A stretch of 64,000 bases of DNA from Clostridia bacterium. GTDB taxonomy: Bacteria; Bacillota; Clostridia; Oscillospirales; CAG-272. The notes beneath the pieces were generated by a model. That model was given only the letters and a program-made list of their open reading frames with translations, did no database searches and was not told where the DNA came from. The number at the start of each line of letters is the position of its first letter. Position 1 is the first letter of the stretch. The stretch spans positions 24,278 through 88,277 of the forward strand of contig JAGAPG010000030.1 of assembly GCA_017623355.1 (NCBI GenBank). Direction: 5' to 3'. The position numbers and the translations under genes were made by a program. Below, piece after piece: positions 1 to 64,000 of this stretch.

Positions 1-22
1 ACATATCGAAAGGAGCACCGCT

Positions 23-1078
23 TTGAAAGAAGAAAAGAATATTATAGAAGCAATATCTGAAACCATTGCAAATGCTGTCGGTGATGAAAATTTTACTCTG
101 CCGCTTGCAGCTTGGCAAACAAGTAATTCACAATCTGGCGAAATCAATGCTGTTTATGTTGAGGAGATCAAGGAGTATCAAGCTTCGCCTACTGCGCCTT
201 GCAATAAGGCTACTGCACTCAAGCTCTTAAAGCGTTTTGCACGAAAGGATTTTCGAGAGTTTTGGACTACGCCTGTTCTTGAATACCTTCCTGCCGTCAG
301 CGAGGGTACGATGAAGCTATGCGAAACTGTTTATCCGCACGATGAGGCGATATGCTATGCAAAAAAGTTAATTGCAACACTTTCGGTTAAAGAATTGGCA
401 AAAGATTTTCTCTACGGTGTCGCACATAATGCACCCGAATACAGAACAGCACTTGCTTGTTACTACTATATTAAAAACTTACCCGATCATGAGTTTGAGA
501 AAAAATACGTCGGATCGGTAGTCGGCAAGGACGGTGAATTTGAGGACAGATACAACGAAAATTTTTGTGAGATATGCGGATATCAGCACACTGTCAGCCG
601 AGAGCCAAAGATGCATTTTTGGCACATCAACGTTGACATGGAGCATTTCTATTTTAAAGCGTTAATTCCATTCAATTTTGATCTTAACACGGCAATCATA
701 TTTTTGGAAGAATACAAAACACTTCCGCACCCCATTCATTCCTTTGCGGATTACGAGCATTTCAAAAAAATTATTGAGGTCATAGAAAATTCACCTCAAA
801 ACACGACATCGGGAAAGCTACGTCGAGAATTGAAGCAATCCGGACTATTAGCAATGACAATGGAGCAGATCGAGGCGTTCATTGATATGTTGGGATACCT
901 CAATATTTTACATCCAAGCGATTCCTTCGGTGTTACCGCAGGACACATTTGTGAAAAAGATATGCTGTTACCGTTAAGCGACAGGGGTTATGCGGCTTAT
1001 CCCGTTAACCGTTGGACGAGAAAATGCGGAATTGACTATGATAGCATCTCAATGCTTTTCGAGGGGATTTACGAGTAA
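23..1078 (+). CDS. hypothetical protein (351 aa), no family recognised
   Basis: Long ORF with a TTG start 6 nt after AGGAG (12-16). It contains a CxxC (FCEICGY) and scattered His/Cys, but no motif I can assign. Confidence 0.6.
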   Translation: MKEEKNIIEAISETIANAVGDENFTLPLAAWQTSNSQSGEINAVYVEEIKEYQASPTAPCNKATALKLLKRFARKDFREFWTTPVLEYLPAVSEGTMKLCETVYPHDEAICYAKKLIATLSVKELAKDFLYGVAHNAPEYRTALACYYYIKNLPDHEFEKKYVGSVVGKDGEFEDRYNENFCEICGYQHTVSREPKMHFWHINVDMEHFYFKALIPFNFDLNTAIIFLEEYKTLPHPIHSFADYEHFKKIIEVIENSPQNTTSGKLRRELKQSGLLAMTMEQIEAFIDMLGYLNILHPSDSFGVTAGHICEKDMLLPLSDRGYAAYPVNRWTRKCGIDYDSISMLFEGIYE

Positions 1079-1082
1079 AAAA

Positions 1083-1165
1083 TATACCTTTTGGCTTTAC
1101 AACCCCTGTTTTTGGCATAAAAATATACCTTTTGGTCTTATGACCCATGTGGAAAGCGTCGTTTG
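1083..1165. repeat. intergenic repeat copy A (~83 nt, itself two ~41-nt sub-units starting TATACCTTTTGG)
   Basis: TATACCTTTTGGCTTTACAACCCCTGTTTTTGGCATAAAAATATACCTTTTGGTCTTATGACCCATGTGG... aligns by eye with 2025-2107. It starts 5 nt after the stop codon at 1078. Confidence 0.7.
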
Positions 1166-1378
1166 TCTGACGAGAAAATAAGCCCAAAACAGCTTAAAAT
1201 GGAAAAAATCAAGCCTTTTTGAGTGATTTTGAGATAAAAATCCAAAAAAACGGTGTCCAAAATCAAAAATGCCCTGATTTTTAGCAGGGACAAAAGTAAT
1301 TTTTGAGCAATGCTCAAAAGTGCATTTTACAGCAGTTTAGTATAACATATTGAAATAGAAAATGGAAAAGGAGAAAAA

Positions 1379-2023
1379 ATGAAAAAAATTGTTCTTATCG
1401 GGGATTCTATCAGGATGGGCTATGATAAATACGTCAAGGATGCGTTGAGTGGAATAGCCGAAGTCTTTTATCCTTCCGAAAATTGTAGATTTGCAGAGTA
1501 CGTTTTACGCTATGCGCATGAGTGGAAGGCAAATGGAGAGTGGGGCGATGATGTTGATCTCGTACATTGGAACGCAGGGCTGTGGGATGCATTGGAGCTA
1601 TTTGGTGACGCACCGCTTACATCAATATCTTACTATGGAGAAGCTATAACGCGAATAGACAAAAGACTTCGTATGCTTTTTCCAAAAGCTAAATTTGTGT
1701 TTGCGACCTCAACCAACGTAAGCGAAAAAATGAGCCATCCTGACTTCACAAGGCACAACGCAACCATAGAAAAATATAATGCTGAGGCGCTTCGTGCTTT
1801 GTCGAATACTGATACTGTCATTAATGATCTTTATTCGCTTACATCGTCCGTTCCCGATTCTTATCGTTCCGATTGGGTTCATTTTTACACGCCTGAGGGC
1901 ACGGAGTTGATAGGTGGCAAGGTTTTGTCTGTGCTTTGCGAGCTTCTTGATATTACATCCGAGCAGATAAACATCGAAAAATTCAAGCCGGAGAATTATT
2001 CAAAGAGCAATATCGGATACTGA
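1379..2023 (+). CDS. SGNH/GDSL-family hydrolase (esterase/lipase-like)
   Basis: N-terminal block I motif LIGDSIRMGY (GDS). The size (214 aa) and a late DWVH (block V D-x-x-H) fit the SGNH fold. RBS GGAG lies upstream. Confidence 0.75.
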   Translation: MKKIVLIGDSIRMGYDKYVKDALSGIAEVFYPSENCRFAEYVLRYAHEWKANGEWGDDVDLVHWNAGLWDALELFGDAPLTSISYYGEAITRIDKRLRMLFPKAKFVFATSTNVSEKMSHPDFTRHNATIEKYNAEALRALSNTDTVINDLYSLTSSVPDSYRSDWVHFYTPEGTELIGGKVLSVLCELLDITSEQINIEKFKPENYSKSNIGY

Positions 2024-2024
2024 G

Positions 2025-2107
2025 TTATACCGTTTGGCTTTACGCCCACCGTTTTTGGCATAAAAATATACATTTTGTACTCTTGACCCACATTGAGAGT
2101 GCTTTGC
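2025..2107. repeat. intergenic repeat copy B
   Basis: TATACCGTTTGGCTTTACGCCCACCGTTTTTGGCATAAAAATATACATTTTGTACTCTTGACCCACATTG... starts 2 nt after the stop at 2023. Roughly three quarters of positions match copy A by eye. Confidence 0.7.
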
Positions 2108-2153
2108 GTTTTATACAAAAACAAGATAATTCTAAATTAGAGGAAAGAATTTT

Positions 2154-2591
2154 ATGAATTTGAAGATTAAATTTTTTGACGAGCTTACGACTCGCGAGCT
2201 ATACGAGATAGTGCGCGCGAGAACTGAGATATTTTTGATGGAGCAAGGAATAATCTGCCGTGATTTTGACGGCTTGGATTATGATAGCCTGCACTGCTTT
2301 TTAGAGCAGGACGGAAAGGTGATAGCGTATCTTCGTGCACACCACACGGATAAGGATACCGTAAAGATAGGCAGGGTGCTTTCTATCACGCACGGGCTTG
2401 GACACGGCGCACGTTTGTTAAGAGAGTCTCTTGCTGAGGTTAAAAAACGCATGGAATGTAAAAACATAACCGTCAATGCGCAAAAGCACGCACAGGGCTT
2501 TTATGAAAAGCTTGGATTTGTTGTTATCGGGGCTGAATTTCTCGAAGAAAACATCGTGCACGTGCCTATGAGGCTTGACAAGCTTAAATAA
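2154..2591 (+). CDS. GNAT family N-acetyltransferase (ElaA-like)
   Basis: 145 aa. LYEIVRARTEIFLMEQ at the N-terminus and a GxGxG-like HGLGHGARLL acetyl-CoA loop are typical of ElaA-type GNATs. Confidence 0.8.
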   Translation: MNLKIKFFDELTTRELYEIVRARTEIFLMEQGIICRDFDGLDYDSLHCFLEQDGKVIAYLRAHHTDKDTVKIGRVLSITHGLGHGARLLRESLAEVKKRMECKNITVNAQKHAQGFYEKLGFVVIGAEFLEENIVHVPMRLDKLK

Positions 2592-2627
2592 TGTGAAAGA
2601 ATAGAATTTAAGAAAGTGGTAGACAAA

Positions 2628-4253
2628 ATGAAAGCTTGTGTTATTCAACCGAGATATTCCTTTGATGAAAAGGATATTGACAAGTGCTTTTGCGAGCTCA
2701 CTTCGTTGCTTGATAAATGCGATGAGAGTCTTGATATTATAGTGCTTCCCGAATACAGCGATGCCCCTGCAGACGTAAAGGGCAAAAACGGATTTTATTG
2801 CGCTGTTGATACATACGGAGAGAAAATTCTTGAGAAAGCAAAAAATACAGCAAAGAGATGTCATTCTCTCGTTTTTGTAAACGCAGGATATAAGACTGAA
2901 AACGGAGTCAGAAACACGACCTATGCAATAGATAGAAGCGGAAACGTTGTTGGCAAGTATTTCAAAGCTCATCCTGCTCCGAGCGAGGTAAAGACCGATA
3001 AGGAAGGCGGACACGAGCTTGACGTGTCATATAGCTACGAGAGCGCAGAGCCTTACGTTATAGAAATAGAAGGACTTCGCTTTGCATTTTTTACCTGCTA
3101 TGATTTTTATTTTTACGAGAGCTTTGCTCGCGTTGCGCGTGAAAACGTAGATATTATAATAGGATGCTCGCTTCAACGGACTGATACTCACGAGGCGCTT
3201 TCGATAATAAATAGATTTTTGTGCTATAACACGAATGCATATCTTGTCCGTTCGTCCGTGTCGCTCGGAGAAGCTTCGAGCGTTTGCGGATGCAGTATGA
3301 TAGTAGGCCCTGACGGAAAAGAGCTGCTTAATATGAAAAACGGTGTCGGTATCGGAGTCTGCGATATTGATCCTAAGAAAAAATATTATAAGGCGGCAGG
3401 TCATATGGGAGAAATGAGATCACATTATGAATATATCGAGGAAGGACGCAGACCTTGGCTTTACCGTAATGCCGGAGCGTCTGTCGTATTGCCTGATAAA
3501 ACGATGAAATATCCGCGTCTTTGCGCTCATCGAGGATTTAGCGCGATCGCTCCCGAAAACAGTATGATCTCGTTTGGCGCTGCCGTAGCGCTTGGGACGC
3601 AGGAGATCGAATTTGACATATGGAGCACGAGCGATGGAGTTTTGGTGTCCTCTCACGACAGCACTCTTGAGCGCGTCAGCACAGGAAAAGGAAAAATATA
3701 CGATCATACATATAATGAGCTTCTTGAGCTTGATTTCGGAATAAAGCACGGCGAAAAATTCAAGGGACTAAAAATACCTACGTTTGAGGAGATACTTAAA
3801 AAATTCGCATCTCGCGTTATAATGAACATTCACGTAAAGATTTGGGATGAGCGCTTTGAAAACGATATGCTTGAGGATATAGTTTCGCTTATCCGAAAAT
3901 ATGATTGTGCAGATCACGTTTATTTTATGACTACCAATGACGATATGATAAGAAAAGCGAGTAAGCTCGCTCCGGATATAAAATGCTGCGTCGGATGGGA
4001 CGGAAATACCGATCCGATGTCGATAGTAGACCGAGCTATTTCGTTGGGCGCGTATAAGGTTCAGCTTTTTAAGCCTTATTTTAATAAGGCAAGCGTTGAA
4101 AAGGCGCACGCTCACGGAATATTGTGTAACGTGTTTTACGCAGATGATCCGCGCGAAGCGGTAGAATATTTGGATATGGGCATAGATACCGTTCTTACAA
4201 ATGATTATTTAACGGTTTATAATGCTGTCAAAGATAAATATATACACATATGA
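2628..4253 (+). CDS. fusion protein: carbon-nitrogen hydrolase (nitrilase superfamily) N-domain plus glycerophosphodiester phosphodiesterase (GDPD) C-domain
   Basis: N-half carries the E-K-C triad context (VLPEYS, YFKAHP, FFTCYDFYF). C-half carries the GDPD signature CAHRGFSAIAPENS...EIEFDIWSTSDGVLVSSHD. Start chosen at ATG 2628; GTG 2616 is also possible. Confidence 0.8.
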   Translation: MKACVIQPRYSFDEKDIDKCFCELTSLLDKCDESLDIIVLPEYSDAPADVKGKNGFYCAVDTYGEKILEKAKNTAKRCHSLVFVNAGYKTENGVRNTTYAIDRSGNVVGKYFKAHPAPSEVKTDKEGGHELDVSYSYESAEPYVIEIEGLRFAFFTCYDFYFYESFARVARENVDIIIGCSLQRTDTHEALSIINRFLCYNTNAYLVRSSVSLGEASSVCGCSMIVGPDGKELLNMKNGVGIGVCDIDPKKKYYKAAGHMGEMRSHYEYIEEGRRPWLYRNAGASVVLPDKTMKYPRLCAHRGFSAIAPENSMISFGAAVALGTQEIEFDIWSTSDGVLVSSHDSTLERVSTGKGKIYDHTYNELLELDFGIKHGEKFKGLKIPTFEEILKKFASRVIMNIHVKIWDERFENDMLEDIVSLIRKYDCADHVYFMTTNDDMIRKASKLAPDIKCCVGWDGNTDPMSIVDRAISLGAYKVQLFKPYFNKASVEKAHAHGILCNVFYADDPREAVEYLDMGIDTVLTNDYLTVYNAVKDKYIHI

Positions 4254-4293
4254 GCATATGAACATATTTTAGAAAATTCATAGGAGAACAAAA

Positions 4294-5079
4294 ATGAAGG
4301 CAAAAGAGCTTATTGAAGAATTAAATAAAGGCGGATTTGCGCCGGAGATAACCTGTGATACTGTAAAATCGGGCGATCCCGAAACAGAGCTTAAAAAGGT
4401 AGCGGTTACTATGTTTGCGACTGTTGATACGGTTCGCAGAGCTAAGGAATGGGGCGCTGATATGATAGTCGTTCACGAGCCTACGTATTACGACCATATG
4501 GAAAATATAATTCCGTCGATAGTTGAGGAGAGAAAAAAAGCACTTATTGAGGAAAGCGGAATTGTGATTTATCGCTATCACGACCATATGCATCACAGAG
4601 CTAAGGATCAAATAACAGAGGGAGAGCTTTATTATCTCGGTCTTGATGGAGAGTTTGAGGTGACACCGTATTCTGCATCGTATATTTTTAATGCGAAATC
4701 TCCTATTAGCGCGCTAGAGCTTGCAAAAAGAATGGAAGATGAGCTTGGAATAGCACACGTAAGAATAGCGGGAGAACGAAATAAAAAATCAAGCTGTATA
4801 GCTACCTGCTTTGGAACACCGGGTGGAGTTTACGAGCTTCTTCGCGATGAAAAGGTGGAAATAGTGCTTACAGGAGAGGTGTGCGAGTGGAAGCTTGCAG
4901 AATATGCAAGAGACGCAGCAGCACTTGGTATTAATAAATCTCTTATAGTTATGGGGCATATAGGCTCTGAAAGAGACGGAATGCGCTTGCTTGCCAAGAG
5001 GATGCAGGAAAAATATACTGATTTTGAAACTAAGTATATTGAATGTGGCGAGGTATATACATATACGGATGCTAAATAG
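4294..5079 (+). CDS. NIF3-family dinuclear metal centre protein (GTP cyclohydrolase 1 type 2-like)
   Basis: 261 aa. Metal-ligand regions match NIF3/YqfO-type proteins (ADMIVVHEPTYYDH, YRYHDHMH, VMGHIGSERDG). Confidence 0.7.
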   Translation: MKAKELIEELNKGGFAPEITCDTVKSGDPETELKKVAVTMFATVDTVRRAKEWGADMIVVHEPTYYDHMENIIPSIVEERKKALIEESGIVIYRYHDHMHHRAKDQITEGELYYLGLDGEFEVTPYSASYIFNAKSPISALELAKRMEDELGIAHVRIAGERNKKSSCIATCFGTPGGVYELLRDEKVEIVLTGEVCEWKLAEYARDAAALGINKSLIVMGHIGSERDGMRLLAKRMQEKYTDFETKYIECGEVYTYTDAK

Positions 5080-5089
5080 GAAAAATACG

Positions 5090-7006
5090 ATGAAAAAACA
5101 AGACGGTAAAAATATAGCTTTTGAAAAAAGCAAATGGATATGGATTGACGGCGGCGACTGCCCTGATGAATATGCGGATTTCAAGGAAAAAATAGAATAT
5201 ACCGGTGAAAGAGTCTTTATAAACATTTCCTGTGATTCCGATTATACTCTTTATGTAAACGGGAAATACGCAGCCTCAAATCAATACGGTGATTTTGAAC
5301 ATTATAAAATATACGATACGGTAGATATTACGGAATATCTTAAAAAAGGCGAGAACGATATATACATATTGGGATATCATTGTGGAGTGGCAACGCAAAG
5401 ATACCGCCCTTATAAGGCAGGAATTATTTACGAGATCGTATCTGACGGAAAAATTGTTTGCGTAAGCTCTGAAAAGACGCTTTCGCGTAAAAACCCTGCA
5501 TATGAAAGCGGAAAATGCAGATTTCTTTCCACACAGCTTGGATTTACGTTTTCTTACGATGCTACAAGGGAAAACGATCTTGGATACAGAATGAGTGTAT
5601 GCGTAGATAAAAATACGGAATTTTATCCTCGCCCGATAAAGAAGCTTAGCATTCTTAAGGATTGCGAGCCCATATCGGTAGAAAAACGCGCCAAGAACCG
5701 TTATCTTGTTGATTTCGGAAGGGAGATAGTCGGCTTTGCATCTATCGATATATCGAGCGATACGGAGCAAATGCTCGAAATATGCTTCGGCGAGCATATC
5801 GATGACGGGGAAGTCAGAAAAATCATAGGAAACAGAAGCTTTTTCTTTGAATATAAGACTAAAATTGGACGGAATACCTTCACAGATCATATGCTTCGTC
5901 TTGCCTGTCGTTATATTGAGATTTTTTCCGAGGATGAAATAATTATTAATAATATAATGCTTGTCCCTCAGGCTTACGAGGTTAAAGAGGTGCCTGTAGA
6001 GCTTGAAAATGCGCTTGATAGGGATATATATAAAATATGCGTAAATACTCTCAGCCTTTGTATGATGGAGCATTATGTGGATTGTCCGTGGAGAGAGCAG
6101 GCGCTTTATGCGTTTGATTCAAGAAATCAGATGCTTTGCGGATACTATGCCTTTGAGAACGGAAATCTTGAATATGCAAGAGCTAATTTAAAGCTTATAG
6201 GCATGGACAGACGCGAGGACGGGCTTTTGTCAATATGCTATCCCTGCGGAACATCGCTTGCAATACCGTCGTTCTCTCTTTATTATCTTATAGCAATGAG
6301 CGAATATACAGAGCATACACTTGATACAACGCTTGCAAGTGAAATGATGCCTAAAATGATCTCGGTTTGCGATGAGTTTTTTGCACAAATGAAAAACGGA
6401 CTTATAGAAAAGCGCAGGCTGGACGGAATATGGAACTTTTACGATTGGTCGGAGTATCTTGACGGATCTTCAAGGGATGGCGCGGATCTTATAATAAATT
6501 GCCTCTTTGTAATTGCTCTTGATGCGCTTGAAAAAATGTGTAATGCTACAAATAAGGTGTTTCCGTATCCCGAAAGGGCAGATGAGCTTCGTAAAAGAAT
6601 AAAAGAAGAATTCTTTACACCAAACGGATATAAAATGCACAGAGATAAGGAAGAATATACTGCCCTTGGAAATTCTCTTGCGATAATTTCGGGAGTTGAG
6701 ACGGAAAAAGCCTCGTTTCTTTGCGACAAGCTTGTAAACGGAGATTTTACCGAGATGTCGCTCAGTATGAGAATATTTAAATATCAGGCGCTTTTACAAA
6801 CTGATAGTGAAAAATATAATGGCTTCATTCTTGATGAAATGAGAAAAAGCTATAAAAAAATGCTTGATTACGGCTCGTCAACCGTTTGGGAAACCATAGA
6901 CGGAGCAAGCGCGTTTGATAACGCGGGGAGTCTTTGTCACGGTTGGAGTGCAATACCTGTGTATATTTATCATAGGCTAGGAATGGTGAAGAAAAAATAT
7001 GAATAA
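5090..7006 (+). CDS. GH78-like (alpha-L-rhamnosidase-related) six-hairpin glycosidase
   Basis: N-terminal KWIWIDGG and central VDCPWREQALYAFD resemble the rhamnosidase N-domain and the DCPxRE catalytic-domain motif. The start was moved to ATG 5090, because the track start at 4991 overlaps NIF3. Confidence 0.55.
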   Translation: MKKQDGKNIAFEKSKWIWIDGGDCPDEYADFKEKIEYTGERVFINISCDSDYTLYVNGKYAASNQYGDFEHYKIYDTVDITEYLKKGENDIYILGYHCGVATQRYRPYKAGIIYEIVSDGKIVCVSSEKTLSRKNPAYESGKCRFLSTQLGFTFSYDATRENDLGYRMSVCVDKNTEFYPRPIKKLSILKDCEPISVEKRAKNRYLVDFGREIVGFASIDISSDTEQMLEICFGEHIDDGEVRKIIGNRSFFFEYKTKIGRNTFTDHMLRLACRYIEIFSEDEIIINNIMLVPQAYEVKEVPVELENALDRDIYKICVNTLSLCMMEHYVDCPWREQALYAFDSRNQMLCGYYAFENGNLEYARANLKLIGMDRREDGLLSICYPCGTSLAIPSFSLYYLIAMSEYTEHTLDTTLASEMMPKMISVCDEFFAQMKNGLIEKRRLDGIWNFYDWSEYLDGSSRDGADLIINCLFVIALDALEKMCNATNKVFPYPERADELRKRIKEEFFTPNGYKMHRDKEEYTALGNSLAIISGVETEKASFLCDKLVNGDFTEMSLSMRIFKYQALLQTDSEKYNGFILDEMRKSYKKMLDYGSSTVWETIDGASAFDNAGSLCHGWSAIPVYIYHRLGMVKKKYE

Positions 7007-7784
7007 ATATGCCTTTAAAATAAAATTTCTCGGCACTTGTGCTTGCGATTTTTCAAGCAAGCTCAATGCCGAGTTTAAAAACAGCTTTGATCTCGATGCC
7101 CGCAGGTCGTCCTCTATGCTCATAAATAATACTTATCTTGTGGATGCGGGAGATCATATTCTTGATTCTTTAAGAATAGCAAATAAAAATGCAGAGGACA
7201 TTACAGACCTTTTTATAACTCATACACATAGTGACCATTTTAATTGTGAAAATATAGCATCGATTGCATCTGAAAAAAGCGAGCCATTACATCTATATAT
7301 AAGAGAGGACGCGCAGATAGACGATATTGCAAATGTAGACATAATAAGAATGACGCCGTATAAAAAATATTGTGTTGGAAACGGCTTGACCGTCACTGCT
7401 CTTTGCGCTAATCACGATCCTGAAACCGCGCCGTCACACTTTCTTTTTGAGAGGGACGGAAAAAGCATTTTTTACGGATGTGATGGGGCGTGGCTGCTTT
7501 GCAGAACATATAATTTTTTGAAGGGTATGGAGCTTTCACTTGCGGTTCTCGACTGTACTGTGGGAGATTACGAGGGAGATTGGCGTATGGCTGAGCATAA
7601 CAGTATTCCTATGATACGTTTGATGCTTCCCTCGCTTAAAAATGCTAAAATAATAAATTCCGAGACAAAAATATGCTTTTCTCATATAGCGCCGTCGCTT
7701 CATAAGTCTCACAAGGATACGGAGCTTATAGCAAAAGAGCTTGGGGCGTATGTCGCATATGACGGTCTTGATATGGAGGTATAA
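6999..7784 (+). CDS. MBL-fold metallo-hydrolase
   Basis: HxHxDH motif (ITHTHSDHF). Overlaps the upstream gene by 8 nt. Confidence 0.75.
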   Translation: MNKYAFKIKFLGTCACDFSSKLNAEFKNSFDLDARRSSSMLINNTYLVDAGDHILDSLRIANKNAEDITDLFITHTHSDHFNCENIASIASEKSEPLHLYIREDAQIDDIANVDIIRMTPYKKYCVGNGLTVTALCANHDPETAPSHFLFERDGKSIFYGCDGAWLLCRTYNFLKGMELSLAVLDCTVGDYEGDWRMAEHNSIPMIRLMLPSLKNAKIINSETKICFSHIAPSLHKSHKDTELIAKELGAYVAYDGLDMEV

Positions 7785-8498
7785 ATGAAAATAGGACTTT
7801 TTACAGATCCGCATTATTGCGATAAGGATATGGTAAGCTCTACAAGATATCATTCGCTTTCTTACAACAAGATAAAGGAAGCTATGGATTACTTTAAGGA
7901 GCAGGGAGCAGAGCTTGTTATATGTCTTGGAGATCTTGTCGACGATTGCGGAAGCCGAGAGGAAAATATAAGGAGTATAAAAAAGATAAGTACTCTTATA
8001 AATTCGTATGGGATCAAATTTTATTCGCTTATGGGAAATCACGATTATCAAAATTTCACAAGAGAGGAATTTGATCTTTATACAAACGGAGCCTATCCGC
8101 CATTCTGCTTGGAGACTGACAAGGCAATTCTCGTTTTTCTTGACTGCAATTACGAGGATACCGGAAAAATATACGAGGTAGGAAAGGTTGATTGGACGAA
8201 TGCTTTTTTGCCTTCTGATCAGCTTTCAAGACTTGGTGAGATATTGGATAGCGAAGAAGAAAAGAAAATAATAATCTTTGTGCATCAAATCATAGAAGCA
8301 GGAATCGATAATAACCACACCGTGCGAAATGCTAAGGAAATACGCAAGCTTATAGATTTGAGCAATAGCTGTATTGAGGTGATTCAAGGACATTATCACG
8401 CCGGACATGACGGAATTATAAACGGAGTAAGCTATCACACCCTTCCCGCTATGTGCGAGGGCAAGGAAAACCGTTTTGAATTACTTGATATGGTTTGA
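7785..8498 (+). CDS. metallophosphoesterase (calcineurin-like)
   Basis: Motifs DPH (FTDPHY), GDLVDD, GNHD and VHQ...GHYH. The start abuts the upstream stop with a 0-nt gap. Confidence 0.75.
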   Translation: MKIGLFTDPHYCDKDMVSSTRYHSLSYNKIKEAMDYFKEQGAELVICLGDLVDDCGSREENIRSIKKISTLINSYGIKFYSLMGNHDYQNFTREEFDLYTNGAYPPFCLETDKAILVFLDCNYEDTGKIYEVGKVDWTNAFLPSDQLSRLGEILDSEEEKKIIIFVHQIIEAGIDNNHTVRNAKEIRKLIDLSNSCIEVIQGHYHAGHDGIINGVSYHTLPAMCEGKENRFELLDMV

Positions 8499-8512
8499 AA
8501 ATTGAAAGAGTA

Positions 8513-8546
8513 AAAGAAAAACACGAGGTTGCCCTCGTGTTTTTTG
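8513..8546. terminator. bidirectional intrinsic terminator
   Basis: Stem ACACGAGG/CCTCGTGT (8521-8528/8533-8540), flanked by an A-run and a T-run, between convergent genes. Confidence 0.8.
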
Positions 8547-8559
8547 TTATTTAAACTAA

Positions 8560-10143
8560 TTATTCTTCAACGTACTCTTGTCTTACGTATTGAACAACCT
8601 TTGTCTTTCCACCGTTGGGGAATGCAGTCATAGTGATAGCAAGGATAAGCATCATGATAGGACCAAGACCGAGACCAACTGTGAATGTACCTGTAAGGAG
8701 AGAGGATGCAAGTGCGAAGAATATGATTACGAACATAAGAATGAAGGATGAGAGTATGATCGAGAAGATCTTACCAAGGCGGTTGAGAGCCTTGCTCTTG
8801 TCTCCTGTTGCAAGATAGTTGATGTTCTGCCATACAACCATAGAAATAAAGATTGCTACGAGTGTGTAGAGAAGGCTGGTCATAAGACCGAATGCGTAAG
8901 CAACTACCTCGTCGGTTTCATAAGAAATAGCCTCCGTGATAACCTCTTGGATCTCAGCGTCAGCCTTGCCTTCTTCAATTTCAGACTTTTTGTAGCCTGA
9001 GAATTTATGACCGATTTCTTTGTAGTATTCTTTCATGTATGTGTAGTCTATGTAATCGTCGTAAACATCATCGTAGTCATCGTCAACATCAGCGGGCTTT
9101 TCGATGCTTCCGAAGTAATCGGGAGAAATTGTTGTAGTAGCAGTTGTAGCCTTGCTGGAGCCTTCAAACTCTGCCTTGATTGTTACAGAGAGAGCGCCAA
9201 CGAATACCATCATCAAGCAAGCGAATGAGATAACGAGTGAGATAGCGTTGAAGATGAACTTCTTAAGAACGATCGTCTTAGCTGCGAAGATAAAGCGCAA
9301 TACGATGAATGCAGCGATACCGATAAGAGCAGTGATAAGAACGCCAAGAGTGCTGCCCATGCTAACTGTCAAGCCTTCGCTTGCAGCATGGTAAACAGAA
9401 GCCATACCGGATTTTGCTGTGTAGTGAGCGAGGAATGCAAGAACAGGCATTACAGTAAGAGCCTTTGTGCATCCGTTGAGGTAAGAGCCTTTTCCTACCC
9501 AGAAGAAAATGAAGTTAATGATTGCGAGGATAAGGAGAACGAGTCCGATAGCCAAGTATGTCAATGAAACCAAAGCAGCAATACCGAGACCGATATTGAT
9601 AGGCTCGTTTTCGCTTTGGAGTCTCATACGAAGCTCCATCTTCATTTCGTCCTTGGACATCTTTGCAAGATCGTTCAAGGATTTGGGCTCAAAGTCTTCA
9701 TACTTCTCTTGGAGAGCATCCATTTTTTCTTCCCAATCTTCATAAAGCTCGTCAGCGTCCTTGCTTGCCAAGGAGTCAGTGAAGAGAATTACAGTGTCGA
9801 GAGGAGAGATCTTAACGCTTATCTTATCGCCTGCTTTAGCGTTGATATCGTAAATCTCCTCGAGCATTTTAGCTTCATCTTTATCAAGCTCCATATCATA
9901 TGTAAGAACTGATGAGAAAGATGTAGCAAAAATAACGATTGCGAGAATGAGCATAACTGCGCTACGAATAAGGCGGATGAGGGGGAATCTTGCGAAGAAG
10001 CCGTTTTCTTTTTTCGGTTTCTTTTCTTTCGGTGGCTTGGGTGCGTCCTGAACTAACTTAGAACCGCAACCACGGCAGAATTTAGTATCTGCAGCGTTGT
10101 CCATGCCACAGGATGGACATGTAATAGTTTGTTGTTGATCCAT
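8560..10143 (-). CDS. zinc-ribbon domain membrane protein (527 aa), function unknown
   Basis: N-terminal CPSCG...CRGCG zinc ribbon, a KPPKEKKPKK linker, multiple hydrophobic segments and an acidic DDDYDDVYDDY patch. Confidence 0.6.
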   Translation of the reverse strand: MDQQQTITCPSCGMDNAADTKFCRGCGSKLVQDAPKPPKEKKPKKENGFFARFPLIRLIRSAVMLILAIVIFATSFSSVLTYDMELDKDEAKMLEEIYDINAKAGDKISVKISPLDTVILFTDSLASKDADELYEDWEEKMDALQEKYEDFEPKSLNDLAKMSKDEMKMELRMRLQSENEPINIGLGIAALVSLTYLAIGLVLLILAIINFIFFWVGKGSYLNGCTKALTVMPVLAFLAHYTAKSGMASVYHAASEGLTVSMGSTLGVLITALIGIAAFIVLRFIFAAKTIVLKKFIFNAISLVISFACLMMVFVGALSVTIKAEFEGSSKATTATTTISPDYFGSIEKPADVDDDYDDVYDDYIDYTYMKEYYKEIGHKFSGYKKSEIEEGKADAEIQEVITEAISYETDEVVAYAFGLMTSLLYTLVAIFISMVVWQNINYLATGDKSKALNRLGKIFSIILSSFILMFVIIFFALASSLLTGTFTVGLGLGPIMMLILAITMTAFPNGGKTKVVQYVRQEYVEE

Positions 10144-10267
10144 AACTAAAAAATTTCCTTTCTTTTAAGTTATCTTTATATTATCATGAGAAAATGAAAT
10201 TGTCAATATATTTTGTGAATTTTATTTGATTAAACTGTGAAAAACAAAAACATAACAGGGCTTTGTA

Positions 10268-10296
10268 TTGATATTTTTCAAATTTTGTGATAAAAT
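10268..10296 (+). promoter_or_regulatory. sigma-A type promoter for ygiQ
   Basis: TTGATA (10268-10273), 17-nt spacer, TGa-TAAAAT (extended -10; hexamer 10291-10296). ATG at 10333. Confidence 0.5.
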
Positions 10297-10332
10297 ATAG
10301 TAAATCATTTTTGACATTCAAGAGGTTTTTAA

Positions 10333-12315
10333 ATGGATAACAACAAATTTTTACCGATATCTGGGGAGGAGTGTGCGCAAAGAGGCTGGGACGTGCCTGA
10401 TTTTGTGTATGTAAGCGGCGATGCATACGTCGATCATCCTTCGTTTGGAACGGCGATAATATCAAGAGTTTTGGAGAATGCAGGCTTCAGAGTAGCTATT
10501 TTGGCACAGCCCGACTATAAATCTTGTGATGAATTTAAAAAATTCGGTAGACCGAGACTTGGATTTTTGGTCAGCGCGGGAAATATAGATTCAATGGTTG
10601 CGCATTATACCGCATCAAAGAAAAAACGCTCGTATGATTATTATTCTGCCGGCGGAAAAATAGGCAAACGCCCCGACCGTGCGGTTATAGTTTATTGCAA
10701 CAGAATAAGAGAGGCGTACGGGGACGTGCCGATAATTATCGGTGGACTTGAGGCATCGCTGCGCCGATTTTCTCATTATGACTATTGGGATAACAAGATA
10801 AGACGCTCCGTTTTGGTAGACTCGCGCGCCGATATACTTACATACGGTATGGGAGAGAGTATAATCCTTAAAATAGCCAAGCTGCTTGATCGCGGAGTTC
10901 CTGTCAAAAAAATAAGAAATGAGCGAGGATGTGTTTATCTTTGCGCCAAGGATGACGAAATAAATTATCCCGTCGCCGCCGAATTTGATTTCAATAAAAT
11001 CAAAGAGGATAAGCGCGAATACGCTCGCGCATTCGGAATACAGTACAAAAATCAAGATGCCATAAACGGTAAAGCAATAGTTGAATATTACGACAATAAA
11101 AAGCTCGTTCAAAATCCGCCCGCATATCCGCTTGAAAGAGATGAGCTTGATGCCGTGTACGCGCTTCCGTATGCAAGAACGTATCACCCTGTGTATGAAA
11201 AAGAGGGCGGAGTGCCTGCGATTGCCGAGGTCAGATTTTCCATAACGCACAACAGAGGCTGCTTTGGCGGATGTAACTTTTGCGCCCTTGCCTTTCATCA
11301 AGGAAGAAGTGTTCGTTCAAGAAGCATAGAGAGCGTTGTGAAAGAGGCTAAACTTATTACGGAAATGGATGATTTCAAGGGATATATTCACGATATAGGC
11401 GGACCTACGGCAAATTTCAGATATCCTGCCTGCGATAAGCAGCTCAAGGACGGAGTTTGCAGTTCAAGAAAGTGTCTTGTGCCTACCCCATGTCCGAATT
11501 TGAAGGCTGATCATAGTGAATACATAGAGCTTTTAAAGCAGGTGGAAGCACTTCCTAAGGTCAAAAAGGTCTTTATCCGTTCAGGAATAAGATTCGATTA
11601 TATGATGGCTGATAAGAGTGACGAATTTTTTAAAAAGCTTGTAAGAGATCACGTAAGCGGTCAGCTTAAGGTAGCGCCTGAGCACTGCTCGGATAATGTT
11701 CTTAAGTATATGGGTAAGCCAAGTGTTAAGGTTTATGATAAGTTTAGGCAAAAATACTTTACCCTGTGTGAGAAATTCGGACTTGAGCAGTATATTGTGC
11801 CCTATCTTATGTCATCGCATCCGGGCAGTACGCTGAATGATGCAATAGAGCTTTCGCTTTATCTTAAAAACCAAGGCTGTAATCCCGAGCAGGTTCAGGA
11901 TTTCTATCCAACACCGGGTACGGCATCTACCGTTATGTACTATACAGGCATAAATCCGCTTGATATGAAGAGCGTATATTCTCCCGATGATTATCGAGAA
12001 AAGCTTATGCAGCGCGCGCTTTTGCAATATAAGCGACCCGAAAACAGAAATCTTGTAAGAGAGGCACTTATAAAGGCAGGACGCGAGGACCTTATAGGCT
12101 TCGGAACGGAATGTCTTGTGAAGCCCGATATGAGAGTCGGAGCAAGACCGACAGCTACGAATAATCAAAAGACCGCAAAAGCAAAAAAATCCCGATCCGA
12201 CGTTAAAAAGGCGCAAAAAAGCACCGGATCAGTAAAGCAAAAGCAAAAAAATGAAAAAAATTTTATCAAGGATAACAGACACTCCCCCGCTAAAAAGGGC
12301 AAAAAAAGAGGTTAA
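10333..12315 (+). CDS. ygiQ: YgiQ-family radical SAM protein (UPF0313) with a Lys-rich C-terminal tail
   Basis: N-terminus [34 protein letters not shown] is the characteristic YgiQ N-domain. The radical SAM cluster motif is CFGGCNFC. Confidence 0.85.
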
Positions 12316-12351
12316 TCCTTAAAAAAATACAAGACAAGTGTAAAAAAACTC

Positions 12352-12381
12352 TTGACAAAACGCGTCTTGTGCGTGTATAAT
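12352..12381 (+). promoter_or_regulatory. sigma-A type promoter for rpmH
   Basis: TTGACA (12352-12357), 18-nt spacer, TATAAT (12376-12381). Confidence 0.6.
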
Positions 12382-12474
12382 ATACCTTGTCTTGAAATCG
12401 CATACAAATAAATTGGCTTTCAAAACGGCGTATTTTATACGGCTTCCAATTTATAAATTAAGGAGGTGCAAAAC

Positions 12475-12609
12475 ATGTTAAGAACTTACCAACCTAAAAA
12501 ACGTCAAAGAAAAAAAGAACATGGTTTCAGAAAGAGAATGAGAACTGCTGACGGCAGAAAAGTTTTGAAAAGAAGACGCGCAAAGGGCAGAGCAAGACTC
12601 ACATACTAA
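12475..12609 (+). CDS. rpmH: 50S ribosomal protein L34
   Basis: Not in the ORF track (44 aa). Translation is [44 protein letters not shown], with AGGAGG 8 nt upstream. Confidence 0.95.
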
Positions 12610-12629
12610 TGCTTATTTGACGCATTGAC

Positions 12630-12662
12630 TCCTCCGAACCATAAAATGTTCGGAGGATTTTT
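12630..12662 (+). terminator. intrinsic terminator after rpmH
   Basis: Stem TCCTCCGAAC/GTTCGGAGGA followed by TTTTT. Confidence 0.75.
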
Positions 12663-12735
12663 CATTAAAGTCCCCACAGGGCAGATTAGAATTGTGATAT
12701 CAAGTACAGGGATTGGCCTGTAGAAAGGTTTGCCG

Positions 12736-13125
12736 ATGAAACATATCGCAATATGTGAAAACCATTTATTTTCCAAGACTTACGCAAGAGGTTCAAAATT
12801 CATTTGCAAGGATTTCGTTTTATATGTTTTAAAGGATCTTAAGGCTTTTAAGCTTATGAAGGAAAATCCTCAAAAGCAATATGTAAACCGAGTAGGCATC
12901 ACCGTATCAAAAAAGCTTGGCGGAGCTGTCGAAAGGAACAGAATAAAGAGGATCTTGCGCGAGGGTTTAAGACAAACAGAAAAAGACTATGATTTGAAAA
13001 AGGGATATTTAGTCGTTTTGGTCGCAAGGAATTCCGCTTTGAGCGCGAAAAGCGATATCATAAAGAAAGAAATAGTCCACGCTATGCGTGTTCTGAAAAT
13101 GATTAACGATGAAAAGAATATTTAA
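12736..13125 (+). CDS. rnpA: ribonuclease P protein component
   Basis: Sits directly after rpmH. Contains the RNase P protein RNR-like motif ([17 protein letters not shown]). 130 aa. Confidence 0.9.
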
Positions 13126-13372
13126 ATTTTTCATAAAAGGATATCGTAAGCTGATATCCCCATTAAAGCGTCCGTGCTGCCGTTTTACGCCGACCTGCTC
13201 TCAATATGCGCTTGATGCAATTGATAAGTTCGGCGCGATAAGAGGAATGCTGCTTGCCATATGGCGAGTTTTAAGATGCAATCCCTTCGGCAAGGGCGGC
13301 TACGATCCGGTGCCTGAGAAATTTACTTTCAAAAGGCAAAAAAATATAGGAGAAAATAACGAAAATGTTTGA
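13109..13372 (+). CDS. yidD: membrane protein insertion efficiency factor YidD
   Basis: [27 protein letters not shown] is the YidD signature. Overlaps rnpA. Confidence 0.9.
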
Positions 13373-14336
13373 TTTTTTGGCTAAATTGCTCGGCTATGTT
13401 TTGCAGGGCTGTTATTTTATAACCAAGAACTACGTTGTAGCGTTAATCTTGTTTACCCTTGCACTTCAGCTGTTGTTGCTTCCTTTTGCTATAAAGCAGC
13501 AAAAGAACACTGTTAAGCAAGCGTCTATGCGTCCCAAGGAGATGGCTATACGCAAAAAATATGCAGGCAGAAACGATCAAAAATCGCAACAAAAATGTCA
13601 ACAGGAAATAATGGAGATGTATCAAAAGGAAGGCTTCAGCCCTGCTGCAGGATGTCTTCCTATGATAATACAAATTATTTTGCTTTTACCTGTATGGCAG
13701 CTTCTTACCCGTCCGCTTGAGATAATGTTCGGCCTTAGCGCAACATCGTGTAACAAGCTTTATTTCGAGGTATTTGGAACTGCGCCGACAGGTGATGCAC
13801 CACAGGTTAAGCTTTTGACGGCTCTTCGTGATCCGTCAATCGTAAGCACGAGCGGCGAGTTTACTTCGTTGCTCGCAGACAGAAGCAAGCTCTTTGATAT
13901 GACGCTTTTTGGCGCGGATCTTGGTACTTCGCCAATTGAGGCGTGGGGAACAAGTGTTTGGTGGTTTATATTTATTCCGATACTCAACCTCGCTCTTATG
14001 TACCTTTCACAGTTCCTTTCAAGAAAGCTTGCTCCGCAAACACAGCAACAGGCACAAATGAGCGGATCTATGAAGATCATGATGCTCGTTCTTCCCCTTA
14101 TCACATTCTGGATCTCCTTCAAATATGCAGCAGCACTCGGTGTATACTGGATCATAAGAACAATATATTCAGTAGCGCAGCAGGTGCTTCTTGCTAAGCT
14201 TATACCTCAGCCCGTATTTACAGAAGAGGATTTTAAGCAGGCAGAAAAGGAAATGAAGAACAAAAAATCAGCTCCGGTGCCCAAAGATTACGCACAAAAA
14301 GAAATTCGTTCGCTCCATCATATAGACGACGAATAA
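13365..14336 (+). CDS. yidC: YidC/Oxa1-family membrane protein insertase
   Basis: Conserved gene order. The motif [43 protein letters not shown] matches the YidC C1 loop/TM region. Multiple TM segments. Confidence 0.9.
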
Positions 14337-14348
14337 GAAGGATTTAAA

Positions 14349-15263
14349 ATGAAAATCGAATATACAGTAACAGGAAAAACAGTTGAAGAGGCTTATAAGA
14401 AGGCCGTTGAGCTTTATTCCTCGTACGGAGAAATCGCTATGGAGGAGATAATTTCCCGTGGCAAAAAGGGATTTCTCGGAGTATTTGGAGCTGTTCCTGC
14501 TGAGATAAGAATTTCTGTTGATGACGGAAAGGAAGAAAGAAAGCCTCAGCCTAAAAAGGATAAAAAGCCTCAATCTCAACCTCAGCCTCAGCAAAGCACT
14601 GCTAAGGCACGTTTGGTTGAAAGACCTCAACAGCAAAAGAAAAAGGCTGAAAAGCCTCAGCCTAAGCCTCAAGAAAAGCCCGTTCAGGCTCAGGAGCAAA
14701 AGGTGGCTCAAGCAGCGCCTAAGGCTCAGCCAAAGGAAAAGCCTCAAAGCGAGCCTATAAAGGATGAGGATATAAAGGTAACGGCTGCAGAAAAGCAGAT
14801 CGTTATAGGATTTTTGAATTCATTTGTCGCAGGCCTCGGACTTAACTGCGAGATCAAGGGTGATCTTACCGAGGATGGCGACGGATACGTATCAAGAATA
14901 GTTACTATTGAGGGCGAAAACGCATCTGTTCTTATCGGACATCACGGCGAAACGCTCGATTCTATTCAATATCTTGCAAATCTCTGTCTCGCAAGAAAGA
15001 GCGAAGGAGATCACAAGGAATACGTTAAGGTTATCGTTGATATTGAAAATTACCGTGCAAAGCGTGAGCAAACATTACGCTCCCTTGCAAGAAAGATGAG
15101 CGAAAAGGCAATTCGCCAACAAAGGAGCGTTCATCTTGAGCCTATGAATCCTTATGAAAGAAGAATAGTTCACTCTGAGGTTCAAAAGATTCCCGGAGTT
15201 ACAACTCATTCAATAGGCTACGACGAAAACCGTAAGATAGTAATTTCCTTAGAAAAGAAATAA
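14349..15263 (+). CDS. jag: Jag/KhpB RNA-binding protein (Jag_N, KH, R3H) with an inserted P/Q/K-rich linker
   Basis: Positioned after yidC. C-terminal R3H (LEPMNPYERRIVHSEV) and a KH-like region (VLIGHHGETLDSIQYL). Confidence 0.85.
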   Translation: MKIEYTVTGKTVEEAYKKAVELYSSYGEIAMEEIISRGKKGFLGVFGAVPAEIRISVDDGKEERKPQPKKDKKPQSQPQPQQSTAKARLVERPQQQKKKAEKPQPKPQEKPVQAQEQKVAQAAPKAQPKEKPQSEPIKDEDIKVTAAEKQIVIGFLNSFVAGLGLNCEIKGDLTEDGDGYVSRIVTIEGENASVLIGHHGETLDSIQYLANLCLARKSEGDHKEYVKVIVDIENYRAKREQTLRSLARKMSEKAIRQQRSVHLEPMNPYERRIVHSEVQKIPGVTTHSIGYDENRKIVISLEKK

Positions 15264-15264
15264 A

Positions 15265-15298
15265 AAATAAAAGTGAGATCCACGGATCTCACTTTTTT
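15265..15298. terminator. bidirectional intrinsic terminator (jag / tadA)
   Basis: Stem AGTGAGATC/GATCTCACT with flanking A-run and T-run. Confidence 0.8.
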
Positions 15299-15743
15299 AT
15301 CTTTTCTTTTTGAAAAATTCTGTAAGAATTGCAGAACACTCATTTTTTAATACTCCGCCTGTTATCTGAGGCTTGAAAAGCGGATATTGTGTAAGATCGA
15401 TCATCGTCCCGAAAGAACCTGCCTTATTATCGTATGCACCGTATACGACGCGTTCTATTCTTGAATTGATTATCGCACCCGCGCACATCGGACAGGGCTC
15501 TAATGTCACATAGAGAGTACAACCCACGAGCCGCCATCCCCCAAGAGCTCGACAGGCATCATCAATAGCCTTTATCTCCGCGTGAAAAAGCGGATTTTTA
15601 TCCTTTTCGCGAGAGTTGTATGCGCTTGCGATTATTTTGTCATCTCTAACAATTACGGCACCGACAGGAACCTCATCCTCGTCGGCGGCACGCTTTGCAA
15701 GCTTAATCGCCTCATTCATAAAAAATTCATCGCGTTCGGTCAT
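15297..15743 (-). CDS. tadA: tRNA adenosine(34) deaminase
   Basis: HAE...PCPMCAGAI zinc-binding deaminase motifs. 148 aa. Confidence 0.9.
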   Translation of the reverse strand: MTERDEFFMNEAIKLAKRAADEDEVPVGAVIVRDDKIIASAYNSREKDKNPLFHAEIKAIDDACRALGGWRLVGCTLYVTLEPCPMCAGAIINSRIERVVYGAYDNKAGSFGTMIDLTQYPLFKPQITGGVLKNECSAILTEFFKKKR

Positions 15744-17725
15744 ATGTCTGCAACATCCATATATTTAGCGCCGTTTTCGGCGATAAATTGCTTGCGCGCG
15801 GGAAGATCGTCACCGAGAAGCGTTTCGAATATGATGCGCGTTTGCTCGTCGTCGGCAGGATTTACTTGAATCAAGCGTCTTGTTTCGGGGTTCATTGTAG
15901 TTTGCCACATCATATCAGGCTCGTTTTCGCCAAGTCCCTTTGAACGCTGAATGGTGTATTTCGTATCCTGAAGCTCATCAAGGATCGCGGCCTTTTCGGC
16001 TTCGTTATAGGCGAAAAATATCTTTCCCTTTGACGTTGTGATCTCATAAAGAGGAGATTCGGCTATGAATATCTTGCCCTCTTTTATAAGAGTAGGGAGA
16101 AGCCTGTAGAACATGGTGAGAAGAAGCGTTCTTATTTGGAAGCCGTCCTCGTCTGCATCGGTGCAGATAACTATTCTGCGCCATCTTAAATTGTCTATGT
16201 TAAAGGAAGCCATATCGTCCTTGTTTTTTGTTTTAACCTCAACACCGCAGCCAATTACCTTCAAAAGATCGACAATAATATCGTTTTTGAAGATTTTATC
16301 ATAATTGCTTTTAAGACAGTTGAGCGTTTTACCTCTTACGGGGATTATAGCTTGAAATTCCGCATCGCGTCCGAGCTTGCAGGATGTAAGTGCAGAGTCG
16401 CCCTCAACTATATAAAGCTCGCGAATATCGGGATCCTTGGAACGGCACGAAACAAATTTTTCAACTCTCTGAGTTACGTCTGTAGATGTTGCGAGCTTCT
16501 TTTTGAGATCGAGACGTGTGGTTTCCGCCTTTTCTCTTGAGCGCTTGTTTACAAGGACTTGATTTGCAAAAAGCTCTGCTTGAGCTGAGTTTTCAGCAAA
16601 ATATACCTCAAGCTGTCTGCGCATAAAGGAGCAAAGAGCATCCTCTATAAATTTATTCGTGATTGATTTTTTTGTTTGGTTCTCGTAAGATGTCTGAGTT
16701 GAGAAGCTGTTTATAACGAGCACAAGACAGTCTTGAATATCTGCAAATGTTATTTTTGCCTCGTTTTTGAGATATTTATTGTTTTCCTTGAGATACTTGT
16801 CCATCTCAATAGTGAAAGCACGCCTTACTGCCTTATCGGGAGAGCCGCCGTGCTCCAGAAAGCTTGAGTTGTGGTAATATTCAAGCATATTTACGGTGTT
16901 GGAAACACAGAAAGATATTTGCGCCTTCAGCTCGTAATCGTCTTTGTCGGCACGGTCGCGTCCGCTGGTTTCCGTTTCCCAAAGAACGGGTGGGGTAAGA
17001 GAATTGTTTTCTGTTATTTCATTAATGTAGTCGGAAATGCCGTTTTCATAAAGGAATTCGCTTTCCTCAAATGCACCGGAATCAAGCTGATATTCCAAAA
17101 TCAGCTTAAGTCCCTTATTTACGACAGCTTGCTTGTGCAAAACATCAATGAAATATTCCTTGGGTATTTTCGTTTCGGTAAATACCTCAAGATCGGGACG
17201 CCATCTTGTAAGAGTACCGGTGCGCTTATGTTTTTTATCGAGCTCTGAAACGCTGAGCTCAGACACAGGCTCGCCCTTTTCAAAATGAATCTCGTACATT
17301 TTGTTGCCCTTGAACGAGTAAACGTCCATAAATTCCGATGAGTACTGTGTCGCGCAAGCGCCGAGTCCGTTAAGACCGAGCGAATATTTGTACGCGCCCT
17401 TTTTGTTATTTTCGTATTTGCCGCCGGCATAAAGCTCGCAGTAAACGAGCTCCCAGTTGTATCTGTTTTCTTTTTTATTGAAATCAAGAGGAACTCCGCG
17501 TCCGTGGTCGTCAACCTCTATAGTTCCGTCGCTGTAAACGGTAACAACGATCTCGTCTCCGTATCCCTCGCGCGCTTCGTCTATTGAGTTTGAAAGTATC
17601 TCGAAAAACGAGTGCTCGCAGCCCTCAAGACCCTCGGAGCCGAAAATTACCGCCGGTCTTTTACGTACACGGTCAGCGCCCTTGAGAGAGGAAATGCTTT
17701 GATCAGTATACTCCTTTATAGACAT
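15740..17725 (-). CDS. type IIA DNA topoisomerase subunit B (ParE/GyrB family, divergent)
   Basis: Contains an N-terminal GHKL ATPase (LSNSIDEA, GLNGLGA), a Toprim region (ELYIVEGDSA...ICTDADEDG) and a QTTMNP tail. No A subunit is adjacent. Confidence 0.85.
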   Translation of the reverse strand: MSIKEYTDQSISSLKGADRVRKRPAVIFGSEGLEGCEHSFFEILSNSIDEAREGYGDEIVVTVYSDGTIEVDDHGRGVPLDFNKKENRYNWELVYCELYAGGKYENNKKGAYKYSLGLNGLGACATQYSSEFMDVYSFKGNKMYEIHFEKGEPVSELSVSELDKKHKRTGTLTRWRPDLEVFTETKIPKEYFIDVLHKQAVVNKGLKLILEYQLDSGAFEESEFLYENGISDYINEITENNSLTPPVLWETETSGRDRADKDDYELKAQISFCVSNTVNMLEYYHNSSFLEHGGSPDKAVRRAFTIEMDKYLKENNKYLKNEAKITFADIQDCLVLVINSFSTQTSYENQTKKSITNKFIEDALCSFMRRQLEVYFAENSAQAELFANQVLVNKRSREKAETTRLDLKKKLATSTDVTQRVEKFVSCRSKDPDIRELYIVEGDSALTSCKLGRDAEFQAIIPVRGKTLNCLKSNYDKIFKNDIIVDLLKVIGCGVEVKTKNKDDMASFNIDNLRWRRIVICTDADEDGFQIRTLLLTMFYRLLPTLIKEGKIFIAESPLYEITTSKGKIFFAYNEAEKAAILDELQDTKYTIQRSKGLGENEPDMMWQTTMNPETRRLIQVNPADDEQTRIIFETLLGDDLPARKQFIAENGAKYMDVADI

Positions 17726-17830
17726 TTTAGTCCTCCGTTTCGTTAAAAAATCAATATCTTACTTTATATTTTAACACAGTATTTTTTTTATTTCAAGTGC
17801 CAATTGATAAAAACCTTGCACCTAATCACC

Positions 17831-17859
17831 TTGACAAACCAAAATATAAGATATATAAT
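17831..17859 (+). promoter_or_regulatory. sigma-A type promoter for gtrA-like gene
   Basis: TTGACA (17831-17836), 17-nt spacer, TATAAT (17854-17859). Confidence 0.6.
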
Positions 17860-17890
17860 ATTTATATATGCTATAAAAAAGAGGTATTTT

Positions 17891-18298
17891 ATGATAGATT
17901 TTTTAAAAAAGCACAAGGAAATAATTTTATACCTGATAGTCGGTGGACTTACAACGCTTGTTAATATAGGAGCGTATGCGCTTTTTGCGTATCCGTTAGA
18001 AATGGGAGTTACTCTTTCTACCGCTTTGGCGTGGGGAGTGTCTGTTATTTTTGCTTTCTTTGCAAACAAGCTGATAGTTTTTGAAAGCAAGAGCACTACG
18101 AAAAAGAAGCTTCTTTTTGAAATAGGCTCTTTCTTTCTTGCAAGATTGGTAAGCGGATTACTTGATGTGGCTATAATGTTCGTTTTCGTAGATCTTTTAG
18201 AGATAAACGATATGATAATGAAGATAGTATCAAATGTCGTTGTTATAATTATAAACTATATTCTTTCTAAATTTATTATTTTTAAAAAAGAAAAATGA
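17891..18298 (+). CDS. GtrA-family membrane protein
   Basis: YLIVGGLTTLVNIGAYALF start and four TM segments. The start was moved to ATG 17891 because the promoter lies inside the track ORF extension. Confidence 0.8.
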   Translation: MIDFLKKHKEIILYLIVGGLTTLVNIGAYALFAYPLEMGVTLSTALAWGVSVIFAFFANKLIVFESKSTTKKKLLFEIGSFFLARLVSGLLDVAIMFVFVDLLEINDMIMKIVSNVVVIIINYILSKFIIFKKEK

Positions 18299-19116
18299 AA
18301 AAACTGCTAAACGAAAACAAGATAGAATTTTTCTCCTGTATACCGCTTTCTAAGTGTAAGATATATAAAAAATATCTTCTTGAAAGAGCATCTCTTACAG
18401 AGGATGCAAGCGTTATAATTATGCTTATTCCGTACAGGAGCAAAATAATTCCGAAAAATATTTCCGTATACGCCTCGGTTAAGGATTATCATAAGTTCAC
18501 AGATGAATTGCGCACACGTGTCAAGACTTTTTTTGAAAAGGAGTATCCTTATGCTAAGGTGGAGCTTTTTGCGGATCATTCTCCGATTGATGAGGTGCAC
18601 GCAGCCTGCATAAGCGGTCTTGGATTTATCGGAGATAACGGACTCCTTATAAATGAAAAATATTCGTCGTTTGTTTTTCTTTGTGAGATAATTACCGATC
18701 TTAAGCCTGAGGCTTTCGGGATGGAATATGCCAAGGAAGCAGAGTTAAAGCGCTGCTACGGATGCGGAGCATGTCACAGTGCCTGCCCGTCGAACTGTAT
18801 GGACGAAAGCGATCCCAGACCAAAAAGCGAATGTCTTTCGGCGATAACTCAAAAAAAAGGAGAGCTTAATGAAAAGGAAATAAAAATGATGCTTGATAAC
18901 GGAAGCATTTGGGGCTGTGACGTGTGTCAAAATGTATGCCCATATACTAAAAACGCAGAATATACACCGATAGATTTCTTCAATGAGGACGTAATAGATG
19001 AGATCACTACAGATAAGATAGATATGATGAGCGATGATGAGCTTTTTACGCGTCCGTTCTCGTGGAGAGGCAGAGATATAATCAGAAGAAATACGGAAAT
19101 ATATAAAAACAGATAA
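18295..19116 (+). CDS. QueG-like epoxyqueuosine reductase family protein (DUF1730 plus double 4Fe-4S)
   Basis: Cys clusters CYGCGACHSACP and WGCDVCQNVCP, with SVYASVKDYH upstream. The protein is shorter than canonical QueG. Confidence 0.55.
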   Translation: MKKLLNENKIEFFSCIPLSKCKIYKKYLLERASLTEDASVIIMLIPYRSKIIPKNISVYASVKDYHKFTDELRTRVKTFFEKEYPYAKVELFADHSPIDEVHAACISGLGFIGDNGLLINEKYSSFVFLCEIITDLKPEAFGMEYAKEAELKRCYGCGACHSACPSNCMDESDPRPKSECLSAITQKKGELNEKEIKMMLDNGSIWGCDVCQNVCPYTKNAEYTPIDFFNEDVIDEITTDKIDMMSDDELFTRPFSWRGRDIIRRNTEIYKNR

Positions 19117-19131
19117 TGAAAGGAGCGCGCT

Positions 19132-22100
19132 ATGGTAACTGTATTGCTTGGAAATAAGGGAAGCGGAAAAAGCACGTATATAATAAATGCTTTGAAGAAA
19201 AAAGCCAAGGAAGGAAAGCGCGCTTTTTTAATAGTTCCCGAACAAAAAACCGTTATTTGCGAAAGGATAATAGCCAAGGAGCTTTCTCCTTCGGCTCAGC
19301 TTAACATAGAGGCACTTAATTTTACGCGTCTTGCGAATAAGGTGTTCAGAGAATACGGCGGACTCAAATATAATTATATAAGTGCCGGCGGAAAAAATCT
19401 TATTATGTACCGCGCGATCTGTAATGTCAGAAAGGAGCTTTTGGAATATAATATCCCAAAGGGTAGAGAAAAGGGTAGTATAAGCCTGTTTCTTTCGGCT
19501 ATCGCGGAGCTGAAGGCATATGGTATATCTCCGTCATTTTTTGAACAAAGCATAGCTTTGATCGAGGACGGATATCAAAAAAGAAGACTGAGCGATCTTG
19601 TTACTGTATACAAGGCGTACGAGAGTATTCTCGAAAATAGCTTTTCAGATCCATATGATGATATGATTGCGCTTGATATCGCACTAAGAGAGCATAAATT
19701 TTTTGAGGGCTGTGACGTGTATATAGATGATTTTTACGGATTTACAGGTGCACAGCTTAAAGTTATATACAATATTATCGCACAGTCGGATAATGTTACG
19801 GTTTCTTTTGATATGCCATCGCACGCAAAAAACGGGAAAATGCAATATTTGAAGCTTGCCTCTACATATTCTACTGTTTGCAAAATGTGCAAAAAACTTG
19901 GAAAAAAGGTCAATGAGGTGTCGCTAAATGACGATCATTTGCATAAAACGCCATCTCTTTGCTATCTTAATGAAAATATATGGAGCTTTGGTGCTGAACC
20001 GAAGGATTTTAGCGACGGAGTGTCGCTCGTTTTGCCGAGTGACGAGTTTGATGAATGTGAATACGTGGCATCGAAAATATCCGAGTTTGTAATGAATGGC
20101 GCGAAGTATTCCGATATAGCTGTTATTATGCGCTCAAGCGACACGTATCGCGGAATTATCGACACATCGTTTGAAAAATACGGAATCCCGTATTATTTTT
20201 CTGCGCGCACGGATATTACCGCAAAGCCGCTTATAAAAACGGTTTTTTCGGCTATAAAAGCAGTAAACGGATATAAGGCGCAGGATGTGGTTTCGTATAT
20301 TAAATGCGGATATACGGATATAACCGACGACGAGGCTGATGAGCTTGAGGAATATATTTATCGCTGGAATATATATGGCAAGAAATTTCTTAATGATGAT
20401 TATTGGTCATCAAATCCCGACGGATATGTGAGTGAGATAAATGAGTATCAGCTTCAAAAGCTTGAAAGAATAAATGCTGCAAGAAAGAAACTGATCGCAT
20501 CAGTGCTCCCGCTTCACGATGCCTTTGAAAAGCTTGAGGATGCAAATAAGGTATGTATAGCTATTTACGAGATATTGAAAAATCATAATGTAAAGGAAAA
20601 GCTTCTTTCCGAGATTGCGCAAGTGCCTAAGGATGAGGCAATAGAAATTTCACAGCTTTACACTGCGCTTTTAAAGGCGCTTGATACGGTATCATTTGTA
20701 ATGGGTGAGCTCGTTATTAATGCCGATGATTTTGAAAATATCCTTCGTTACGCCCTTGAGGGAGTGGATGTTGGCTCTATACCGACAGGTGAGGATAAGG
20801 TTACTGTAGGCGAGGCATCAGGCTTGCGTACAGATACGATAAAGCACGTGTTTGTTTTGGGTGTAACAGAGGGTTCTTTTCCGCAGAGTATTCAGGATAC
20901 CTCGTTTTTTACGGATACGGACAAGCTGCTTCTTGAAAGTTATGGAATAATTCTTTCCGAGAATGATGATATAAAGGCAGATAATGAGCTTCTCAATTTC
21001 AAAAACAGCATAAGCTGCGCATCGGAAAGCGTATGCGTTCTTGCTCCGACAAACGATATTGTCGGAAATAAAAAGGAGCCGTCAATTGCTTTTAACAGAA
21101 TAAAAGCACTTTTGCCTAAGGTAAGTGTAGTGTATACATCCTCGCTTCCGCTGATAGACAAAATATATACTAAGGAAATAGCAAGGGAATATGCCGGCTT
21201 TGTAAGCAATCCGTCTACGGATGCTATAAGAGAAGCGTTGGGGATATATGATTATGAGCTTTGCGATCTTTCAAACGAGAATTCAAAAATATGCAAGGAT
21301 AGCGCACAAAAAATATTTGGCGAGAATATGTATTTGTCACAAAGCAAGATAGAATCCTTTGTAAAATGCAAATTTCAATATTACTGTAAATATATGCTCA
21401 AGCTAAGATCAGGCGCGAGAATATCGTTTCAATCAAGAGATGTGGGATATCTTTCTCACGCCGTGTTTGAAAGGTTTCTTAAAAGAGTTAAGGATGGCAA
21501 GCTTGACTTTTCTCAGATAACCGATGATGAAATTGAAAAAATGGTTGACGAAATAATTGCCGAATATACCGATGCAATTTGCCAAGGAAGCATAAGAAGC
21601 GCGAAGATAAAGCATCTTTTTTCTATTTTGCGATCTAATTTGCTCATATTTATAAAAAGCACCGTCGATGAATTTGCACAAAGTAAGTTCACCCCCGAAT
21701 ATTTTGAGCTTTCCTTCTCAGGTGAGGACGGAATGCCAAGACCGCTTAAATTCAAGGTTGGAGAAAAATCAAGAATAACGCTTTCGGGCGTTGCCGATAG
21801 AGTGGATATATACAGAAAGGACGGCGTTACTTATGTAAGAGTCGTTGACTATAAATCGGGAAGCAAGAAATTTTCTTATGAGGAAGTAAAAAGCGGGCTC
21901 AATATGCAAATGCTTATATATCTCTTTACACTTTGTAAAATGGATGAGTGTGAGTTTAAAAGAAAGCTTTTGGGCAATACCGATAAGGCAGCCCCTGCCG
22001 GTATTTTATATTTTCCTATGAGAATAGGTAAAGAAAAGAGCGATAGCGAGGCGGATCTTTCTGCAAGTGATATAGAGAAAACGGAAAAAGAAATAATCAA

Positions 22101-22389
22101 TAACAATATAAAACGAAACGGCGTTTTTCTTGATGATATAGAGGTGCTTGAAGCACAGGAAAGCTCTCTTAGCGGAAAATTCATACCAAAATATCCTTCA
22201 AGAGCAAAGGACGTTTTTATAAGCTATGAGAAATTCGAGGAGTATTATTCGGAGCTTGAAGGTATAATAGAACGAATAGGCTCCGAGATGCTTGAGGGAA
22301 GTGCGCAGGCGGTGCCGCTTGTGAAGGGCGACAGAAGTCCGTGCGATTATTGTGAGCACAGAGCAGTGTGCAGAAGGAGGTCAAAATGA
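19132..22389 (+). CDS. addB: helicase-exonuclease AddAB subunit B
   Basis: N-terminal degenerate P-loop GNKGSGKST, a C-terminal PD-(D/E)XK nuclease with Fe-S cysteines (CKFQYYC...CDYCEHRAVC), directly upstream of addA. Confidence 0.85.
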   Translation: MVTVLLGNKGSGKSTYIINALKKKAKEGKRAFLIVPEQKTVICERIIAKELSPSAQLNIEALNFTRLANKVFREYGGLKYNYISAGGKNLIMYRAICNVRKELLEYNIPKGREKGSISLFLSAIAELKAYGISPSFFEQSIALIEDGYQKRRLSDLVTVYKAYESILENSFSDPYDDMIALDIALREHKFFEGCDVYIDDFYGFTGAQLKVIYNIIAQSDNVTVSFDMPSHAKNGKMQYLKLASTYSTVCKMCKKLGKKVNEVSLNDDHLHKTPSLCYLNENIWSFGAEPKDFSDGVSLVLPSDEFDECEYVASKISEFVMNGAKYSDIAVIMRSSDTYRGIIDTSFEKYGIPYYFSARTDITAKPLIKTVFSAIKAVNGYKAQDVVSYIKCGYTDITDDEADELEEYIYRWNIYGKKFLNDDYWSSNPDGYVSEINEYQLQKLERINAARKKLIASVLPLHDAFEKLEDANKVCIAIYEILKNHNVKEKLLSEIAQVPKDEAIEISQLYTALLKALDTVSFVMGELVINADDFENILRYALEGVDVGSIPTGEDKVTVGEASGLRTDTIKHVFVLGVTEGSFPQSIQDTSFFTDTDKLLLESYGIILSENDDIKADNELLNFKNSISCASESVCVLAPTNDIVGNKKEPSIAFNRIKALLPKVSVVYTSSLPLIDKIYTKEIAREYAGFVSNPSTDAIREALGIYDYELCDLSNENSKICKDSAQKIFGENMYLSQSKIESFVKCKFQYYCKYMLKLRSGARISFQSRDVGYLSHAVFERFLKRVKDGKLDFSQITDDEIEKMVDEIIAEYTDAICQGSIRSAKIKHLFSILRSNLLIFIKSTVDEFAQSKFTPEYFELSFSGEDGMPRPLKFKVGEKSRITLSGVADRVDIYRKDGVTYVRVVDYKSGSKKFSYEEVKSGLNMQMLIYLFTLCKMDECEFKRKLLGNTDKAAPAGILYFPMRIGKEKSDSEADLSASDIEKTEKEIINNNIKRNGVFLDDIEVLEAQESSLSGKFIPKYPSRAKDVFISYEKFEEYYSELEGIIERIGSEMLEGSAQAVPLVKGDRSPCDYCEHRAVCRRRSK

Positions 22390-25300
22390 GACTTGATGAG
22401 CTTACCGTATCACAGCGAAATGTCATATCTCATAAGGGCAAGGACCTTCTTATATCTGCCGGAGCAGGAAGCGGAAAGACATCTACGCTTATAACCGGCA
22501 TTGTTGAAAAAATAAAAAACGGAGCAGATATTTCAAGAATATTGCTCGTTACCTTTACTAAGGCGGCAGCAAACGAGTTGAAGGGGAAGGTTGTAAAGGA
22601 GCTTTCCGATATGCTTTCTGTTGATCCCGAGAACGCGCATATATCGGATCAAATAGTAAAGGTGGCGAGCGCGGATATATCTACGATAGATTCGTTTTGT
22701 ATAAAAATAGTAAGACCTAACTTCGATAAGCTTTCGATAGATTCGGATTTTCGCATAGGAGATAGCGGAGAAATAGAAATTTTAAGAAAGGAAGCTATGG
22801 AGGAGGTAATAGATTCCTTTTATGAAAGGAATGAGGCAGATAAGGATTTTCTTACTGTTTGCGAATGCTTTTCGGATATAGGAAACGAGGGAGTGCTCGG
22901 AGAGGAGCTGCTATCGCTTCATAATTCGCTGATCTCGACTCCAGATTCAATAAAAACACTTTTAAGAAACACGTCGTTTGAAAATGATTTTAGCGACACA
23001 GTATACGGAAAAGTCATTGTCGGATACCTAACCGATATGCTTGAGCATTATCTTGCGGTATATGATGATATGCTTTCTCAAATGAGTGTAGACGAGGATT
23101 GCATAAGCACCTGTTATCCAATTTTTAAAAGCGACAGAGATATGATTTTTGAGGCTATCGCTTTTATTAAGGGCGGTGCAAAATATGAGAGTGTATGTGA
23201 GAGTGTAGCTAATATAAGCTTTTTGAGAATGAAAAAGCCAAAAAGCTCTGCGCTTGATACAGACGCCTTCGTAAAGCTGCGTGATGACTTCAAGTCGGAA
23301 CTTAGCAAGGTTAAAAAGAAGTATTTTTCGTCAAGCGAGGGAGCAATAGAAAGCGCATTTGAGCAAAATAATAAGATATGCAGAAAAATTTACGATATAT
23401 TAGAGGAATTTGAAAGTGTATTTTCACGCAAAAAGCGTCTTTTCGGTGTGTGCGATTTTAATGATATAGAACGCTTTGCTCTAAAGCTTTTATATGATGA
23501 AAACGGAGAAAAAAGTGAGATAGCAAGACAGATAGCGGAAAAATACGACGAGATCTATATCGACGAATATCAGGATACGAACTCCGTTCAGGATAAGATA
23601 TTTTCTGCAATATCAAGAAATAACAGATACATGGTCGGGGATGTTAAACAGAGCATCTATCGCTTCCGTTCTGCTGAACCAGAGATATTTTCCTCGTACA
23701 GAAGCACCTTTACTCCGGTAGACGAGGATGATGGCAGTGCTTGTGGAAATGCGATTTTTATGTCTGAAAATTTCCGTTGTGATAAAACGGTAATAGATTT
23801 TTCAAATCTTGTGTCAGATCATATGTTCAAAAATTCCGGCGCGATTCCTTATAGCGACGAGGAAAGGCTCATTTTTTCAAAGCGCGTCGCTCCCGATTAT
23901 ACTCCTATGCCCTGTGAGGTGTGCATTATTGACAAGGAGCGTATAGACGAGATTGATGATGACGATGATGAAAGGGTCGATAAAGAAGCAGATTTTGTCG
24001 CAAGAGAAATAAAGGAGCTTCTTGATAACGGATATTTGCCGAATGGCGAAAAAATAAAAATGTCGCATATTGCGATACTTATAAGGAACTTTAAAAGGCA
24101 CGCGCCACGCTTTACATCTGCGCTTGAGGCATATGGAATAAGAGCTGAATATACGGATGATGTAAGCTTTTTTGAAAAAAGCGAGGTACTCCTCGCTCTT
24201 TCGGTGCTGAATGTTATAGACAATCCGACAAGGGATATATATCTTGCGGCTGCCATGCGTTCTGAGGTATTTGGATTTTCGCTTGAGGAGCTTGTTGATA
24301 TAAGAAAAGCGTCAAGCTCCCAGCTAAGCTTTTATTCGGCATTAAAGGAATATTCGGACGATAAAAAAATAGAGGGCAAAATTTCGGAATTTCTTGAAAA
24401 AATAAAAAAATATCGCGAGATGTGTCGTAAAAAGAACTCTTGCGAGATGCTTGCATACATATATTCCGACACGGGACTTATATCAATGTGCAACAAGGAA
24501 GAAAGAAAAAGCCTCTTAAAGCTATACGATCTTGCAAGAAGATACGAGGCAAAGAGCTACAAGGGTGTTTACAGTTTTTTAAGATATGTTGAGAAAATAT
24601 CAAAGCAAGACACTTTATCCGCCGAAAAGATATCAAAATCAAAGGATTTTGTTACTGTTTCTACGATACACGGCTCGAAGGGACTTGAATACGAGATATG
24701 CTTTGTCGTTAATGCAAACGGACAGTTTTCAAGAAAGGATACGGAAAAGGCGATTCTTTATCACAGAGAGCTTGGAATTGCCGGATACGTTCGCCGTGAC
24801 GGCGGAATTGCAAAGTTTGACAATCTTTTGAGGAAAAGCCTTGCTCTTGCAATAAAGTGCTCAAGCGCCGAGGAAGAAATGCGTCTTTTGTATGTTGCAA
24901 TGACAAGAGCGCGATGCAAGCTTTATATAACCGGAACTCTTAAGGATGCGCAGAAAAAGCTTGAGATGTGTCGTAAAAACGCGAAAAATGTGAGCAAATA
25001 TTCCGTTACCTCATCAAGCTCGTATTTTGATTTCGTTCTTCCGTGCTGCGCTGTGCCAAAGTCTTGTTTTGACCTTAGAATAATATCCGATGACGGTACG
25101 GAAAAAAGACCTTGCCAAAATGAAAATAATGATAAAATATATAATGAAAGCGAAAAGGAAAGAGTGCTTACTCTTTTGAAGGAAAGATTTGATTTTAAAT
25201 ATCCGTACGAATATCTTGAAAGGATTCCTTCAAAGATGTCAATATCAAAGCTTTATCCGCTTATACTTGACGGAAATGAAAACGAGGAGATTGATATGTC

Positions 25301-25868
25301 AAGCTCCCTTGATTTTGAACCGCGCTTTCTTGAAAAGGCTCAAAAAACGTACACAGGGGCGGAAAAAGGAACGGCAACTCACGTGTTTATGCAGTTTTGT
25401 AATTTTGAAAATTTGCGTAAAAACGGAGTCGACGCCGAGCTTGCTGCCTTGGTTAAAAGATCGTTTATATCCGATGAAACTGCTAAGCTTGTAAATAAGG
25501 CTCATATAGAGGCGTTTGTAAAAAGCGAGCTTTTTTCGGAGCTTTTACTCTCAAAGCGCATTATAAGAGAGTTTCGATTTAACATAATGCTTCCTGCAAG
25601 GGAGTTTTCATCCGACGAGCTTGTGCGTGAGGAAAGCGTTCTTGTACAGGGCGTTACCGACTGTATATATGAAAACAAAAACTCAGAGCTTGTCCTTGTG
25701 GATTATAAGACCGATAGCGTAACTCTTGAAAATTATGAAAAAGTGCTAAAGGAACGACACTCCACCCAGCTTTCTTACTATAAAAGAGCCTGCGAGATGA
25801 TATTTGAAAGACCTCTTTCAAAAGCGCTCATCTATTCTGTTCCTCTCGCAAAAACAATTGAGATTTAA
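22386..25868 (+). CDS. addA: helicase-exonuclease AddAB subunit A (UvrD-like helicase plus nuclease)
   Basis: Walker A AGAGSGKTS, DEYQDTN, and a C-terminal nuclease VQGVTDCIY...VDYKTD. ATGA overlap with addB, and AGGAGG upstream of ATG 22386. Confidence 0.9.
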   Translation: MRLDELTVSQRNVISHKGKDLLISAGAGSGKTSTLITGIVEKIKNGADISRILLVTFTKAAANELKGKVVKELSDMLSVDPENAHISDQIVKVASADISTIDSFCIKIVRPNFDKLSIDSDFRIGDSGEIEILRKEAMEEVIDSFYERNEADKDFLTVCECFSDIGNEGVLGEELLSLHNSLISTPDSIKTLLRNTSFENDFSDTVYGKVIVGYLTDMLEHYLAVYDDMLSQMSVDEDCISTCYPIFKSDRDMIFEAIAFIKGGAKYESVCESVANISFLRMKKPKSSALDTDAFVKLRDDFKSELSKVKKKYFSSSEGAIESAFEQNNKICRKIYDILEEFESVFSRKKRLFGVCDFNDIERFALKLLYDENGEKSEIARQIAEKYDEIYIDEYQDTNSVQDKIFSAISRNNRYMVGDVKQSIYRFRSAEPEIFSSYRSTFTPVDEDDGSACGNAIFMSENFRCDKTVIDFSNLVSDHMFKNSGAIPYSDEERLIFSKRVAPDYTPMPCEVCIIDKERIDEIDDDDDERVDKEADFVAREIKELLDNGYLPNGEKIKMSHIAILIRNFKRHAPRFTSALEAYGIRAEYTDDVSFFEKSEVLLALSVLNVIDNPTRDIYLAAAMRSEVFGFSLEELVDIRKASSSQLSFYSALKEYSDDKKIEGKISEFLEKIKKYREMCRKKNSCEMLAYIYSDTGLISMCNKEERKSLLKLYDLARRYEAKSYKGVYSFLRYVEKISKQDTLSAEKISKSKDFVTVSTIHGSKGLEYEICFVVNANGQFSRKDTEKAILYHRELGIAGYVRRDGGIAKFDNLLRKSLALAIKCSSAEEEMRLLYVAMTRARCKLYITGTLKDAQKKLEMCRKNAKNVSKYSVTSSSSYFDFVLPCCAVPKSCFDLRIISDDGTEKRPCQNENNDKIYNESEKERVLTLLKERFDFKYPYEYLERIPSKMSISKLYPLILDGNENEEIDMSSSLDFEPRFLEKAQKTYTGAEKGTATHVFMQFCNFENLRKNGVDAELAALVKRSFISDETAKLVNKAHIEAFVKSELFSELLLSKRIIREFRFNIMLPAREFSSDELVREESVLVQGVTDCIYENKNSELVLVDYKTDSVTLENYEKVLKERHSTQLSYYKRACEMIFERPLSKALIYSVPLAKTIEI

Positions 25869-25878
25869 AGGAATAAAA

Positions 25879-27345
25879 ATGAAATTACTTAAAAGCAAAA
25901 AGGAATATATTTTCTTTTTATGCGTCGTTATCGCGTGTGTTTTCCCGTTGGTCGTTATGGAGTTCTCAACGGATACATACCATTTTGCACTCGTTTCACT
26001 TGCTGACGGGCTTGGCGCAGGAATGAAATATAACGGAAGATTTATAACTTCGCTCTCGGCATACGCGCTTGATGCTGTTGGCTTCGGAATTGTCGGCTAC
26101 TATTATTTTTCTCTCATATGTGCCGTGCTTTGCCTTTCTCTTGCTATATATCATATTTATATTATTTTGAAGGGGAAAATGCGTGGGTGTGTCGCTGCTT
26201 TTCTATCATTTGTTACTGTTTTCAACCCGCTGACTATAGAATTTTTCCTTTTCATTGAAAAGGGCGCGTTCGCTTTTGCGATACTTATGAGTGTGCTTAG
26301 CGCAAAAAGCTTTGTTTGCTTTCTGAAAGGAGATAAAAAACGAATAATATTTTCGTATATCTATCTTACTTTTGGAGCGTGTACGTATCAGCTTTTATCA
26401 GCAGCGTTTGTTACGCTTGCGCTAGTCTTTATAGTTATATATTCGCGCTCTATCAAGGATTTTGTCATAAACAATTTGCTTGCCGTAACGGTATACGGCT
26501 TTGCCAACTGTGTTGACTTTGTTCTTTTAAAAATTTTTAATCCCTCAAATGTGAGAATGAGCGGAGAGATAAATCTATCAAATATATTGAAGTATTATTT
26601 TATTACGGAAAGAGAATGGGTTATATTTATTTATATTGCTCTTTTTGCCGTGGTTTTTTGTGCATTCGGATTTTTAGGAAAACGTAGATTTGGATCTTAT
26701 TTTGCTAAGGGAAGTGTCGTTGAATTCGGAAAATATTTTTACATTTTTACGGGAACTGCTCTCGCTGCAGCCGTGCCGTTTATATTCGTGAATCCCGTAG
26801 AGGTGTGGATGATGTTCCGTACTACATATGCTCTTGGCGTTTTGCCCGGAGCAATAGCTATAAAAATTTTCTATAAGCCCGACGGGGTGTGTGAGAAAGA
26901 AAGCTCACTCTTTGAAAAGAAAAAGCGAAGGGGAAGCATTATAATGCTGACGATAATTTTTGTAGAGCTTGTATTTTTTCATACGATGATATTCAGCAGA
27001 CTGAAAAACAATTTTGAGGATGAAAGGCTTTGCGAGCAGATAGGCTTGATTATAAGGGATTATGAGGTTGATACAGGCGAAAGAATAAAATACATAAGCA
27101 TTTATTACGATGCCAAGATAACTCAAAGAAACGACGGAGTTCTTATGATAGGCGACTGTAATGTCAGAGCATTTTCAAGAACGTGGAGTGATGTAAACCA
27201 TATGAGCTATCTGCTTGGAAGAAGCTTTGTTAGGATAGAAAACAACCCTGAATACACAAGAAGGTTTTCTTCTTTGGATTGGAATGATTTCAGCAAGGAT
27301 CAGCTTATTTTTGAGGGAAATACGCTCCACCTTTGCGTATATTAA
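25879..27345 (+). CDS. polytopic membrane protein with a C-terminal soluble domain, function unknown
   Basis: About 10 hydrophobic segments followed by a ~120-aa hydrophilic tail. Start moved to ATG 25879 to avoid overlap with addA. Confidence 0.55.
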   Translation: MKLLKSKKEYIFFLCVVIACVFPLVVMEFSTDTYHFALVSLADGLGAGMKYNGRFITSLSAYALDAVGFGIVGYYYFSLICAVLCLSLAIYHIYIILKGKMRGCVAAFLSFVTVFNPLTIEFFLFIEKGAFAFAILMSVLSAKSFVCFLKGDKKRIIFSYIYLTFGACTYQLLSAAFVTLALVFIVIYSRSIKDFVINNLLAVTVYGFANCVDFVLLKIFNPSNVRMSGEINLSNILKYYFITEREWVIFIYIALFAVVFCAFGFLGKRRFGSYFAKGSVVEFGKYFYIFTGTALAAAVPFIFVNPVEVWMMFRTTYALGVLPGAIAIKIFYKPDGVCEKESSLFEKKKRRGSIIMLTIIFVELVFFHTMIFSRLKNNFEDERLCEQIGLIIRDYEVDTGERIKYISIYYDAKITQRNDGVLMIGDCNVRAFSRTWSDVNHMSYLLGRSFVRIENNPEYTRRFSSLDWNDFSKDQLIFEGNTLHLCVY

Positions 27346-27369
27346 TAAATTGAAGACGGAGGACTTTAT

Positions 27370-28374
27370 ATGAAGACTGAAAAGACCGTTGGCGTGAAGC
27401 TTCTGAAGCTATGGGATCTTTTAAGGCAGGAAACCGATGAGGATCATCCTATGGGCACTCAAGCAATAATAAAGCGCCTTAATGATATGGGAATAAACTG
27501 CGATAGGCGAACTCTGTATACGGATATCAAGGCTCTTCAGGATTGCGGATACGGCATAAGCTGTGTGAGAAAAAGCAGCAATGAATACTATGTTGACGAG
27601 CGAGAATTCGATCCTTCGGAGCTTCGTATACTGATGGATGCGGTTGAAGCATCAAGCTTTATTACGGAAAAGAAAACGAAGGAATTTGTCAATAAAATAG
27701 CTAATCTTGCCGGAAGCCGCAGAGCAGAGGTCCTGAAAAGGAATATAGTTGAATTTAACTCTGCAAAGGGCACGAATGAGCATATATATTATATCGTAAA
27801 CGAGATAGCGAACGCCATAAAGGAGCATAAAAAGATAGAGTTTTGCTATTTTGATTACAATGCATCACACGAAAGGGTTTATCGCAAGAATAAAAAGCGT
27901 TATGAGGTCAATCCCTATGCAACGGTTCTTTCGGGCGACAGATATTATCTTGCCTGCTATGACGATAAGCACGGAACTATCGCTCATTACAGAGTGGATA
28001 GAATGGAAAACGTAAAAATGCTTGATAAGGATATAAAGGAAAACGAAAAGGTCAAGAATTTTGATATAACAAAGCACAAAAAACAGGTTTTCGATATGTT
28101 TGTCGGCGAGGAAAAAACGGTCAAGATACGCGCTGATAAAAAGCTTATAGATGTAATTTTTGATAAATTCGGAAATGTAAAGATGCAGGAAAACGGAGAT
28201 TTCGTTACCTTCTCTATTCAGGTACAAATAAGCCCTATGTTTATTGCTTGGAGCTGCTCGTTCGGTGACAAGCTTCAGGTGCTTTCTCCGCCTACTGTTG
28301 TGGAAAGGGTAAAGGAGCATATAACCGTGCTTTCTAAGCTTTACGGACTTGGAGAGGACAAACAGAAGGTATAA
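27370..28374 (+). CDS. WYL-domain transcriptional regulator (wHTH-WYL-WCX)
   Basis: N-terminal HTH (GTQAIIKRLNDMGINCDRRTLYTDIKAL) and a WYL region (YEVNPYATVLSGDRYYLACYDDKHGTIAHYRVDRM). Confidence 0.8.
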   Translation: MKTEKTVGVKLLKLWDLLRQETDEDHPMGTQAIIKRLNDMGINCDRRTLYTDIKALQDCGYGISCVRKSSNEYYVDEREFDPSELRILMDAVEASSFITEKKTKEFVNKIANLAGSRRAEVLKRNIVEFNSAKGTNEHIYYIVNEIANAIKEHKKIEFCYFDYNASHERVYRKNKKRYEVNPYATVLSGDRYYLACYDDKHGTIAHYRVDRMENVKMLDKDIKENEKVKNFDITKHKKQVFDMFVGEEKTVKIRADKKLIDVIFDKFGNVKMQENGDFVTFSIQVQISPMFIAWSCSFGDKLQVLSPPTVVERVKEHITVLSKLYGLGEDKQKV

Positions 28375-28375
28375 A

Positions 28376-30862
28376 ATGAAACAGTTTAATGTTACGGGAA
28401 TGAGCTGCGCGGCGTGCAGCGCGAGAGTGGAAAATGCGGTAAAAAAGGTTGACGGAGTTGAAAGCTGCTCCGTAAATCTTCTTACAAACTCTATGACGGT
28501 GGAAGGGGATGCAAGCACCGACTCTATAATATCTGCCGTAAAAAAGGCAGGCTACGGAGCGAGCGAAAGGCAAAACGAGGCAAAGAATGTCGAAAATGAT
28601 TTGTTTGATAGCTCCGAGGAAGCAAGACTCAAGCTTCGTCTTATAGCCTCACTTGTGTTCTTGACGTCGCTTATGTATATTTCTATGGGACACGTTATGT
28701 GGGGGTGGTATTTGCCTGAAGGATTTGCAAAAAATCCGCTTGCAATTGCTATTTCACAAATGCTTCTTGCCATCGCGGTCATGATAATAAATCAAAAATT
28801 CTTTATAAACGGTATAAAAAGTCTGATAAAGGGCTCTCCGAATATGGATACGCTCGTTGCGCTCGGCTCGGGAGCTTCGTTTGTTTACAGCGTGTGTATT
28901 CTTTTCGTTATGACCGGAGCAGACAATAAGGCACATTATTTGCACGAGCTTTATTTTGAATCTGCAGCTATGATACTTGCTCTTATTACCGTGGGAAAAA
29001 TGCTCGAGGCGCATGCAAAGGGAAAAACCACTGATGCACTTCGCTCGCTTATGGCACTTTCCCCTAAAAAAGCAACCGTTGTTCGCGGTGGCAAGGAGCT
29101 TGTGATTGAAGCAAAGGATGTTTTAAAGGGAGATATATTCGTTGTCCGTCCGGGTGAAAGTATTCCTGTTGACGGAAGGGTTATTGAGGGAGAAAGCGCG
29201 GTTGATGAATCTTCCCTTACAGGAGAAAGCGTTCCTAATGATAAGACGGTCGGTGATAGCGTGTTTGCATCCTGTATAAATAAATCGGGATTTATAAAAT
29301 GCGAGGCGACTCGTGTTGGCGACGATACTACGTTTTCTCAGATAGTAAAAATGGTATCAGATGCCTCATCATCTAAAGCTCCTATAGCTAAAATAGCCGA
29401 CAGAGTGTCGGGAATTTTCGTTCCTGCGGTTATCACAATAGCCGTTATAACTACGGTTATTTGGCTTATTGCAACAGGCGGTAGCATAGGATATTCTCTC
29501 GAAAGAGGAATATCGGTTCTTGTTATAAGCTGTCCGTGCGCTCTTGGCTTGGCGACTCCCGTCGCTATAATGGTGGGAAGCGGAATGGGCGCAAAAAACG
29601 GAATACTTTTCAAAACTGCAGAGTCGCTTGAGCAAACCGGAAGAATAAATATAGTGGTTCTTGATAAAACAGGAACGGTAACAAAGGGAAAGCCGCAGGT
29701 AACGGACGTAATTCCTATAGGTATCAGCGAAGGCGAACTTATGGATATAGCCTATTCCGCCGAAATAAAAAGCGAGCATCCTCTCTCGGCTGCTATAGTC
29801 GAAAAAGGTGAAAAAATGAACGCTATAAGATTTGAAACAAATGAATTTGCGGCTCTGCCCGGAAGCGGAATATTTGCAAGAATCGGAGAGGATAATATAT
29901 ATGGCGGAAGCTTGAAGCTTGCCGAGAGCAAATGTGATATAAGCAGCGCCGACAGAGAGCTGGCTCGTAAGCTCGCGAATGACGGAAAAACACCTATGTT
30001 TTTTATTAAAAACAATACTCTTGTTGGAATTATCGCAGTCAGCGACGAGATAAAAGAGGATAGTGAAAGGGCTGTAAAGGAGCTCCACGATTTGGGAATT
30101 TACGTTGTTATGCTTACAGGAGATAACGAGCGTACAGCAAGCGCTATAGGTAAAAAGGTAGGTGTTGACAAGATAATTGCAAATGTTATGCCTGCCGATA
30201 AGGAAAGACATATAAAAGAACTGAAGAAGCACGGCAAGGTTGCTATGGTGGGTGACGGAATAAACGATGCTCCCGCACTTAAAAGCGCAGATATAGGTAT
30301 AGCTGTCGGACAGGCAACGGATGTAGCAATAGACAGCGCAGATGTAGTGCTTATGAAAAGCAGTCTTTGTGACGTCAGCGGAGCTATAAGATTAAGCCGA
30401 GCAACTCTTAGAAACATAAAACAAAATCTTTTCTGGGCGTTCTTTTACAATATGATCGGTATACCGCTTGCGGCTGGAGCTTTGATACCTATTCTTGGCT
30501 GGAGGCTTAAGCCTATGTTCGGAGCAGCGGCAATGAGCTTGTCAAGCTTCTGTGTTGTCACTAACGCTTTGAGATTGAATTTTTTCAATATAAGGAATAC
30601 AAAAAAATTTTTAAATAAGCGAAATATTATAATAGAAAGAAAGGAAAAAAACAATATGAGCGAAAAGGTGTTTAAGGTGAAAGGTATGATGTGCCCTCAT
30701 TGCGAAAATGCAGTAAAAACAAGACTTGAACAGATCGAAGGAGTAAAGGAAGCAATAGCTGATCATAAAGCGGAAGAGGTTAGACTTGTGCTTGAACGCG
30801 ATGTTAACGATGAAGTTATAGTAAGCGCTATCACCGAAAAGGGATACGAGGTTATTGTTTAA
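28376..30862 (+). CDS. copA: copper-translocating P1B-type ATPase with N- and C-terminal HMA domains
   Basis: GMSCAACS (N-terminal HMA), CPC (SCPCALG), DKTGT, GDGINDAP, and a C-terminal HMA GMMCPHCE. The start is 1 nt after the WYL gene stop. Confidence 0.9.
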   Translation: MKQFNVTGMSCAACSARVENAVKKVDGVESCSVNLLTNSMTVEGDASTDSIISAVKKAGYGASERQNEAKNVENDLFDSSEEARLKLRLIASLVFLTSLMYISMGHVMWGWYLPEGFAKNPLAIAISQMLLAIAVMIINQKFFINGIKSLIKGSPNMDTLVALGSGASFVYSVCILFVMTGADNKAHYLHELYFESAAMILALITVGKMLEAHAKGKTTDALRSLMALSPKKATVVRGGKELVIEAKDVLKGDIFVVRPGESIPVDGRVIEGESAVDESSLTGESVPNDKTVGDSVFASCINKSGFIKCEATRVGDDTTFSQIVKMVSDASSSKAPIAKIADRVSGIFVPAVITIAVITTVIWLIATGGSIGYSLERGISVLVISCPCALGLATPVAIMVGSGMGAKNGILFKTAESLEQTGRINIVVLDKTGTVTKGKPQVTDVIPIGISEGELMDIAYSAEIKSEHPLSAAIVEKGEKMNAIRFETNEFAALPGSGIFARIGEDNIYGGSLKLAESKCDISSADRELARKLANDGKTPMFFIKNNTLVGIIAVSDEIKEDSERAVKELHDLGIYVVMLTGDNERTASAIGKKVGVDKIIANVMPADKERHIKELKKHGKVAMVGDGINDAPALKSADIGIAVGQATDVAIDSADVVLMKSSLCDVSGAIRLSRATLRNIKQNLFWAFFYNMIGIPLAAGALIPILGWRLKPMFGAAAMSLSSFCVVTNALRLNFFNIRNTKKFLNKRNIIIERKEKNNMSEKVFKVKGMMCPHCENAVKTRLEQIEGVKEAIADHKAEEVRLVLERDVNDEVIVSAITEKGYEVIV

Positions 30863-30902
30863 ATGTTGTTCATAATTGAAAAGATGACATATTAATATCA
30901 TT

Positions 30903-30989
30903 GGGCGTTTTCAACAAAAAAATTATGTGAAAATAAAAAATATTTATTGGTTTTTTATGCAAAATCACGAATTTTTTCAAAAAACGCCC
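30903..30989. repeat. imperfect inverted repeat (GGGCGTTTT ... AAAACGCCC) upstream of the lipoprotein promoter
   Basis: The arms 30903-30911 and 30981-30989 are exact complements. The left part resembles 36152-36190 by eye. Confidence 0.5.
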
Positions 30990-30995
30990 TTTTCG

Positions 30996-31024
30996 TTGAC
31001 TTTTTTTTGGTCAAGAGTTATAAT
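30996..31024 (+). promoter_or_regulatory. sigma-A type promoter for the lipoprotein genes
   Basis: TTGACT (30996-31001), 17-nt spacer, TATAAT (31019-31024). Confidence 0.6.
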
Positions 31025-31090
31025 AGTAAGGCGGATAAGACGCAATAACTTTGCGTTCAACGAATATTTATATTTTAAAGGAGTAATAAA

Positions 31091-32020
31091 ATGAAAAACA
31101 CATGGATTAAGCTTATGTGTCTTATGATCGCTTTGGTATGTATGTTCGTTCTTGCTTCCTGCGATAAGGAAGAGAATATCGACTTCGGTGATGACGAAGA
31201 AGAAACAACAACCAAGGAAGAAGAGGATACATCAACTAAAGAAGACAAACCCTCTGATGACGAGGAAAGCGAAACGTCCGAAAAGGATGACGAAACAAGT
31301 ACAAAAGAAGAGCCCGAATATGATTGCGATAACGGCAAGCATAAGTGGTCAAGATGGGAGTGGACAGACGCAACCTGTACAACTCCTGAAACAGGTAAGA
31401 GAGAGTGCGACCTCTGCGGAGAAAGAGATTCCAAGACAGAGGGAGAGGCTCCCGGACACCAATATCCCGATTCGTGGACAGCAGGAGTTCTTTCATCCGA
31501 AAGAGCTTGTGATGTTTGCGGTAACAAGGAAACAAAGGCTTGGACAGACGTAACAACCTCAGCAGTTGCTGAAAAGACAAACGGCGAGGCTTGGGGCTCT
31601 GCAGGTGTAACAACAGACGGTAAATGGTATGGCTACTCAGGCGACGCAGGCTTTACAGGCAGAGGCGGTGTTTTGGAGGTTACATACACATTCTCCAAGG
31701 TAACTATCATCGACCAGATCATAGTTGCAGGTAACGGCGGCGGTATGTCCTATAAGGTATATGTAGTAGACGTTAACTCTGAGGAAGAGGAAACTCTTAT
31801 AGGTGGCGGTGCGTTTACAGCATCTGCTCCCGAAGGATCAGATCTTGAAAAATACGGTAAGGAATCAGCTATTGTATTTGGAGTAAATCACTTGGCTGTT
31901 GAAAAGGTTATCGTAAGAACTGATGCATCAGGTAACGGTTCTTCGATGTGGGGTGAGGTAAGATTTGCTCAGAACCCTGAGCTTGCAGGTCAACCCGCAA
32001 CAGGCGCAACCGCAGAATAA
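31091..32020 (+). CDS. secreted lipoprotein: acidic linker, Cys-rich module, C-terminal beta-sandwich-like domain
   Basis: Signal peptide with lipobox LASC, an E/D/T/S-rich linker, a C...H...ATCT..G.....C..CG...GH module, and a GEVRF-type end. Confidence 0.7.
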   Translation: MKNTWIKLMCLMIALVCMFVLASCDKEENIDFGDDEEETTTKEEEDTSTKEDKPSDDEESETSEKDDETSTKEEPEYDCDNGKHKWSRWEWTDATCTTPETGKRECDLCGERDSKTEGEAPGHQYPDSWTAGVLSSERACDVCGNKETKAWTDVTTSAVAEKTNGEAWGSAGVTTDGKWYGYSGDAGFTGRGGVLEVTYTFSKVTIIDQIIVAGNGGGMSYKVYVVDVNSEEEETLIGGGAFTASAPEGSDLEKYGKESAIVFGVNHLAVEKVIVRTDASGNGSSMWGEVRFAQNPELAGQPATGATAE

Positions 32021-32035
32021 TAATTTGGAACAGTA

Positions 32036-32067
32036 AGTTCCCTCGGAACATACCGAGGGAACTTTTT
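32036..32067 (+). terminator. intrinsic terminator
   Basis: Stem AGTTCCCTCGG/CCGAGGGAACT followed by TTTT. Confidence 0.8.
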
Positions 32068-32106
32068 ATAAAACAAGCTTTAAACGGTAAAAAGAGAAGG
32101 TATTAT

Positions 32107-35100
32107 ATGAAAAAGATATTATCACTAATGTTGATACTTCTTGCTTTTATGCTCGTGTTCGCATCGTGCGATCAGGAGGAGGATATTGATTTTGGCAACG
32201 ATGAGAGTGTAACATCCAATGATGATGAAACCTCGACCAAAGAGCCTGAAGAAACCTCTACCGATGACGAGACCTCTACAAAAGACGAGCCTGCAGGAGA
32301 CGAAACCTCTACGGATGAAAATACGGAGACGGTAGATCCCGAAAACTGTATTCACGAGTATGAGGAAGAATCAAGGACGGAGCCTAACTGTACAGAGGCG
32401 GGCGTGAAAGTAGAAAAATGTAAATATTGCGGAACAACAAGAGAAAGATCTATTGCTAAGCTCGGACACAATATGGGCACTCCTGAGGTTGTAGAGCCTA
32501 CCTGTAACAAGGCAGGATACACGGAGCGCGCTTGCACACGACCTGGATGTACATATGCTACGCAGACCAATCCTACTGTAGCAACGGGCAAGCACGCATA
32601 TTCAAAAAAATGGAGACGTAGCATAGAGCCGACATATTTTTGCCCCGGCGAGGAATATGTATATTGCACAAACGTAGGCTGTGACTCAAGACAAACAAGA
32701 GAGGTCGCTCCGCTTTATGATTTCTTTACGCTTGATATTGGCGCAAATAACGTTGATATTGACGGAGAGGACTACATAAATATTGCTAAATACGGCGTTT
32801 CGGAAGCAACGTCTTATTACAGAAAAACACTTCCTAAGCATCTTTTTGACGGCGACACGTCGTCTTATTGGAGCCCGGATACTCTCGTTGACGGAATAAG
32901 CTACACAGGCGATTACGCCGTACAGACTTTTGTTAAGGACTTTGAGATCAAGGAAATAAGATTATATGTTCCAAACTATCATGCTTGGGGACTTGAAGGA
33001 GTTAACGTTGAGTATCTCGTTCAGGCAGAGGACGAGGACGGTACTTGGATAACTCTCGGCACTGTAAACGATAAGGATTCCGGTGATGATACCAGTCAAA
33101 ATGTAACTGTCGTATTGTCGCTTGAGGATGCTATCGTTACAGATAAGATAAAAATTACGGTTACAGAAGCGTCAAGATATACTCCCGGTAAGATCTACGA
33201 GGTAGAGGTGTACGCTAAGGCTACTATCGGAGATAAGGATATCGTTGACGAGGAAGGTAACGTTGTCGGAACTGAAAAAGCTCCGATGATAAACAGAGTA
33301 GTAAAGAATATTGCAGGCACTGCAAGCGTAAGCGTAAGCGGTAAATACAACGATTACGGCGGAGGTGCTGCTGAGCTCGTTGACGGAAAAGATGGCACGA
33401 GCTGGATGACCAATGCAAGACTTTGGGACGATACAAGATTTGAGGTTGATTTTGGAGAAAACACCTTCAGAGAGATAAGCTCTATTTCGTTCGTTGCCGA
33501 TAAGTGTGTTGGCGAGAAATTCTATATCTATTATTACGGCGTGGCAAGCGGCTGGAACGGAGATAGCCTTGGCTGGAGAGCTATAGATGTAGATCCTAAT
33601 TCCGATAATCAATACTATGAAATAACAGAGGATTTTGAGGGAACTTATACCGTTACTTTTGAAAATCCCATAATTACAACAAAAATTCGTATAGAGGCTG
33701 AGGATTATAAGGCGGCTGACGATCTTACATCAGATATATCCACCGTTCCGCCTACTATGACACAGTTCTCATTCGTATATAAGGAAACAACTCTTGGCTC
33801 GTATGCTACGACCAAGGAGGAAACTGACGAAGAGGGCAACACCGTAACAGTTAACCTTGAAGCGGTTGATATTTTCAAAAATCAGCTTGCAGCTTTGACC
33901 GTTGCAGATGAGGAAAAAACACATAACATCGAAAAGGTGGAATGGCTTGAGGGACCGAGAACAATTGCTACATTCGAGTATACTACCGTTCAGTATATTG
34001 CATATATCAGATTTATATTTGCTAACGTTGACGGCAGAGATTTCTCGCTTCAGTATTGGGACGAGGAAAATGAATGTTGGGTAGAGTATATGATTATTGA
34101 AGGCGGTAAGAGCTCTGAAATAATCGACCTTGGCGTTAAGTGGAGAAAGTTCAGATTTGAGCTTATTTCCGAGCCGCAGTATTGGCTCTCGTTCGTTTAT
34201 GAGATTACGCCTTATACAATAGTAGAACAAACAACCGAAAATCTTGTAATCGAGAGCTGTGAGCATAAGGCTGCTAACAGCACATTGACAGAAAAGATAG
34301 CTCCTACCTGTGAAACCGCAGGATATTCTATCCTTCATTGTAAGTCGAAGGGCTGCACATACACTTGGAAAACAGATGCTCTTGATGCACTTGGACATAA
34401 CTATGTTGCAGATCAGTCAACCGCAGTTGCGGCAACCGCTGAACAAAACGGAACAGTTACAGCTAAGTGCTCAAAATGCTCGGACGAAAAAACCGTTACA
34501 ACAGAATATGCAACAGAGCTTGGTATTCTTAAGGCTCCCGAAATAACAACATATCTATATAACGCTCCCGGAGCTTGGAGTATGACATTTGACGACAGTA
34601 ACTATGTTGAAACATATAACTGGGTAGTTCCGCAGCTTCAAAAATACGGTTTCAAGGCTACTACGGTTATGACAATTGGTATGGCGGATTCGTTAGTTCC
34701 GTTATGGTCACAGTATTTCGCAACGGGCACATTTGACCTTGGATCACACTCCTATAACCATACCGGTATTTACAGTGGCGGTCTTCAGGAAGACAGCATA
34801 ATGTACGAGGTAAACGAGGCTCATTACAGATTCATGAATATGTTCCCGGGTCAGCAGGTTCTTGGATTTGCAACACCTAACGGAACGACGAGCAACTCTA
34901 CTGCTGTATTCGTATGCGATATTATGGCAGCAGGAAGAAACGGCGGTAACCTTGGAGCTTGGATAGATCCGGATGATCTTACATCAAGAGAGGCTTGGGG
35001 TAACCTTAATTCTTATATCTCAAAAACAGAGCAAACAGAAGGTAAGTATGAGTTTGTAAAGGCTTCCGAGGTTAAGAAGAATTATGTATACGATGCAAGC

Positions 35101-35790
35101 TCAAACAGAATGGTTGATGCTGTTGTGGCTCAGCTTTCTGTAACAGGTACTTATGTTCGTGAGCTGGTTGATGATGCTAACTTTGATGGCACATACTACA
35201 ACGAGTTGAACGGAGATCCTATTTACAGATACGTTTGGGTAGAAAACGGATCATATAGTTATATTGATGGCGAATATGTATTCCAGGAAAACAACGATGG
35301 AGAATATATTCTTGCTCATACTGAAATTGGATCTTACGAGAAAGGTGTGAATGAGCTTCTTAACGGAAAATCGGGCTCTGATCACGGATATTGGACGGTG
35401 GAATGTCTCCACACGATCGGTTCAGGACCTATGTATTCTACATTTACATCTACTATATCAAAGTTTGAAATATTCAAGAAAACAGGTATTTGGGTAGGCT
35501 CTTATACTGAGGTTGTTCAGTATCTCAAGGAAAGTCAAAGAGCAAGCATAGAATTTTCTGCAACAGCAGATTCTATTTCGTTTAACCTTACTGACACGCT
35601 TGACAATTCTCACTTTGATCAAAAGCTTACTGTAAAGGTTGATATTCCCGATGAATGGACAGCTATAACCGTAATGCAAAACGGCGTCGAGATTGGCGTT
35701 GATGTTGAAAAGGATGTATTTATTGAGAACGGATATGCTTACATAAGCGTAGTTCCCGATTGCGGAGAGGTAGTTATCACCGCTAAATAA
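32107..35790 (+). CDS. large lipoprotein: Cys-rich modules, discoidin/F5-8-type-C-like domains, NodB-type polysaccharide deacetylase domain
   Basis: Lipobox FASC and an acidic DETSTK linker. Cys modules at about aa 80-170 and 713-800. DGDTSSYW and IYEVEVYA suggest carbohydrate-binding beta-sandwiches. NodB motifs are TFDDS (nt ~34580) and HSYNH. Confidence 0.7.
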   Translation: MKKILSLMLILLAFMLVFASCDQEEDIDFGNDESVTSNDDETSTKEPEETSTDDETSTKDEPAGDETSTDENTETVDPENCIHEYEEESRTEPNCTEAGVKVEKCKYCGTTRERSIAKLGHNMGTPEVVEPTCNKAGYTERACTRPGCTYATQTNPTVATGKHAYSKKWRRSIEPTYFCPGEEYVYCTNVGCDSRQTREVAPLYDFFTLDIGANNVDIDGEDYINIAKYGVSEATSYYRKTLPKHLFDGDTSSYWSPDTLVDGISYTGDYAVQTFVKDFEIKEIRLYVPNYHAWGLEGVNVEYLVQAEDEDGTWITLGTVNDKDSGDDTSQNVTVVLSLEDAIVTDKIKITVTEASRYTPGKIYEVEVYAKATIGDKDIVDEEGNVVGTEKAPMINRVVKNIAGTASVSVSGKYNDYGGGAAELVDGKDGTSWMTNARLWDDTRFEVDFGENTFREISSISFVADKCVGEKFYIYYYGVASGWNGDSLGWRAIDVDPNSDNQYYEITEDFEGTYTVTFENPIITTKIRIEAEDYKAADDLTSDISTVPPTMTQFSFVYKETTLGSYATTKEETDEEGNTVTVNLEAVDIFKNQLAALTVADEEKTHNIEKVEWLEGPRTIATFEYTTVQYIAYIRFIFANVDGRDFSLQYWDEENECWVEYMIIEGGKSSEIIDLGVKWRKFRFELISEPQYWLSFVYEITPYTIVEQTTENLVIESCEHKAANSTLTEKIAPTCETAGYSILHCKSKGCTYTWKTDALDALGHNYVADQSTAVAATAEQNGTVTAKCSKCSDEKTVTTEYATELGILKAPEITTYLYNAPGAWSMTFDDSNYVETYNWVVPQLQKYGFKATTVMTIGMADSLVPLWSQYFATGTFDLGSHSYNHTGIYSGGLQEDSIMYEVNEAHYRFMNMFPGQQVLGFATPNGTTSNSTAVFVCDIMAAGRNGGNLGAWIDPDDLTSREAWGNLNSYISKTEQTEGKYEFVKASEVKKNYVYDASSNRMVDAVVAQLSVTGTYVRELVDDANFDGTYYNELNGDPIYRYVWVENGSYSYIDGEYVFQENNDGEYILAHTEIGSYEKGVNELLNGKSGSDHGYWTVECLHTIGSGPMYSTFTSTISKFEIFKKTGIWVGSYTEVVQYLKESQRASIEFSATADSISFNLTDTLDNSHFDQKLTVKVDIPDEWTAITVMQNGVEIGVDVEKDVFIENGYAYISVVPDCGEVVITAK

Positions 35791-35800
35791 TGAGATATAA

Positions 35801-35831
35801 GCATAGCGAAAGCAATTTCGCTATGCTTTTT
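35801..35831 (+). terminator. intrinsic terminator
   Basis: Stem GCATAGCGAAA/TTTCGCTATGC, loop GCAA, then TTTTT. Confidence 0.85.
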
Positions 35832-35916
35832 CTTTACTTTAATATGGAAAAAACGTGATGAAACAAAGCAAAAATGAAAAGTATGTGAACGTGTTCTGAA
35901 ATGTGGCAACAACTTC

Positions 35917-35945
35917 TTGAAAAGGAATATTATATGTGTTAGAAT
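35917..35945 (+). promoter_or_regulatory. orphan sigma-A type promoter (extended -10)
   Basis: TTGAAA (35917-35922), 17-nt spacer, TGT-TAGAAT (hexamer 35940-35945). No ORF follows. Confidence 0.5.
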
Positions 35946-35952
35946 GAATGCG

Positions 35953-36007
35953 AAAAAAGCGTTTCCCATTAGCAAGTTCCCTTACTAAACAGAGAAACGC
36001 TTTTTTT
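35953..36007 (+). ncRNA. candidate ~55-nt hairpin RNA, or leader attenuator, ending in a U-run
   Basis: AAAAAAGCGTTTC (35953-35965) pairs with GAAACGCTTTTTT (35994-36006). An inner stem TTAGCAAG/CTTACTAA has 1 mismatch. The structure starts at the predicted TSS of the 35917 promoter. Confidence 0.3.
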
Positions 36008-36146
36008 ATCGGATAAGGAGCGCCACTCCTTATCAGCTATGTCTCTATCAAAGTGATCGCAGTCCATGATGCGTCACTGAAAAAAAGGAGGTAATAAAGA
36101 CTTTTTCGTATATCGTCGGTGTGTTTTGGCTGCCGAGCAAAAAGCG

Positions 36147-36223
36147 TTTTTGGGCAATTTCCACAAAAAATCAGGATGTGGAAATCAAAAGCCCCCAAGG
36201 TTTTTTGTGGAAATTGCCAAAAA
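36147..36223. repeat. perfect 18-bp inverted repeat with three TGTGGAAAT/ATTTCCACA motifs
   Basis: GGCAATTTCCACAAAAAA (36153-36170) is the exact reverse complement of 36201-36218. The motif occurs at 36157-36165 (+ sense ATTTCCACA), 36177-36185 and 36206-36214. Confidence 0.75.
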
Positions 36224-36256
36224 TCAATAAGTCGGAGTTTTAAAAACTGTTTGTTA

Positions 36257-36285
36257 TTGAAAAAAATAACTCCGCGTGCTATAAT
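36257..36285 (+). promoter_or_regulatory. sigma-A type promoter (extended -10) for the MoxR/VWA module
   Basis: TTGAAA (36257-36262), 17-nt spacer, TGC-TATAAT (hexamer 36280-36285). ATG at 36344 with a GGAG RBS. Confidence 0.6.
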
Positions 36286-36343
36286 ATATTATATATTTAT
36301 AGCAAAAATAATAAATATAATTATTACTCAAAGGAGAAAAGGT

Positions 36344-39247
36344 ATGGAATTTAGCGAAGCTATGAAGCCATATAGAAAAAGACTTATAATCGAAGCTATT
36401 ATAAGAGCCGTTGCATTCGGAATGTTATTCGGAATGGCTGGCACATTGCTTACAACGGTTATTATGAAAATAGCGTTCAGCATTGAAAATACACTTTTAG
36501 TGATTATAGTGTCCGCATCTGTTGGTGTTGCGATTGCCGCAACGATTGGAACGATAACATATATTCGTCGTTTCAAGGTTAACACAAGAAAATTGGCAAA
36601 AAGAATTGACTCCCTTGGACTTGACGAGCGTGTTGTAACAATGGTCGAATACAGAAAAGACCGTTCTTACGTTGCAAAGGTTCAAAGAGAGGATACGATG
36701 CAACGCCTTTCAAAGCTTGATATGAAGAAGCAATTCAAGATCAGGCTCCCCAAAAAATCACTTATATCCTGCGGAGCAATGCTCCTTGCAATTGTTATCT
36801 TGCTTACTCCCTTGGTGCAGACACCGGCTGCTATTGCGGCAGAGTGGAGACAGCAGGAGGCTGACGAAGCGGTAGATGAGATCATTGCAGACATTCACAA
36901 GATGATAGACCAGGCTGAGTTTGAGGATGATGTTGACGACTACTACGTAACAAAGGATCTCTTTGATAAGCTCATTGAGCAAGAGGAAGAAAACTTTGAA
37001 AGCTTCAAGGAAGAGCTCAAGGATATGGTTACCGTAGAGGGTGAGAAGATAAAGAGGAGCTCGCTTGACAGATCTCAAAAGGAGGATCAGGCGAATGCTT
37101 TGAGAGATAGAGTAAACGAATACATTACAGTACAGATAATGATTCAAAATATCTATCTTATAATAAACTCATCCGACACACCTCAAGAATTTCAAGAGAT
37201 GCTCTTTAATGACTATGTATTCCCGCTTGAGGAAAGAATCGAGCTTATGGACGATGCCCGTGAAAAATACGAGGACATAAGAGAGACCAGAAAAGAGATC
37301 GAGGAGCTTATCAAAAAAGAGATGGAGATCCAACAGGAGATCATCGATAAGATAGACCAGGACAGCAGCGAGGAGCTTAAGGAAGAGCTTGAGAAGGTTG
37401 AAAATGAAACCATTCAAGATATTCTTGATGCTATCCAAAAGGAAGATAAGGCTGAAATCGAAAATGCTTTTGAGGATCTTGAGCAAAAGCTCGACCAAAT
37501 GGTAGACCAAAACACCAAGGAAGATATTATGCAAGAGATAGAGGATATGCAACAGCAGATCCAAGATGCTCTTGATAAGGTTGAAGAGGATTCGATCCTT
37601 AAGGATGCATTTGAAGATTTCAATCAAAACCTTGAGGATATTCAGGATAAGATCGAGCAGACTGAAACTGATGAAAACGGTCAGATAAGCGAGGATCAAA
37701 AGGAAGAAATTAAGGAAACGATTGATACCGAGCTTGAGGACTCCAAGAGTGATTTCAACGAGGTTATTGACTTCGAGCAGAAGCTTGAGGACACCGAAAT
37801 GGGTGAGCTTGCTGATGCTATTGAAAGCGGAGATAAGGAAAAGATCGATGAAGCTCTCGATAATATGAAGAATGATATTCTCGATACAGATGCTTCAAGC
37901 CAAGAGAGAGAAGATATGATGCAAGACATCGTAGATGTTCTTGATAAGGTTCTTGACAGTGTTCCCGAATCAAATGTAGAAGACTCACTTAAGGATGCTC
38001 TTGAGGATTTCAAGGAAAATCTTGAGGGCGCAATTCAAGAAAAGCAAGAGGGCTCCGATACAGATAAAACTATTGAAGACGCTTTCGATCAAGCTAAGGA
38101 CGATATCTCCGATGCACTTGACAAAATGGAATCTATTGAAAACGTTGGTGAGCAGATCACAGATGCGATGGACAAAGCAGAATCCGAGCTCGCTCCCTTT
38201 GAGAAGGAAACAGACGATGCGATTGATGATATGAAGCAAACCATCGAGGATTCCGACGCAAGCGAGGAAGAAAAGGATGAAATGAAGGATGTCGTAAGCG
38301 ATCTTGAAAATAAGCTCGAGGACATCTATAGCGATCCCACAACATCTGACGAGGAAAAGAAGGAGCAGGTTAACGAGGCTCTTACAGATGCAAACAACAA
38401 GCTCGACCAGATGACTCAGGAGCAAGATTCCGATAAATCCGAGGTAAACGATGCTATCAAGGATAACGAGGACAAAAAAGAAGAATCTGATAAAAATCAG
38501 GATATGTCCGATCTTGGTGATGCAATCGAGAAGGACGATAAGGACCAGGTAAGCGACTCCATCGAAGATATGAAGGATAAGATCCAAAACGCCGAGGGAG
38601 AGGAGCTTGATAAGATCCTTAACGATATGGCTCAGGATTTCAAGGACACTGCAGATTCGTTACCCGAGGATAACGAATTCAAGGAAGATTTCCAGCAGAC
38701 AGGTGAAAAGCTTGAGGATATCGCAAATTCCGATATGACCGATGAAGAAAAGAAGGAACAGGCAAGTGACGCACTTGATCAGTTCCAGCAAAATATGAAT
38801 AATAAGCTCGAAAACATGGAGAAAAACGAGCAAACAGCTGAAGATCTTAAAGAGAGCATAAACCAAGCTCAAAACCAGATAAACAATCCTAATCAAGATA
38901 AGCAAGAGCCGTCTGATTCCGAGCAGAATCAAGAAAATCAGGATCAAGAAAATCAAGATCAGGAGAATCAAGACAGCAAGCCCAGTGATCAGGATAAACC
39001 ACCGGAAGAAAATAAGCCTCAAGAACCATCTGAGGAGGTTACCGACGGTATGGATAAGGTTGAGATAAACGGTTCTGTGTATAATCCGGAAACGAATAGA
39101 AATGAATCTATTACATCTCAGATTACACAGGAATATATCGATCAGCAGAAGAATCTCTTGCTTGATCCGTCAAATAATTTGACGCCCGCGCAAAGAGAGG
39201 CAATTCAGCAAATGATCGCTCTTTATGAAGCTCAATTGGCAAAATAA
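36344..39247 (+). CDS. membrane-anchored giant acidic coiled-coil protein (DUF4175-like by eye)
   Basis: Three N-terminal hydrophobic segments, then ~800 aa dominated by D/E/K/Q with heptad-like character and diverged ~75-aa repeats (xDAIExxDKxxI...). The start was moved from 36119 because the promoter lies inside that extension. Confidence 0.65.
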   Translation: MEFSEAMKPYRKRLIIEAIIRAVAFGMLFGMAGTLLTTVIMKIAFSIENTLLVIIVSASVGVAIAATIGTITYIRRFKVNTRKLAKRIDSLGLDERVVTMVEYRKDRSYVAKVQREDTMQRLSKLDMKKQFKIRLPKKSLISCGAMLLAIVILLTPLVQTPAAIAAEWRQQEADEAVDEIIADIHKMIDQAEFEDDVDDYYVTKDLFDKLIEQEEENFESFKEELKDMVTVEGEKIKRSSLDRSQKEDQANALRDRVNEYITVQIMIQNIYLIINSSDTPQEFQEMLFNDYVFPLEERIELMDDAREKYEDIRETRKEIEELIKKEMEIQQEIIDKIDQDSSEELKEELEKVENETIQDILDAIQKEDKAEIENAFEDLEQKLDQMVDQNTKEDIMQEIEDMQQQIQDALDKVEEDSILKDAFEDFNQNLEDIQDKIEQTETDENGQISEDQKEEIKETIDTELEDSKSDFNEVIDFEQKLEDTEMGELADAIESGDKEKIDEALDNMKNDILDTDASSQEREDMMQDIVDVLDKVLDSVPESNVEDSLKDALEDFKENLEGAIQEKQEGSDTDKTIEDAFDQAKDDISDALDKMESIENVGEQITDAMDKAESELAPFEKETDDAIDDMKQTIEDSDASEEEKDEMKDVVSDLENKLEDIYSDPTTSDEEKKEQVNEALTDANNKLDQMTQEQDSDKSEVNDAIKDNEDKKEESDKNQDMSDLGDAIEKDDKDQVSDSIEDMKDKIQNAEGEELDKILNDMAQDFKDTADSLPEDNEFKEDFQQTGEKLEDIANSDMTDEEKKEQASDALDQFQQNMNNKLENMEKNEQTAEDLKESINQAQNQINNPNQDKQEPSDSEQNQENQDQENQDQENQDSKPSDQDKPPEENKPQEPSEEVTDGMDKVEINGSVYNPETNRNESITSQITQEYIDQQKNLLLDPSNNLTPAQREAIQQMIALYEAQLAK
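38930..38974 (+). repeat. 15-bp x 3 in-frame microrepeat (QENQD x3)
   Basis: CAAGAAAATCAGGAT / CAAGAAAATCAAGAT / CAGGAGAATCAAGAC. Confidence 0.8.
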
Positions 39248-39287
39248 ACACTAAAATAAAAATTTGATGATATACGGAGATAGAGAC

Positions 39288-40886
39288 ATGGCATTTTTTA
39301 ATAGAAACAAAGAAAAAGAACAAGATAAGAAGGCATCTGCCGCAGTTAAACCTGCGGCAGATGCCTCTGCGCTTAAAAAAGACGCAAAGGTAGACCCTAA
39401 AGCTGCTCCTAAAGCAGAGGAAAAGAAGCCTGAGGTTAAGGTAGATCCCAAGGCTGCTCCTAAAGCAGAAGAGAAGAAGCCTGATGTTAAGGTAGATCCC
39501 AAGGCTGCTCCTAAAGCAGAAGAGAAGAAGCCTGATGTTAAGGTAGATCCCAAGGCTGCTCCTAAAGCAGAAGAAAAGAAGCCTGATGTTAAGGTAGATC
39601 CCAAGGCTGCTCCTAAAGCAGAGGAAAAGAAGCCTGAGGTTAAGGTAGATCCCAAGGCTGCTCCTAAAGCAGAGGAAAAGAAGCCTGAGGTTAAGGTAGA
39701 CCCCAAGGCTCCACCTAAAGCAGAAGAAAAGAAACCCGAGAGAACCGCAGAGGAACTCAAGGTAGATGCAGAAACAGAGAAGGAGCTCAAGCTCTTCGCT
39801 GAAAAATGCGCTAAGATCTTTACTGAGGTTAAAAAGGATATGATCGGTCAGGAGGAGGTAGTCGAATCTACTATCGCAGCTATTATAGCAGGCGGTAACG
39901 TACTTCTTGAGGGCGCACCGGGACTTGGTAAAACACGTCTTGTAAGATCACTTGGTAAGGTGTTTGATCTTCCATTCTCACGTATTCAGTTCACACCTGA
40001 CTTGATGCCTGCCGACGTAACAGGTACTAACATAATTAATAAGGATGAAAACGGAAACTCTGTATTTGAGTTCCAAAAGGGTCCTATCTTCAGTAACATA
40101 GTTCTCGCGGACGAAATTAACCGTGCAACGCCAAAAACACAGGCAGCTTTGCTTGAGGCGATGCAGGAGCATAAGGTTACTGTAATGGGCGTAACAAGAC
40201 AAATGGATGAGCCGTTCTTCGTTCTTGCTACACAGAACCCGATCGAGCAAGACGGTACATATCCTCTTCCTGAAGCTCAGATGGACCGTTTTATGTTCAA
40301 GATCATAGTTCCGAACCCCTCGGCAGACGAGCTCGGACAAATCGTTAATATGACACAGAAAACAATGGACGAAACCGCGCAGGCAGCTTGTAACGGCGAG
40401 GAGCTTCTCCGTATGAGAGCTATCGCTAAGACAATTCCTGTTTCAAGTGAAGTTCTTAAATATGCGATGGTAATGATTGCGGCAACTCATCCTGACAGTG
40501 AGGTTGCTACAGAAACAACCGTAAGATTTATTCGTGCAGGAGCCAGCCCTCGTGCTGCTCAGGCGCTTATCACGGCTGCAAAGGTAAGAGCTCTTATCAA
40601 CGGCAGATACAACGTATCCTATGATGATATCAATACTCTTGCAATTCCTGTACTCCGTCACAGAATCAAGCTTGGCTTTGAGGCTGTAACTTCAAAGATG
40701 AACGCAGACGATGTTGTTAAGAGCCTTATTAAGGATCTTAATACAAAGGGCAAGGATATAGCAGACAAGCATGCTGAAGAAAAATTCAAGCAAGAGGTTG
40801 CTATGGACAAGGCCGCTATGAAGGCTGCTATGAAGGCTGAAAAGGAAAAGAGCAAGTCAGATAAAAAGAAAAATTCAGATTGGTAA
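39288..40886 (+). CDS. MoxR-family AAA+ ATPase with an N-terminal tandem-repeat extension and a Lys-rich C-tail
   Basis: Walker A LLEGAPGLGKT, and Walker B/MoxR signature VLADEINRATPKTQAALLEAMQE. ATG 39288 is preferred; 39264 is possible. Confidence 0.85.
   Translation: MAFFNRNKEKEQDKKASAAVKPAADASALKKDAKVDPKAAPKAEEKKPEVKVDPKAAPKAEEKKPDVKVDPKAAPKAEEKKPDVKVDPKAAPKAEEKKPDVKVDPKAAPKAEEKKPEVKVDPKAAPKAEEKKPEVKVDPKAPPKAEEKKPERTAEELKVDAETEKELKLFAEKCAKIFTEVKKDMIGQEEVVESTIAAIIAGGNVLLEGAPGLGKTRLVRSLGKVFDLPFSRIQFTPDLMPADVTGTNIINKDENGNSVFEFQKGPIFSNIVLADEINRATPKTQAALLEAMQEHKVTVMGVTRQMDEPFFVLATQNPIEQDGTYPLPEAQMDRFMFKIIVPNPSADELGQIVNMTQKTMDETAQAACNGEELLRMRAIAKTIPVSSEVLKYAMVMIAATHPDSEVATETTVRFIRAGASPRAAQALITAAKVRALINGRYNVSYDDINTLAIPVLRHRIKLGFEAVTSKMNADDVVKSLIKDLNTKGKDIADKHAEEKFKQEVAMDKAAMKAAMKAEKEKSKSDKKKNSDW
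39387..39743 (+). repeat. 51-bp x 7 in-frame tandem repeat (KVDPKAAPKAEEKKP[ED]V)
   Basis: Seven near-identical 17-codon units, read directly from the sequence. The differences are mostly synonymous or E/D changes. Confidence 0.95.
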
Positions 40887-40901
40887 TATAGGCGGTAGGC
40901 A

Positions 40902-41801
40902 ATGAAACGTAAAATATTAGACGGCGACTTTTTGGACCGTCTGGACGCTGCCGCATTGTTACTCAAAAATCCGATGACAGGCTACTTCGGCGGAAGCCGA
41001 AAGGCACGCTCATACGGAAGCACGGTAGAGTTTGCCGACTTCCGCGAGTATTTTCCGGGAGATGATATCAGACGTATCGACTGGAACGTATACGCGCGTT
41101 TTGAAAAGTACTTTATAAAGCTTTTCACGGATGAAAGACAGATGCACAATCATATTATGATAGACTGCTCTGCATCAATGAAATGTGGCCGTCCTGAAAA
41201 AGCGGCAGCCGCGCTCAGAATAGCGGCAGCCTTCGGATATCTTTCGGTAACGGCTATGGACCGAGTTTCCTTCAAGATGCTTAAAGGCAATAAGGCGGAG
41301 GATATCGGCTTCACGGTATATAATAAGGATTCGTTTTACAGAGCCGCTCAAATTCTTGAAACAACAGAATTTGAGGGAGAAACTGATCTTGAAAAGACCG
41401 TGGTAGGTCTTGAGCAACCGGGATATGACGACGGTCTTACGATAATAATTTCCGACTTTTTGACGGAAAGCAACTGGAAAAAGATGCTCGACTTCTTGGT
41501 ATATAAGCGCAGAGAGGTTGTATTTATACAGGTACTCTCACCGGATGAGCTTTATCCGGGCTTTGACGGAAGAGTTCACATGGTGGACTCCGAGGCTGTT
41601 GGCTTTGACGATCCTAAGAATATGAGAGTCAGAGTTACGAGAAAGCTCGTTGAAGCATATCAAAGAGCGTTTGACGAATATGAGCAGGAGCTTATAGATT
41701 TTTGCGCCTCAAGAGACGCGACTTTCTTTACAGTTTCATCAGATGATCCGATAGAGAAAGTAATTTTTGGAAAGGGATACGAAACGGAATTGATCAAATG
41801 A
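40902..41801 (+). CDS. DUF58 domain protein (MoxR-associated)
   Basis: GGSRKARSYGSTVEFADFREYFPGDDIRRIDWNVYAR matches the DUF58 signature. A VWA-like IDCSASM follows. Confidence 0.85.
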   Translation: MKRKILDGDFLDRLDAAALLLKNPMTGYFGGSRKARSYGSTVEFADFREYFPGDDIRRIDWNVYARFEKYFIKLFTDERQMHNHIMIDCSASMKCGRPEKAAAALRIAAAFGYLSVTAMDRVSFKMLKGNKAEDIGFTVYNKDSFYRAAQILETTEFEGETDLEKTVVGLEQPGYDDGLTIIISDFLTESNWKKMLDFLVYKRREVVFIQVLSPDELYPGFDGRVHMVDSEAVGFDDPKNMRVRVTRKLVEAYQRAFDEYEQELIDFCASRDATFFTVSSDDPIEKVIFGKGYETELIK

Positions 41802-43789
41802 GTCTTGATTTCACAACTTATTGGGGATTGCTTGGATTATTGGCTATTCCGATACTTTTGCTCATATATTTTTTAAAGCAGAAGTATGTAGAAAAACCCG
41901 TATCCAGCACATTTATATGGAAAAAGAGTCTTAAATATGTTAAGACAAAAATTCCAATCAATATTATAGTTTCGCTCTTGCTTATTTTGCAAATATTATC
42001 AGTTATAGTTGCGAGTCTTGCACTTTGTCGTCCGACGCTTGTTGCGTTCAGCTCTGACGAGACGGTAATAGTAATAGACTCATCGGCAAGTATGCTTGCT
42101 AAAAACGATCAAGGCAAAACGCGCTTTGAGCTCGCTGTAGAGCAAGCGAAGAAGGATGCTGAAAAAGCGGGTCCAAACAGTAAGATAACTGTAATAACGG
42201 CAGGCGAGAAAGCGAATACAGTAGTATACAGAAGCGAGGATAAATCGCAGATAGTAAATGCTCTTGACAAGATCAAGTGCGAATATGGAAATGCTGATTT
42301 TGAAGAGGCAAAGCTTCTTGTTGCCGATGTTCAAAGTCAGAATAAGGAAACATCGGTAAAATATTATACAGACCAAACCTATGAAAGCGTAAATGGCTTT
42401 GAATACATAGATTTTTCAAAGGATAACGACTCCAATATTGCAATAACATCGTTAGAAGATGGAATGATAAAGGATGATTATGTGTTTACACTTGAGGTGT
42501 CAAACTACGGAAAGGCACTTGAAAAGGTAAAGATCAAGGCTGTTATAAACGACGGCAAGAAGGATCTTTGGTTTGAAGATACCTATAGCTTCGGCGAGTC
42601 GGAAACAAGAATGATATACGTTCGACCTAATATTTCTGCACTTGAGGAAGGTACAGGTCTTAAAATAGACTCCTTTGAGGAATATAAGAATGCGAAATTT
42701 GAAATTGTGGTAGATGACGCTATCGCAGAGGATAATGTAAGCTCGATATATCCGGAGGAGAAAAAAGATGTAAAAATACTTTACGTTAGTGAATACGTAC
42801 AGTATATAGAGGGAACAGAGAATACTGATGCTCCCGTAGTAAACGATAAGTTTATATGGATGCTCAGAATATTTGGATATCTTGGATATACGGTAGATAC
42901 TACATCCGATGTATACAAGAGCATAAATGATGTTCCGGACCTTGAGGGATATGATATTTATATCTTTGAGGGCGAAAGTAATATGCCGGAGATACTCCCC
43001 ACAGACGGCGCGGTATGGTTTATAAATCCAAAAACCAATCCCGTCGGAACTGATATCGAGATAGGCGACGAGCTTGAAGAGATGTTCGCATATCCCGTAA
43101 TTACTCCCGGCGACACAAATCCTGACACAGATACCTATGAAATTATAACAAACGGTATCAAGATGGACGGACAGTGGTATGTAGGTAAATATAAGAATAC
43201 GCCTGCAAATCTTCCCGATAAATACGAGGCAGTTTTCAAATGCGGAAATAATGCGCCTCTTATTATTGCGGGAATAGAAGAAGAAAACAATACCAGAGTA
43301 GTTGTTTTCACGTTTGATATTTATAACTCCAACCTTATAATGCAATTTGTGCTTTCGCCGGTTCTTTTCGATAATCTCGTTAAGTTCTCAGCGCCTGATT
43401 CTCTTGTATCAAGAGATTTTGTTGTAGGAGATGAGCTTGAGTTTAAGGTTCCCGTAGGCGGAACTGCGCTTGAGGTTCGTGATCCCAGCGATCAAATAAT
43501 ATATTCTACGGCAAACGCTTCGGAATATGTTCAAAAGCTCGATATGGTTGGCGATTATAAGATCACGGTAACATACGGAGAAAATGGAACGAAATCGTTT
43601 ATGGTTCCTGTTCACATCTCCGCAGAGGAAAGCGATATAAATATGAATGCGTATACAGAGGTGGTTCAATCTCCTCCCGCTACAGCTCCTATCGACCGTA
43701 GCCCGATAGAAATTTGGCCGTATCTTGTAGCACTCTTGCTTATCCTCTTGATAGTAGAATGGGGGGTATATTACAAAGATGAATTTTAA
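41798..43789 (+). CDS. BatA_N double-TM plus VWA domain membrane protein with a C-terminal TM
   Basis: The N-terminus LLGLLAIPILLLIYFLKQK...SSTFIWKK...LLILQILSVIVASLALCRP matches the aerotolerance-regulator N-domain pattern. MIDAS-like VIDSSAS. ATGA overlap with the DUF58 gene. Confidence 0.75.
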   Translation: MSLDFTTYWGLLGLLAIPILLLIYFLKQKYVEKPVSSTFIWKKSLKYVKTKIPINIIVSLLLILQILSVIVASLALCRPTLVAFSSDETVIVIDSSASMLAKNDQGKTRFELAVEQAKKDAEKAGPNSKITVITAGEKANTVVYRSEDKSQIVNALDKIKCEYGNADFEEAKLLVADVQSQNKETSVKYYTDQTYESVNGFEYIDFSKDNDSNIAITSLEDGMIKDDYVFTLEVSNYGKALEKVKIKAVINDGKKDLWFEDTYSFGESETRMIYVRPNISALEEGTGLKIDSFEEYKNAKFEIVVDDAIAEDNVSSIYPEEKKDVKILYVSEYVQYIEGTENTDAPVVNDKFIWMLRIFGYLGYTVDTTSDVYKSINDVPDLEGYDIYIFEGESNMPEILPTDGAVWFINPKTNPVGTDIEIGDELEEMFAYPVITPGDTNPDTDTYEIITNGIKMDGQWYVGKYKNTPANLPDKYEAVFKCGNNAPLIIAGIEEENNTRVVVFTFDIYNSNLIMQFVLSPVLFDNLVKFSAPDSLVSRDFVVGDELEFKVPVGGTALEVRDPSDQIIYSTANASEYVQKLDMVGDYKITVTYGENGTKSFMVPVHISAEESDINMNAYTEVVQSPPATAPIDRSPIEIWPYLVALLLILLIVEWGVYYKDEF

Positions 43790-46691
43790 TTTGGAAATAG
43801 CCCGTCCATGGATGTTCCTGGTAGCGATACCGTTTATAATCTTGGCGATAATTCCGTTTTTAAGACTTCGTAAGGGAAGAAAGCTTGCTGTTAAAAGAAT
43901 AGTTCCTCTTATTATAACGGTTTTGCTTATTGCTCTTATAGCAACTCTTCTTGCTGATATAACGATAGTTGAAACGACTGCAGCACCCGAGGAAACGGAT
44001 GTAGTTATTCTTGTTGATATGTCAGAGAGTAATGCTGCTATGAAGGATGAAATGAACGAATATATAAAATCGATCCATGAAGCGGCTGATGAGCATACCA
44101 AAATAGGTCTTATAGTATTTGCAGATAATACATATAAGATAAGCGATATAGAAAAGCCTGAGATCAAAAACGATTATCTTGATTTTGAGGACGGAGAAAT
44201 AGAGAAATCAAATACTGACATTGAGGAGGCTATTACCAAATCGGTAGAGCTCTTTAAGAATCAGTATGCTAATAAGCGCGTGCTTCTTATCTCTGACGGA
44301 AGAAACACGACGCAAACGAACCCTTGGGGAGCAGCAAGAACTCTTTATCAAAAGGGAATCACTCTTGATGCAAAATATTTTGATATAGTTGATTCCAATA
44401 ATAAAGAGGTTCAGATAACCTCACTTGTAGCTGAAACAAAGAATGATTCATCTAAAGAGGTTAATATAAGAGTTGAATTTATGAGCACCAAGGATGCCAT
44501 AGGCGACGTGCTTTTGTACGAGGTTAAGAAAACCGAGGACGGAAAGACCGAGGAAAAGCTCATAAAGAAGTTTGAAGATGTAAGATTTGAGGAAAACGAT
44601 ACCCAGGCTCTTACTTATGACGGATACGTTGCAAGCGGAGCAGGCATACATTCAATGTATGCAATCGTTGATCTTGCCGATGATACAATAGAGCAAAACA
44701 ATAAGCTGTATTCGTGGTTCCAAATACCCGGAGAAGCAAAAATGCTTATTATCGACGGTGATGACGGATCAAAGTTTACTCAAGCTGACAGAATTGCCGA
44801 AATGATTAAGCAAGAGGGCTATGAGGTAGATGTTCTTGAAACCTCAGACTTTCCTGAAACGATGGAGGAGCTTCTTGAATATGATCAAATAGCTCTTATG
44901 AATATCGATTTTACTGAGCTTCCCGCTAATGCAACGGATCATATCGAAAGATATGTTTCGGAGCTCGGCAGAGGACTTTTCTACAGCGCAGGCGGACATA
45001 GCTATGCTAACTCTGAATTTGCCGAAAACCCGATAGCAAGCATTTTGCCTATCGAGCTTAAAATTGAGGTAATTAAGGAAAAGGTAGCTACGGTTATAGC
45101 GGTTGACCTTTCTTCATCAATGGGTCAAAGCGTTGGTGAAACAAAGGCTAATGGCGAACAAAAGACACGTTACGATATGGTCCTTGAGGGAGTTATTGCT
45201 TGTATAGATCAAATGAACCCCGAGGATTACGTAGGCGTGGTAGTATTCTGGGGTAATGCTCCAAGCGATCCTGTAGTTCCTCTTACAGAGGTTGCAGAAA
45301 AGGAATGGATCAAGGAGCAGATAGAAACTAAGTTTGAAAGCTATTTCTATAAGCACGACTCTCAGGGAAATAGACTTACCGGCGGAAATCCTAAGGATGC
45401 AAACGGATATACGATAGGAGTACAGGGTACTAACTATACAAACGGTATCAATGCGGGTAAGAAATTGCTTTCCGAAACAGATGCAGAGCTTCGTCAGTTT
45501 ATATTTATTTCAGACGGTGAGCCTGCTGACTTGGATTCAGGTTACGATACAACTATTAAGGCGATGTATCGTTCCGGTATTTTGACATCAACCATCTGTA
45601 TAGGAAACGATTCATCTAATGCTATAAATGAGCTTAGACTTTTGGCGGATTACGGCGGAGGATCATTCAGATCTGTTACAACGACTCTTGATCTTAGCGG
45701 ATCACTTTTTGAATATGTAGAAAGTGTCGTTGGAGATTATGTAAACGAAAAGGAATTTCAACCGCATATTCAATCAAACGAATCGGCAATATTCCAAAAT
45801 GTATCGGTAGTTAATGCTCTTCCGACGCTTAACGGATATTACGGTACGACAGTAAAGGAAGGCGCTATGATGGTAATTTCTGCGGACGATAAGCACCGTC
45901 CGATAGTAGCTGAATGGCAGCCGACCGATACCAAGGGATATGTTACTGTATATATGAGTGACCTTAGTGAGCAAACTGACTGGTCGGAAAATTGGTATGA
46001 TGATCCCAATACAGCTATTCTTATAAAAAATATCGTAATGAACTCCTTTGTTGCGCTTGAAAAGGCAGTAGACAAGAGTGGACTTGAGGTAGAATCAGAA
46101 AGAACAGGCGATAAAACGACCGTTACAGTTGAAATGGTCAAGAGATTGCGCTATATAGATGACGCAAAGCAGGAAAAGCTTATTCTCGAATATATCGCTC
46201 CTGACGGAACAGTTCATACGACTGATGAAGCCGGAGATGAGCTTGAGCTTGCAGCCGTAGCTAATAAGAAATACAGAATAACTATAGATACTCCCGATCA
46301 GACGGGAATGTATAAAATAACAGTTAAGCTTGTCACAAACGACGGTAAAAATCAGCTTATTGATATAGCTCAATCTGCAGTCGTTGGCTTCTACGAGGAT
46401 GAATACGACGTGTTCAACCTTGAGAAGAATGAGAGCATAGGCGAGGATTTGCTTGTAAACCTTGCAAGAACAGGCGGAGGACAAATGATGGATGACGCAG
46501 AAGCCTTCTACGCCAACTTCAAAAAGCCTGACTTTGTTGAATATAAGCATTCACCTGTATATTGGCTTATTGCAGCTATAATTCTTCTTTTTGTGCTTGG
46601 AATAGTATTCCGCCATGTAAAGACGAGAAAGCAAAAGCAAGCAGAAGAAATGACGGACGAGGAGCAGATTCTTTCAATGCGCGGACGTTAA
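43779..46691 (+). CDS. large membrane protein with a BatA_N-like N-terminus, two VWA domains, a central amidotransferase-like region and a C-terminal TM
   Basis: MIDAS motifs VDMSES and VDLSSS, a central MLIIDGDDG block, and a C-terminal YWLIAAIILLFVLGIVF. 11-nt overlap with the upstream gene. Confidence 0.75.
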   Translation: MNFNLEIARPWMFLVAIPFIILAIIPFLRLRKGRKLAVKRIVPLIITVLLIALIATLLADITIVETTAAPEETDVVILVDMSESNAAMKDEMNEYIKSIHEAADEHTKIGLIVFADNTYKISDIEKPEIKNDYLDFEDGEIEKSNTDIEEAITKSVELFKNQYANKRVLLISDGRNTTQTNPWGAARTLYQKGITLDAKYFDIVDSNNKEVQITSLVAETKNDSSKEVNIRVEFMSTKDAIGDVLLYEVKKTEDGKTEEKLIKKFEDVRFEENDTQALTYDGYVASGAGIHSMYAIVDLADDTIEQNNKLYSWFQIPGEAKMLIIDGDDGSKFTQADRIAEMIKQEGYEVDVLETSDFPETMEELLEYDQIALMNIDFTELPANATDHIERYVSELGRGLFYSAGGHSYANSEFAENPIASILPIELKIEVIKEKVATVIAVDLSSSMGQSVGETKANGEQKTRYDMVLEGVIACIDQMNPEDYVGVVVFWGNAPSDPVVPLTEVAEKEWIKEQIETKFESYFYKHDSQGNRLTGGNPKDANGYTIGVQGTNYTNGINAGKKLLSETDAELRQFIFISDGEPADLDSGYDTTIKAMYRSGILTSTICIGNDSSNAINELRLLADYGGGSFRSVTTTLDLSGSLFEYVESVVGDYVNEKEFQPHIQSNESAIFQNVSVVNALPTLNGYYGTTVKEGAMMVISADDKHRPIVAEWQPTDTKGYVTVYMSDLSEQTDWSENWYDDPNTAILIKNIVMNSFVALEKAVDKSGLEVESERTGDKTTVTVEMVKRLRYIDDAKQEKLILEYIAPDGTVHTTDEAGDELELAAVANKKYRITIDTPDQTGMYKITVKLVTNDGKNQLIDIAQSAVVGFYEDEYDVFNLEKNESIGEDLLVNLARTGGGQMMDDAEAFYANFKKPDFVEYKHSPVYWLIAAIILLFVLGIVFRHVKTRKQKQAEEMTDEEQILSMRGR

Positions 46692-46710
46692 TTGCGAATT
46701 TACTAAAAAC

Positions 46711-46742
46711 AAAAAGCAGAGATTTAAAAATCTCTGCTTTTT
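46711..46742. terminator. bidirectional intrinsic terminator
   Basis: Stem GCAGAGAT/ATCTCTGC with flanking A-run and T-run. Confidence 0.8.
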
Positions 46743-47319
46743 ATTGTATATAAGATAATTGTTTTTCTATTTCCTTTTTTGAATATAGGATGTTTATTGC
46801 GCTAAGCATAGCGTTTGCACTCATGTTTTCGGGCAGCTCAAGCGAACGAAGGAGATTTGCACGTAGTGTCGAGCTATCACTTTTTCCGGAAAGACCGTAA
46901 GCATAAAGATCTGCTTTTGTAATAGGATCGGAATTTTCCTTTTCACAAGCATCGCAGGAAAATGGCTCAAGAAGCTTTATAAGAGAGTCAGCCTCAATTC
47001 CTTCAACTCCTAAAAATCCCTCGCGTGACGCCTCTCTTTTGCGTTTTTCCTTGCCTTCGATTCTTGGTGTGTAAAGATTTATAATTTTATCGGCGGAAAC
47101 GGCTCTTTTGATATACGAGCGAATAAGATGCCCGGCGCCGTCAGAATCAGTTAAGAGAATTATTTTTCCCTTTTCGGCAAGCTTTCTTATAAGAGAAAGC
47201 TTTTCCTCGTGATTGAATACGGAAAAACCATCGGTTGTGATTATAGTAGCTTCAAAAAGAGAGGAAAGCTTTATTTTGTCGTATTTACCCTCTACGATTA
47301 TAGGATATCTGATCTTCAT
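46741..47319 (-). CDS. Toprim-domain protein (RNase M5-like / DUF4093-like)
   Basis: IIVEGKYDKIKL and LLTDSDGAGHLIR Toprim acidic motifs. 192 aa. Confidence 0.55.
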   Translation of the reverse strand: MKIRYPIIVEGKYDKIKLSSLFEATIITTDGFSVFNHEEKLSLIRKLAEKGKIILLTDSDGAGHLIRSYIKRAVSADKIINLYTPRIEGKEKRKREASREGFLGVEGIEADSLIKLLEPFSCDACEKENSDPITKADLYAYGLSGKSDSSTLRANLLRSLELPENMSANAMLSAINILYSKKEIEKQLSYIQ

Positions 47320-47323
47320 TTAC

Positions 47324-48355
47324 TTAAAGAGCACAAAGAGTGCTCACAAGCCTTTCTACAGCAATATATGATGAAACATTAGAGTACGATTTTGATTTAA
47401 GATCGGCATCTCTGCAAAGCTCAAGCGCGCGCTCAATACGCGCAGGGGATGTTCTTGCGATCTTAGCGAGATATTTTCCAACCTTAAATTCGTGTATTTT
47501 TAAGGATGAAGCTATCTTATCCTTGGGAGTGCCAAGCGCATTAAGACGCGATACTGCATAGATTTCTGTGTACATTCTGACGATGGAAGCAAGAATAATA
47601 TTTGCAGGCTCGTGATTTAATTTTTGGCGTCTTAAGGTTTCAAAAACAAAATCCTTTGATCCGCTTAAAAGAGCGTTGGTAAGTTGAAAATCATCGTATT
47701 CTATGGTCTTACAGCAGATCTTATCAATATCGTCCTTTGTAAGAACGGATAAATTATTGAATTTTGCGTAAGCGCAAAGCTTTTCTATTTCGTTTGCCAG
47801 ATTCCACATACTGTGACCGCAAATTTCAACGAGATAATCACAAAGGGAAAGATCAAATTTTATCTTGCCCTCGGTAAAGTGCCTGCCTATCCATGAGCGG
47901 AGTCTTGCGCTTGTCGGAAATGAAAATTCCACGGGAGTGAGATATTTGGTCAGCATCTTATATGCGTCGCTTGGACGTGATGGGAGCTTTCCTGCATCGA
48001 AAAGATGCGATTCTGCACGCAAAATAAATACCGTATGATCATATTCGGAAAGAGAAGACAAAACCTCCTCCAGCATACGAAGCTCGTCCTTCTTAAGCGA
48101 TTTGAATTCGAGTGAGCGAAGCTCAACTACTTTTTTTTCAGACATAAGAGGGACAGTGGCAATAGCTGAAAAAAGTGCGCTTGGCGAAAAATCCTCTCCG
48201 TAAAGCACAACGTGATTGAATTCATCAAACGAGCCGTCAAGAATATTCTTTTTTACTTCCTTAGCGTAGGAGAATTTTAAATAATCCTCATCGCCGAAAA
48301 ATAAATATCCGCCGTGAAGATTTTTGAGCTCAGCTCTGAATTCAAGTTCCGTCAT
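47324..48355 (-). CDS. holA: DNA polymerase III subunit delta
   Basis: YLFFGDEDYL N-terminus. The length and helical C-domain are typical of HolA. Confidence 0.75.
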   Translation of the reverse strand: MTELEFRAELKNLHGGYLFFGDEDYLKFSYAKEVKKNILDGSFDEFNHVVLYGEDFSPSALFSAIATVPLMSEKKVVELRSLEFKSLKKDELRMLEEVLSSLSEYDHTVFILRAESHLFDAGKLPSRPSDAYKMLTKYLTPVEFSFPTSARLRSWIGRHFTEGKIKFDLSLCDYLVEICGHSMWNLANEIEKLCAYAKFNNLSVLTKDDIDKICCKTIEYDDFQLTNALLSGSKDFVFETLRRQKLNHEPANIILASIVRMYTEIYAVSRLNALGTPKDKIASSLKIHEFKVGKYLAKIARTSPARIERALELCRDADLKSKSYSNVSSYIAVERLVSTLCAL

Positions 48356-48831
48356 ATTTTTTCGATTTCCATTCTGAAAACTGTTTTTTGAGCGCTTGCA
48401 CCCTTTATTTCGATAAGATATACGATTTCAATATATCCAAGCTCCAAAAGCTTATTGTCTACGCTTTTGGTATAAACACATATTTCAAAGGGCATAAACG
48501 GAGTTTCGTAAACGCAAATAGTGCGATCTCCGGGGATAAATTGCATAACGGTGTTTACCGCACCCTTTCTGGTAAGCAGCACCTCGGATGGATGAGAGGA
48601 TTTAAAGCTTATCACGGTATCGCAGGCGTCGTTCTGATCAGAGATTATCTCTTCGTAAATTACAGATATATCATCTGCATTTTCAATAAGCTCTCCCTGC
48701 ATATATGTTTCTATTGTATCAGCATCAATGTCGTCGGTAAGCGTCATATCAAGCTCAGGAGCAATAGCACCGAAAATAGAGGCCACAGGATATTCCTTTT
48801 GTTTTGTTATCGTTTTTATTTTACAGTTCAT
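48352..48831 (-). CDS. small beta-rich protein, possibly DUF1934 (YwiB-like)
   Basis: 159 aa, with alternating beta-strand pattern and translationally coupled overlaps on both sides. The family call is tentative. Confidence 0.4.
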   Translation of the reverse strand: MNCKIKTITKQKEYPVASIFGAIAPELDMTLTDDIDADTIETYMQGELIENADDISVIYEEIISDQNDACDTVISFKSSHPSEVLLTRKGAVNTVMQFIPGDRTICVYETPFMPFEICVYTKSVDNKLLELGYIEIVYLIEIKGASAQKTVFRMEIEKI

Positions 48832-49685
48832 TTTATTATAAGCTCCGGTAATTTAACGCTTACGCGTGTGTTTTCTGCAACGCTTTCTGTTATGAATGAG
48901 TTACCGCCTATTATAGCCCCCTCGCCAATAACGGTTTCGCCACCGAGGATAGATGCGCCGGAATAAATAGTAACATTATCCTTAACGGTAGGATGACGCT
49001 TAACGCCTGAAAGCACCTGACCTTTTCTTGGAGAAAGTGCGCCGAGAGTAACGCCCTGATAAAGCTTTACGTGCTTTCCAATGACGGTAGTTTCACCGAT
49101 AACGACGCCTGTACCGTGGTCTATAAAGAAATATTCGTCAATTTCAGCGCCCGGATTTATATCAATACCGGTAAGACCGTGGGCGTATTCTGTCATCATT
49201 CTCGGAATAAACGGAATCTTCAAAAGATAGAGCAAATGTGCTACCCTGTATACGAAAATCGCGAAAAATCCGGGATATGAAAAGACGATTTCCTCTTTAC
49301 TTTGGGCAGCAGGGTCGCCCTCGAAGGTTGCTTGCGCATCTGTAAGAAGCGTTTTGTGAGTTTTGGGTAATGCTTCTACAAATTCAGAAGCGAGCTTTCC
49401 TGCCTCGTCAAGAATATTTTTCTTTTCCTTAAAGGAAAGCGCGTGCGCGATCTGCTTTTTTATTTTGAAGTAGATTGCGTTTATAAGTGGCTCGGCAAAG
49501 CATTGAGCACTTTCGTTTGAATCAAACGACGCAAAATATGCAGGAAACATAAGCTTTTTTATATCATTCAAAATATCAATAACCGCATCTCTGTCGGGCA
49601 GAGTAAAATCACTTTCAAACATAGTGATCTCGGATTTAGCATATGAATCAGCCATTTCTTTGGCTATTTTGTCAAAAGTTTTCAT
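48828..49685 (-). CDS. cysE: serine O-acetyltransferase (long EpsC/CysE type)
   Basis: Left-handed beta-helix hexapeptide region GIDINPGAEIDEYFFIDHGTGVVIGETTVIGKHVKLYQGVTLG. Confidence 0.8.
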   Translation of the reverse strand: MKTFDKIAKEMADSYAKSEITMFESDFTLPDRDAVIDILNDIKKLMFPAYFASFDSNESAQCFAEPLINAIYFKIKKQIAHALSFKEKKNILDEAGKLASEFVEALPKTHKTLLTDAQATFEGDPAAQSKEEIVFSYPGFFAIFVYRVAHLLYLLKIPFIPRMMTEYAHGLTGIDINPGAEIDEYFFIDHGTGVVIGETTVIGKHVKLYQGVTLGALSPRKGQVLSGVKRHPTVKDNVTIYSGASILGGETVIGEGAIIGGNSFITESVAENTRVSVKLPELIIK

Positions 49686-49738
49686 AAAGCCTCCATAAAG
49701 TGATAAAAGAATATATATCTAAATGATACCACAACCGA

Positions 49739-49767
49739 TTGAAAATATCAAGAAATTGTGATATAAT
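49739..49767 (+). promoter_or_regulatory. sigma-A type promoter (extended -10) for the phosphatase gene
   Basis: TTGAAA (49739-49744), 17-nt spacer, TGA-TATAAT (hexamer 49762-49767). Confidence 0.55.
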
Positions 49768-49800
49768 TTTATTAAATAAAGTAAAAAAGAGAGAAAATCT

Positions 49801-50592
49801 ATGAAAATTTATCTTGAAGGCTGCAAAAATGCGCGTGATCTTGGCGGATTTTTAACCAAGGACAAAAAAAGAATAAAATTCAAGCGCATATTGCGTACGG
49901 GCAATCTTTCGCTTCTTACAGAACGCGATGTTGAAATATTAAGATCTTATGATCTCAAAAAGGTAATCGATATGCGTACGCAAACCGTTATAAATGCAAC
50001 ACCGAATGTACAAATAGATGGAGTTGAATATATACACATTCCGATAGTTCGTGAGCTTGATACAAAGCCTGTTAGTAAAAACGATTATAGCAGTCGACCT
50101 ATCGCCGAGATACTTCTTGATTTCTGTCTTGATTTTAACGGACACGGAATAGAGTGGATGATAAATTTTTATAATGATCTTATATCTCCTTACGGACTTA
50201 GTAAATATAAAATATTTTTGGACATTTTAAAGGAAAATGTCGAGGGGAGTGTCGCGTTTCACTGCACTGCAGGCAAGGATAGGACTGGAGTAGGCGCTAT
50301 ACTTCTGCTTACACTCCTTGGCGTTTCAAGAGAGGATATACTTAACGACTATTTAAAAACCAATGAAAGCGTTTGCGATGATATTCAAAAGACAGTTGCT
50401 CTTGCGAAAGAGCGCGGAGTTGATGATATCACTGTTCACGACATCCCGTATCTTAACGGAGTTGATAAAATGTACGCACAGATCGTTTTTTCACTTATTG
50501 ATAATTATTCAAACGTTGAAGAATTTTTTCTTGATAAAATGGGCATAGATGAGCAATATATAAAGGATTTCAAAAGCAATTATCTTGAGTAA
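49801..50592 (+). CDS. protein-tyrosine phosphatase (Y_phosphatase3-like)
   Basis: Catalytic loop HCTAGKDRTG (CX5R). Confidence 0.8.
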   Translation: MKIYLEGCKNARDLGGFLTKDKKRIKFKRILRTGNLSLLTERDVEILRSYDLKKVIDMRTQTVINATPNVQIDGVEYIHIPIVRELDTKPVSKNDYSSRPIAEILLDFCLDFNGHGIEWMINFYNDLISPYGLSKYKIFLDILKENVEGSVAFHCTAGKDRTGVGAILLLTLLGVSREDILNDYLKTNESVCDDIQKTVALAKERGVDDITVHDIPYLNGVDKMYAQIVFSLIDNYSNVEEFFLDKMGIDEQYIKDFKSNYLE

Positions 50593-50608
50593 GACTATTA
50601 TATTATAT

Positions 50609-50636
50609 GAAAAGCCTCGACACTGTGTCGAGGCTT
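50609..50636. terminator. bidirectional intrinsic terminator
   Basis: Stem AAGCCTCGACAC/GTGTCGAGGCTT. Confidence 0.8.
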
Positions 50637-50643
50637 TTATATT

Positions 50644-51975
50644 TCATATTTCATCAACGTTATCAAGCTCTAAAAGACTTTTAGCCTCGTCATCGTCAAG
50701 ATACGTGATGTTTTTCAGCTTTCTGTTTATTGCGTTCGTCCTTGTGCCGACAAGTGTTGAGATTTCGTTGCTTGCCTCATCGACCTTTTTCTGCGCCTTT
50801 TGAAGAACTCCTGCGAACTTTTCAAATTCTGTCTTCACAGCGGAGAGCAAGGTGAAAACCTCGCTTGAATGTTTTTGTATTTCAAGTGACTTGAAGCCCA
50901 TTTGAAGTGAGTTGAGAAGCGCGGTAAGCGTTGACGGCCCGGCGATTGATATCTTGAATTCGCGCTGAAGCTCCTCGAAAAGCCCCATATCTATTGCTTC
51001 TATGTAAAGACCCTCAATAGGCAAAAACATTATTGCAAAATCCGTTGTGTTCGGAGGATCTATATATTTTTTTGAAATATCCTTTGCATAAGTCTTTAAC
51101 TTTTGACGAAGCTCCTTTTTTGCCTCGGAAAGCGCATTTTTGTCGCAGTTATCAACAGCATCCTTAATCTTGTAATAGGTTTCAAGCGGGAACTTTGAGT
51201 CAACGGGAAGATATACATATCCGTCATCCTTACCGGGCATCTTGATAGCGAATTCAACAGGATCAGCCGAGCCCTTTCTTGTAACAACATTTTCGTCATA
51301 TTGAGCTTTAGTAAGTATCTCTGAAATGATATTTCCGAGTATCACCTCGCCAACGATACCCTTTGTTTTTACGTTGGTAAGAACTCTGTTAAGAGAGCCG
51401 ACGTCATTAGCAAGTCCCTTTATCTCGCCAATAGTTTTATTAACCTCGCCAATCTGCTTTATAACGTTTTCAAACGAATCCTTTAAGCGCGTGGAGAGTG
51501 TTTGATCGAGCTTTTCATCAACTGTCTTTTGAATACTTTCAAGCTTTTCCGAGTTTTCGCGTCTTAGCTCGGAAAGCTTCAGATCGACTGCTTTTTGAAT
51601 ATTTTCAAGCTTTTCATTTACCGTTTTTTGAACCGTATCGAGCTTTTCCGAGTTTTCACGTCTTAGCTCGGAGAGATTTTTTTCGACAGAGGAGTTCATA
51701 TCGGTAAGCTTGTCCGACAATATTTTTGAAAAATCCTCAAGAGTTATCTTTAAATGCTTTATTTCACTTTCTACTTTTTCAAGGAAAGCGGAATTATTTT
51801 CTTTTAAAGCGTTCAACATATGCGGACTCATCTCTGCAAATGCACCTGAAACAGATTTTCGTATATCCTCGGTGCTTGATTGAGAGGAATCCTTTTTTAT
51901 AAATGATCTCGCAAGCAAAACGCCAACAAGAGAAATTAAGATTATAAGTAAAATAATCGCGATAATATCGAGCAT
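50644..51975 (-). CDS. rmuC: DNA recombination protein RmuC
   Basis: N-terminal TM, a long coiled coil, and a C-terminal nuclease-like domain (FAIMFLPIEGLY). Confidence 0.8.
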   Translation of the reverse strand: MLDIIAIILLIILISLVGVLLARSFIKKDSSQSSTEDIRKSVSGAFAEMSPHMLNALKENNSAFLEKVESEIKHLKITLEDFSKILSDKLTDMNSSVEKNLSELRRENSEKLDTVQKTVNEKLENIQKAVDLKLSELRRENSEKLESIQKTVDEKLDQTLSTRLKDSFENVIKQIGEVNKTIGEIKGLANDVGSLNRVLTNVKTKGIVGEVILGNIISEILTKAQYDENVVTRKGSADPVEFAIKMPGKDDGYVYLPVDSKFPLETYYKIKDAVDNCDKNALSEAKKELRQKLKTYAKDISKKYIDPPNTTDFAIMFLPIEGLYIEAIDMGLFEELQREFKISIAGPSTLTALLNSLQMGFKSLEIQKHSSEVFTLLSAVKTEFEKFAGVLQKAQKKVDEASNEISTLVGTRTNAINRKLKNITYLDDDEAKSLLELDNVDEI

Positions 51976-52116
51976 ACGACCTCCAAAATATAGTTTATAT
52001 ATTTAAGTATATCATTATATCGTGATTTTTTCAAGCAAAGTTAATTTTTTCTTTGAAATTTCTATATATGTGTGGTATACTTATAATGAAAGAAAAAAGC
52101 CACAAAGGAGACAGAT

Positions 52117-52497
52117 ATGGCTAAATACAGACAGAACAGAATAAACGATGCTGTAAAGGAAGAAATGGCACAGATATTGCGTGATGTAAAGGACCCTCGC
52201 ATAGCAGGCGCACTCGTTTCAATTACTGCTGCCGATGTCAGTGCGGATCTTAAATTTGCAAAGATATATTTTTCGGTTATAGGCGGAGAAAAGCAAGAGG
52301 TGTTAAAGGCGCTTAAAAACGCGCAGGGCTTTTTCCGTTCCGAGCTTGCAAAGAGAATAAATTTAAGAATAACTCCGGCACTTACGTTTGAATATGACGG
52401 ATCTGCAGAATACGGAGCTAATATATCAAAGATACTTAGCGGACTTGACATAAAGCCGTACGATGAGGACGAGGAAAATGAAGAAGCTGACGATTGA
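52117..52497 (+). CDS. rbfA: ribosome-binding factor A
   Basis: RINDAVKEEMAQILRDVKDPRI start. 126 aa, in the rbfA-nrnA-truB gene order. Confidence 0.9.
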   Translation: MAKYRQNRINDAVKEEMAQILRDVKDPRIAGALVSITAADVSADLKFAKIYFSVIGGEKQEVLKALKNAQGFFRSELAKRINLRITPALTFEYDGSAEYGANISKILSGLDIKPYDEDEENEEADD

Positions 52498-53440
52498 TCA
52501 GATCGCGCAAAGAATAAAGACACCTAAAAAAACTCTTATACTTTGTCATAAAAATCCCGATCCCGATACGTTGGGATCTGCGTATGCGCTTGCGCACGTT
52601 TTGAATTATTACGGCTCGGAAACGGCAGTTTTGTGCGCTGACGAAGCAAATACAAAGCTTTCGTTTATAACTAACGGCGAAAAAATAAAGGAAACAAACG
52701 CTTCCGGATACGAGCGTATCGTCGCCGTTGACGTTGCTTCGCCATCACAGCTTGGCGCGCATGAGGAAATGGCGGATAAGGTTGATTTTACGATAGATCA
52801 CCACGAGATGAACACGCGCTTTTCCGATTATTATGAGGACTTTTGCGCCGCTTGTGCTCAAATAATTTATGATATATCCGTTTATCTCGGAATTTTTGAC
52901 AAGCTTCCAAAGCATTTTTATGAATGTGTATATGCCGGAATTTCGGGGGATACGGGTTGCTTTAAGTATTCAAATTCAACACCAAGTGTGTATGTGTGCG
53001 CTTCGAGGCTTGTTGAAAAAGGAATAGATATTGCTGAGATAAACAGAATAATATTCGATTCAAAAACGATGGGCGAGATACGTGCGGCTAAAGTAACTTA
53101 TGAGAATATGAAGCTTCTTTGTGACGGAAGGCTCGCTGTTATAATGATAACTGATGATATGAAAAGGAAAGCATCTCTCACGAATGACGATATAGGAGAT
53201 ATTGTGAATCTCGTACGACAAATAGAGGGAGTTTCAATAGCTGTTTCTATAAAGCAATCGGATAAGGATTTATCGAAATTTACAATATCATCGCGTTCAA
53301 ACGCAGAGGCAGACGTTTCCGAGATTTGTGCAAGGCTCGGTGGCGGAGGACACAAAAAGGCATCAGGCGCATCTTTAGTTGCAGGTACGCCAAGCGAGGC
53401 GCTGGATACTGTCATAAAGCTTTTTTCGGAGGCGCTTTGA
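52478..53440 (+). CDS. nrnA: DHH/DHHA1 phosphoesterase (NrnA-like oligoribonuclease / pAp phosphatase)
   Basis: Motifs HKNPDPDTLGS, DHH (IDHHE) and GGGGHKKASG. Confidence 0.8.
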   Translation: MKKLTIDQIAQRIKTPKKTLILCHKNPDPDTLGSAYALAHVLNYYGSETAVLCADEANTKLSFITNGEKIKETNASGYERIVAVDVASPSQLGAHEEMADKVDFTIDHHEMNTRFSDYYEDFCAACAQIIYDISVYLGIFDKLPKHFYECVYAGISGDTGCFKYSNSTPSVYVCASRLVEKGIDIAEINRIIFDSKTMGEIRAAKVTYENMKLLCDGRLAVIMITDDMKRKASLTNDDIGDIVNLVRQIEGVSIAVSIKQSDKDLSKFTISSRSNAEADVSEICARLGGGGHKKASGASLVAGTPSEALDTVIKLFSEAL

Positions 53441-53441
53441 T

Positions 53442-54350
53442 ATGCAGGATGAAATAAACGGCGTTATAGTTGTAAATAAGCATAGTGGAGTTACATCTTT
53501 TGATATAGTTTTTAAAATAAAAAAGCTTTTCAATACGAAAAAGGTTGGACATACAGGCACTCTTGATCCTATGGCTACGGGAGTTTTACCTATTTTAGTT
53601 GGCAGGAGCGCAAAGGCGGCGGAATATCTTTTAGAGCACGATAAGGAATACAGAGCGCAAATACAGCTTGGAATAACGACCGATACAGAGGATATAAGCG
53701 GAACTGTTTTGACAAAGAGCGACACTCTCCCAACAAAAAACGATTTTTTTAAGGTATGTGAGTCGTTTGTCGGTGAGATAGATCAAGTGCCGCCGATGTA
53801 CAGCGCGCTTAAGGTGGGCGGAAAAAAGCTTGTTGATCTTGCGAGAGAGGGAATCGAAATTGAGCGTCAGGCTCGAAAAATAAAAATATATTCATTAAAA
53901 GCCGAGGAAGTGGATGAAAAGAGAGGGGTTTACACTCTTTTGGTGAGATGCTCAAAGGGTACATATATCCGCACCCTGTGTGCTGATATTGGGAAAAAGC
54001 TCGGATGCGGAGCGTGTATGAGCGCACTTGAAAGAACGCAAAGCGGCAGCTTCAGAATTGAGGATGCTTATACGATTTCAGAGCTTGAGGAGCTTTCATA
54101 TCAAAAAAGAACTGAGCTTGTTATGCCGCCCGAAAAACTTTTCAGCGATTATCCTGAGATCGTTCTTCCTGATTTTTATTCAAGACTTTGCCATAGCGGA
54201 TGCGAAATATACCAAAGCAAGATAAAGACAAGCTTTGATATAGGGCAGATGGTACGCATATCTGATAAGGACGGTTTTTTTGCTTTGGGCGAGGTGCGTG
54301 AGTACGAGAATGGAAGCGCAATAAAGGCTCTTAAAATGTTTAAATTATAA
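53442..54350 (+). CDS. truB: tRNA pseudouridine(55) synthase
   Basis: GHTGTLDPMATGVLPI catalytic Asp motif. Confidence 0.9.
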   Translation: MQDEINGVIVVNKHSGVTSFDIVFKIKKLFNTKKVGHTGTLDPMATGVLPILVGRSAKAAEYLLEHDKEYRAQIQLGITTDTEDISGTVLTKSDTLPTKNDFFKVCESFVGEIDQVPPMYSALKVGGKKLVDLAREGIEIERQARKIKIYSLKAEEVDEKRGVYTLLVRCSKGTYIRTLCADIGKKLGCGACMSALERTQSGSFRIEDAYTISELEELSYQKRTELVMPPEKLFSDYPEIVLPDFYSRLCHSGCEIYQSKIKTSFDIGQMVRISDKDGFFALGEVREYENGSAIKALKMFKL

Positions 54351-54352
54351 AG

Positions 54353-54380
54353 AAAAATCCCGACACGTGTCGGGATTTTT
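54353..54380. terminator. bidirectional intrinsic terminator
   Basis: Palindrome TCCCGACACGTGTCGGGA (54358-54375), flanked by an A-run and a T-run. Confidence 0.85.
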
Positions 54381-54383
54381 ATT

Positions 54384-55826
54384 TTATTCAATAGTTTTTG
54401 AGCCTTCCTTTTCCATTTTATTAAGATGCTTAAAGAAGTTTACAGTTAATGCTACGGCTACTGTCATAGCAAGAAAATCTGCAATTGGAGAGGCATACAA
54501 GACTCCTTCAAGATCAAAGAAGCGAGGAAGAATAAGCGCTAAGGGAATAAAGAAAACGATATCTCTTAAAAGAGAGGATATTGCCGCGCTCACAGGTCTG
54601 CCTACAGCCTGGAAGAAGATAGAGGACATCTTTATAAAACAGGTAAATGTTACAAGAGATAAGAAAATTCTAAATGTCATTTTTGCGAAGTTAATATAAA
54701 GCTCGGGATCTGATCCGTTGATTCCGAACATAAGCACGAAAATCTCTGGGAAAAGTTCAATTATTAAAGTGGATACTATTCCTACACACAGGGTAAGGAA
54801 AATAATGAGCTTGTAAACCGATTTTACTCTGTCATAGCGTTTGGCACCGTAATTATACCCAATGATAGGCTGAGCGCCGAGGATAAATCCTACTACGATA
54901 TTAAGTATAACTGTGAACACCTTCGTTTCAATGCTGATGGCGGATATTGGAATGTTTGCATCAAAGCCTACAAGCGAGCTTTTCGCGCCGTATGTTGCAA
55001 GCATTATATTGCATACAAGAGAAATTGCCACAATGGAAAGCTGAGTTATAAAGGTTGAGATTCCAAAGCCGAGTGCGCGCTTGAAAACATCAAAGCAGGG
55101 AATAAGGCTTTTTAATGAAAGCTTGAAGGATTTTGTTTTTCTTATAAAATAATAAGCGCATAAAACAAATGAAACGAGCTGACCGATAATTGTTGCATAT
55201 GCAGCGCCCTCAATTCCCCATTTAAATCCAAAAATAAACACAGGGTCGAGGATTATATTTATAATAGCACCTGAAAGAGTAGATATCATAGCAAAAATCG
55301 GACTTCCGTCAGCACGAATAACACTCATCATAGCATTTGTAAGCATATATGGCACGAGTGCGCCGACAACTATCTTGAAATATTGCTTTGCAAGACCGAT
55401 AGAGCCGGGAATCGCAACATTTCCGTTCGCATCTAGAACATCCTCGGTTGCGCCGAATATTTTAAGAAGTGGGTCTTGAAAAATGAAGAACAAAATAATA
55501 AGAATGATGCTTGTTATAAAAGTAACAGTTATCATTGTGCCCATACACTTGTGCGCGCTTTGTGTATCGCGCCTTCCTTGACAAAGGCTAAGGTATGCAG
55601 CGCTTCCGTCGCCGAAGCACCACGAAAACGCCATAGTTATTATTAGTATAGGAAATACGACACCTGTCGCGGCGTTTCCAAGATATCCAAGCTCACTGTT
55701 ACCTATAAATATCTGGTCTACAATATTGTAAAGCGCGCTTATAAGAAGCGACGCGATACAAGGTATGGAAAACTTGAAAAGTAATTTGGAAACCTTTTCT
55801 TCAGCTAAAAAATTTGATTGATCCAA
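54384..55826 (-). CDS. MATE-family efflux transporter
   Basis: 12-TM profile. The N-terminus KLLFKFSIPCIASLLISALYNIVDQIFIG is typical of MATE proteins. Confidence 0.85.
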   Translation of the reverse strand: MDQSNFLAEEKVSKLLFKFSIPCIASLLISALYNIVDQIFIGNSELGYLGNAATGVVFPILIITMAFSWCFGDGSAAYLSLCQGRRDTQSAHKCMGTMITVTFITSIILIILFFIFQDPLLKIFGATEDVLDANGNVAIPGSIGLAKQYFKIVVGALVPYMLTNAMMSVIRADGSPIFAMISTLSGAIINIILDPVFIFGFKWGIEGAAYATIIGQLVSFVLCAYYFIRKTKSFKLSLKSLIPCFDVFKRALGFGISTFITQLSIVAISLVCNIMLATYGAKSSLVGFDANIPISAISIETKVFTVILNIVVGFILGAQPIIGYNYGAKRYDRVKSVYKLIIFLTLCVGIVSTLIIELFPEIFVLMFGINGSDPELYINFAKMTFRIFLSLVTFTCFIKMSSIFFQAVGRPVSAAISSLLRDIVFFIPLALILPRFFDLEGVLYASPIADFLAMTVAVALTVNFFKHLNKMEKEGSKTIE

Positions 55827-55955
55827 AATAAAACCTCCTAAAAAATATTAATTTTGCGGAATCTTTAGATAGATTTTATCAAAGTTACCTGAAAAGCCTG
55901 CCAAAGCAAGCCTTATAAGAATACCATAAAAAGCGCGCAAAAGTCAAGAATAAAA

Positions 55956-55988
55956 TAAAAAATCGGGCGAAAATTTCGCCCGATTTTT
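55956..55988 (-). terminator. intrinsic terminator after the EF-G paralog
   Basis: Stem ATCGGGCGAAA/TTTCGCCCGAT with a T-run on the minus strand. Confidence 0.8.
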
Positions 55989-55990
55989 GA

Positions 55991-58063
55991 TTATTTATTA
56001 GCTTCAGCTATAATTTTTTCAGCTATGCTTGAAGGAACCTCCTCGTATTTTATGAAGCTGAAATCGAATCTTCCTCTGCCTTGAGTTGAAGCACGAAGAT
56101 CTATAACGTATTCCGCCATTTCAGAGAAAGGAACCTCTGCAAGAACCACCTGAGAATCTCCGCTTTCGGAAGGCTCAATACCCATAACCTTTCCTCTGCG
56201 CTTGTTAAGATCGCCGATAACATCTCCAACATAGCTTTCGGGAATAGTTACCTTAAGCTCACCTATCGGCTCAAGAAGCACGGGATTTGCTTTAGCGATA
56301 CCGTCACGGTAAGCTATTGCAGCCGCGAGCTTGAATGAAATTTCATTAGAGTCAACGTCGTGGTAGGAGCCATCGTAAAGGTTAGCCGCGAGGTTTACCA
56401 TAGGATATCCTGCCAAAACGCCCTTTTGCATACAGTCCTTAAGACCTGATTCGACAGCGGGGAAGTAGTTTTTCGGAACTGCTCCGCCAACTACGCTTGT
56501 CGTGAATGTAAGACCCTCTTCCTCACCCGGAGCAAATTTAATCTTAACGTGACCGTACTGACCGCTACCGCCCGATTGCTTTTTATGCTTACCTTCAACA
56601 TCTACGGATTTTTTGATAGTTTCTCTATAAGCTATCTTGGGCTTTTTGAGCTCAACGGCAACACCGAAGCGGTTTTGAAGCTTGGATACCATAACGTCAA
56701 GGTGAATATCTCCGAGGCCTGATATTGTAAGCTGCTTGGTTTCGGAATTGTTTTCGTATTTAAGAGTGGGATCTTCCTCAAGAAGTCTCGAAATACCTGT
56801 GGATATCTTATCCTCGTCACCCTTTGTCTTGGGTGTTATCGCCATGGTCATATAAGGATGCGGGAATTTAATAGGATCATATTTTATATCACTTGAAGAT
56901 GTTGTGAGAGTGTCGTTTGTATTCGTATTTGAAAGCTTAGCGGTAGCGCCGATATCTCCGCAACTAAAGCCATCTATCTCTATTTGGCGTTTTCCGCGCA
57001 TCATAAACATTTTTGCAAATTTTTCTTGCGTACCGGTGCGCGTGTTGCGAAGAACTGTATCCTTGTTAAGCTCACCGTTCATAACCTTGAAGAAGGATAT
57101 TTTTCCAACGAACGGGTCGGCAAGTGTCTTGAATACGAATATAGATGTTTCCGAGGAATCCATATCGATAGGAGTTTCGGAAATATTACCGTTTGCATCA
57201 ACAAGATGCTCAACCTTTCTTGCCAAGGGACGCGGGAAGGATTCTGCAATAGTGTCAAGGAATGTTTTTATACCCCAGTTCTTAACTGCCGAGCCACAGA
57301 AAACGGGAACAATATCACCCGTGATTATTCCGTTATGTATTGCTTCAAGGGCTTCAAAGCGAGAGATTTCTTCCTCGTTGAAGAACTTATTCATAAGCTC
57401 CTCGCTTGTTTGCGCGATAGCCTCAAGCAAGATGTTGTGATATTCCGTGCAAACATCCATAAATTTTTCAGGAATAGCACTCTTTGCATATTCACCCGTT
57501 ATACGCTCGAAGGTGTAGACGCACATTTCAATAAGGTTAGCAAAGCCTATAACCGTATCTCCGTCGATTATCGGAATTTGAATAGGACAAACGTTAAGAC
57601 CGTATTTTTCTCTTATCGCACCGAAAACCTTGTAAAATCTTGCATCGGGATCGTCGAAGTTATTTATAAAGAAAGCTTTTGGAATATTTGCTTCGGAAGC
57701 GAGATTCCAAGCAAGCTCTGTGCCGACCTCTATTCCTGCCTTACCGTCAACGACGATAATAGCAGAGTCGGCAACTCTTACGCACTGTCTTGCTTCTCCC
57801 TCAAAGTCGAAAAAGCCGGGAGTATCGAGAATATTTATTTTAGTGCCGTTCCACAGCATAGGAGCACAGGAAGCGGAGATAGAGCATCCTCTTTTGATCT
57901 CCTCAGGATCATAGTCGCAAACAGTATTTCCGTCAGCTATCGTGCCAAGACGGTCTGTAAGTCTTGAGATAAAGAGCATAGATTCAGCAAGAGAGGTCTT
58001 TCCCGAGCCGCCATGTCCAAGTAATGCAACGTTACGAATACTTTTCGTATAAACCTTTTCCAT
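55991..58063 (-). CDS. elongation factor G family GTPase (stand-alone paralog)
   Basis: G1 motif GHGGSGKTS, then DTPG. The domain IV/V regions are EF-G-like. Start moved to ATG 58063, which has an AGGAGA RBS. Confidence 0.8.
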   Translation of the reverse strand: MEKVYTKSIRNVALLGHGGSGKTSLAESMLFISRLTDRLGTIADGNTVCDYDPEEIKRGCSISASCAPMLWNGTKINILDTPGFFDFEGEARQCVRVADSAIIVVDGKAGIEVGTELAWNLASEANIPKAFFINNFDDPDARFYKVFGAIREKYGLNVCPIQIPIIDGDTVIGFANLIEMCVYTFERITGEYAKSAIPEKFMDVCTEYHNILLEAIAQTSEELMNKFFNEEEISRFEALEAIHNGIITGDIVPVFCGSAVKNWGIKTFLDTIAESFPRPLARKVEHLVDANGNISETPIDMDSSETSIFVFKTLADPFVGKISFFKVMNGELNKDTVLRNTRTGTQEKFAKMFMMRGKRQIEIDGFSCGDIGATAKLSNTNTNDTLTTSSSDIKYDPIKFPHPYMTMAITPKTKGDEDKISTGISRLLEEDPTLKYENNSETKQLTISGLGDIHLDVMVSKLQNRFGVAVELKKPKIAYRETIKKSVDVEGKHKKQSGGSGQYGHVKIKFAPGEEEGLTFTTSVVGGAVPKNYFPAVESGLKDCMQKGVLAGYPMVNLAANLYDGSYHDVDSNEISFKLAAAIAYRDGIAKANPVLLEPIGELKVTIPESYVGDVIGDLNKRRGKVMGIEPSESGDSQVVLAEVPFSEMAEYVIDLRASTQGRGRFDFSFIKYEEVPSSIAEKIIAEANK

Positions 58064-58228
58064 AAAAAGTTCTCCTTCAATATAATAAAATTCTAAATGT
58101 AATAGGTAAATCACATTATATTTAAATTTTATCACACATAAATCTATATTTCAAGTACCTTTTAAACATTTTATCTATATTTAACTAAAATAATGTATAA
58201 AATTTGTGCAAAATCAACAATCAAGAAC

Positions 58229-58261
58229 AAAAAAAAACAAGTGATGGCGCGCCATCACTTG
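58229..58261 (-). terminator. intrinsic terminator after the Na/Pi transporter gene
   Basis: Palindrome CAAGTGATGGCGCGCCATCACTTG (58238-58261), followed by a T-run on the minus strand. Confidence 0.85.
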
Positions 58262-58268
58262 CGAAATG

Positions 58269-60023
58269 TTAAAGCTCAAGATTTACAGTATACTTATCCG
58301 AGTAGCTTGCGAAGTAATTATCGTAAAGCTCATCTCCTGCGCGTAAGGATTTTTTGTATCCGTGCATACCGAGGCTATTATGAGAGATCTCTATAACACA
58401 GTTTGCAATATTGGAGCAGTGATCCGAAATTCTTTCAAGATTTGTAAGAATATCCGAAAGAATAAATCCAAGCTCAATAGTACATTCATTGTTTTTAAGA
58501 CGAACTATATGATTTGTTTTGATAGTGGTCTGTAAGGAATCGATAACCTCCTCAAGCGGCTCTACCTTTATAGCGAGAGATACATCGTTATGCTCAAAGC
58601 TTTTTATGGATATGTCGAGGATCTCGTCGATAGCGTTTATCATAACTCCAAGCTCCTCTTTAGCCTTGTCGGAGAAGGAAAGAGATTTGTCGTGGAGCTC
58701 CTCAATGCTTTCTGTAATGTTTACAGCGTGGTCGGAAAGACGTTCAAGATCGCCGATCATATGAAGAAGCTTTGTAACCTCGTGGCTATCGCTTTCGTTA
58801 AGATCCTGAGATGTCAGCTTCACAAGATAAGAGCCTATTTCATCCTCATAGGAGTCAACCTGTCCCTCTTCCTTGAGAACAGTATCAATGGTTTTTTTGT
58901 CATATCCGTTTATAAGAGTGAACGAACGGCGAAGCGAGGCTGCGGAAATGTGAGCCATATCAACGGCAACGGTGCGAGCTCTTTCGATAGCTACTGAAGG
59001 AGTGGCTAAAAGACGGTTATCAAAGAGAGTATTCTTTTCGTCGTCGGCAGATCTTTCCGGAACGATAATGAATGCAAGCTTTTGAAGCGCCTTGCAGAAG
59101 GGGAGAAGAATAGCCGTACAGCCTATATTGAACAGAGAGTGGATTATAGCTATCCAAGCCTCATTTATATTTTGGCTTATAAAATTGAACTCAAAGATAG
59201 CGTTTGCACTGTAGAAAAGCGAGAGCATAACGGCAGTGCCGATTATATTAAAGGAGAGATGCACTACCGCAACGCGCTTCGCATTTTTGTTTGCTCCTAC
59301 CGATGAGATAAGAGCCGTTACGCAAGTACCTATATTTTGTCCCATTATTATCGGAATGGCAGAGCCAAACGTCACCTTTCCTGTTGAAGAAAGAGCCTGC
59401 AAAATTCCAACGGATGCTGAGGAGCTTTGTATAATAGCAGTAACGACAGCTCCGACAAGAACACCAAGCAAGGGGTTTTGGAATTTAACAAACAGTTCGG
59501 CAAACTGAGGAACGTCCTTGAGACCTGCAACGGAGTCTGACATAATATCCATACCGTATATAAGAGTAGCAAATCCGAGAAGAATGATACCGATATCCTT
59601 TCTTTTCGGGTTTTTCATAAATACGTAAAGAACAACACCGATAAGAGCAAGGATAGGCGTGAACGTTGAGGGCTTAAATATTTCAAGCCAACCGCTTCCG
59701 CTAACGCCTGTAAGGGAGAGCAACCAAGCAGTTATTGTCGTACCGACGTTGGCACCCATTATAACGGGGATAGCTCCCGCAAGCGACAGAATACCAGAGT
59801 TTACAAATCCGACAAGCATAACCGTTGTAGCCGAGGAGCTTTGAATAACGGCTGTAACTCCGGCACCGAGAATGAAGCCCTTTATAGGGTTAGATGTAAA
59901 TTTACTAAGAATAGATTTAAGCTGATTTCCTGCGCTTTTTTCGAGACCTTCGCCCATTATGTTCATACCGAAAAGGAACAAGCAAAGACCGCCGATAAGC
60001 GTTAAAATATCCTTCCAATCCAT
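58269..60023 (-). CDS. Na/Pi cotransporter family protein with a C-terminal PhoU-like domain
   Basis: Duplicated motifs (GAGVTAVIQSSSATT / GAVVTAIIQSSSASV) and a helical PhoU-like tail (ERISDHCSNIA). Confidence 0.85.
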   Translation of the reverse strand: MDWKDILTLIGGLCLFLFGMNIMGEGLEKSAGNQLKSILSKFTSNPIKGFILGAGVTAVIQSSSATTVMLVGFVNSGILSLAGAIPVIMGANVGTTITAWLLSLTGVSGSGWLEIFKPSTFTPILALIGVVLYVFMKNPKRKDIGIILLGFATLIYGMDIMSDSVAGLKDVPQFAELFVKFQNPLLGVLVGAVVTAIIQSSSASVGILQALSSTGKVTFGSAIPIIMGQNIGTCVTALISSVGANKNAKRVAVVHLSFNIIGTAVMLSLFYSANAIFEFNFISQNINEAWIAIIHSLFNIGCTAILLPFCKALQKLAFIIVPERSADDEKNTLFDNRLLATPSVAIERARTVAVDMAHISAASLRRSFTLINGYDKKTIDTVLKEEGQVDSYEDEIGSYLVKLTSQDLNESDSHEVTKLLHMIGDLERLSDHAVNITESIEELHDKSLSFSDKAKEELGVMINAIDEILDISIKSFEHNDVSLAIKVEPLEEVIDSLQTTIKTNHIVRLKNNECTIELGFILSDILTNLERISDHCSNIANCVIEISHNSLGMHGYKKSLRAGDELYDNYFASYSDKYTVNLEL

Positions 60024-60080
60024 TTAAATTTCCTCCAAAAATTAAAAATTTTAAAGCTCCTTTTTATAATATCACGCTTA

Positions 60081-60120
60081 TGTAAAATCTAAAAACGCTT
60101 CTATGTTAAATCTGTGTTAA
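60081..60120 (-). promoter_or_regulatory. possible PhoP-box-like direct repeats upstream of the Na/Pi gene
   Basis: On the minus strand, TTAACA occurs twice (60120-60115 and 60109-60104) at 11-bp spacing, and TTTACA once (60086-60081). The B. subtilis PhoP box consensus is TT(A/T/C)ACA repeats. Confidence 0.3.
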
Positions 60121-60140
60121 AAAGTAAATTTAATATAAAG

Positions 60141-60169
60141 TTGACAAAATATATTATTTGATATATAAT
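60141..60169 (+). promoter_or_regulatory. sigma-A type promoter
   Basis: TTGACA (60141-60146), 17-nt spacer, TATAAT (60164-60169). Confidence 0.6.
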
Positions 60170-60200
60170 TTAGATAAAGTTTTACAAAAAGAAGGTCAAT

Positions 60201-62216
60201 ATGGAAAAAGCGATAAATATTTTTAAAAAAGCAATTCCTTATATACTGCTTTATATATTTGCGAGAATAGGAACACAGCTTGTCTTACACGACGGACTAA
60301 ATGTCGGTGACGATTATTGGTTTCATATGGCGAATATACTCGACAAGTATAAAAGCGTGACTGACGGAAGAGGATTTAGTGCGATAAGCGGAAATCTTGC
60401 TATGGGGCTCGGCTCCGGCGGAGGGCTTTTTTATTCGCCTCTTTCGCATCTTACTGTAGTTATAATGGCTCTCATTCTTGATATTTTTAATGTATCTCTT
60501 ATGAGCGCTTATAAGGTGACACTTGTGTTGTCAGTTTTTGTTTCAGGGGTTTTTATGTATCGCTTTGCGATGCATTTCACAAATGGAAATAAGATAGCAT
60601 CGCTTTTGGCAGGCGCAAGCTATATTCTTTATCCTTATCGACTTTTTGATGCGTTTTGCAGACTTGCATTTGCAGAGGCGTTTTCGTTCTTATTTATACC
60701 GCTTTTCTTTATGGGACTTTATGATATAACTCATTTTGATAAGGAAATAAAGATAATTCCGTTTATTGAGGTCATTCTTGGCGGATCACTACTGTATCTT
60801 TCTCATAATATAACCGCACTTTACGCTTTTTTGGCGGGAATATTATATCTTTTGACAAAAGCTCCTGCTATAATTAAGCTTCTCAAAAATAAAAAATATA
60901 TAATTTATGGCGCGTCATCGGTCTTTTTACTTGTCGGCATAAGCTCAATAGCTCTTTTCTCACAAATGGAGCTTATGGCAACGGATCTTTATAATATAAG
61001 CGATGCGGTAAGAATGTGGACAAACCCTGAGGAGGTCGTTACAAGGGTCGGCGAGGAATGGAACTATTCAGGCTTCTTAAATCTCATATGGTTAAATAAA
61101 AAAGGCATATCAACCTCATTTTTGTTCTCGGGTATAATTATGTTTATTATGGGATGCGCTCTTTGTGTTATCACAGATAAGCTTTTAAAAAGAGTCAAAA
61201 GACTTAAATATTTTCACTTCATTGTTTCCGGAGCAGTGCTTTTTGCAACGGTATCTCTTACTGCAAGACGACTTGAAATATATCTTGGCGCAATAGTTTT
61301 TTATGTCTTATACGTATTTTCTTCTTGCAGAAAGGAAGAGCTGACGGAGAGAAAAATATACAAAAGCACGCTTTTCTGGTTCTCGCTTGGAATGATACTT
61401 GTCCTTTTTTATATGATGAGAGAGCCTTGGGTATGGGAAAAGGTTCCGCAGATAATGAGAAATATTCAGTTCCCGTGGAGAATATGGTCGCTTGTCCAAC
61501 TCTTTATTTCAGTGCTTGTTGGAACAATTGCTTATTATTACTCTAATAAAAAATCGGCAATATGCGCTCTTTGTCTTGTTGTGGGATTTTTCTGTGTCGG
61601 AAATATGGCGTTTATAGAAAAACGTATAGCGGGAGTTTGGGAGAGCGAGATATCCGAAACCTATTTTGACAGGAGCAGTGCAATAGGCTTTAATAAGGAA
61701 TACTGTCCGAGAGTTTTCTTTAATGATGACTATATTCCCGAAAGCTACAGATCTCTCTATTATATAGTAAAGGCAAGAATACCGTATTCTCTTGATAAAT
61801 ACGAGGATTATTCTATAAAGCCAATAGTGCTCAAGGGGAATGGAAAGATAACTGTTAATGAAGCCTTTGCGCCTAAATATGATATGAGCATTGAGCTTAG
61901 CGAGGATTCAATTATACAGCTTCCGCTTCTTTATTATCCCGGGTATGAAATAACTGCTGTAAATGAAAACGGCGATACAGTCACGCTTGAGGGAGAGGAG
62001 CTTGACGGACTCGTTTCGTTCTCTCTTGATAAGGGAAGCTATAGAGTTACAACGGAATATGAAGGAACGACTCTTAGAAAAGTATCAAAGGTGCTTACGG
62101 TAATAGGCGTTATCGTTACGGTTGGTGCTCTATGCTATGCTATTGCTATTGAAACACCTTTTAAGGAAAAAATATTCAAGCTTATAAAAAGAAAAACTAC
62201 TGAAACGGAGAAATAA
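60201..62216 (+). CDS. large polytopic membrane protein, PTPS-related/GT-C-like
   Basis: DDYWFHMANI...GGGLFYSPLSH...YILYPYRLFDAFCRLAFAEAF resembles the 6-pyruvoyl-tetrahydropterin-synthase-related membrane protein family. It has a soluble C-domain and a terminal TM. Confidence 0.5.
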   Translation: MEKAINIFKKAIPYILLYIFARIGTQLVLHDGLNVGDDYWFHMANILDKYKSVTDGRGFSAISGNLAMGLGSGGGLFYSPLSHLTVVIMALILDIFNVSLMSAYKVTLVLSVFVSGVFMYRFAMHFTNGNKIASLLAGASYILYPYRLFDAFCRLAFAEAFSFLFIPLFFMGLYDITHFDKEIKIIPFIEVILGGSLLYLSHNITALYAFLAGILYLLTKAPAIIKLLKNKKYIIYGASSVFLLVGISSIALFSQMELMATDLYNISDAVRMWTNPEEVVTRVGEEWNYSGFLNLIWLNKKGISTSFLFSGIIMFIMGCALCVITDKLLKRVKRLKYFHFIVSGAVLFATVSLTARRLEIYLGAIVFYVLYVFSSCRKEELTERKIYKSTLFWFSLGMILVLFYMMREPWVWEKVPQIMRNIQFPWRIWSLVQLFISVLVGTIAYYYSNKKSAICALCLVVGFFCVGNMAFIEKRIAGVWESEISETYFDRSSAIGFNKEYCPRVFFNDDYIPESYRSLYYIVKARIPYSLDKYEDYSIKPIVLKGNGKITVNEAFAPKYDMSIELSEDSIIQLPLLYYPGYEITAVNENGDTVTLEGEELDGLVSFSLDKGSYRVTTEYEGTTLRKVSKVLTVIGVIVTVGALCYAIAIETPFKEKIFKLIKRKTTETEK

Positions 62217-62217
62217 T

Positions 62218-63093
62218 ATGTCAAACAAGGTAGCTATATTTATGCTGTTCGGTCAATCCAATGCAGTCGGACACGCAATGCCGATGGAAGAAAAGGATAT
62301 TATAAAAGAGCCCCTTAAAAATGTTTGGGGACTTAACAAAGAGCCAAATCGCTCTTACGATACGGAGTCGCTTAAATTTTCGGGATACACCAGCTATGGA
62401 ATGAATCTTGCGGAAACTCAGGATAACACATATTCCGTTGCAAACTGTCTTGCGCGTCTTTGGCAAGACGAGATAGATAACGGAAACGAGGCAGGCTTGC
62501 CCGATCTTTATATAATCCATATAGCGATAGGGGCGCAAGGGCTTTACGGAATGTGGCATCCCGATCGAGAAAAAAAGCTTATTCCGGGAAAGCTTGGAGA
62601 TGTGGATATATCTATGTATCCTTTGGCGACTCACGTTCTTAGCCTTCTTAGAAAGCATCTCAACAAATGCGGTCTTGAGCCCGATTTTGTAGGACTTCAC
62701 TGGAGAGGCGGAGAAGAGGAAAGAATTTACGGTCTTGATATTTTCAACCTTGATCTTAAAAATATGTATAAGAGATTTTTCAAGGGCTTAAGAGATGCTA
62801 TGGGATATAATTTTCCGATAATTCTTCACAGAATGCCGTACGTCGATGCTATGATGAAGGAGGATCCTACAGGCGGACGCTTAAAGGCTATGGAATATAT
62901 GAACAATGTATTTGAGGAGCTTAGCAAGGAGCAGGAGCTGACATCTACCTTTGAGCCGTTAAACGCGCCGCATTATGATCCAAACGCTTGGGATAAAAAT
63001 ATGTTCAGATGGGATCTTATCCATTATACGGGTAAAACTAACGCATGGGTAGCTGAGGAAATTTTCAAGGATTTCAAAAACAGGAATAAATAA
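62218..63093 (+). CDS. SASA-type (sialate O-acetylesterase-like) carbohydrate esterase
   Basis: N-terminal FMLFGQSNAVGH motif (GQSN). The gap to the upstream gene is 1 nt. Confidence 0.65.
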   Translation: MSNKVAIFMLFGQSNAVGHAMPMEEKDIIKEPLKNVWGLNKEPNRSYDTESLKFSGYTSYGMNLAETQDNTYSVANCLARLWQDEIDNGNEAGLPDLYIIHIAIGAQGLYGMWHPDREKKLIPGKLGDVDISMYPLATHVLSLLRKHLNKCGLEPDFVGLHWRGGEEERIYGLDIFNLDLKNMYKRFFKGLRDAMGYNFPIILHRMPYVDAMMKEDPTGGRLKAMEYMNNVFEELSKEQELTSTFEPLNAPHYDPNAWDKNMFRWDLIHYTGKTNAWVAEEIFKDFKNRNK

Positions 63094-63100
63094 AAAACAA

Positions 63101-63129
63101 AGCATCTTGATTTTTCAAGATGCTTTTCT
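63101..63129 (+). terminator. intrinsic terminator
   Basis: Stem AGCATCTTGA/TCAAGATGCT followed by TTTT. Confidence 0.8.
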
Positions 63130-63133
63130 CGTA

Positions 63134-63162
63134 TTGACATTTGATATATAATATGATAAAAT
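63134..63162 (+). promoter_or_regulatory. sigma-A type promoter (extended -10) for the marR-ABC operon
   Basis: TTGACA (63134-63139), 17-nt spacer, TGA-TAAAAT (hexamer 63157-63162). Confidence 0.6.
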
Positions 63163-63163
63163 A

Positions 63164-63192
63164 GTTGCAGATGCAACAGTTGCAAATGCAAC
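63164..63192. promoter_or_regulatory. tandem 14-bp palindromic operators (putative MarR sites)
   Basis: GTTGCAGATGCAAC (63164-63177) and GTTGCAAATGCAAC (63179-63192), immediately downstream of the -10. Confidence 0.6.
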
Positions 63193-63209
63193 TTTATTAG
63201 GAGAATGAT

Positions 63210-63644
63210 ATGCTTAAATTTATGAAAAGCCTTAACAATATAAGCCGAAGCCAGGCAAATTTCAGATCTGCACGTATAAGCTGCGACGGAATTTGCGCAA
63301 CGCATCATGCGTTTGTTTTAGCGATATGCAAATCTCCCGGACGCTCACAGGAGGAGCTCGCTCAGGAGCTTTGTCTTAATAAAAGCACAGTAACAAGGGC
63401 GCTTGCGCATCTTGAGGAAAGCGGATATATTAGTCGCTCTCAATCAAAGGAGGACAAGCGTCAATGCTTTGTTTTCCCAACAGAAAAAATGCTTGATATA
63501 TTACCTCAAATAAAAGAGGTCTCGCGTGAATGGAATATTCTTATATCTCAGGACATACCGCAAAATGAGCTTGAAATATTTTATTCGGTGCTTAGCAGAA
63601 TGGAAGCACGGGCTAAGCAAATAAACGCACAAGAGGAAAAATAA
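63210..63644 (+). CDS. MarR-family transcriptional regulator
   Basis: 144 aa. wHTH region SQEELAQELCLNKSTVTRALAHLEESGYISR...DKR. Confidence 0.85.
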   Translation: MLKFMKSLNNISRSQANFRSARISCDGICATHHAFVLAICKSPGRSQEELAQELCLNKSTVTRALAHLEESGYISRSQSKEDKRQCFVFPTEKMLDILPQIKEVSREWNILISQDIPQNELEIFYSVLSRMEARAKQINAQEEK

Positions 63645-64000
63645 ATGAGATGGATATTTTCATATTTGAAGCCACAAAGAAAAAGGATGAGTATCGGCTT
63701 CGTTATAAAGGTAATAGGCACTCTTGCCGAGCTTTTTATACCTATGATACTTACCTATATTCTTGAAGAGGTAATAAAAACTCAAAATATCAGTAAGATA
63801 ATACTTTTTGGAGTATTAATGGCATTTTGCGCCGTTGTTGCCAGCCTTGGAAATATAATAGCGAACCGAATGGCAGCAAGGGTTACTATGATATTTTCTT
63901 CTCAAATGAGAAGAGATCTGTTTTCAAAAACACTAATGCTTTCGGCAAGATCAACCGATGCATTTACAGTTCCATCGCTTGAATCCCGTATAACCTCGGA
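63645..64000 (+). CDS. ABC transporter permease/ATP-binding protein, 5-prime partial (runs off the window)
   Basis: Not in the ORF track because it has no stop. MRWIFSYLKPQRKRMSIGFVIKVIGTLAELFIPMIL is a typical ABC exporter TMD start. The ATG directly follows the marR stop codon (TAA 63642-63644). Confidence 0.75.
   Translation, partial: MRWIFSYLKPQRKRMSIGFVIKVIGTLAELFIPMILTYILEEVIKTQNISKIILFGVLMAFCAVVASLGNIIANRMAARVTMIFSSQMRRDLFSKTLMLSARSTDAFTVPSLESRITS

Follow-up and report, generated by a model that had tools for sequence, protein, structure and literature searches.

The 967-residue protein encoded on the plus strand at positions 36344 to 39247 of the window (the whole 64,000-nucleotide stretch of Clostridia bacterium DNA that was analysed) is probably, though with considerable doubt, one subunit of a MoxR/VWA envelope complex, namely its polyanionic stalk on the extracytoplasmic side, with a mechanism that we infer. 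Few bacterial gene clusters without a known mechanism are as widespread as the MoxR-DUF58-VWA ("Bat-like") operons, and the cluster of gut Clostridia includes a conserved fifth partner that lies outside all public domain models. In its architecture, its neighbours in the operon and the motif of its C-terminal tail, this partner resembles the DUF4175 proteins of a distant phylum, the Gemmatimonadota, and in one clade it was enlarged to a polyanionic helical ectodomain of huge size that is under constraint. The analysis supplies testable parts, namely an invariant cytoplasmic loop, the C-terminal tail and a conserved helical module, as well as a carrier of a short form of the protein in culture, Pumilibacter intestinalis (locus L080).

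The gene and its membrane anchor

Translation of the open reading frame confirmed a product of 967 residues. The ATG at 36344 is taken as the correct start because homologs begin with MDFNEAMKPY or MDFKDLVKPF and an AAAGGAG element is found 7 nt upstream. The signals around the start are as follows:

35799..35828, plus strand: terminator-like hairpin (13-bp stem) followed by a T-rich run, behind the upstream deacetylase gene
36257..36285, plus strand: best sigma-70-like promoter match, TTGAAA-17-TATAAT with TG extended -10 (11/12), about 58 nt 5' of the ATG, a consensus match only
36330..36336, plus strand: ribosome-binding site AAAGGAG, 7 nt 5' of the ATG at 36344, read directly from the sequence
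36344..39247, plus strand: coding sequence of the 967-residue anchor/stalk protein, stop codon included

The hairpin behind the deacetylase gene putatively marks the upstream boundary of the operon; the total number of sigma-70-like matches in the promoter region was not above that in shuffled sequences.

Three hydrophobic segments had been predicted, and were found at about aa 13-43, 50-73 and 137-157, giving an N-terminal domain of the following layout:

36383..36562, plus strand: TM1 (aa 14-43; ~13-43) and TM2 (aa 50-73), a helical hairpin joined outside by a short loop (aa 44-49)
36563..36751, plus strand: basic TM2-TM3 loop, aa 74-136, predicted to be cytoplasmic, with the most conserved motif of the family
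36752..36814, plus strand: TM3, aa 137-157, from hydrophobicity and AlphaFold2

The Lys/Arg clusters described earlier are present as well, with four K/R before TM1 and 19 K/R versus 8 D/E in the loop 74-136. The proposal that the acidic part lies outside the membrane by the positive-inside rule was borne out by the charge statistics of 83 family members. The N-terminus carries on average 4.0 K+R versus 1.3 D+E (K+R in excess in 80/83) and the TM2-TM3 loop 13.2 versus 10.1 (69/83), and the first 40 residues past TM3 hold 2.2 K+R versus 8.5 D+E, with K+R in excess in only seven of the 83. The predicted extracytoplasmic location of aa 158-967 is supported by the positive-inside rule, the only basis of this topology. 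The invariant and near-invariant alignment columns of the loop read R87-x-D89-x-x-G92-L93-x-E95-R96-x-x-T99-M100 ... S108 ... A111 ... Q114-R115-x-D117, and the underlying motif R-x-D-x-x-G-L-x-E-R-x-x-T-M ... Q-R-x-D, diagnostic of an unnamed Clostridial family with a three-TM anchor, is present in the 967-residue protein. The impression that Cys and Trp are missing had to be corrected for one residue of each kind, W168 just past TM3 and C143 within TM3; the ectodomain beyond W168 contains neither.

Acidic ectodomain and C-terminal tail

The part of the protein that follows TM3 comprises a long helical region, a linker and a small terminal domain:

36815..38893, plus strand: acidic helical ectodomain, aa 158-850, predicted to be extracytoplasmic, about 24 helices of 9-57 residues
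37406..37663, plus strand: repeat module copy 1, aa 355-440, ILDAIQKEDKAEIENAFEDLEQKL...LKDAFEDFNQNLED
37793..38053, plus strand: repeat module copy 2, aa 484-570, LADAIESGDKEKIDEALDNMKNDI...LKDALEDFKENLEG
38306..38899, plus strand: compact helical-bundle domain, aa 655-852, two long helices flanking four shorter ones (pLDDT 92.0, pTM 0.82)
38498..38758, plus strand: repeat module copy 3, aa 719-805, LGDAIEKDDKDQVSDSIEDMKDKI...FKEDFQQTGEKLED
38894..39076, plus strand: disordered Q/E/N/D/P-rich linker, aa 851-911 (pLDDT 27-34), including QENQD x3
39074..39244, plus strand: conserved C-terminal tail, aa 911-967, a beta-hairpin and two helices in AlphaFold2, ending in ...LTPAQREAIQQMIALYEAQLAK

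As had been read from the sequence, D, E, K and Q dominate this region (E 16.7%, D 15.2%, Q 9.1% and K 8.7% in aa 166-967, net charge -174). At least three diverged copies of a module of about 75 residues had been proposed, with strings beginning at aa 360, 489 and 724; three significant copies of about 85 residues each were recovered, with pairwise Smith-Waterman scores of 105-135 versus 48-54 ± 8 in composition-matched shuffles (z = 7.3-11.5). The module, LxDAIExGDKxxI...LKDAxExF, is positionally conserved and common to distant long forms of the family, and positional orthologs of copy 3 exist in other long forms.

The AlphaFold2 model comprises about 30 helices of 4-57 residues with loops between them, and from TM3 to residue 850 only helices are found. 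The original prediction of an almost pure coiled coil was not confirmed, since the region is helical but has no long-range heptad register, the model shows about 30 helix breaks, and aa 655-852, modelled alone, form a compact bundle. A significant amphipathic periodicity of 3.5-3.6 is confined to two stretches (aa 558-670 and 754-838, z 5-7), the whole rod shows no periodicity above shuffles, and the core-hydrophobic content is just 14-25% across much of the rod. A canonical two-stranded extended coiled coil is not supported, given the interrupted heptad register, the low hydrophobic core, the short helices and the compact monomeric 655-852 bundle; judging from the models, the rod looks like a series of segmented intramolecular bundles, not one long coiled coil. 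The top Foldseek neighbours, all non-significant, are helical-bundle proteins (vinculin, alpha-catenin and talin rods; designed bundles). Foldseek gave no match at E ≤ 1e-3, TM-scores were ≤ 0.4, there is no sequence similarity to the vinculin, alpha-catenin or talin rods, and the 655-852 bundle has no significant match in the PDB. Such neighbours would fit strings of intramolecular helical bundles. No metal- or cation-binding domain model matches the 967-residue protein; a cation-binding or spacer role of the ectodomain would be plausible.

The QENQD x3 microrepeat noted in the linker corresponds to a tandem repeat in the DNA (15 bp x 3.1, 38928-38973). The tail (LTPAQREAIQQMIALYEAQL) carries the family motif in degenerate form: an HMM of long-form tails places it where expected, at 7.4 bits only (domain E 2.9e-4), and an HMM of short-form tails does not detect it. 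Long-form and short-form tails align with each other in hhalign at 92.8% (E 4e-7).

The Clostridial family and its operon

No Pfam or NCBIfam model matches the 967-residue protein. An exhaustive search with an HMM of the N-terminal 170 residues retrieved 1,432 cluster representatives at E ≤ 1e-3, of which 716 pass E ≤ 1e-10; profile matches to short-form members reach E 1e-20 and below. A scan of GTDB species genomes yielded 262 relatives, of which the 80 kept are all from Clostridia/Bacillota and nearly all from gut MAGs. Identity to the 967-residue protein is 25-55% in a 33-sequence alignment of the N-domain (A2). The partial homolog P0003 has a precomputed weak match to PF28006 (HpsJ).

The family is defined by a TM1-TM2-basic loop-TM3 anchor, a sequence-variable, net-acidic ectodomain and a short conserved C-terminal tail. 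Most members have 320-390 residues, typically about 350. These short forms (e.g. P0028, 362 aa) have the N-terminal three-TM domain, the tail, a net-acidic ectodomain and the operon in common with the 967-residue protein, and differ from it in carrying a beta-domain (Flg_new_2, InlB B-repeat-like, in 73/83) and an acidic Pro/Gly-rich linker (P+G ~20%), where the latter has about 690 residues of helical repeats. The long acidic forms reach 2,465 residues and are monophyletic in a neighbour-joining tree of the N-domain (30 long forms and one truncated sequence), and in this one clade, with the 967-residue protein among its members, the middle part gave way to acidic helical-bundle repeats that run to hundreds or thousands of residues. 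What is kept is acidity and not sequence, with median values of 25.6% D+E and 7.9% K+R and a net negative charge in 81/81 ectodomains. The gene, rod included, is under strong purifying selection: compared with the closest ortholog (L004), dN/dS amounts to 0.076 for the whole gene and 0.061 over aa 166-850. Identity to this ortholog is highest in the tail (93%), followed by the N-domain (90%), and falls to 64% in the disordered linker.

The gene is the first of five in the order anchor protein, MoxR AAA+ ATPase, DUF58 protein, BatA-type VWA membrane protein and second VWA membrane protein:

39264..40886, plus strand: MoxR AAA+ ATPase (AAA_3), low-complexity N-terminal extension of ~170 aa, no TM segment
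40902..41801, plus strand: DUF58 protein, VWA-like, DCSAS motif, no TM segment
41798..43789, plus strand: BatA_N + VWA membrane protein, two N-terminal TMs and one C-terminal TM, MIDAS motif DSSAS
43779..46691, plus strand: 970-aa VWA + GATase1-like membrane protein, two N-terminal TMs and one C-terminal TM, MIDAS motifs DMSES and DLSSS
46711..46742, plus strand: terminator-like hairpin closing the five-gene operon

The true start of MoxR is probably the ATG at 39288 (MAFFNRNK...). The two VWA proteins agree in their two-plus-one TM topology, and the DxSxS MIDAS motifs of both are intact. The link to VWA proteins that had been suspected is strongly supported by synteny: of 60 loci with enough downstream DNA, 58 show the family gene followed directly, on its own strand, by MoxR and/or VWA genes, MoxR itself being found downstream on that strand in 53. 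At four loci without MoxR (L056, L068, L069 and L077), VWA genes still lie directly downstream of the family gene. The protein can also exist outside the operon, because neither MoxR nor VWA genes occur near the homolog P0001 (713 aa), which is encoded on a phage contig with amber recoding, and the genome locus L053 has the family gene without either. The MoxR partner of the long forms carries an N-terminal extension (40-426 aa in 23/23 loci), unlike that of the short forms (~7 aa, with one outlier among 38 loci; Mann-Whitney p 1e-10). The extensions have a net charge of -46 to +8 and are not charge-complementary to the stalk, and the pairing of a long acidic stalk with a MoxR extension may reflect a single event, because it is confined to one clade.

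Proposed role, alternatives and known systems

In the arrangement that we favour, the anchor protein would have a structural part in a membrane complex. The cytoplasmic loop would couple it to MoxR and DUF58, because this is the only conserved surface that those soluble proteins can reach. The polyanionic stalk and the C-terminal tail would stand beside the two VWA ectodomains, where Asp/Glu side chains may serve as MIDAS ligands or the stalk as a spacer into or through the cell wall, and MoxR, by analogy with MoxR-VWA pairs elsewhere, would assemble or remodel the complex.

A generic polyanionic store of Ca2+/Mg2+, or a spacer of the Gram-positive wall, that touches neither MoxR nor the VWA MIDAS sites in a specific way comes close to the original prediction and is an unlikely alternative on balance: the charge of -174, a D+E content of 32%, the family-wide retention of acidity without sequence and a sub-threshold match of the long form P0027 to an Ani s 5-like cation-binding helical domain (25.3 bits, cut-off 29.3) would all suit it, but the low dN/dS of the rod and modules that keep their position across distant long forms exceed what a role of charge alone demands, conservation peaks in the cytoplasmic loop and the C-terminal tail, not in the acidic region, and cation-binding models miss the protein. 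The phage contig of P0001, with its holin, Sipho_tail, ligase and Ro-like genes, the weak holin-like matches on the TM hairpin, and an ectodomain hugely variable in length (320-2,465 aa) and sequence, like surface proteins under diversifying pressure, could indicate an operon-independent surface protein for phage interaction/exclusion or adhesion that neighbours the MoxR genes by chance. This is improbable in view of an adjacency kept in 58/60 loci across 28-90% identity and retained with VWA genes where MoxR is missing; moreover, no PHROG family matches the protein, and dN/dS of 0.08 speaks against diversifying selection between close relatives. The co-occurrence of the MoxR extension with long forms (23/23) might finally be read as a sign of reversed topology, with a cytoplasmic acidic domain acting as client or regulator of MoxR, which is hardly credible: the positive-inside statistics over 83 sequences point the opposite way, the extensions do not complement the stalk in charge, and a trait of one clade may go back to one event.

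The stalk subunit of a MoxR/VWA complex can be extended to a much bolder picture, which we regard as highly improbable. The five proteins would constitute a trans-membrane machine, in which a cytosolic MoxR AAA+ ring, tethered by its flexible N-terminal extension, acts via the invariant loop and changes the state of the VWA ectodomains, with their MIDAS sites, at the cell surface and of a giant polyanionic stalk (up to ~2,300 ectodomain residues). It would provide ATP-driven surface remodelling in Gram-positive gut anaerobes, with DUF4175 proteins in the same role in other phyla. If true, it would offer a common structural logic for the long-enigmatic Bat/MoxR-VWA operons.

The likeness to DUF4175/TIGR02302 proteins suggested in the original prediction failed as membership, no HMM matching, and stood as a distant resemblance in anchor, operon partners and family-level tail motif. 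With the Pfam gathering threshold (27.3 bits) as the criterion of membership, PF13779 detected 8/8 metagenomic Gemmatimonadota relatives of a Gemmatirosa protein as positive controls (36-54 bits), and even at E ≤ 10 it matched neither the complete 967-residue protein nor its N-domain, two module segments or tail. TIGR02302 did not match the protein or its segments at E ≤ 10 either, and no NCBIfam family was matched at E ≤ 0.1. In both families a TM-TM-loop-TM anchor precedes a long ectodomain that is low in complexity and largely helical, and both belong to MoxR-DUF58-BatA/VWA operons. Around relatives of the Gemmatirosa protein, BatA/VWA lies upstream in 53/53, MoxR upstream in 33/34 and DUF58 in 43/45 cases; among the scanned ORFs adjoining the MoxR operon of Sinorhizobium, no DUF4175 match was found. 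The tail motif, (V/L)P-x-x-(Y/F/L)-(R/K)-x-x-(V/I)-(D/E)-x-Y-(F/Y)-x-x-L in DUF4175 and LPeeLreIExYfxxL in the Clostridial family, is similar, and the tails align in hhalign with E 4.4e-6 and a probability of 86.6%.

A true but highly diverged DUF4175/TIGR02302 member, of common ancestry and with the same job in MoxR-BatA operons, is a possible, if doubtful, reading. Besides architecture, partners and tail, it can draw on sub-threshold, colinear N-terminal PF13779 matches in 18/83 short relatives (best 16.5 bits, E 0.002) and on a weak N-domain profile alignment (E 0.011, probability 3.7%) whose 116 columns run colinear. On the other hand, TM-rich regions draw unspecific matches, as Phage_holin_3_6 does in 19/83 family members, and the central beta-rich domain of DUF4175 (profile positions ~167-331, the best-scoring stretch in 7/8 positive controls) is absent from the 967-residue protein by AlphaFold2 and HMM. 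When the repeat module and the helical region of DUF4175 proteins are compared as profiles, hhalign sees no similarity (probability <1%), and the ectodomain consists of D/E-rich helical bundles here, whereas that of the Gemmatirosa protein is rich in Q/G/S/A/R. The Clostridial gene stands first in its operon, whereas the Gemmatimonadota gene is fourth, after BatA/VWA (DUF4159-MoxR-DUF58-BatA/VWA-DUF4175-like in Gemmatirosa). From these sequence comparisons, the Clostridial family looks like a distant cousin of the DUF4175 proteins.

The proposed stalk subunit would be set in an operon whose core of MoxR (AAA_3), DUF58 and a BatA_N-anchored MIDAS VWA protein is the same as in the Bat-type MoxR-DUF58-BatA-BatB operons of Bacteroidota and Spirochaetes. 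The Bat (Bacteroides aerotolerance) operons described carry BatC/D/E partners (TPR, BatD, SH3) and, to our knowledge, no three-TM acidic stalk protein. Bat operons have been connected with envelope or stress tolerance phenotypes (PMC3557215, PMC5700661), and experiments in Borrelia placed the VWA domain of a BatA-type protein on the periplasmic side (PMC5700661). MoxR-VWA pairs, according to works as cited in PMC8926400 (Snider & Houry 2006; Tsai et al. 2020), are assembly/remodelling chaperones.

The anchor protein and its acidic ectodomain

The anchor gene is an intact open reading frame of 967 codons with AAAGGAG located 7 nt 5' of its ATG; a longer, GTG-initiated version from 36119 was set aside because the homologs begin at the equivalent of M1 (MDFNEAMKPY...). 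As originally predicted, the N-terminal part holds three hydrophobic segments, seen by hydropathy:

36344-39247, + strand: anchor-protein CDS
aa ~13-43, 50-73 and 137-157 of the protein: transmembrane (TM) segments

The Lys/Arg clusters noted before TM1 and between TM2 and TM3 are likewise present, with four K/R before TM1 and 19 K/R vs 8 D/E in the 63-residue TM2-TM3 loop, while the 43 residues directly after TM3 carry 2 K/R vs 14 D/E. Residues 166-967 are rich in E (16.7%), D (15.2%), Q (9.1%) and K (8.7%), giving a net charge of -174; they are free of Cys, as had been stated, and contain a single Trp (W168), which had been overlooked. Positive-inside statistics over 83 family members predict a cytoplasmic N-terminus and conserved loop, with the acidic part on the outer side, so that the predicted topology agrees with the orientation proposed for the rod. 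Several minus-strand ORFs of 105-200 aa, rich in Leu, Ile and Phe, overlap the acidic rod within 36758-39022; these are mirror-image artefacts of the GAA/GAT-rich coding sequence, not genes.

Three repeat copies start at aa 360, 489 and 724, and their alignments lie at z 7.3-11.5 above composition-matched shuffles, in accord with the claim of at least three diverged modules; the QENQD triplet, too, was found as a 15-bp tandem repeat at 38928-38973. The description of the rod as almost pure coiled coil held for its helical nature and failed for one long coiled coil, as amphipathic 3.5-3.6 periodicity is significant in patches only, with no rod-wide periodicity above shuffles. An AlphaFold2 model of the whole protein, built on a 12-sequence alignment (mean pLDDT 71.8, pTM 0.38), shows approximately 30 helices of 4-57 residues connected by short loops, a disordered stretch at residues 851-911, and a C-terminus consisting of a beta-hairpin (911-922) followed by two helices. 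Residues 655-852, modelled separately (pLDDT 92.0, pTM 0.82), pack within one chain into a compact bundle with two long helices and four shorter ones. Foldseek searches of the PDB with both models gave no match at E ≤ 1e-3; the best, non-significant matches are of bundle type (vinculin, catenin, talin, designed helical bundles). On these models, our reading is that the ectodomain would be a string of acidic helical bundles.

A Clostridial family with long and short forms

Pfam and NCBIfam scans of the window protein returned no model matches. A word-indexed search with the full protein gave one match, the query being swamped by low-complexity words, and 12 with the N-domain alignment; the productive searches were an exhaustive HMM search and a genome scan. 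The former, with a profile of the N-terminal 170 residues, recovered 1,432 cluster representatives at E ≤ 1e-3 (median length 354 aa), the latter, over one genome per GTDB species, 262 relatives, 80 of which were retrieved, all of them from Clostridia/Bacillota and nearly throughout from gut MAGs. The informative part of the window protein is its N-terminal 170 residues, with the best-conserved columns in the basic loop (R87, D89, G92, L93, E95, R96, T99, M100, S108, A111, Q114, R115, D117).

A Flg_new_2 beta-domain follows TM3 in 73 of 83 members and is succeeded, in typical members, by an acidic Pro/Gly-rich linker and the tail ...NQIIDGxTxY...LPxxLRxxIExYFxxL. In the long forms (≥600 aa), which make up one clade in a neighbor-joining tree of the N-domain, acidic helical sequence takes the place of the middle part. 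The long- and short-form tails are homologous by profile alignment (hhalign, 92.8%, E 4e-7), and that of the window protein, which matches the long-form tail HMM at the correct position (domain E 2.9e-4), is a degenerate copy. A module of ~85 aa, LxDAIExGDKxxI..ALDxMK ... LKDAxExFxxNLE, recurs in distant long forms, among which its last copy is a positional ortholog. The ectodomains are net negative in all 81 examined, with a median D+E of 25.6% and K+R of 7.9%. The near-invariant IDGxT that opens the short-form tail was considered as an integrin-ligand-like MIDAS motif and rejected, its Asp not being kept in long forms (INGSVY in the window protein).

Stalk length spans an approximately 7-fold range within the family: four long forms (L021, L026, L029, L030) reach 2,085-2,465 aa with anchor and tail retained, L026 being the longest. 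In the syntenic locus L002 (2643-5485; N-domain identity 49%), the anchor gene is split into ORFs of 226 and 721 aa with a 4-nt overlap, either by a frameshift, and therefore possibly as a pseudogene, or by an assembly error. A 713-aa homolog, P0001, is encoded at 4494-6635 of a phage contig (L001, ENA ERZ28633380 scaffold_1056) alongside a holin, Sipho_tail, DNA ligase, RNase H and a Ro-like RNA-binding protein; it has 27% identity and both the 3-TM domain and the tail. Four genes of this contig contain in-frame TAG, with 12 in the tail gene, and none ends in TAG; therefore it looks like an amber-recoded phage.

Compared with the ortholog of the nearest relative, a roe-deer colon MAG (L004), the tail is the best-kept part (93% identity), ahead of the N-domain (90%), aa 341-850 (81%) and the disordered linker (64%), and dN/dS is 0.076 for the whole gene and 0.061 for the rod. 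By these substitution patterns, the window protein is constrained, not drifting low-complexity sequence.

The MoxR/VWA operon and a proposed membrane complex

Four genes come after the anchor gene, with flanking features as listed here:

35799-35828: terminator-like hairpin, 5' of the promoter region
36257-36285: best promoter match
17-41 nt 3' of the anchor gene: MoxR AAA_3 ATPase
third in the operon, after MoxR: DUF58 gene
fourth, after DUF58: BatA_N + VWA membrane protein
last of the four: VWA/GATase1-like membrane protein, 970 aa
46711-46742: terminator-like hairpin, 3' of the last operon gene

Of the 60 loci whose downstream DNA extends for 1.5 kb or more, 53 repeat this gene order, and MoxR and/or VWA genes lie downstream of the anchor gene in 58, the exceptions being L053 and the phage contig. 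At five loci (L056, L068, L069, L075, L077) VWA genes or DUF58 follow the anchor gene directly, with MoxR not detected between them; thus the anchor-VWA link persists without an adjacent MoxR. Hydrophobic segments are absent from MoxR and DUF58; each of the VWA proteins has a pair of TMs at the N-terminus and a single one at the C-terminus, with its DxSxS motifs intact. Since a BatA-type VWA domain faces the periplasm by experiment (PMC5700661), the positive-inside topology predicts acidic stalk and VWA domains in one compartment. The adjacency of the genes strongly supports the suggested link of the rod with the VWA proteins.

At its start, the MoxR gene carries a low-complexity extension of ~170 aa (39264-39790), encoded by a tandem repeat at 39387-39740 of a 51-bp unit (6.9 copies, 95% identity; KVDPKAAPKAEEKKPEV x7); its true start is probably the ATG at 39288 (MAFFNRNK). 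Such extensions, A/P/K/E-rich, 40-426 aa long and often beginning MG(L/I)F(N/D)KK, occur in 23 of 23 long-form loci vs ~7 aa in 38 short-form loci with one outlier (Mann-Whitney p 1e-10, confounded by phylogeny). Upstream of the anchor gene (31091-35790) are two lipoprotein-like genes, for proteins of 309 aa and of 1,227 aa (F5/8 type C and polysaccharide deacetylase domains), each with a Cys lipobox-like signal followed by acidic Ser/Thr/Asp/Glu-rich linkers; this pair accompanies the anchor gene in its closest relatives alone (L002, L004-L008, L012, L014).

The family combines an architecture of three parts, constrained above all in the cytoplasmic loop and C-tail, with a conserved acidity and an obligate adjacency to MoxR, DUF58 and VWA genes. 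The invariant loop appears to be the sole conserved surface within reach of MoxR and DUF58. The window protein may be pictured as a structural subunit of a membrane complex. Its loop would dock MoxR and/or DUF58, and its stalk and tail, beside the VWA ectodomains, may either contribute Asp/Glu as ligands at the MIDAS sites or serve as a wall-spanning spacer. By analogy with MoxR-VWA pairs elsewhere (reviewed work cited in PMC8926400), MoxR would assemble or remodel this complex. Identity and context of the protein are held with high confidence, while the mechanism we infer is offered tentatively.

A non-specific cation store or spacer would account for the conserved acidity; the constraint on rod, loop and tail speaks for something more specific. 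A surface or phage-related role independent of the operon draws on P0001, near which no MoxR/VWA genes occur on its contig; PHROGs comparison of the window protein yielded no phage family matches, and the recurrent gene order favors a role within the operon. A reversed topology would put the stalk in the cytoplasm and is at odds with the charge statistics. The preferred reading remains the structural subunit; a true DUF4175 membership, the remaining rival, is taken up below.

Comparison with DUF4175-type MoxR operons

The suggested membership in DUF4175/TIGR02302 was not upheld by HMM: neither PF13779 nor TIGR02302 matched the window protein or its fragments (module, tail, N-domain), even with the cut-off relaxed to E ≤ 10. 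The pattern xAxExGDxExI was ruled out as a DUF4175 signature, the acidic module having no similarity to the DUF4175 helical region and no counterpart in the DUF4175 set. Nine short-form tails, scanned against Pfam along with that of the Gemmatirosa protein, gave no match either, nor did the latter, so PF13779 has no model of the tail or the match was filtered out. In the literature, DUF4175 was met solely as a domain label given in passing to A. baumannii AdvA (PMC7481262), and that on "HpsJ" offered nothing usable.

On the other side, 18 of 83 short-form relatives show weak, colinear N-terminal PF13779 matches. In the plasmid collection, the MoxR most similar to that of the window is on a Gemmatirosa megaplasmid:

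10946-22049, Gemmatirosa kalamazoonensis plasmid 1 (L085): operon DUF4159-MoxR-DUF58-BatA/VWA-1,268-aa protein

The 1,268-aa protein scores 26.0 bits against DUF4175, just below the 27.3-bit threshold, and its metagenomic relatives lie above the Pfam threshold in 8 of 8 cases (36-54 bits); a tblastn search of plasmids with the Gemmatirosa protein returned only itself. Upstream of DUF4175 genes (L085 with L086-L165), BatA/VWA is present in 53/53 and MoxR in 33/34 cases, making the DUF4175 protein a nearly obligate fourth gene of the MoxR-DUF58-BatA/VWA operon in Gemmatimonadota. The Sinorhizobium operon is MoxR-DUF58-BatA_N/DUF4159, with no DUF4175 gene among the ORFs scanned beside it.

These DUF4175 proteins resemble the Clostridial family in their TM-TM-loop-TM anchor and their long ectodomain of low complexity, and end in ...VPxxYRxLVDEYFxxL. 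Hhalign against a single DUF4175-like sequence picked the expected positions, not significantly; with the 46-sequence DUF4175 profile needed for a significant result, the tails aligned over 27 columns (probability 86.6%, E 4.4e-6), and the N-domains were colinear over 116 columns, if weakly (E 0.011, probability 3.7%). While DUF4175 family membership is not demonstrable from sequence, the short-form PF13779 matches, the Gemmatirosa-type operons and the common anchor suggest a distant relationship, and we conclude that the window protein would work like a DUF4175-type MoxR-operon partner, from which type it may descend.

Follow-up and report, generated by a model that had tools for sequence, protein, structure and literature searches.

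A tandem repeat array in the N-terminal arm of a MoxR-family AAA+ ATPase from an uncultured gut Clostridia

A MoxR-DUF58-VWA operon

We analyzed a 64-kb stretch of DNA (hereafter the window) from the MAG of an uncultured gut Clostridia, which carries an operon with the gene order TM-protein, MoxR, DUF58, BatA-VWA and VWA. All features described below lie on the + strand, unless otherwise indicated. The MoxR gene (39288..40886) encodes a protein of 532 aa plus stop, identical by exact-sequence look-up to MBO5212993.1, “MAG: AAA family ATPase [Clostridia bacterium]”. Pfam and PDB (2R44) place it in the MoxR family of AAA+ ATPases: the AAA_3 ATPase domain (aa 205–337; 39900..40298) scored 209 bits (cut-off: 27), both Walker motifs are present (Walker A, GAPGLGKT, at 39912–39935; Walker B within …VLADEINR), the AAA_lid_2 domain (aa 415–478; 40530..40721) scored 60 bits, and the match to 2R44_A runs from end to end. 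In alignment, the conserved core starts ahead of AAA_3 with a region (aa 153–204, TAEELKVDAETEKELKLFAEKCAKIF…GQ; 39744..39899) that holds a pre-AAA helix kept in all homologues, and in which D160, L167, F170, K173 and C174 are invariant (homologue alignment A1). At the other end, Tandem Repeats Finder (TRF) and alignment delimited a K/A/E-rich tail that extends about 45 aa past the 2R44-like core (aa 486–532; 40743..40883), contains a 12-bp repeat of 2.6 copies (AAMKAAMKA, 40809–40839) and ends in KKKNSDW.

The gene upstream of MoxR (36341..39247) encodes a 968-aa protein that begins with 3–4 TM segments and includes a long stretch of low complexity and hyper-acidic composition (D+E = 0.28); it matched no family in Pfam or NCBIfam. 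A gap of 40 nt separates its stop (39247) from the MoxR start. Downstream we found a DUF58 protein (40902..41801; Pfam, 108 bits), the usual partner of MoxR, followed by a membrane protein with N-terminal BatA (38.5 bits) and VWA_2 (48.9 bits) matches in Pfam (41798..43789), and by a membrane protein of 970 aa in which Pfam reported two VWA_2 stretches (65.5 bits; 43779..46691). With DUF58 and VWA/BatA membrane genes adjoining MoxR on the same strand, the locus is a MoxR-DUF58-VWA (“Bat-like”) operon, and relatives keep its gene order. Operons of this kind are widespread; to our knowledge, their mechanism is poorly understood, in particular the way in which the ATPase, itself soluble, is brought to partners that sit in the membrane. 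An Rfam scan of the entire 64-kb window gave zero matches.

A 51-bp tandem repeat array ahead of the AAA+ core

The conserved core is directly preceded by seven tandem 51-bp units (39387..39743), delimited by in-frame translation and TRF, which encode 7 x 17 aa (aa 34–152, KVDPKAAPKAEEKKP[E/D]V). TRF placed the array at 39387–39740 as 6.9 indel-free copies of a 51-nt period with 95% matches; its score of 596 makes it by far the top tandem repeat of the window (the runner-up scored 210). A 32-nt core of the unit occurs seven times at an exact spacing of 51 nt, and was found 0 times in 100 shuffles. Cut in frame, the units read KVDPKAAPKAEEKKPEV, then three ending in PDV, two ending in PEV, and KVDPKAPPKAEEKKPER, so that the seven in-frame repeats of the preliminary description, and its reading of each junction as PEVK or PDVK, are confirmed. 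Units 2 and 3 are identical, as are units 5 and 6, while unit 7 has decayed (A->P, V->R). Among units 1–6 there are 6 variable columns, each of them a third codon position; five of these differences are synonymous and the sixth is the E/D alternation.

We did not retain this third-position bias as proof of the coding strand, because an antisense ORF of 179 aa (39251..39790, - strand; repeated …GFFSSALGAALGSTLTS…) has the same wobble positions, and its units are identical too. The antisense ORF spans exactly the low-complexity arm, with wobble positions that, computed from the coordinates, coincide with those of the sense frame. It had been regarded as an artefact of the repeat, and our analysis agrees that it is no gene but arises from the arm, the sense frame being the one that continues without stops into the AAA+ domain.

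The extension had been estimated at about 120 aa. This holds for the array, which encodes 119 aa, but the full non-core N-terminal arm comprises about 152 aa (aa 1–152). In addition to the array, it contains a tip motif, recognized by homologue comparison, at aa 1–8 (MAFFNRNK; 39288..39311), and a non-repeated leader at aa 9–33 (EKEQDKKASAAVKPAADASALKKDA; 39312..39386), delimited from the sequence and the same comparison, whose ASAxxxPAADASA stretch is common to several relatives.

Translation start of the arm

The array lies in frame inside the ORF 39264–40886, whose likely start is the ATG at 39288; a Shine-Dalgarno-like GGAG (39277..39280) can be read from the sequence 7 nt 5’ of it. The frame is free of stops from this ATG into AAA_3, which supports the earlier claim that the arm is translated and stands directly ahead of the AAA+ core. 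Alternatively, translation could begin downstream, the repeats being an open 5’ leader or intergenic DNA. Two kinds of database entries in the same 90% cluster, of 348 aa (MIGQ…) and 376 aa (MKVDAETEK…), would fit such a start, as would an AGGA directly ahead of the ATG at 39837. However, the scaffolds behind the 348-aa entries have a gap of about 100 N in the array, so that the gene caller was forced to a start further downstream. The sole later in-frame start in the window protein is the M of KKDMIGQ, inside the conserved helix; most homologues have Ile at this position, and a protein beginning there would lose the invariant helix of aa 160–183. Moreover, in relatives with unrelated arms of up to 454 aa, the frame is open from near the upstream gene (in four of them, including the 774-aa form, the arm starts 36–90 nt past that gene), and conservation of the N-terminal motif is seen in the protein sequence. 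We thus consider a downstream start extremely improbable. Judged by its reading frame and its homologues, the array is a real, translated part of an N-terminal arm of about 152 aa on a canonical MoxR ATPase. There is also a practical lesson here: the array breaks short-read assemblies and yields truncated proteins of 348 and 376 aa, which could wrongly be taken to show that translation starts downstream.

Turnover of the array between strains

From the near-identity of the units, the preliminary description had proposed recent turnover or concerted evolution. Comparison with a 96–97% identical genome bears this out. One column of the unit has T in 7/7 units of the window and A in 6/6 units of the other genome, and the mean distance between units is 2.7 and 2.6 within the two arrays, against 4.7 between them. 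Strain-specific substitutions are thus common to all units of one array.

The locus had also been predicted to vary in copy number, and it does so among assemblies: conspecific assemblies, in a single 90% cluster, carry alleles with 7, 6, 4 and 2 units, the exact counts being unreliable in these short-read assemblies, which break in the array. With near-identical head-to-tail units whose number differs among short-read conspecific assemblies, the array corresponds to a coding in-frame VNTR. It does not qualify as a phase-variable contingency locus, a candidate that we rejected: the unit of 51 bp is 17 codons, and every allele stays in frame.

We also considered that the count of seven and the strain differences could be largely an artefact of short-read assembly, in which case the array would be real and its polymorphism overstated. 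Several observations point this way. Short-read scaffolds break in the array, two from the same species having N gaps (~100 N) inside it; the 2-unit allele (a k141 contig) is exactly unit 1 plus unit 7, as expected of a collapse; and the identical pairs of units in the window make exact duplications of 102 bp. On the other hand, the 6-unit array of L001 has variants of its own (two KIDP units) and array-wide fixed differences, which a collapse cannot yield, and partly resolved scaffolds contain a K->N unit and have their units in the order E,D,D,E…, against E,D,D,D,E,E in the window. Lengths also change by whole units in two other species with different units: proteins of 463, 499 and 517 aa in a sister species with an 18-aa unit, and of 570 and 586 aa in another with an 8-aa unit. 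An assembly artefact on this scale is therefore somewhat doubtful in our judgement. Insofar as sequence comparison can establish it, arrays change between strains by in-frame gain and loss of units, together with homogenisation within the array.

Composition and predicted disorder of the arm

The arm is a proline-punctuated polyampholyte of about 152 aa (P 15%, K+R 29%, D+E 22%, A 19%), in which about 50% of residues are charged, a proline occurs each 4–7 residues, and the only hydrophobic residues ahead of L157 are M1, F3, F4 and L29. The check for disorder gave a positive result: in the charge-hydropathy plot the arm falls under the boundary (<H> 0.343 vs 0.439), and the core above it (0.487 vs 0.421). 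By composition, then, the arm is intrinsically disordered and extended. Two AlphaFold2 runs, one on the window protein with 27 homologues (mean pLDDT 50.9) and one on a short-armed homologue with 48 homologues (mean pLDDT 55.0), modelled the arm as coil with pLDDT of about 30–37; both models were poor overall, even the AAA+ fold being modelled badly, so that they add weak support. No hydrophobic core of a signal peptide is visible by eye in MAFFNRNKEKEQDKK, and the protein has no LPXTG motif, which suggests that the arm is cytoplasmic. Binding of DNA or polyanions by the Lys-rich arm was discarded, as many relatives have arms of negative net charge and the value in the window protein is only +0.06 per residue.

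Arms across homologues

An arm of this length is atypical among MoxR proteins at large, as had been claimed: 2R44 has 8 residues ahead of the core, and the next-nearest relatives (67–74% identity) have a canonical short N-terminus, starting about 45 aa ahead of LLEG. The idea that the arm is a lineage-specific novelty, in contrast, was refuted by the homologues. An N-terminal low-complexity arm is present in 119 of the 120 best database homologues, with lengths of 35–454 aa (median 76) and a hydrophobic content of 3–14%, and is thus routine in this group, an outcome that the preliminary description had itself named as a refutation. In a NJ tree built on the core alone, the arm-bearing proteins form a single clade. 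Their repeat units are unrelated to each other, with periods of 4–29 aa. The arm in the window is, by this comparison of sequences, one instance of a clade-wide module. We infer that what is conserved is the architecture, namely a short hydrophobic and basic tip, a hydrophilic spacer and the AAA+ ring, and that the sequence of the spacer is not. A scan of metagenome contigs matched nearly exclusively arm-less relatives and revealed no new arm-bearing loci, but it brought up the C-terminal tail motif described below. A search of the literature on MoxR N-terminal extensions or disorder, and on MoxR with DUF58, VWA and BatA, turned up no account of arms like these.

The upstream acidic protein is about 950–1070 aa long in the arm clade whatever the arm length, and 333–461 aa in the sister clade. 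We found no co-variation between its length and that of the arm (for example, a 387-aa MoxR stands by a 1040-aa neighbour, and a 774-aa one by a 1008-aa neighbour). From its TM segments and positive-inside pattern, the acidic region of this protein is probably extracytoplasmic, and for this reason we dropped a direct contact between it and the arm.

A short motif at the tip

All aromatic residues of the arm are in the tip MAFFNRNK. Its clade consensus is M-G-L-F-N-K-K, of which the window tip (AFF-N-R-N-K) is a divergent version. A strict form of the N-terminal motif was found in 72/131 arm-bearing proteins and in none of 799 background ORFs from the same loci. Conservation is not universal: a start of the type M[GA][LIFM][FLI] is missing in 27 of 64 unique N-termini of the arm clade (e.g. 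MDTNETNG…, MENLENK…). In the sister clade, which has no arm, a tip of like kind (…KKRGLFGRK) often ends a variable C-terminal tail. The strict C-terminal motif occurred in 24 of the 69 tail-bearing proteins (again 0/799 background ORFs), a looser pattern in 44/61 unique termini, and [LFIG]F within the last 8 residues in 0/52 C-termini without a tail. At both ends, the tip is richer in hydrophobic residues than the linker (0.22 vs 0.025 in N-terminal arms, 0.16 vs 0.038 in C-terminal tails). The likeness between N- and C-terminal tips concerns 3–4 residues in two clades, effectively two evolutionary events. On other ORFs of the sampled loci we found no convincing case of the motif.

We tried and rejected a MinD-type amphipathic helix for the tip. 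Every MoxR tip has just two hydrophobic residues, and the helical hydrophobic moments are 0.09–0.31, compared to 0.45 for the MinD sequence and 0.25 +/- 0.14 for the linker background. MinD is kept below as a functional analogy only.

Possible functions of the arm

For the function of the arm, we give roughly even weight, for and against, to an adjustable-length flexible leash, whose tip would dock weakly onto the cytoplasmic face of the membrane or onto a membrane-bound operon partner. A tether to the membrane partners, as raised in the preliminary description, is plausible, and the conserved tip motif speaks for it indirectly. The hexamer would present six tips, and docking might then become strong only once the ring is assembled. 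As the length of the unit is divisible by three, changes in repeat number would tune the reach and leave the gene's on or off state untouched. A more specific and rather less probable proposal, which we advance tentatively, is that a GLF-plus-basic tip and a hypervariable spacer (Pro-rich, Ala/Pro-rich or ER/K helix, 35–454 aa) would form a portable device moved from the C- to the N-terminus, six leashes per hexamer setting the reach from a membrane or partner anchor, with repeat gain and loss between strains tuning it. If true, such a tip on a leash would give MoxR-DUF58-VWA systems their first proposed mechanism of localisation or reach-setting.

Instead, the arm may be the product of neutral low-complexity growth: a slippage-prone, functionless extension tolerated on a MoxR N-terminus pointing to solvent, its first residues kept by translation initiation or N-terminal processing. 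The sequence, period (4–29 aa) and length (35–454 aa) of the spacer are unconstrained, and arm length spans 13-fold with no detectable correlate, as expected if selection on length is weak or absent. In the same lineage, the low-complexity region of the neighbouring gene has also grown threefold, suggesting a lineage-wide propensity, and sporadic low-complexity N-extensions without the tip occur in other MoxR lineages. Yet the arm has never been lost in the clade (its minimum is 35 aa among 119 proteins), and its composition is tightly held, with a mean hydrophobic content of 2.5% in the linker and a net charge near neutral. The sister clade also has a like tip at its other terminus, and none of the background ORFs carries one. 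Weighing these observations, purely neutral growth appears rather unlikely to us.

The arm may also have a function other than tethering, as an entropic bristle or solubiliser, as an autoregulatory tail gripped by its own pore or a neighbouring subunit, or as a degradation or recognition tag. It is a disordered tail ending in a hydrophobic dipeptide, and the pore loops of AAA+ proteins are generally known to take hold of unstructured tails by their hydrophobic or aromatic residues. The tips are also poor amphipathic helices, which does not favour direct lipid binding. Against this, the tip was not docked on the core in either AlphaFold run (both of low quality), and arms of more than 400 aa with ER/K-like composition resemble spacers, not tags. 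We regard these roles, taken together, as quite unlikely.

Within the clade, arm lengths form a natural series (35 to 454 aa), the conserved terminal motif being present in many members, and the sister clade has a motif of the same kind at the other end. Arms and tails together thus provide ready-made variants for asking whether, and how, the ATPase is tethered.

Comparison with known systems

Compared to canonical MoxR, represented by 2R44 (331 aa), the core of the window protein aligns from end to end (query 164–485 to chain 9–327, E=4.9e-72), with the same Walker A and B motifs, and the gene sits in the same type of operon with DUF58, BatA-VWA and VWA. The structure has only 8 residues ahead of the core; the window protein has about 155 N-terminal and 45 C-terminal extra low-complexity residues. 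Unlike canonical operons, the Clostridia operon also conserves the additional upstream TM/acidic protein. N-terminal additions to MoxR are not rare: of the 150 nearest representatives of 50%-identity clusters, about 23 have the core at least 100 aa from the N-terminus. In most of these the addition is a folded domain (of 10 tested, 5 were confirmed to have FHA and 1 ABC_tran), while the domain-less ones (P0160, P0170, P0250) lack both the tip motif and near-perfect tandem units.

Pfam, run on the arm alone at E<=10, reported only QPE and MRP_L53, and no PEVK/PPAK, TonB or E2-linker family; the PEVK likeness put forward in the preliminary description is therefore one of composition. The QPE repeat (PF18874), a stalk domain of fibrillar adhesins (PMC8286594), matched the arm alone in 6 stretches with 29.0 bits against a cut-off of 25, and the full protein with 20.9 bits, below the cut-off. 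In NCBIfam, the Pro-rich segment of pneumococcal PspC gave a weak match to the arm, with 21 bits where the cut-off is 500. Both similarities appear to be compositional.

SAH domains connect a pair of functional domains (PMC4183817, PMC5347031). Several members of the clade have, instead of Pro-rich units, E/R/K/A-rich repeats of 13 to 29 aa, up to 454 aa in total, and their arms probably qualify as ER/K SAH by composition. The window arm does not: a proline each 4–7 residues makes a long helix impossible. The membrane-targeting sequence of MinD, KGFLKRLFGG (PMC5471200), is a transplantable module, a single copy of which is too weak and requires dimerisation (PMC8155659). It is a short terminal peptide of basic and Leu/Phe residues, and its [KR][KR]xLFG pattern is common to the C-terminal tips of the sister clade. 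There is no homology, and MoxR tips differ in that they end long spacers and, in the arm clade, are N-terminal.

Extended or elastic low-complexity spacers include the PEVK segment of titin, the Pro-rich spacer of TonB and the Ala/Pro-rich swinging-arm linkers of E2 (2-oxo-acid dehydrogenase). Like these, the MoxR arm is rich in Pro, Glu, Lys and Ala, poor in hydrophobic residues and built from repeats, and by analogy only it may be presumed to be a flexible or semi-rigid connector; unlike them, it sits on the N-terminus of an AAA+ ring.

Repeat array and its gene

The array at 39387-39740 (period 51, 6.9 copies, 95% matches, no indels, score 596 in Tandem Repeats Finder) far outscores every other tandem repeat of the window, the runner-up reaching 210. 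Seven copies of a 32-nt core of the unit follow one another at an exact 51-nt spacing, against none in 100 shuffles; the seven near-perfect in-frame 51-bp repeats claimed in the preliminary description are thus real. In frame, the unit reads KVDPKAAPKAEEKKP[E/D]V, and the last one is decayed, ending …APPKAEEKKPER. Units 2 and 3 are identical, as are units 5 and 6, and all six variable columns of units 1-6 fall at third codon positions. Elsewhere in the window, a 99-bp x 2.1 repeat (51509-51711; 73% matches, score 210) falls within the helix-rich N-terminal region of an RmuC-family protein (ORF 50644-51975, minus strand; Pfam RmuC, 238 bits). An imperfect 18-bp x 3.8 repeat (32254-32318) is found near the N-terminus of a 1227-aa protein with F5/8 type C and polysaccharide deacetylase domains (32107-35790, plus strand), whose gene is conserved upstream of the MoxR operon in relatives.

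The array lies inside ORF 39264-40886. The likely MoxR start is the ATG at 39288, 7 nt past a GGAG and 40 nt past the stop of the upstream gene, and the deposited protein (MBO5212993.1, "AAA family ATPase [Clostridia bacterium]") starts at the same codon. Judged by all testable criteria, this is an ordinary MoxR gene. Its product has the Pfam domains AAA_3 (residues 205-337, 209 bits) and AAA_lid_2 (residues 415-478), and the gene is followed by DUF58, then by a BatA+VWA membrane protein and a 970-aa VWA membrane protein. Residues 9-327 of the only solved relative, 2R44 (331 aa), align with residues 164-485, so the window protein is longer by about 155 residues at the N-terminus and about 45 at the C-terminus. 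The C-terminal tail (40743-40883, plus strand; about 45 aa) is K/A/E-rich, ends in KKKNSDW, contains a 12-bp repeat (40809-40839) encoding AAMKAAMKA and is common to the window's species group; AlphaFold predicts it as one long helix. In one relative (P0003) the tail is longer still, with its own repeat.

Translation and nature of the arm

The sequence evidence indicates that the N-terminal arm is translated. The frame is open from the Shine-Dalgarno-preceded ATG through the arm into the AAA+ domain. A true start downstream of the repeats had been considered in the preliminary description. After the ATG the frame holds just one more possible start, the M of KKDMIGQ, which lies within an invariant helix and is Ile in most homologues. 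The arms of relatives, of unrelated sequence and up to 454 aa long, all remain open, and in four relatives, one a 774-aa form, the arm begins 36-90 nt past the upstream gene. Where databases list shorter versions, these are artefacts or reflect a different choice of start: the entry of 348 aa (P0273) derives from scaffolds with about 100 N within the array. Such gaps (positions 2539-2677 in L166 and 2700-2799 in L167) explain the truncated entries, P0273 and P0272 (376 aa, MBQ8164094.1), which start at internal methionines. The antisense ORF (39251-39790) covers exactly the low-complexity arm and is a by-product, as the preliminary description had stated. Third-position bias was rejected as a strand discriminator, since this ORF has the wobble positions of the sense frame.

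The arm is composed of P (15%), K+R (29%), D+E (22%) and A (19%), with prolines every 4-7 residues and M1, F3, F4 and L29 as the only hydrophobic residues before L157. Charge-hydropathy classes the arm as disordered (0.343, boundary 0.439) and the core as folded. AlphaFold predicted coil at pLDDT of about 30-37 in two runs, a weak support because both models were poor overall. Searched alone, the arm matched in Pfam only QPE (29 bits, falling to 20.9 for the full protein) and, weakly and below cut-off, MRP_L53; in NCBIfam it resembled the Pro-rich region of PspC very weakly. The likeness to QPE, a stalk repeat of surface adhesins, appears to be compositional, and that to PspC is compositional. 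No signal peptide was seen when the N-terminus was read by eye.

Turnover of repeat units

A genome with 95.6-97.3% flanking identity has six units, two of them KIDP variants, against the window's seven. One unit column is T in all seven window units and A in all six of the other genome; a second column has A in 7/7 and G in 5/6. On average, units are 2.7 and 2.6 apart within the arrays and 4.7 between them. This is concerted evolution or rapid turnover, and it bears out the recent expansion or concerted evolution proposed earlier. The predicted copy-number variability holds in that the 90% cluster of the protein also contains 4-unit and 2-unit alleles, but exact counts, the window's seven included, are unsure: the array exceeds short-read length, and two scaffolds are gapped within it. 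The 2-unit allele consists of unit 1 plus unit 7, as expected from assembly collapse. In two other species, protein lengths likewise differ by whole units (463/499/517 aa and 570/586 aa). With a unit of 17 codons, a change in copy number affects arm length and not expression.

Distribution among homologues

An N-terminal low-complexity arm is present in 119 of the 120 best database matches, whose best local alignments have 70-95% identity. These arms measure 35-454 aa (median 76), consist mainly of A, K, E/D, P and V, are near neutral in charge and have repeat periods of 4-29 aa. The 17-aa unit is restricted to the window's species; its sister species uses an 18-aa unit. The arm-bearing proteins form one clade on a neighbour-joining tree of the core alone. 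Relatives at 67-74% identity (Christensenella-like and other gut Clostridia MAGs) begin 44-48 aa before LLEG, as ordinary MoxR do. At least 100 aa precede the core in about 23 of the 150 nearest 50%-cluster MoxR representatives; FHA fusions account for many of these, one is fused to ABC_tran and a few are low-complexity. The arm, described as atypical, is so across the family, where 2R44 and the 67-74% relatives are short, but not within its clade; it is unusual for MoxR, universal in its own clade and species-specific in sequence.

In one group (P0028-P0048; e.g. P0039, L164 5001-7325) some arms reach 370-454 aa and consist of E/R/K/A-rich 13-aa repeats (…AERIAREEAEKAEAERIAREEAE…), a composition typical of ER/K single alpha-helices. 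Its long-armed members hold an internal MAKFKKK, the N-terminus of shorter relatives. Two further homologues had unusual layouts. FHA-MoxR fusions are common among the N-extended representatives, and one protein (P0121, 916 aa) combines an FHA domain with two complete tandem MoxR modules. The other, P0004 (454 aa; from a 1.8-kb contig), is of the arm-less type; within its AAA+ domain a stretch of about 100 aa is tandemly duplicated, with KDENGNSSFQFQPGPVFANI… occurring twice, probably through misassembly.

A conserved tip at either terminus

The arm-clade N-terminus has the consensus M-G-L-F-N-K-K (MAFFNRNK in the window). The strict motif is present in 72 of 131 arm-bearing proteins, and 27 of 64 unique arm-clade N-termini are without the tip motif. 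About half of the proteins of the arm-less sister clade have instead a C-terminal low-complexity tail (L006-L137; 20-80 aa, A/E/P/K/T-rich) ending in …KK[KR]GLFGRK, KRKLFGRK or KRKFFGRK. Here the strict motif occurs in 24/69 tail-bearing proteins and a looser pattern in 44/61 unique termini. Neither strict motif was found in 799 background ORFs of the same loci. Tail-less relatives terminate in …KKYKxKK or …KR/TFKxxxK right after the core, and [LFIG]F is absent from the last eight residues of all 52 tail-less C-termini. Several arm-clade proteins keep …LFDKKKK directly at the C-terminus. Hydrophobic residues are enriched in the tip over the linker about ten-fold in N-terminal arms and about four-fold in C-terminal tails. 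Both clades seem to share one architecture: a hydrophobic-basic tip is joined to the AAA+ core by a hydrophilic spacer whose sequence and length are free, and this module can sit at one end of the protein or the other.

Possible role and comparison with known systems

We read the arm as a putative leash: weak contacts made by several tips at once would keep the ring attached to the membrane face or to one of the membrane-bound partners encoded in the operon. The main alternative, which we consider less probable, is that low-complexity sequence grows neutrally in a lineage with a propensity for it. In its favour, the acidic region of the adjacent gene is also expanded about three-fold in the arm clade. 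This upstream gene (36341-39247, plus strand) encodes a 968-aa protein in which 3-4 N-terminal TM segments precede a hyper-acidic low-complexity region (D+E 0.28), matches no family in Pfam or NCBIfam and contains a 15-bp x 3.1 repeat (38928-38973). Its homologues measure about 950-1070 aa in the arm clade (L001-L005, L162-L165) and 333-461 aa in the sister clade (L006-L056); with MoxR also longer there, two adjacent genes of one lineage underwent low-complexity expansion. No correlate of arm length was found when upstream-protein lengths were compared at relatives' loci.

For the leash, the nearest functional precedent is the membrane-targeting sequence of MinD (KGFLKRLFGG), which is transplantable and too weak as a single copy, oligomerisation giving avidity (PMC8155659, PMC5471200). 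Read as amphipathic helices, the MoxR tips failed (hydrophobic moment 0.09-0.31, against 0.45 for the MinD sequence); docking on a protein is therefore no less likely than docking on lipid. We found no description of such arms on MoxR in the literature searched. The tip-on-leash pattern and its switch between N- and C-terminus among clades offer a testable lead into the localisation of MoxR systems. The repeat itself is ordinary coding VNTR biology, and the arm-plus-tip module is a new variation on an ordinary MoxR, not a new kind of system.
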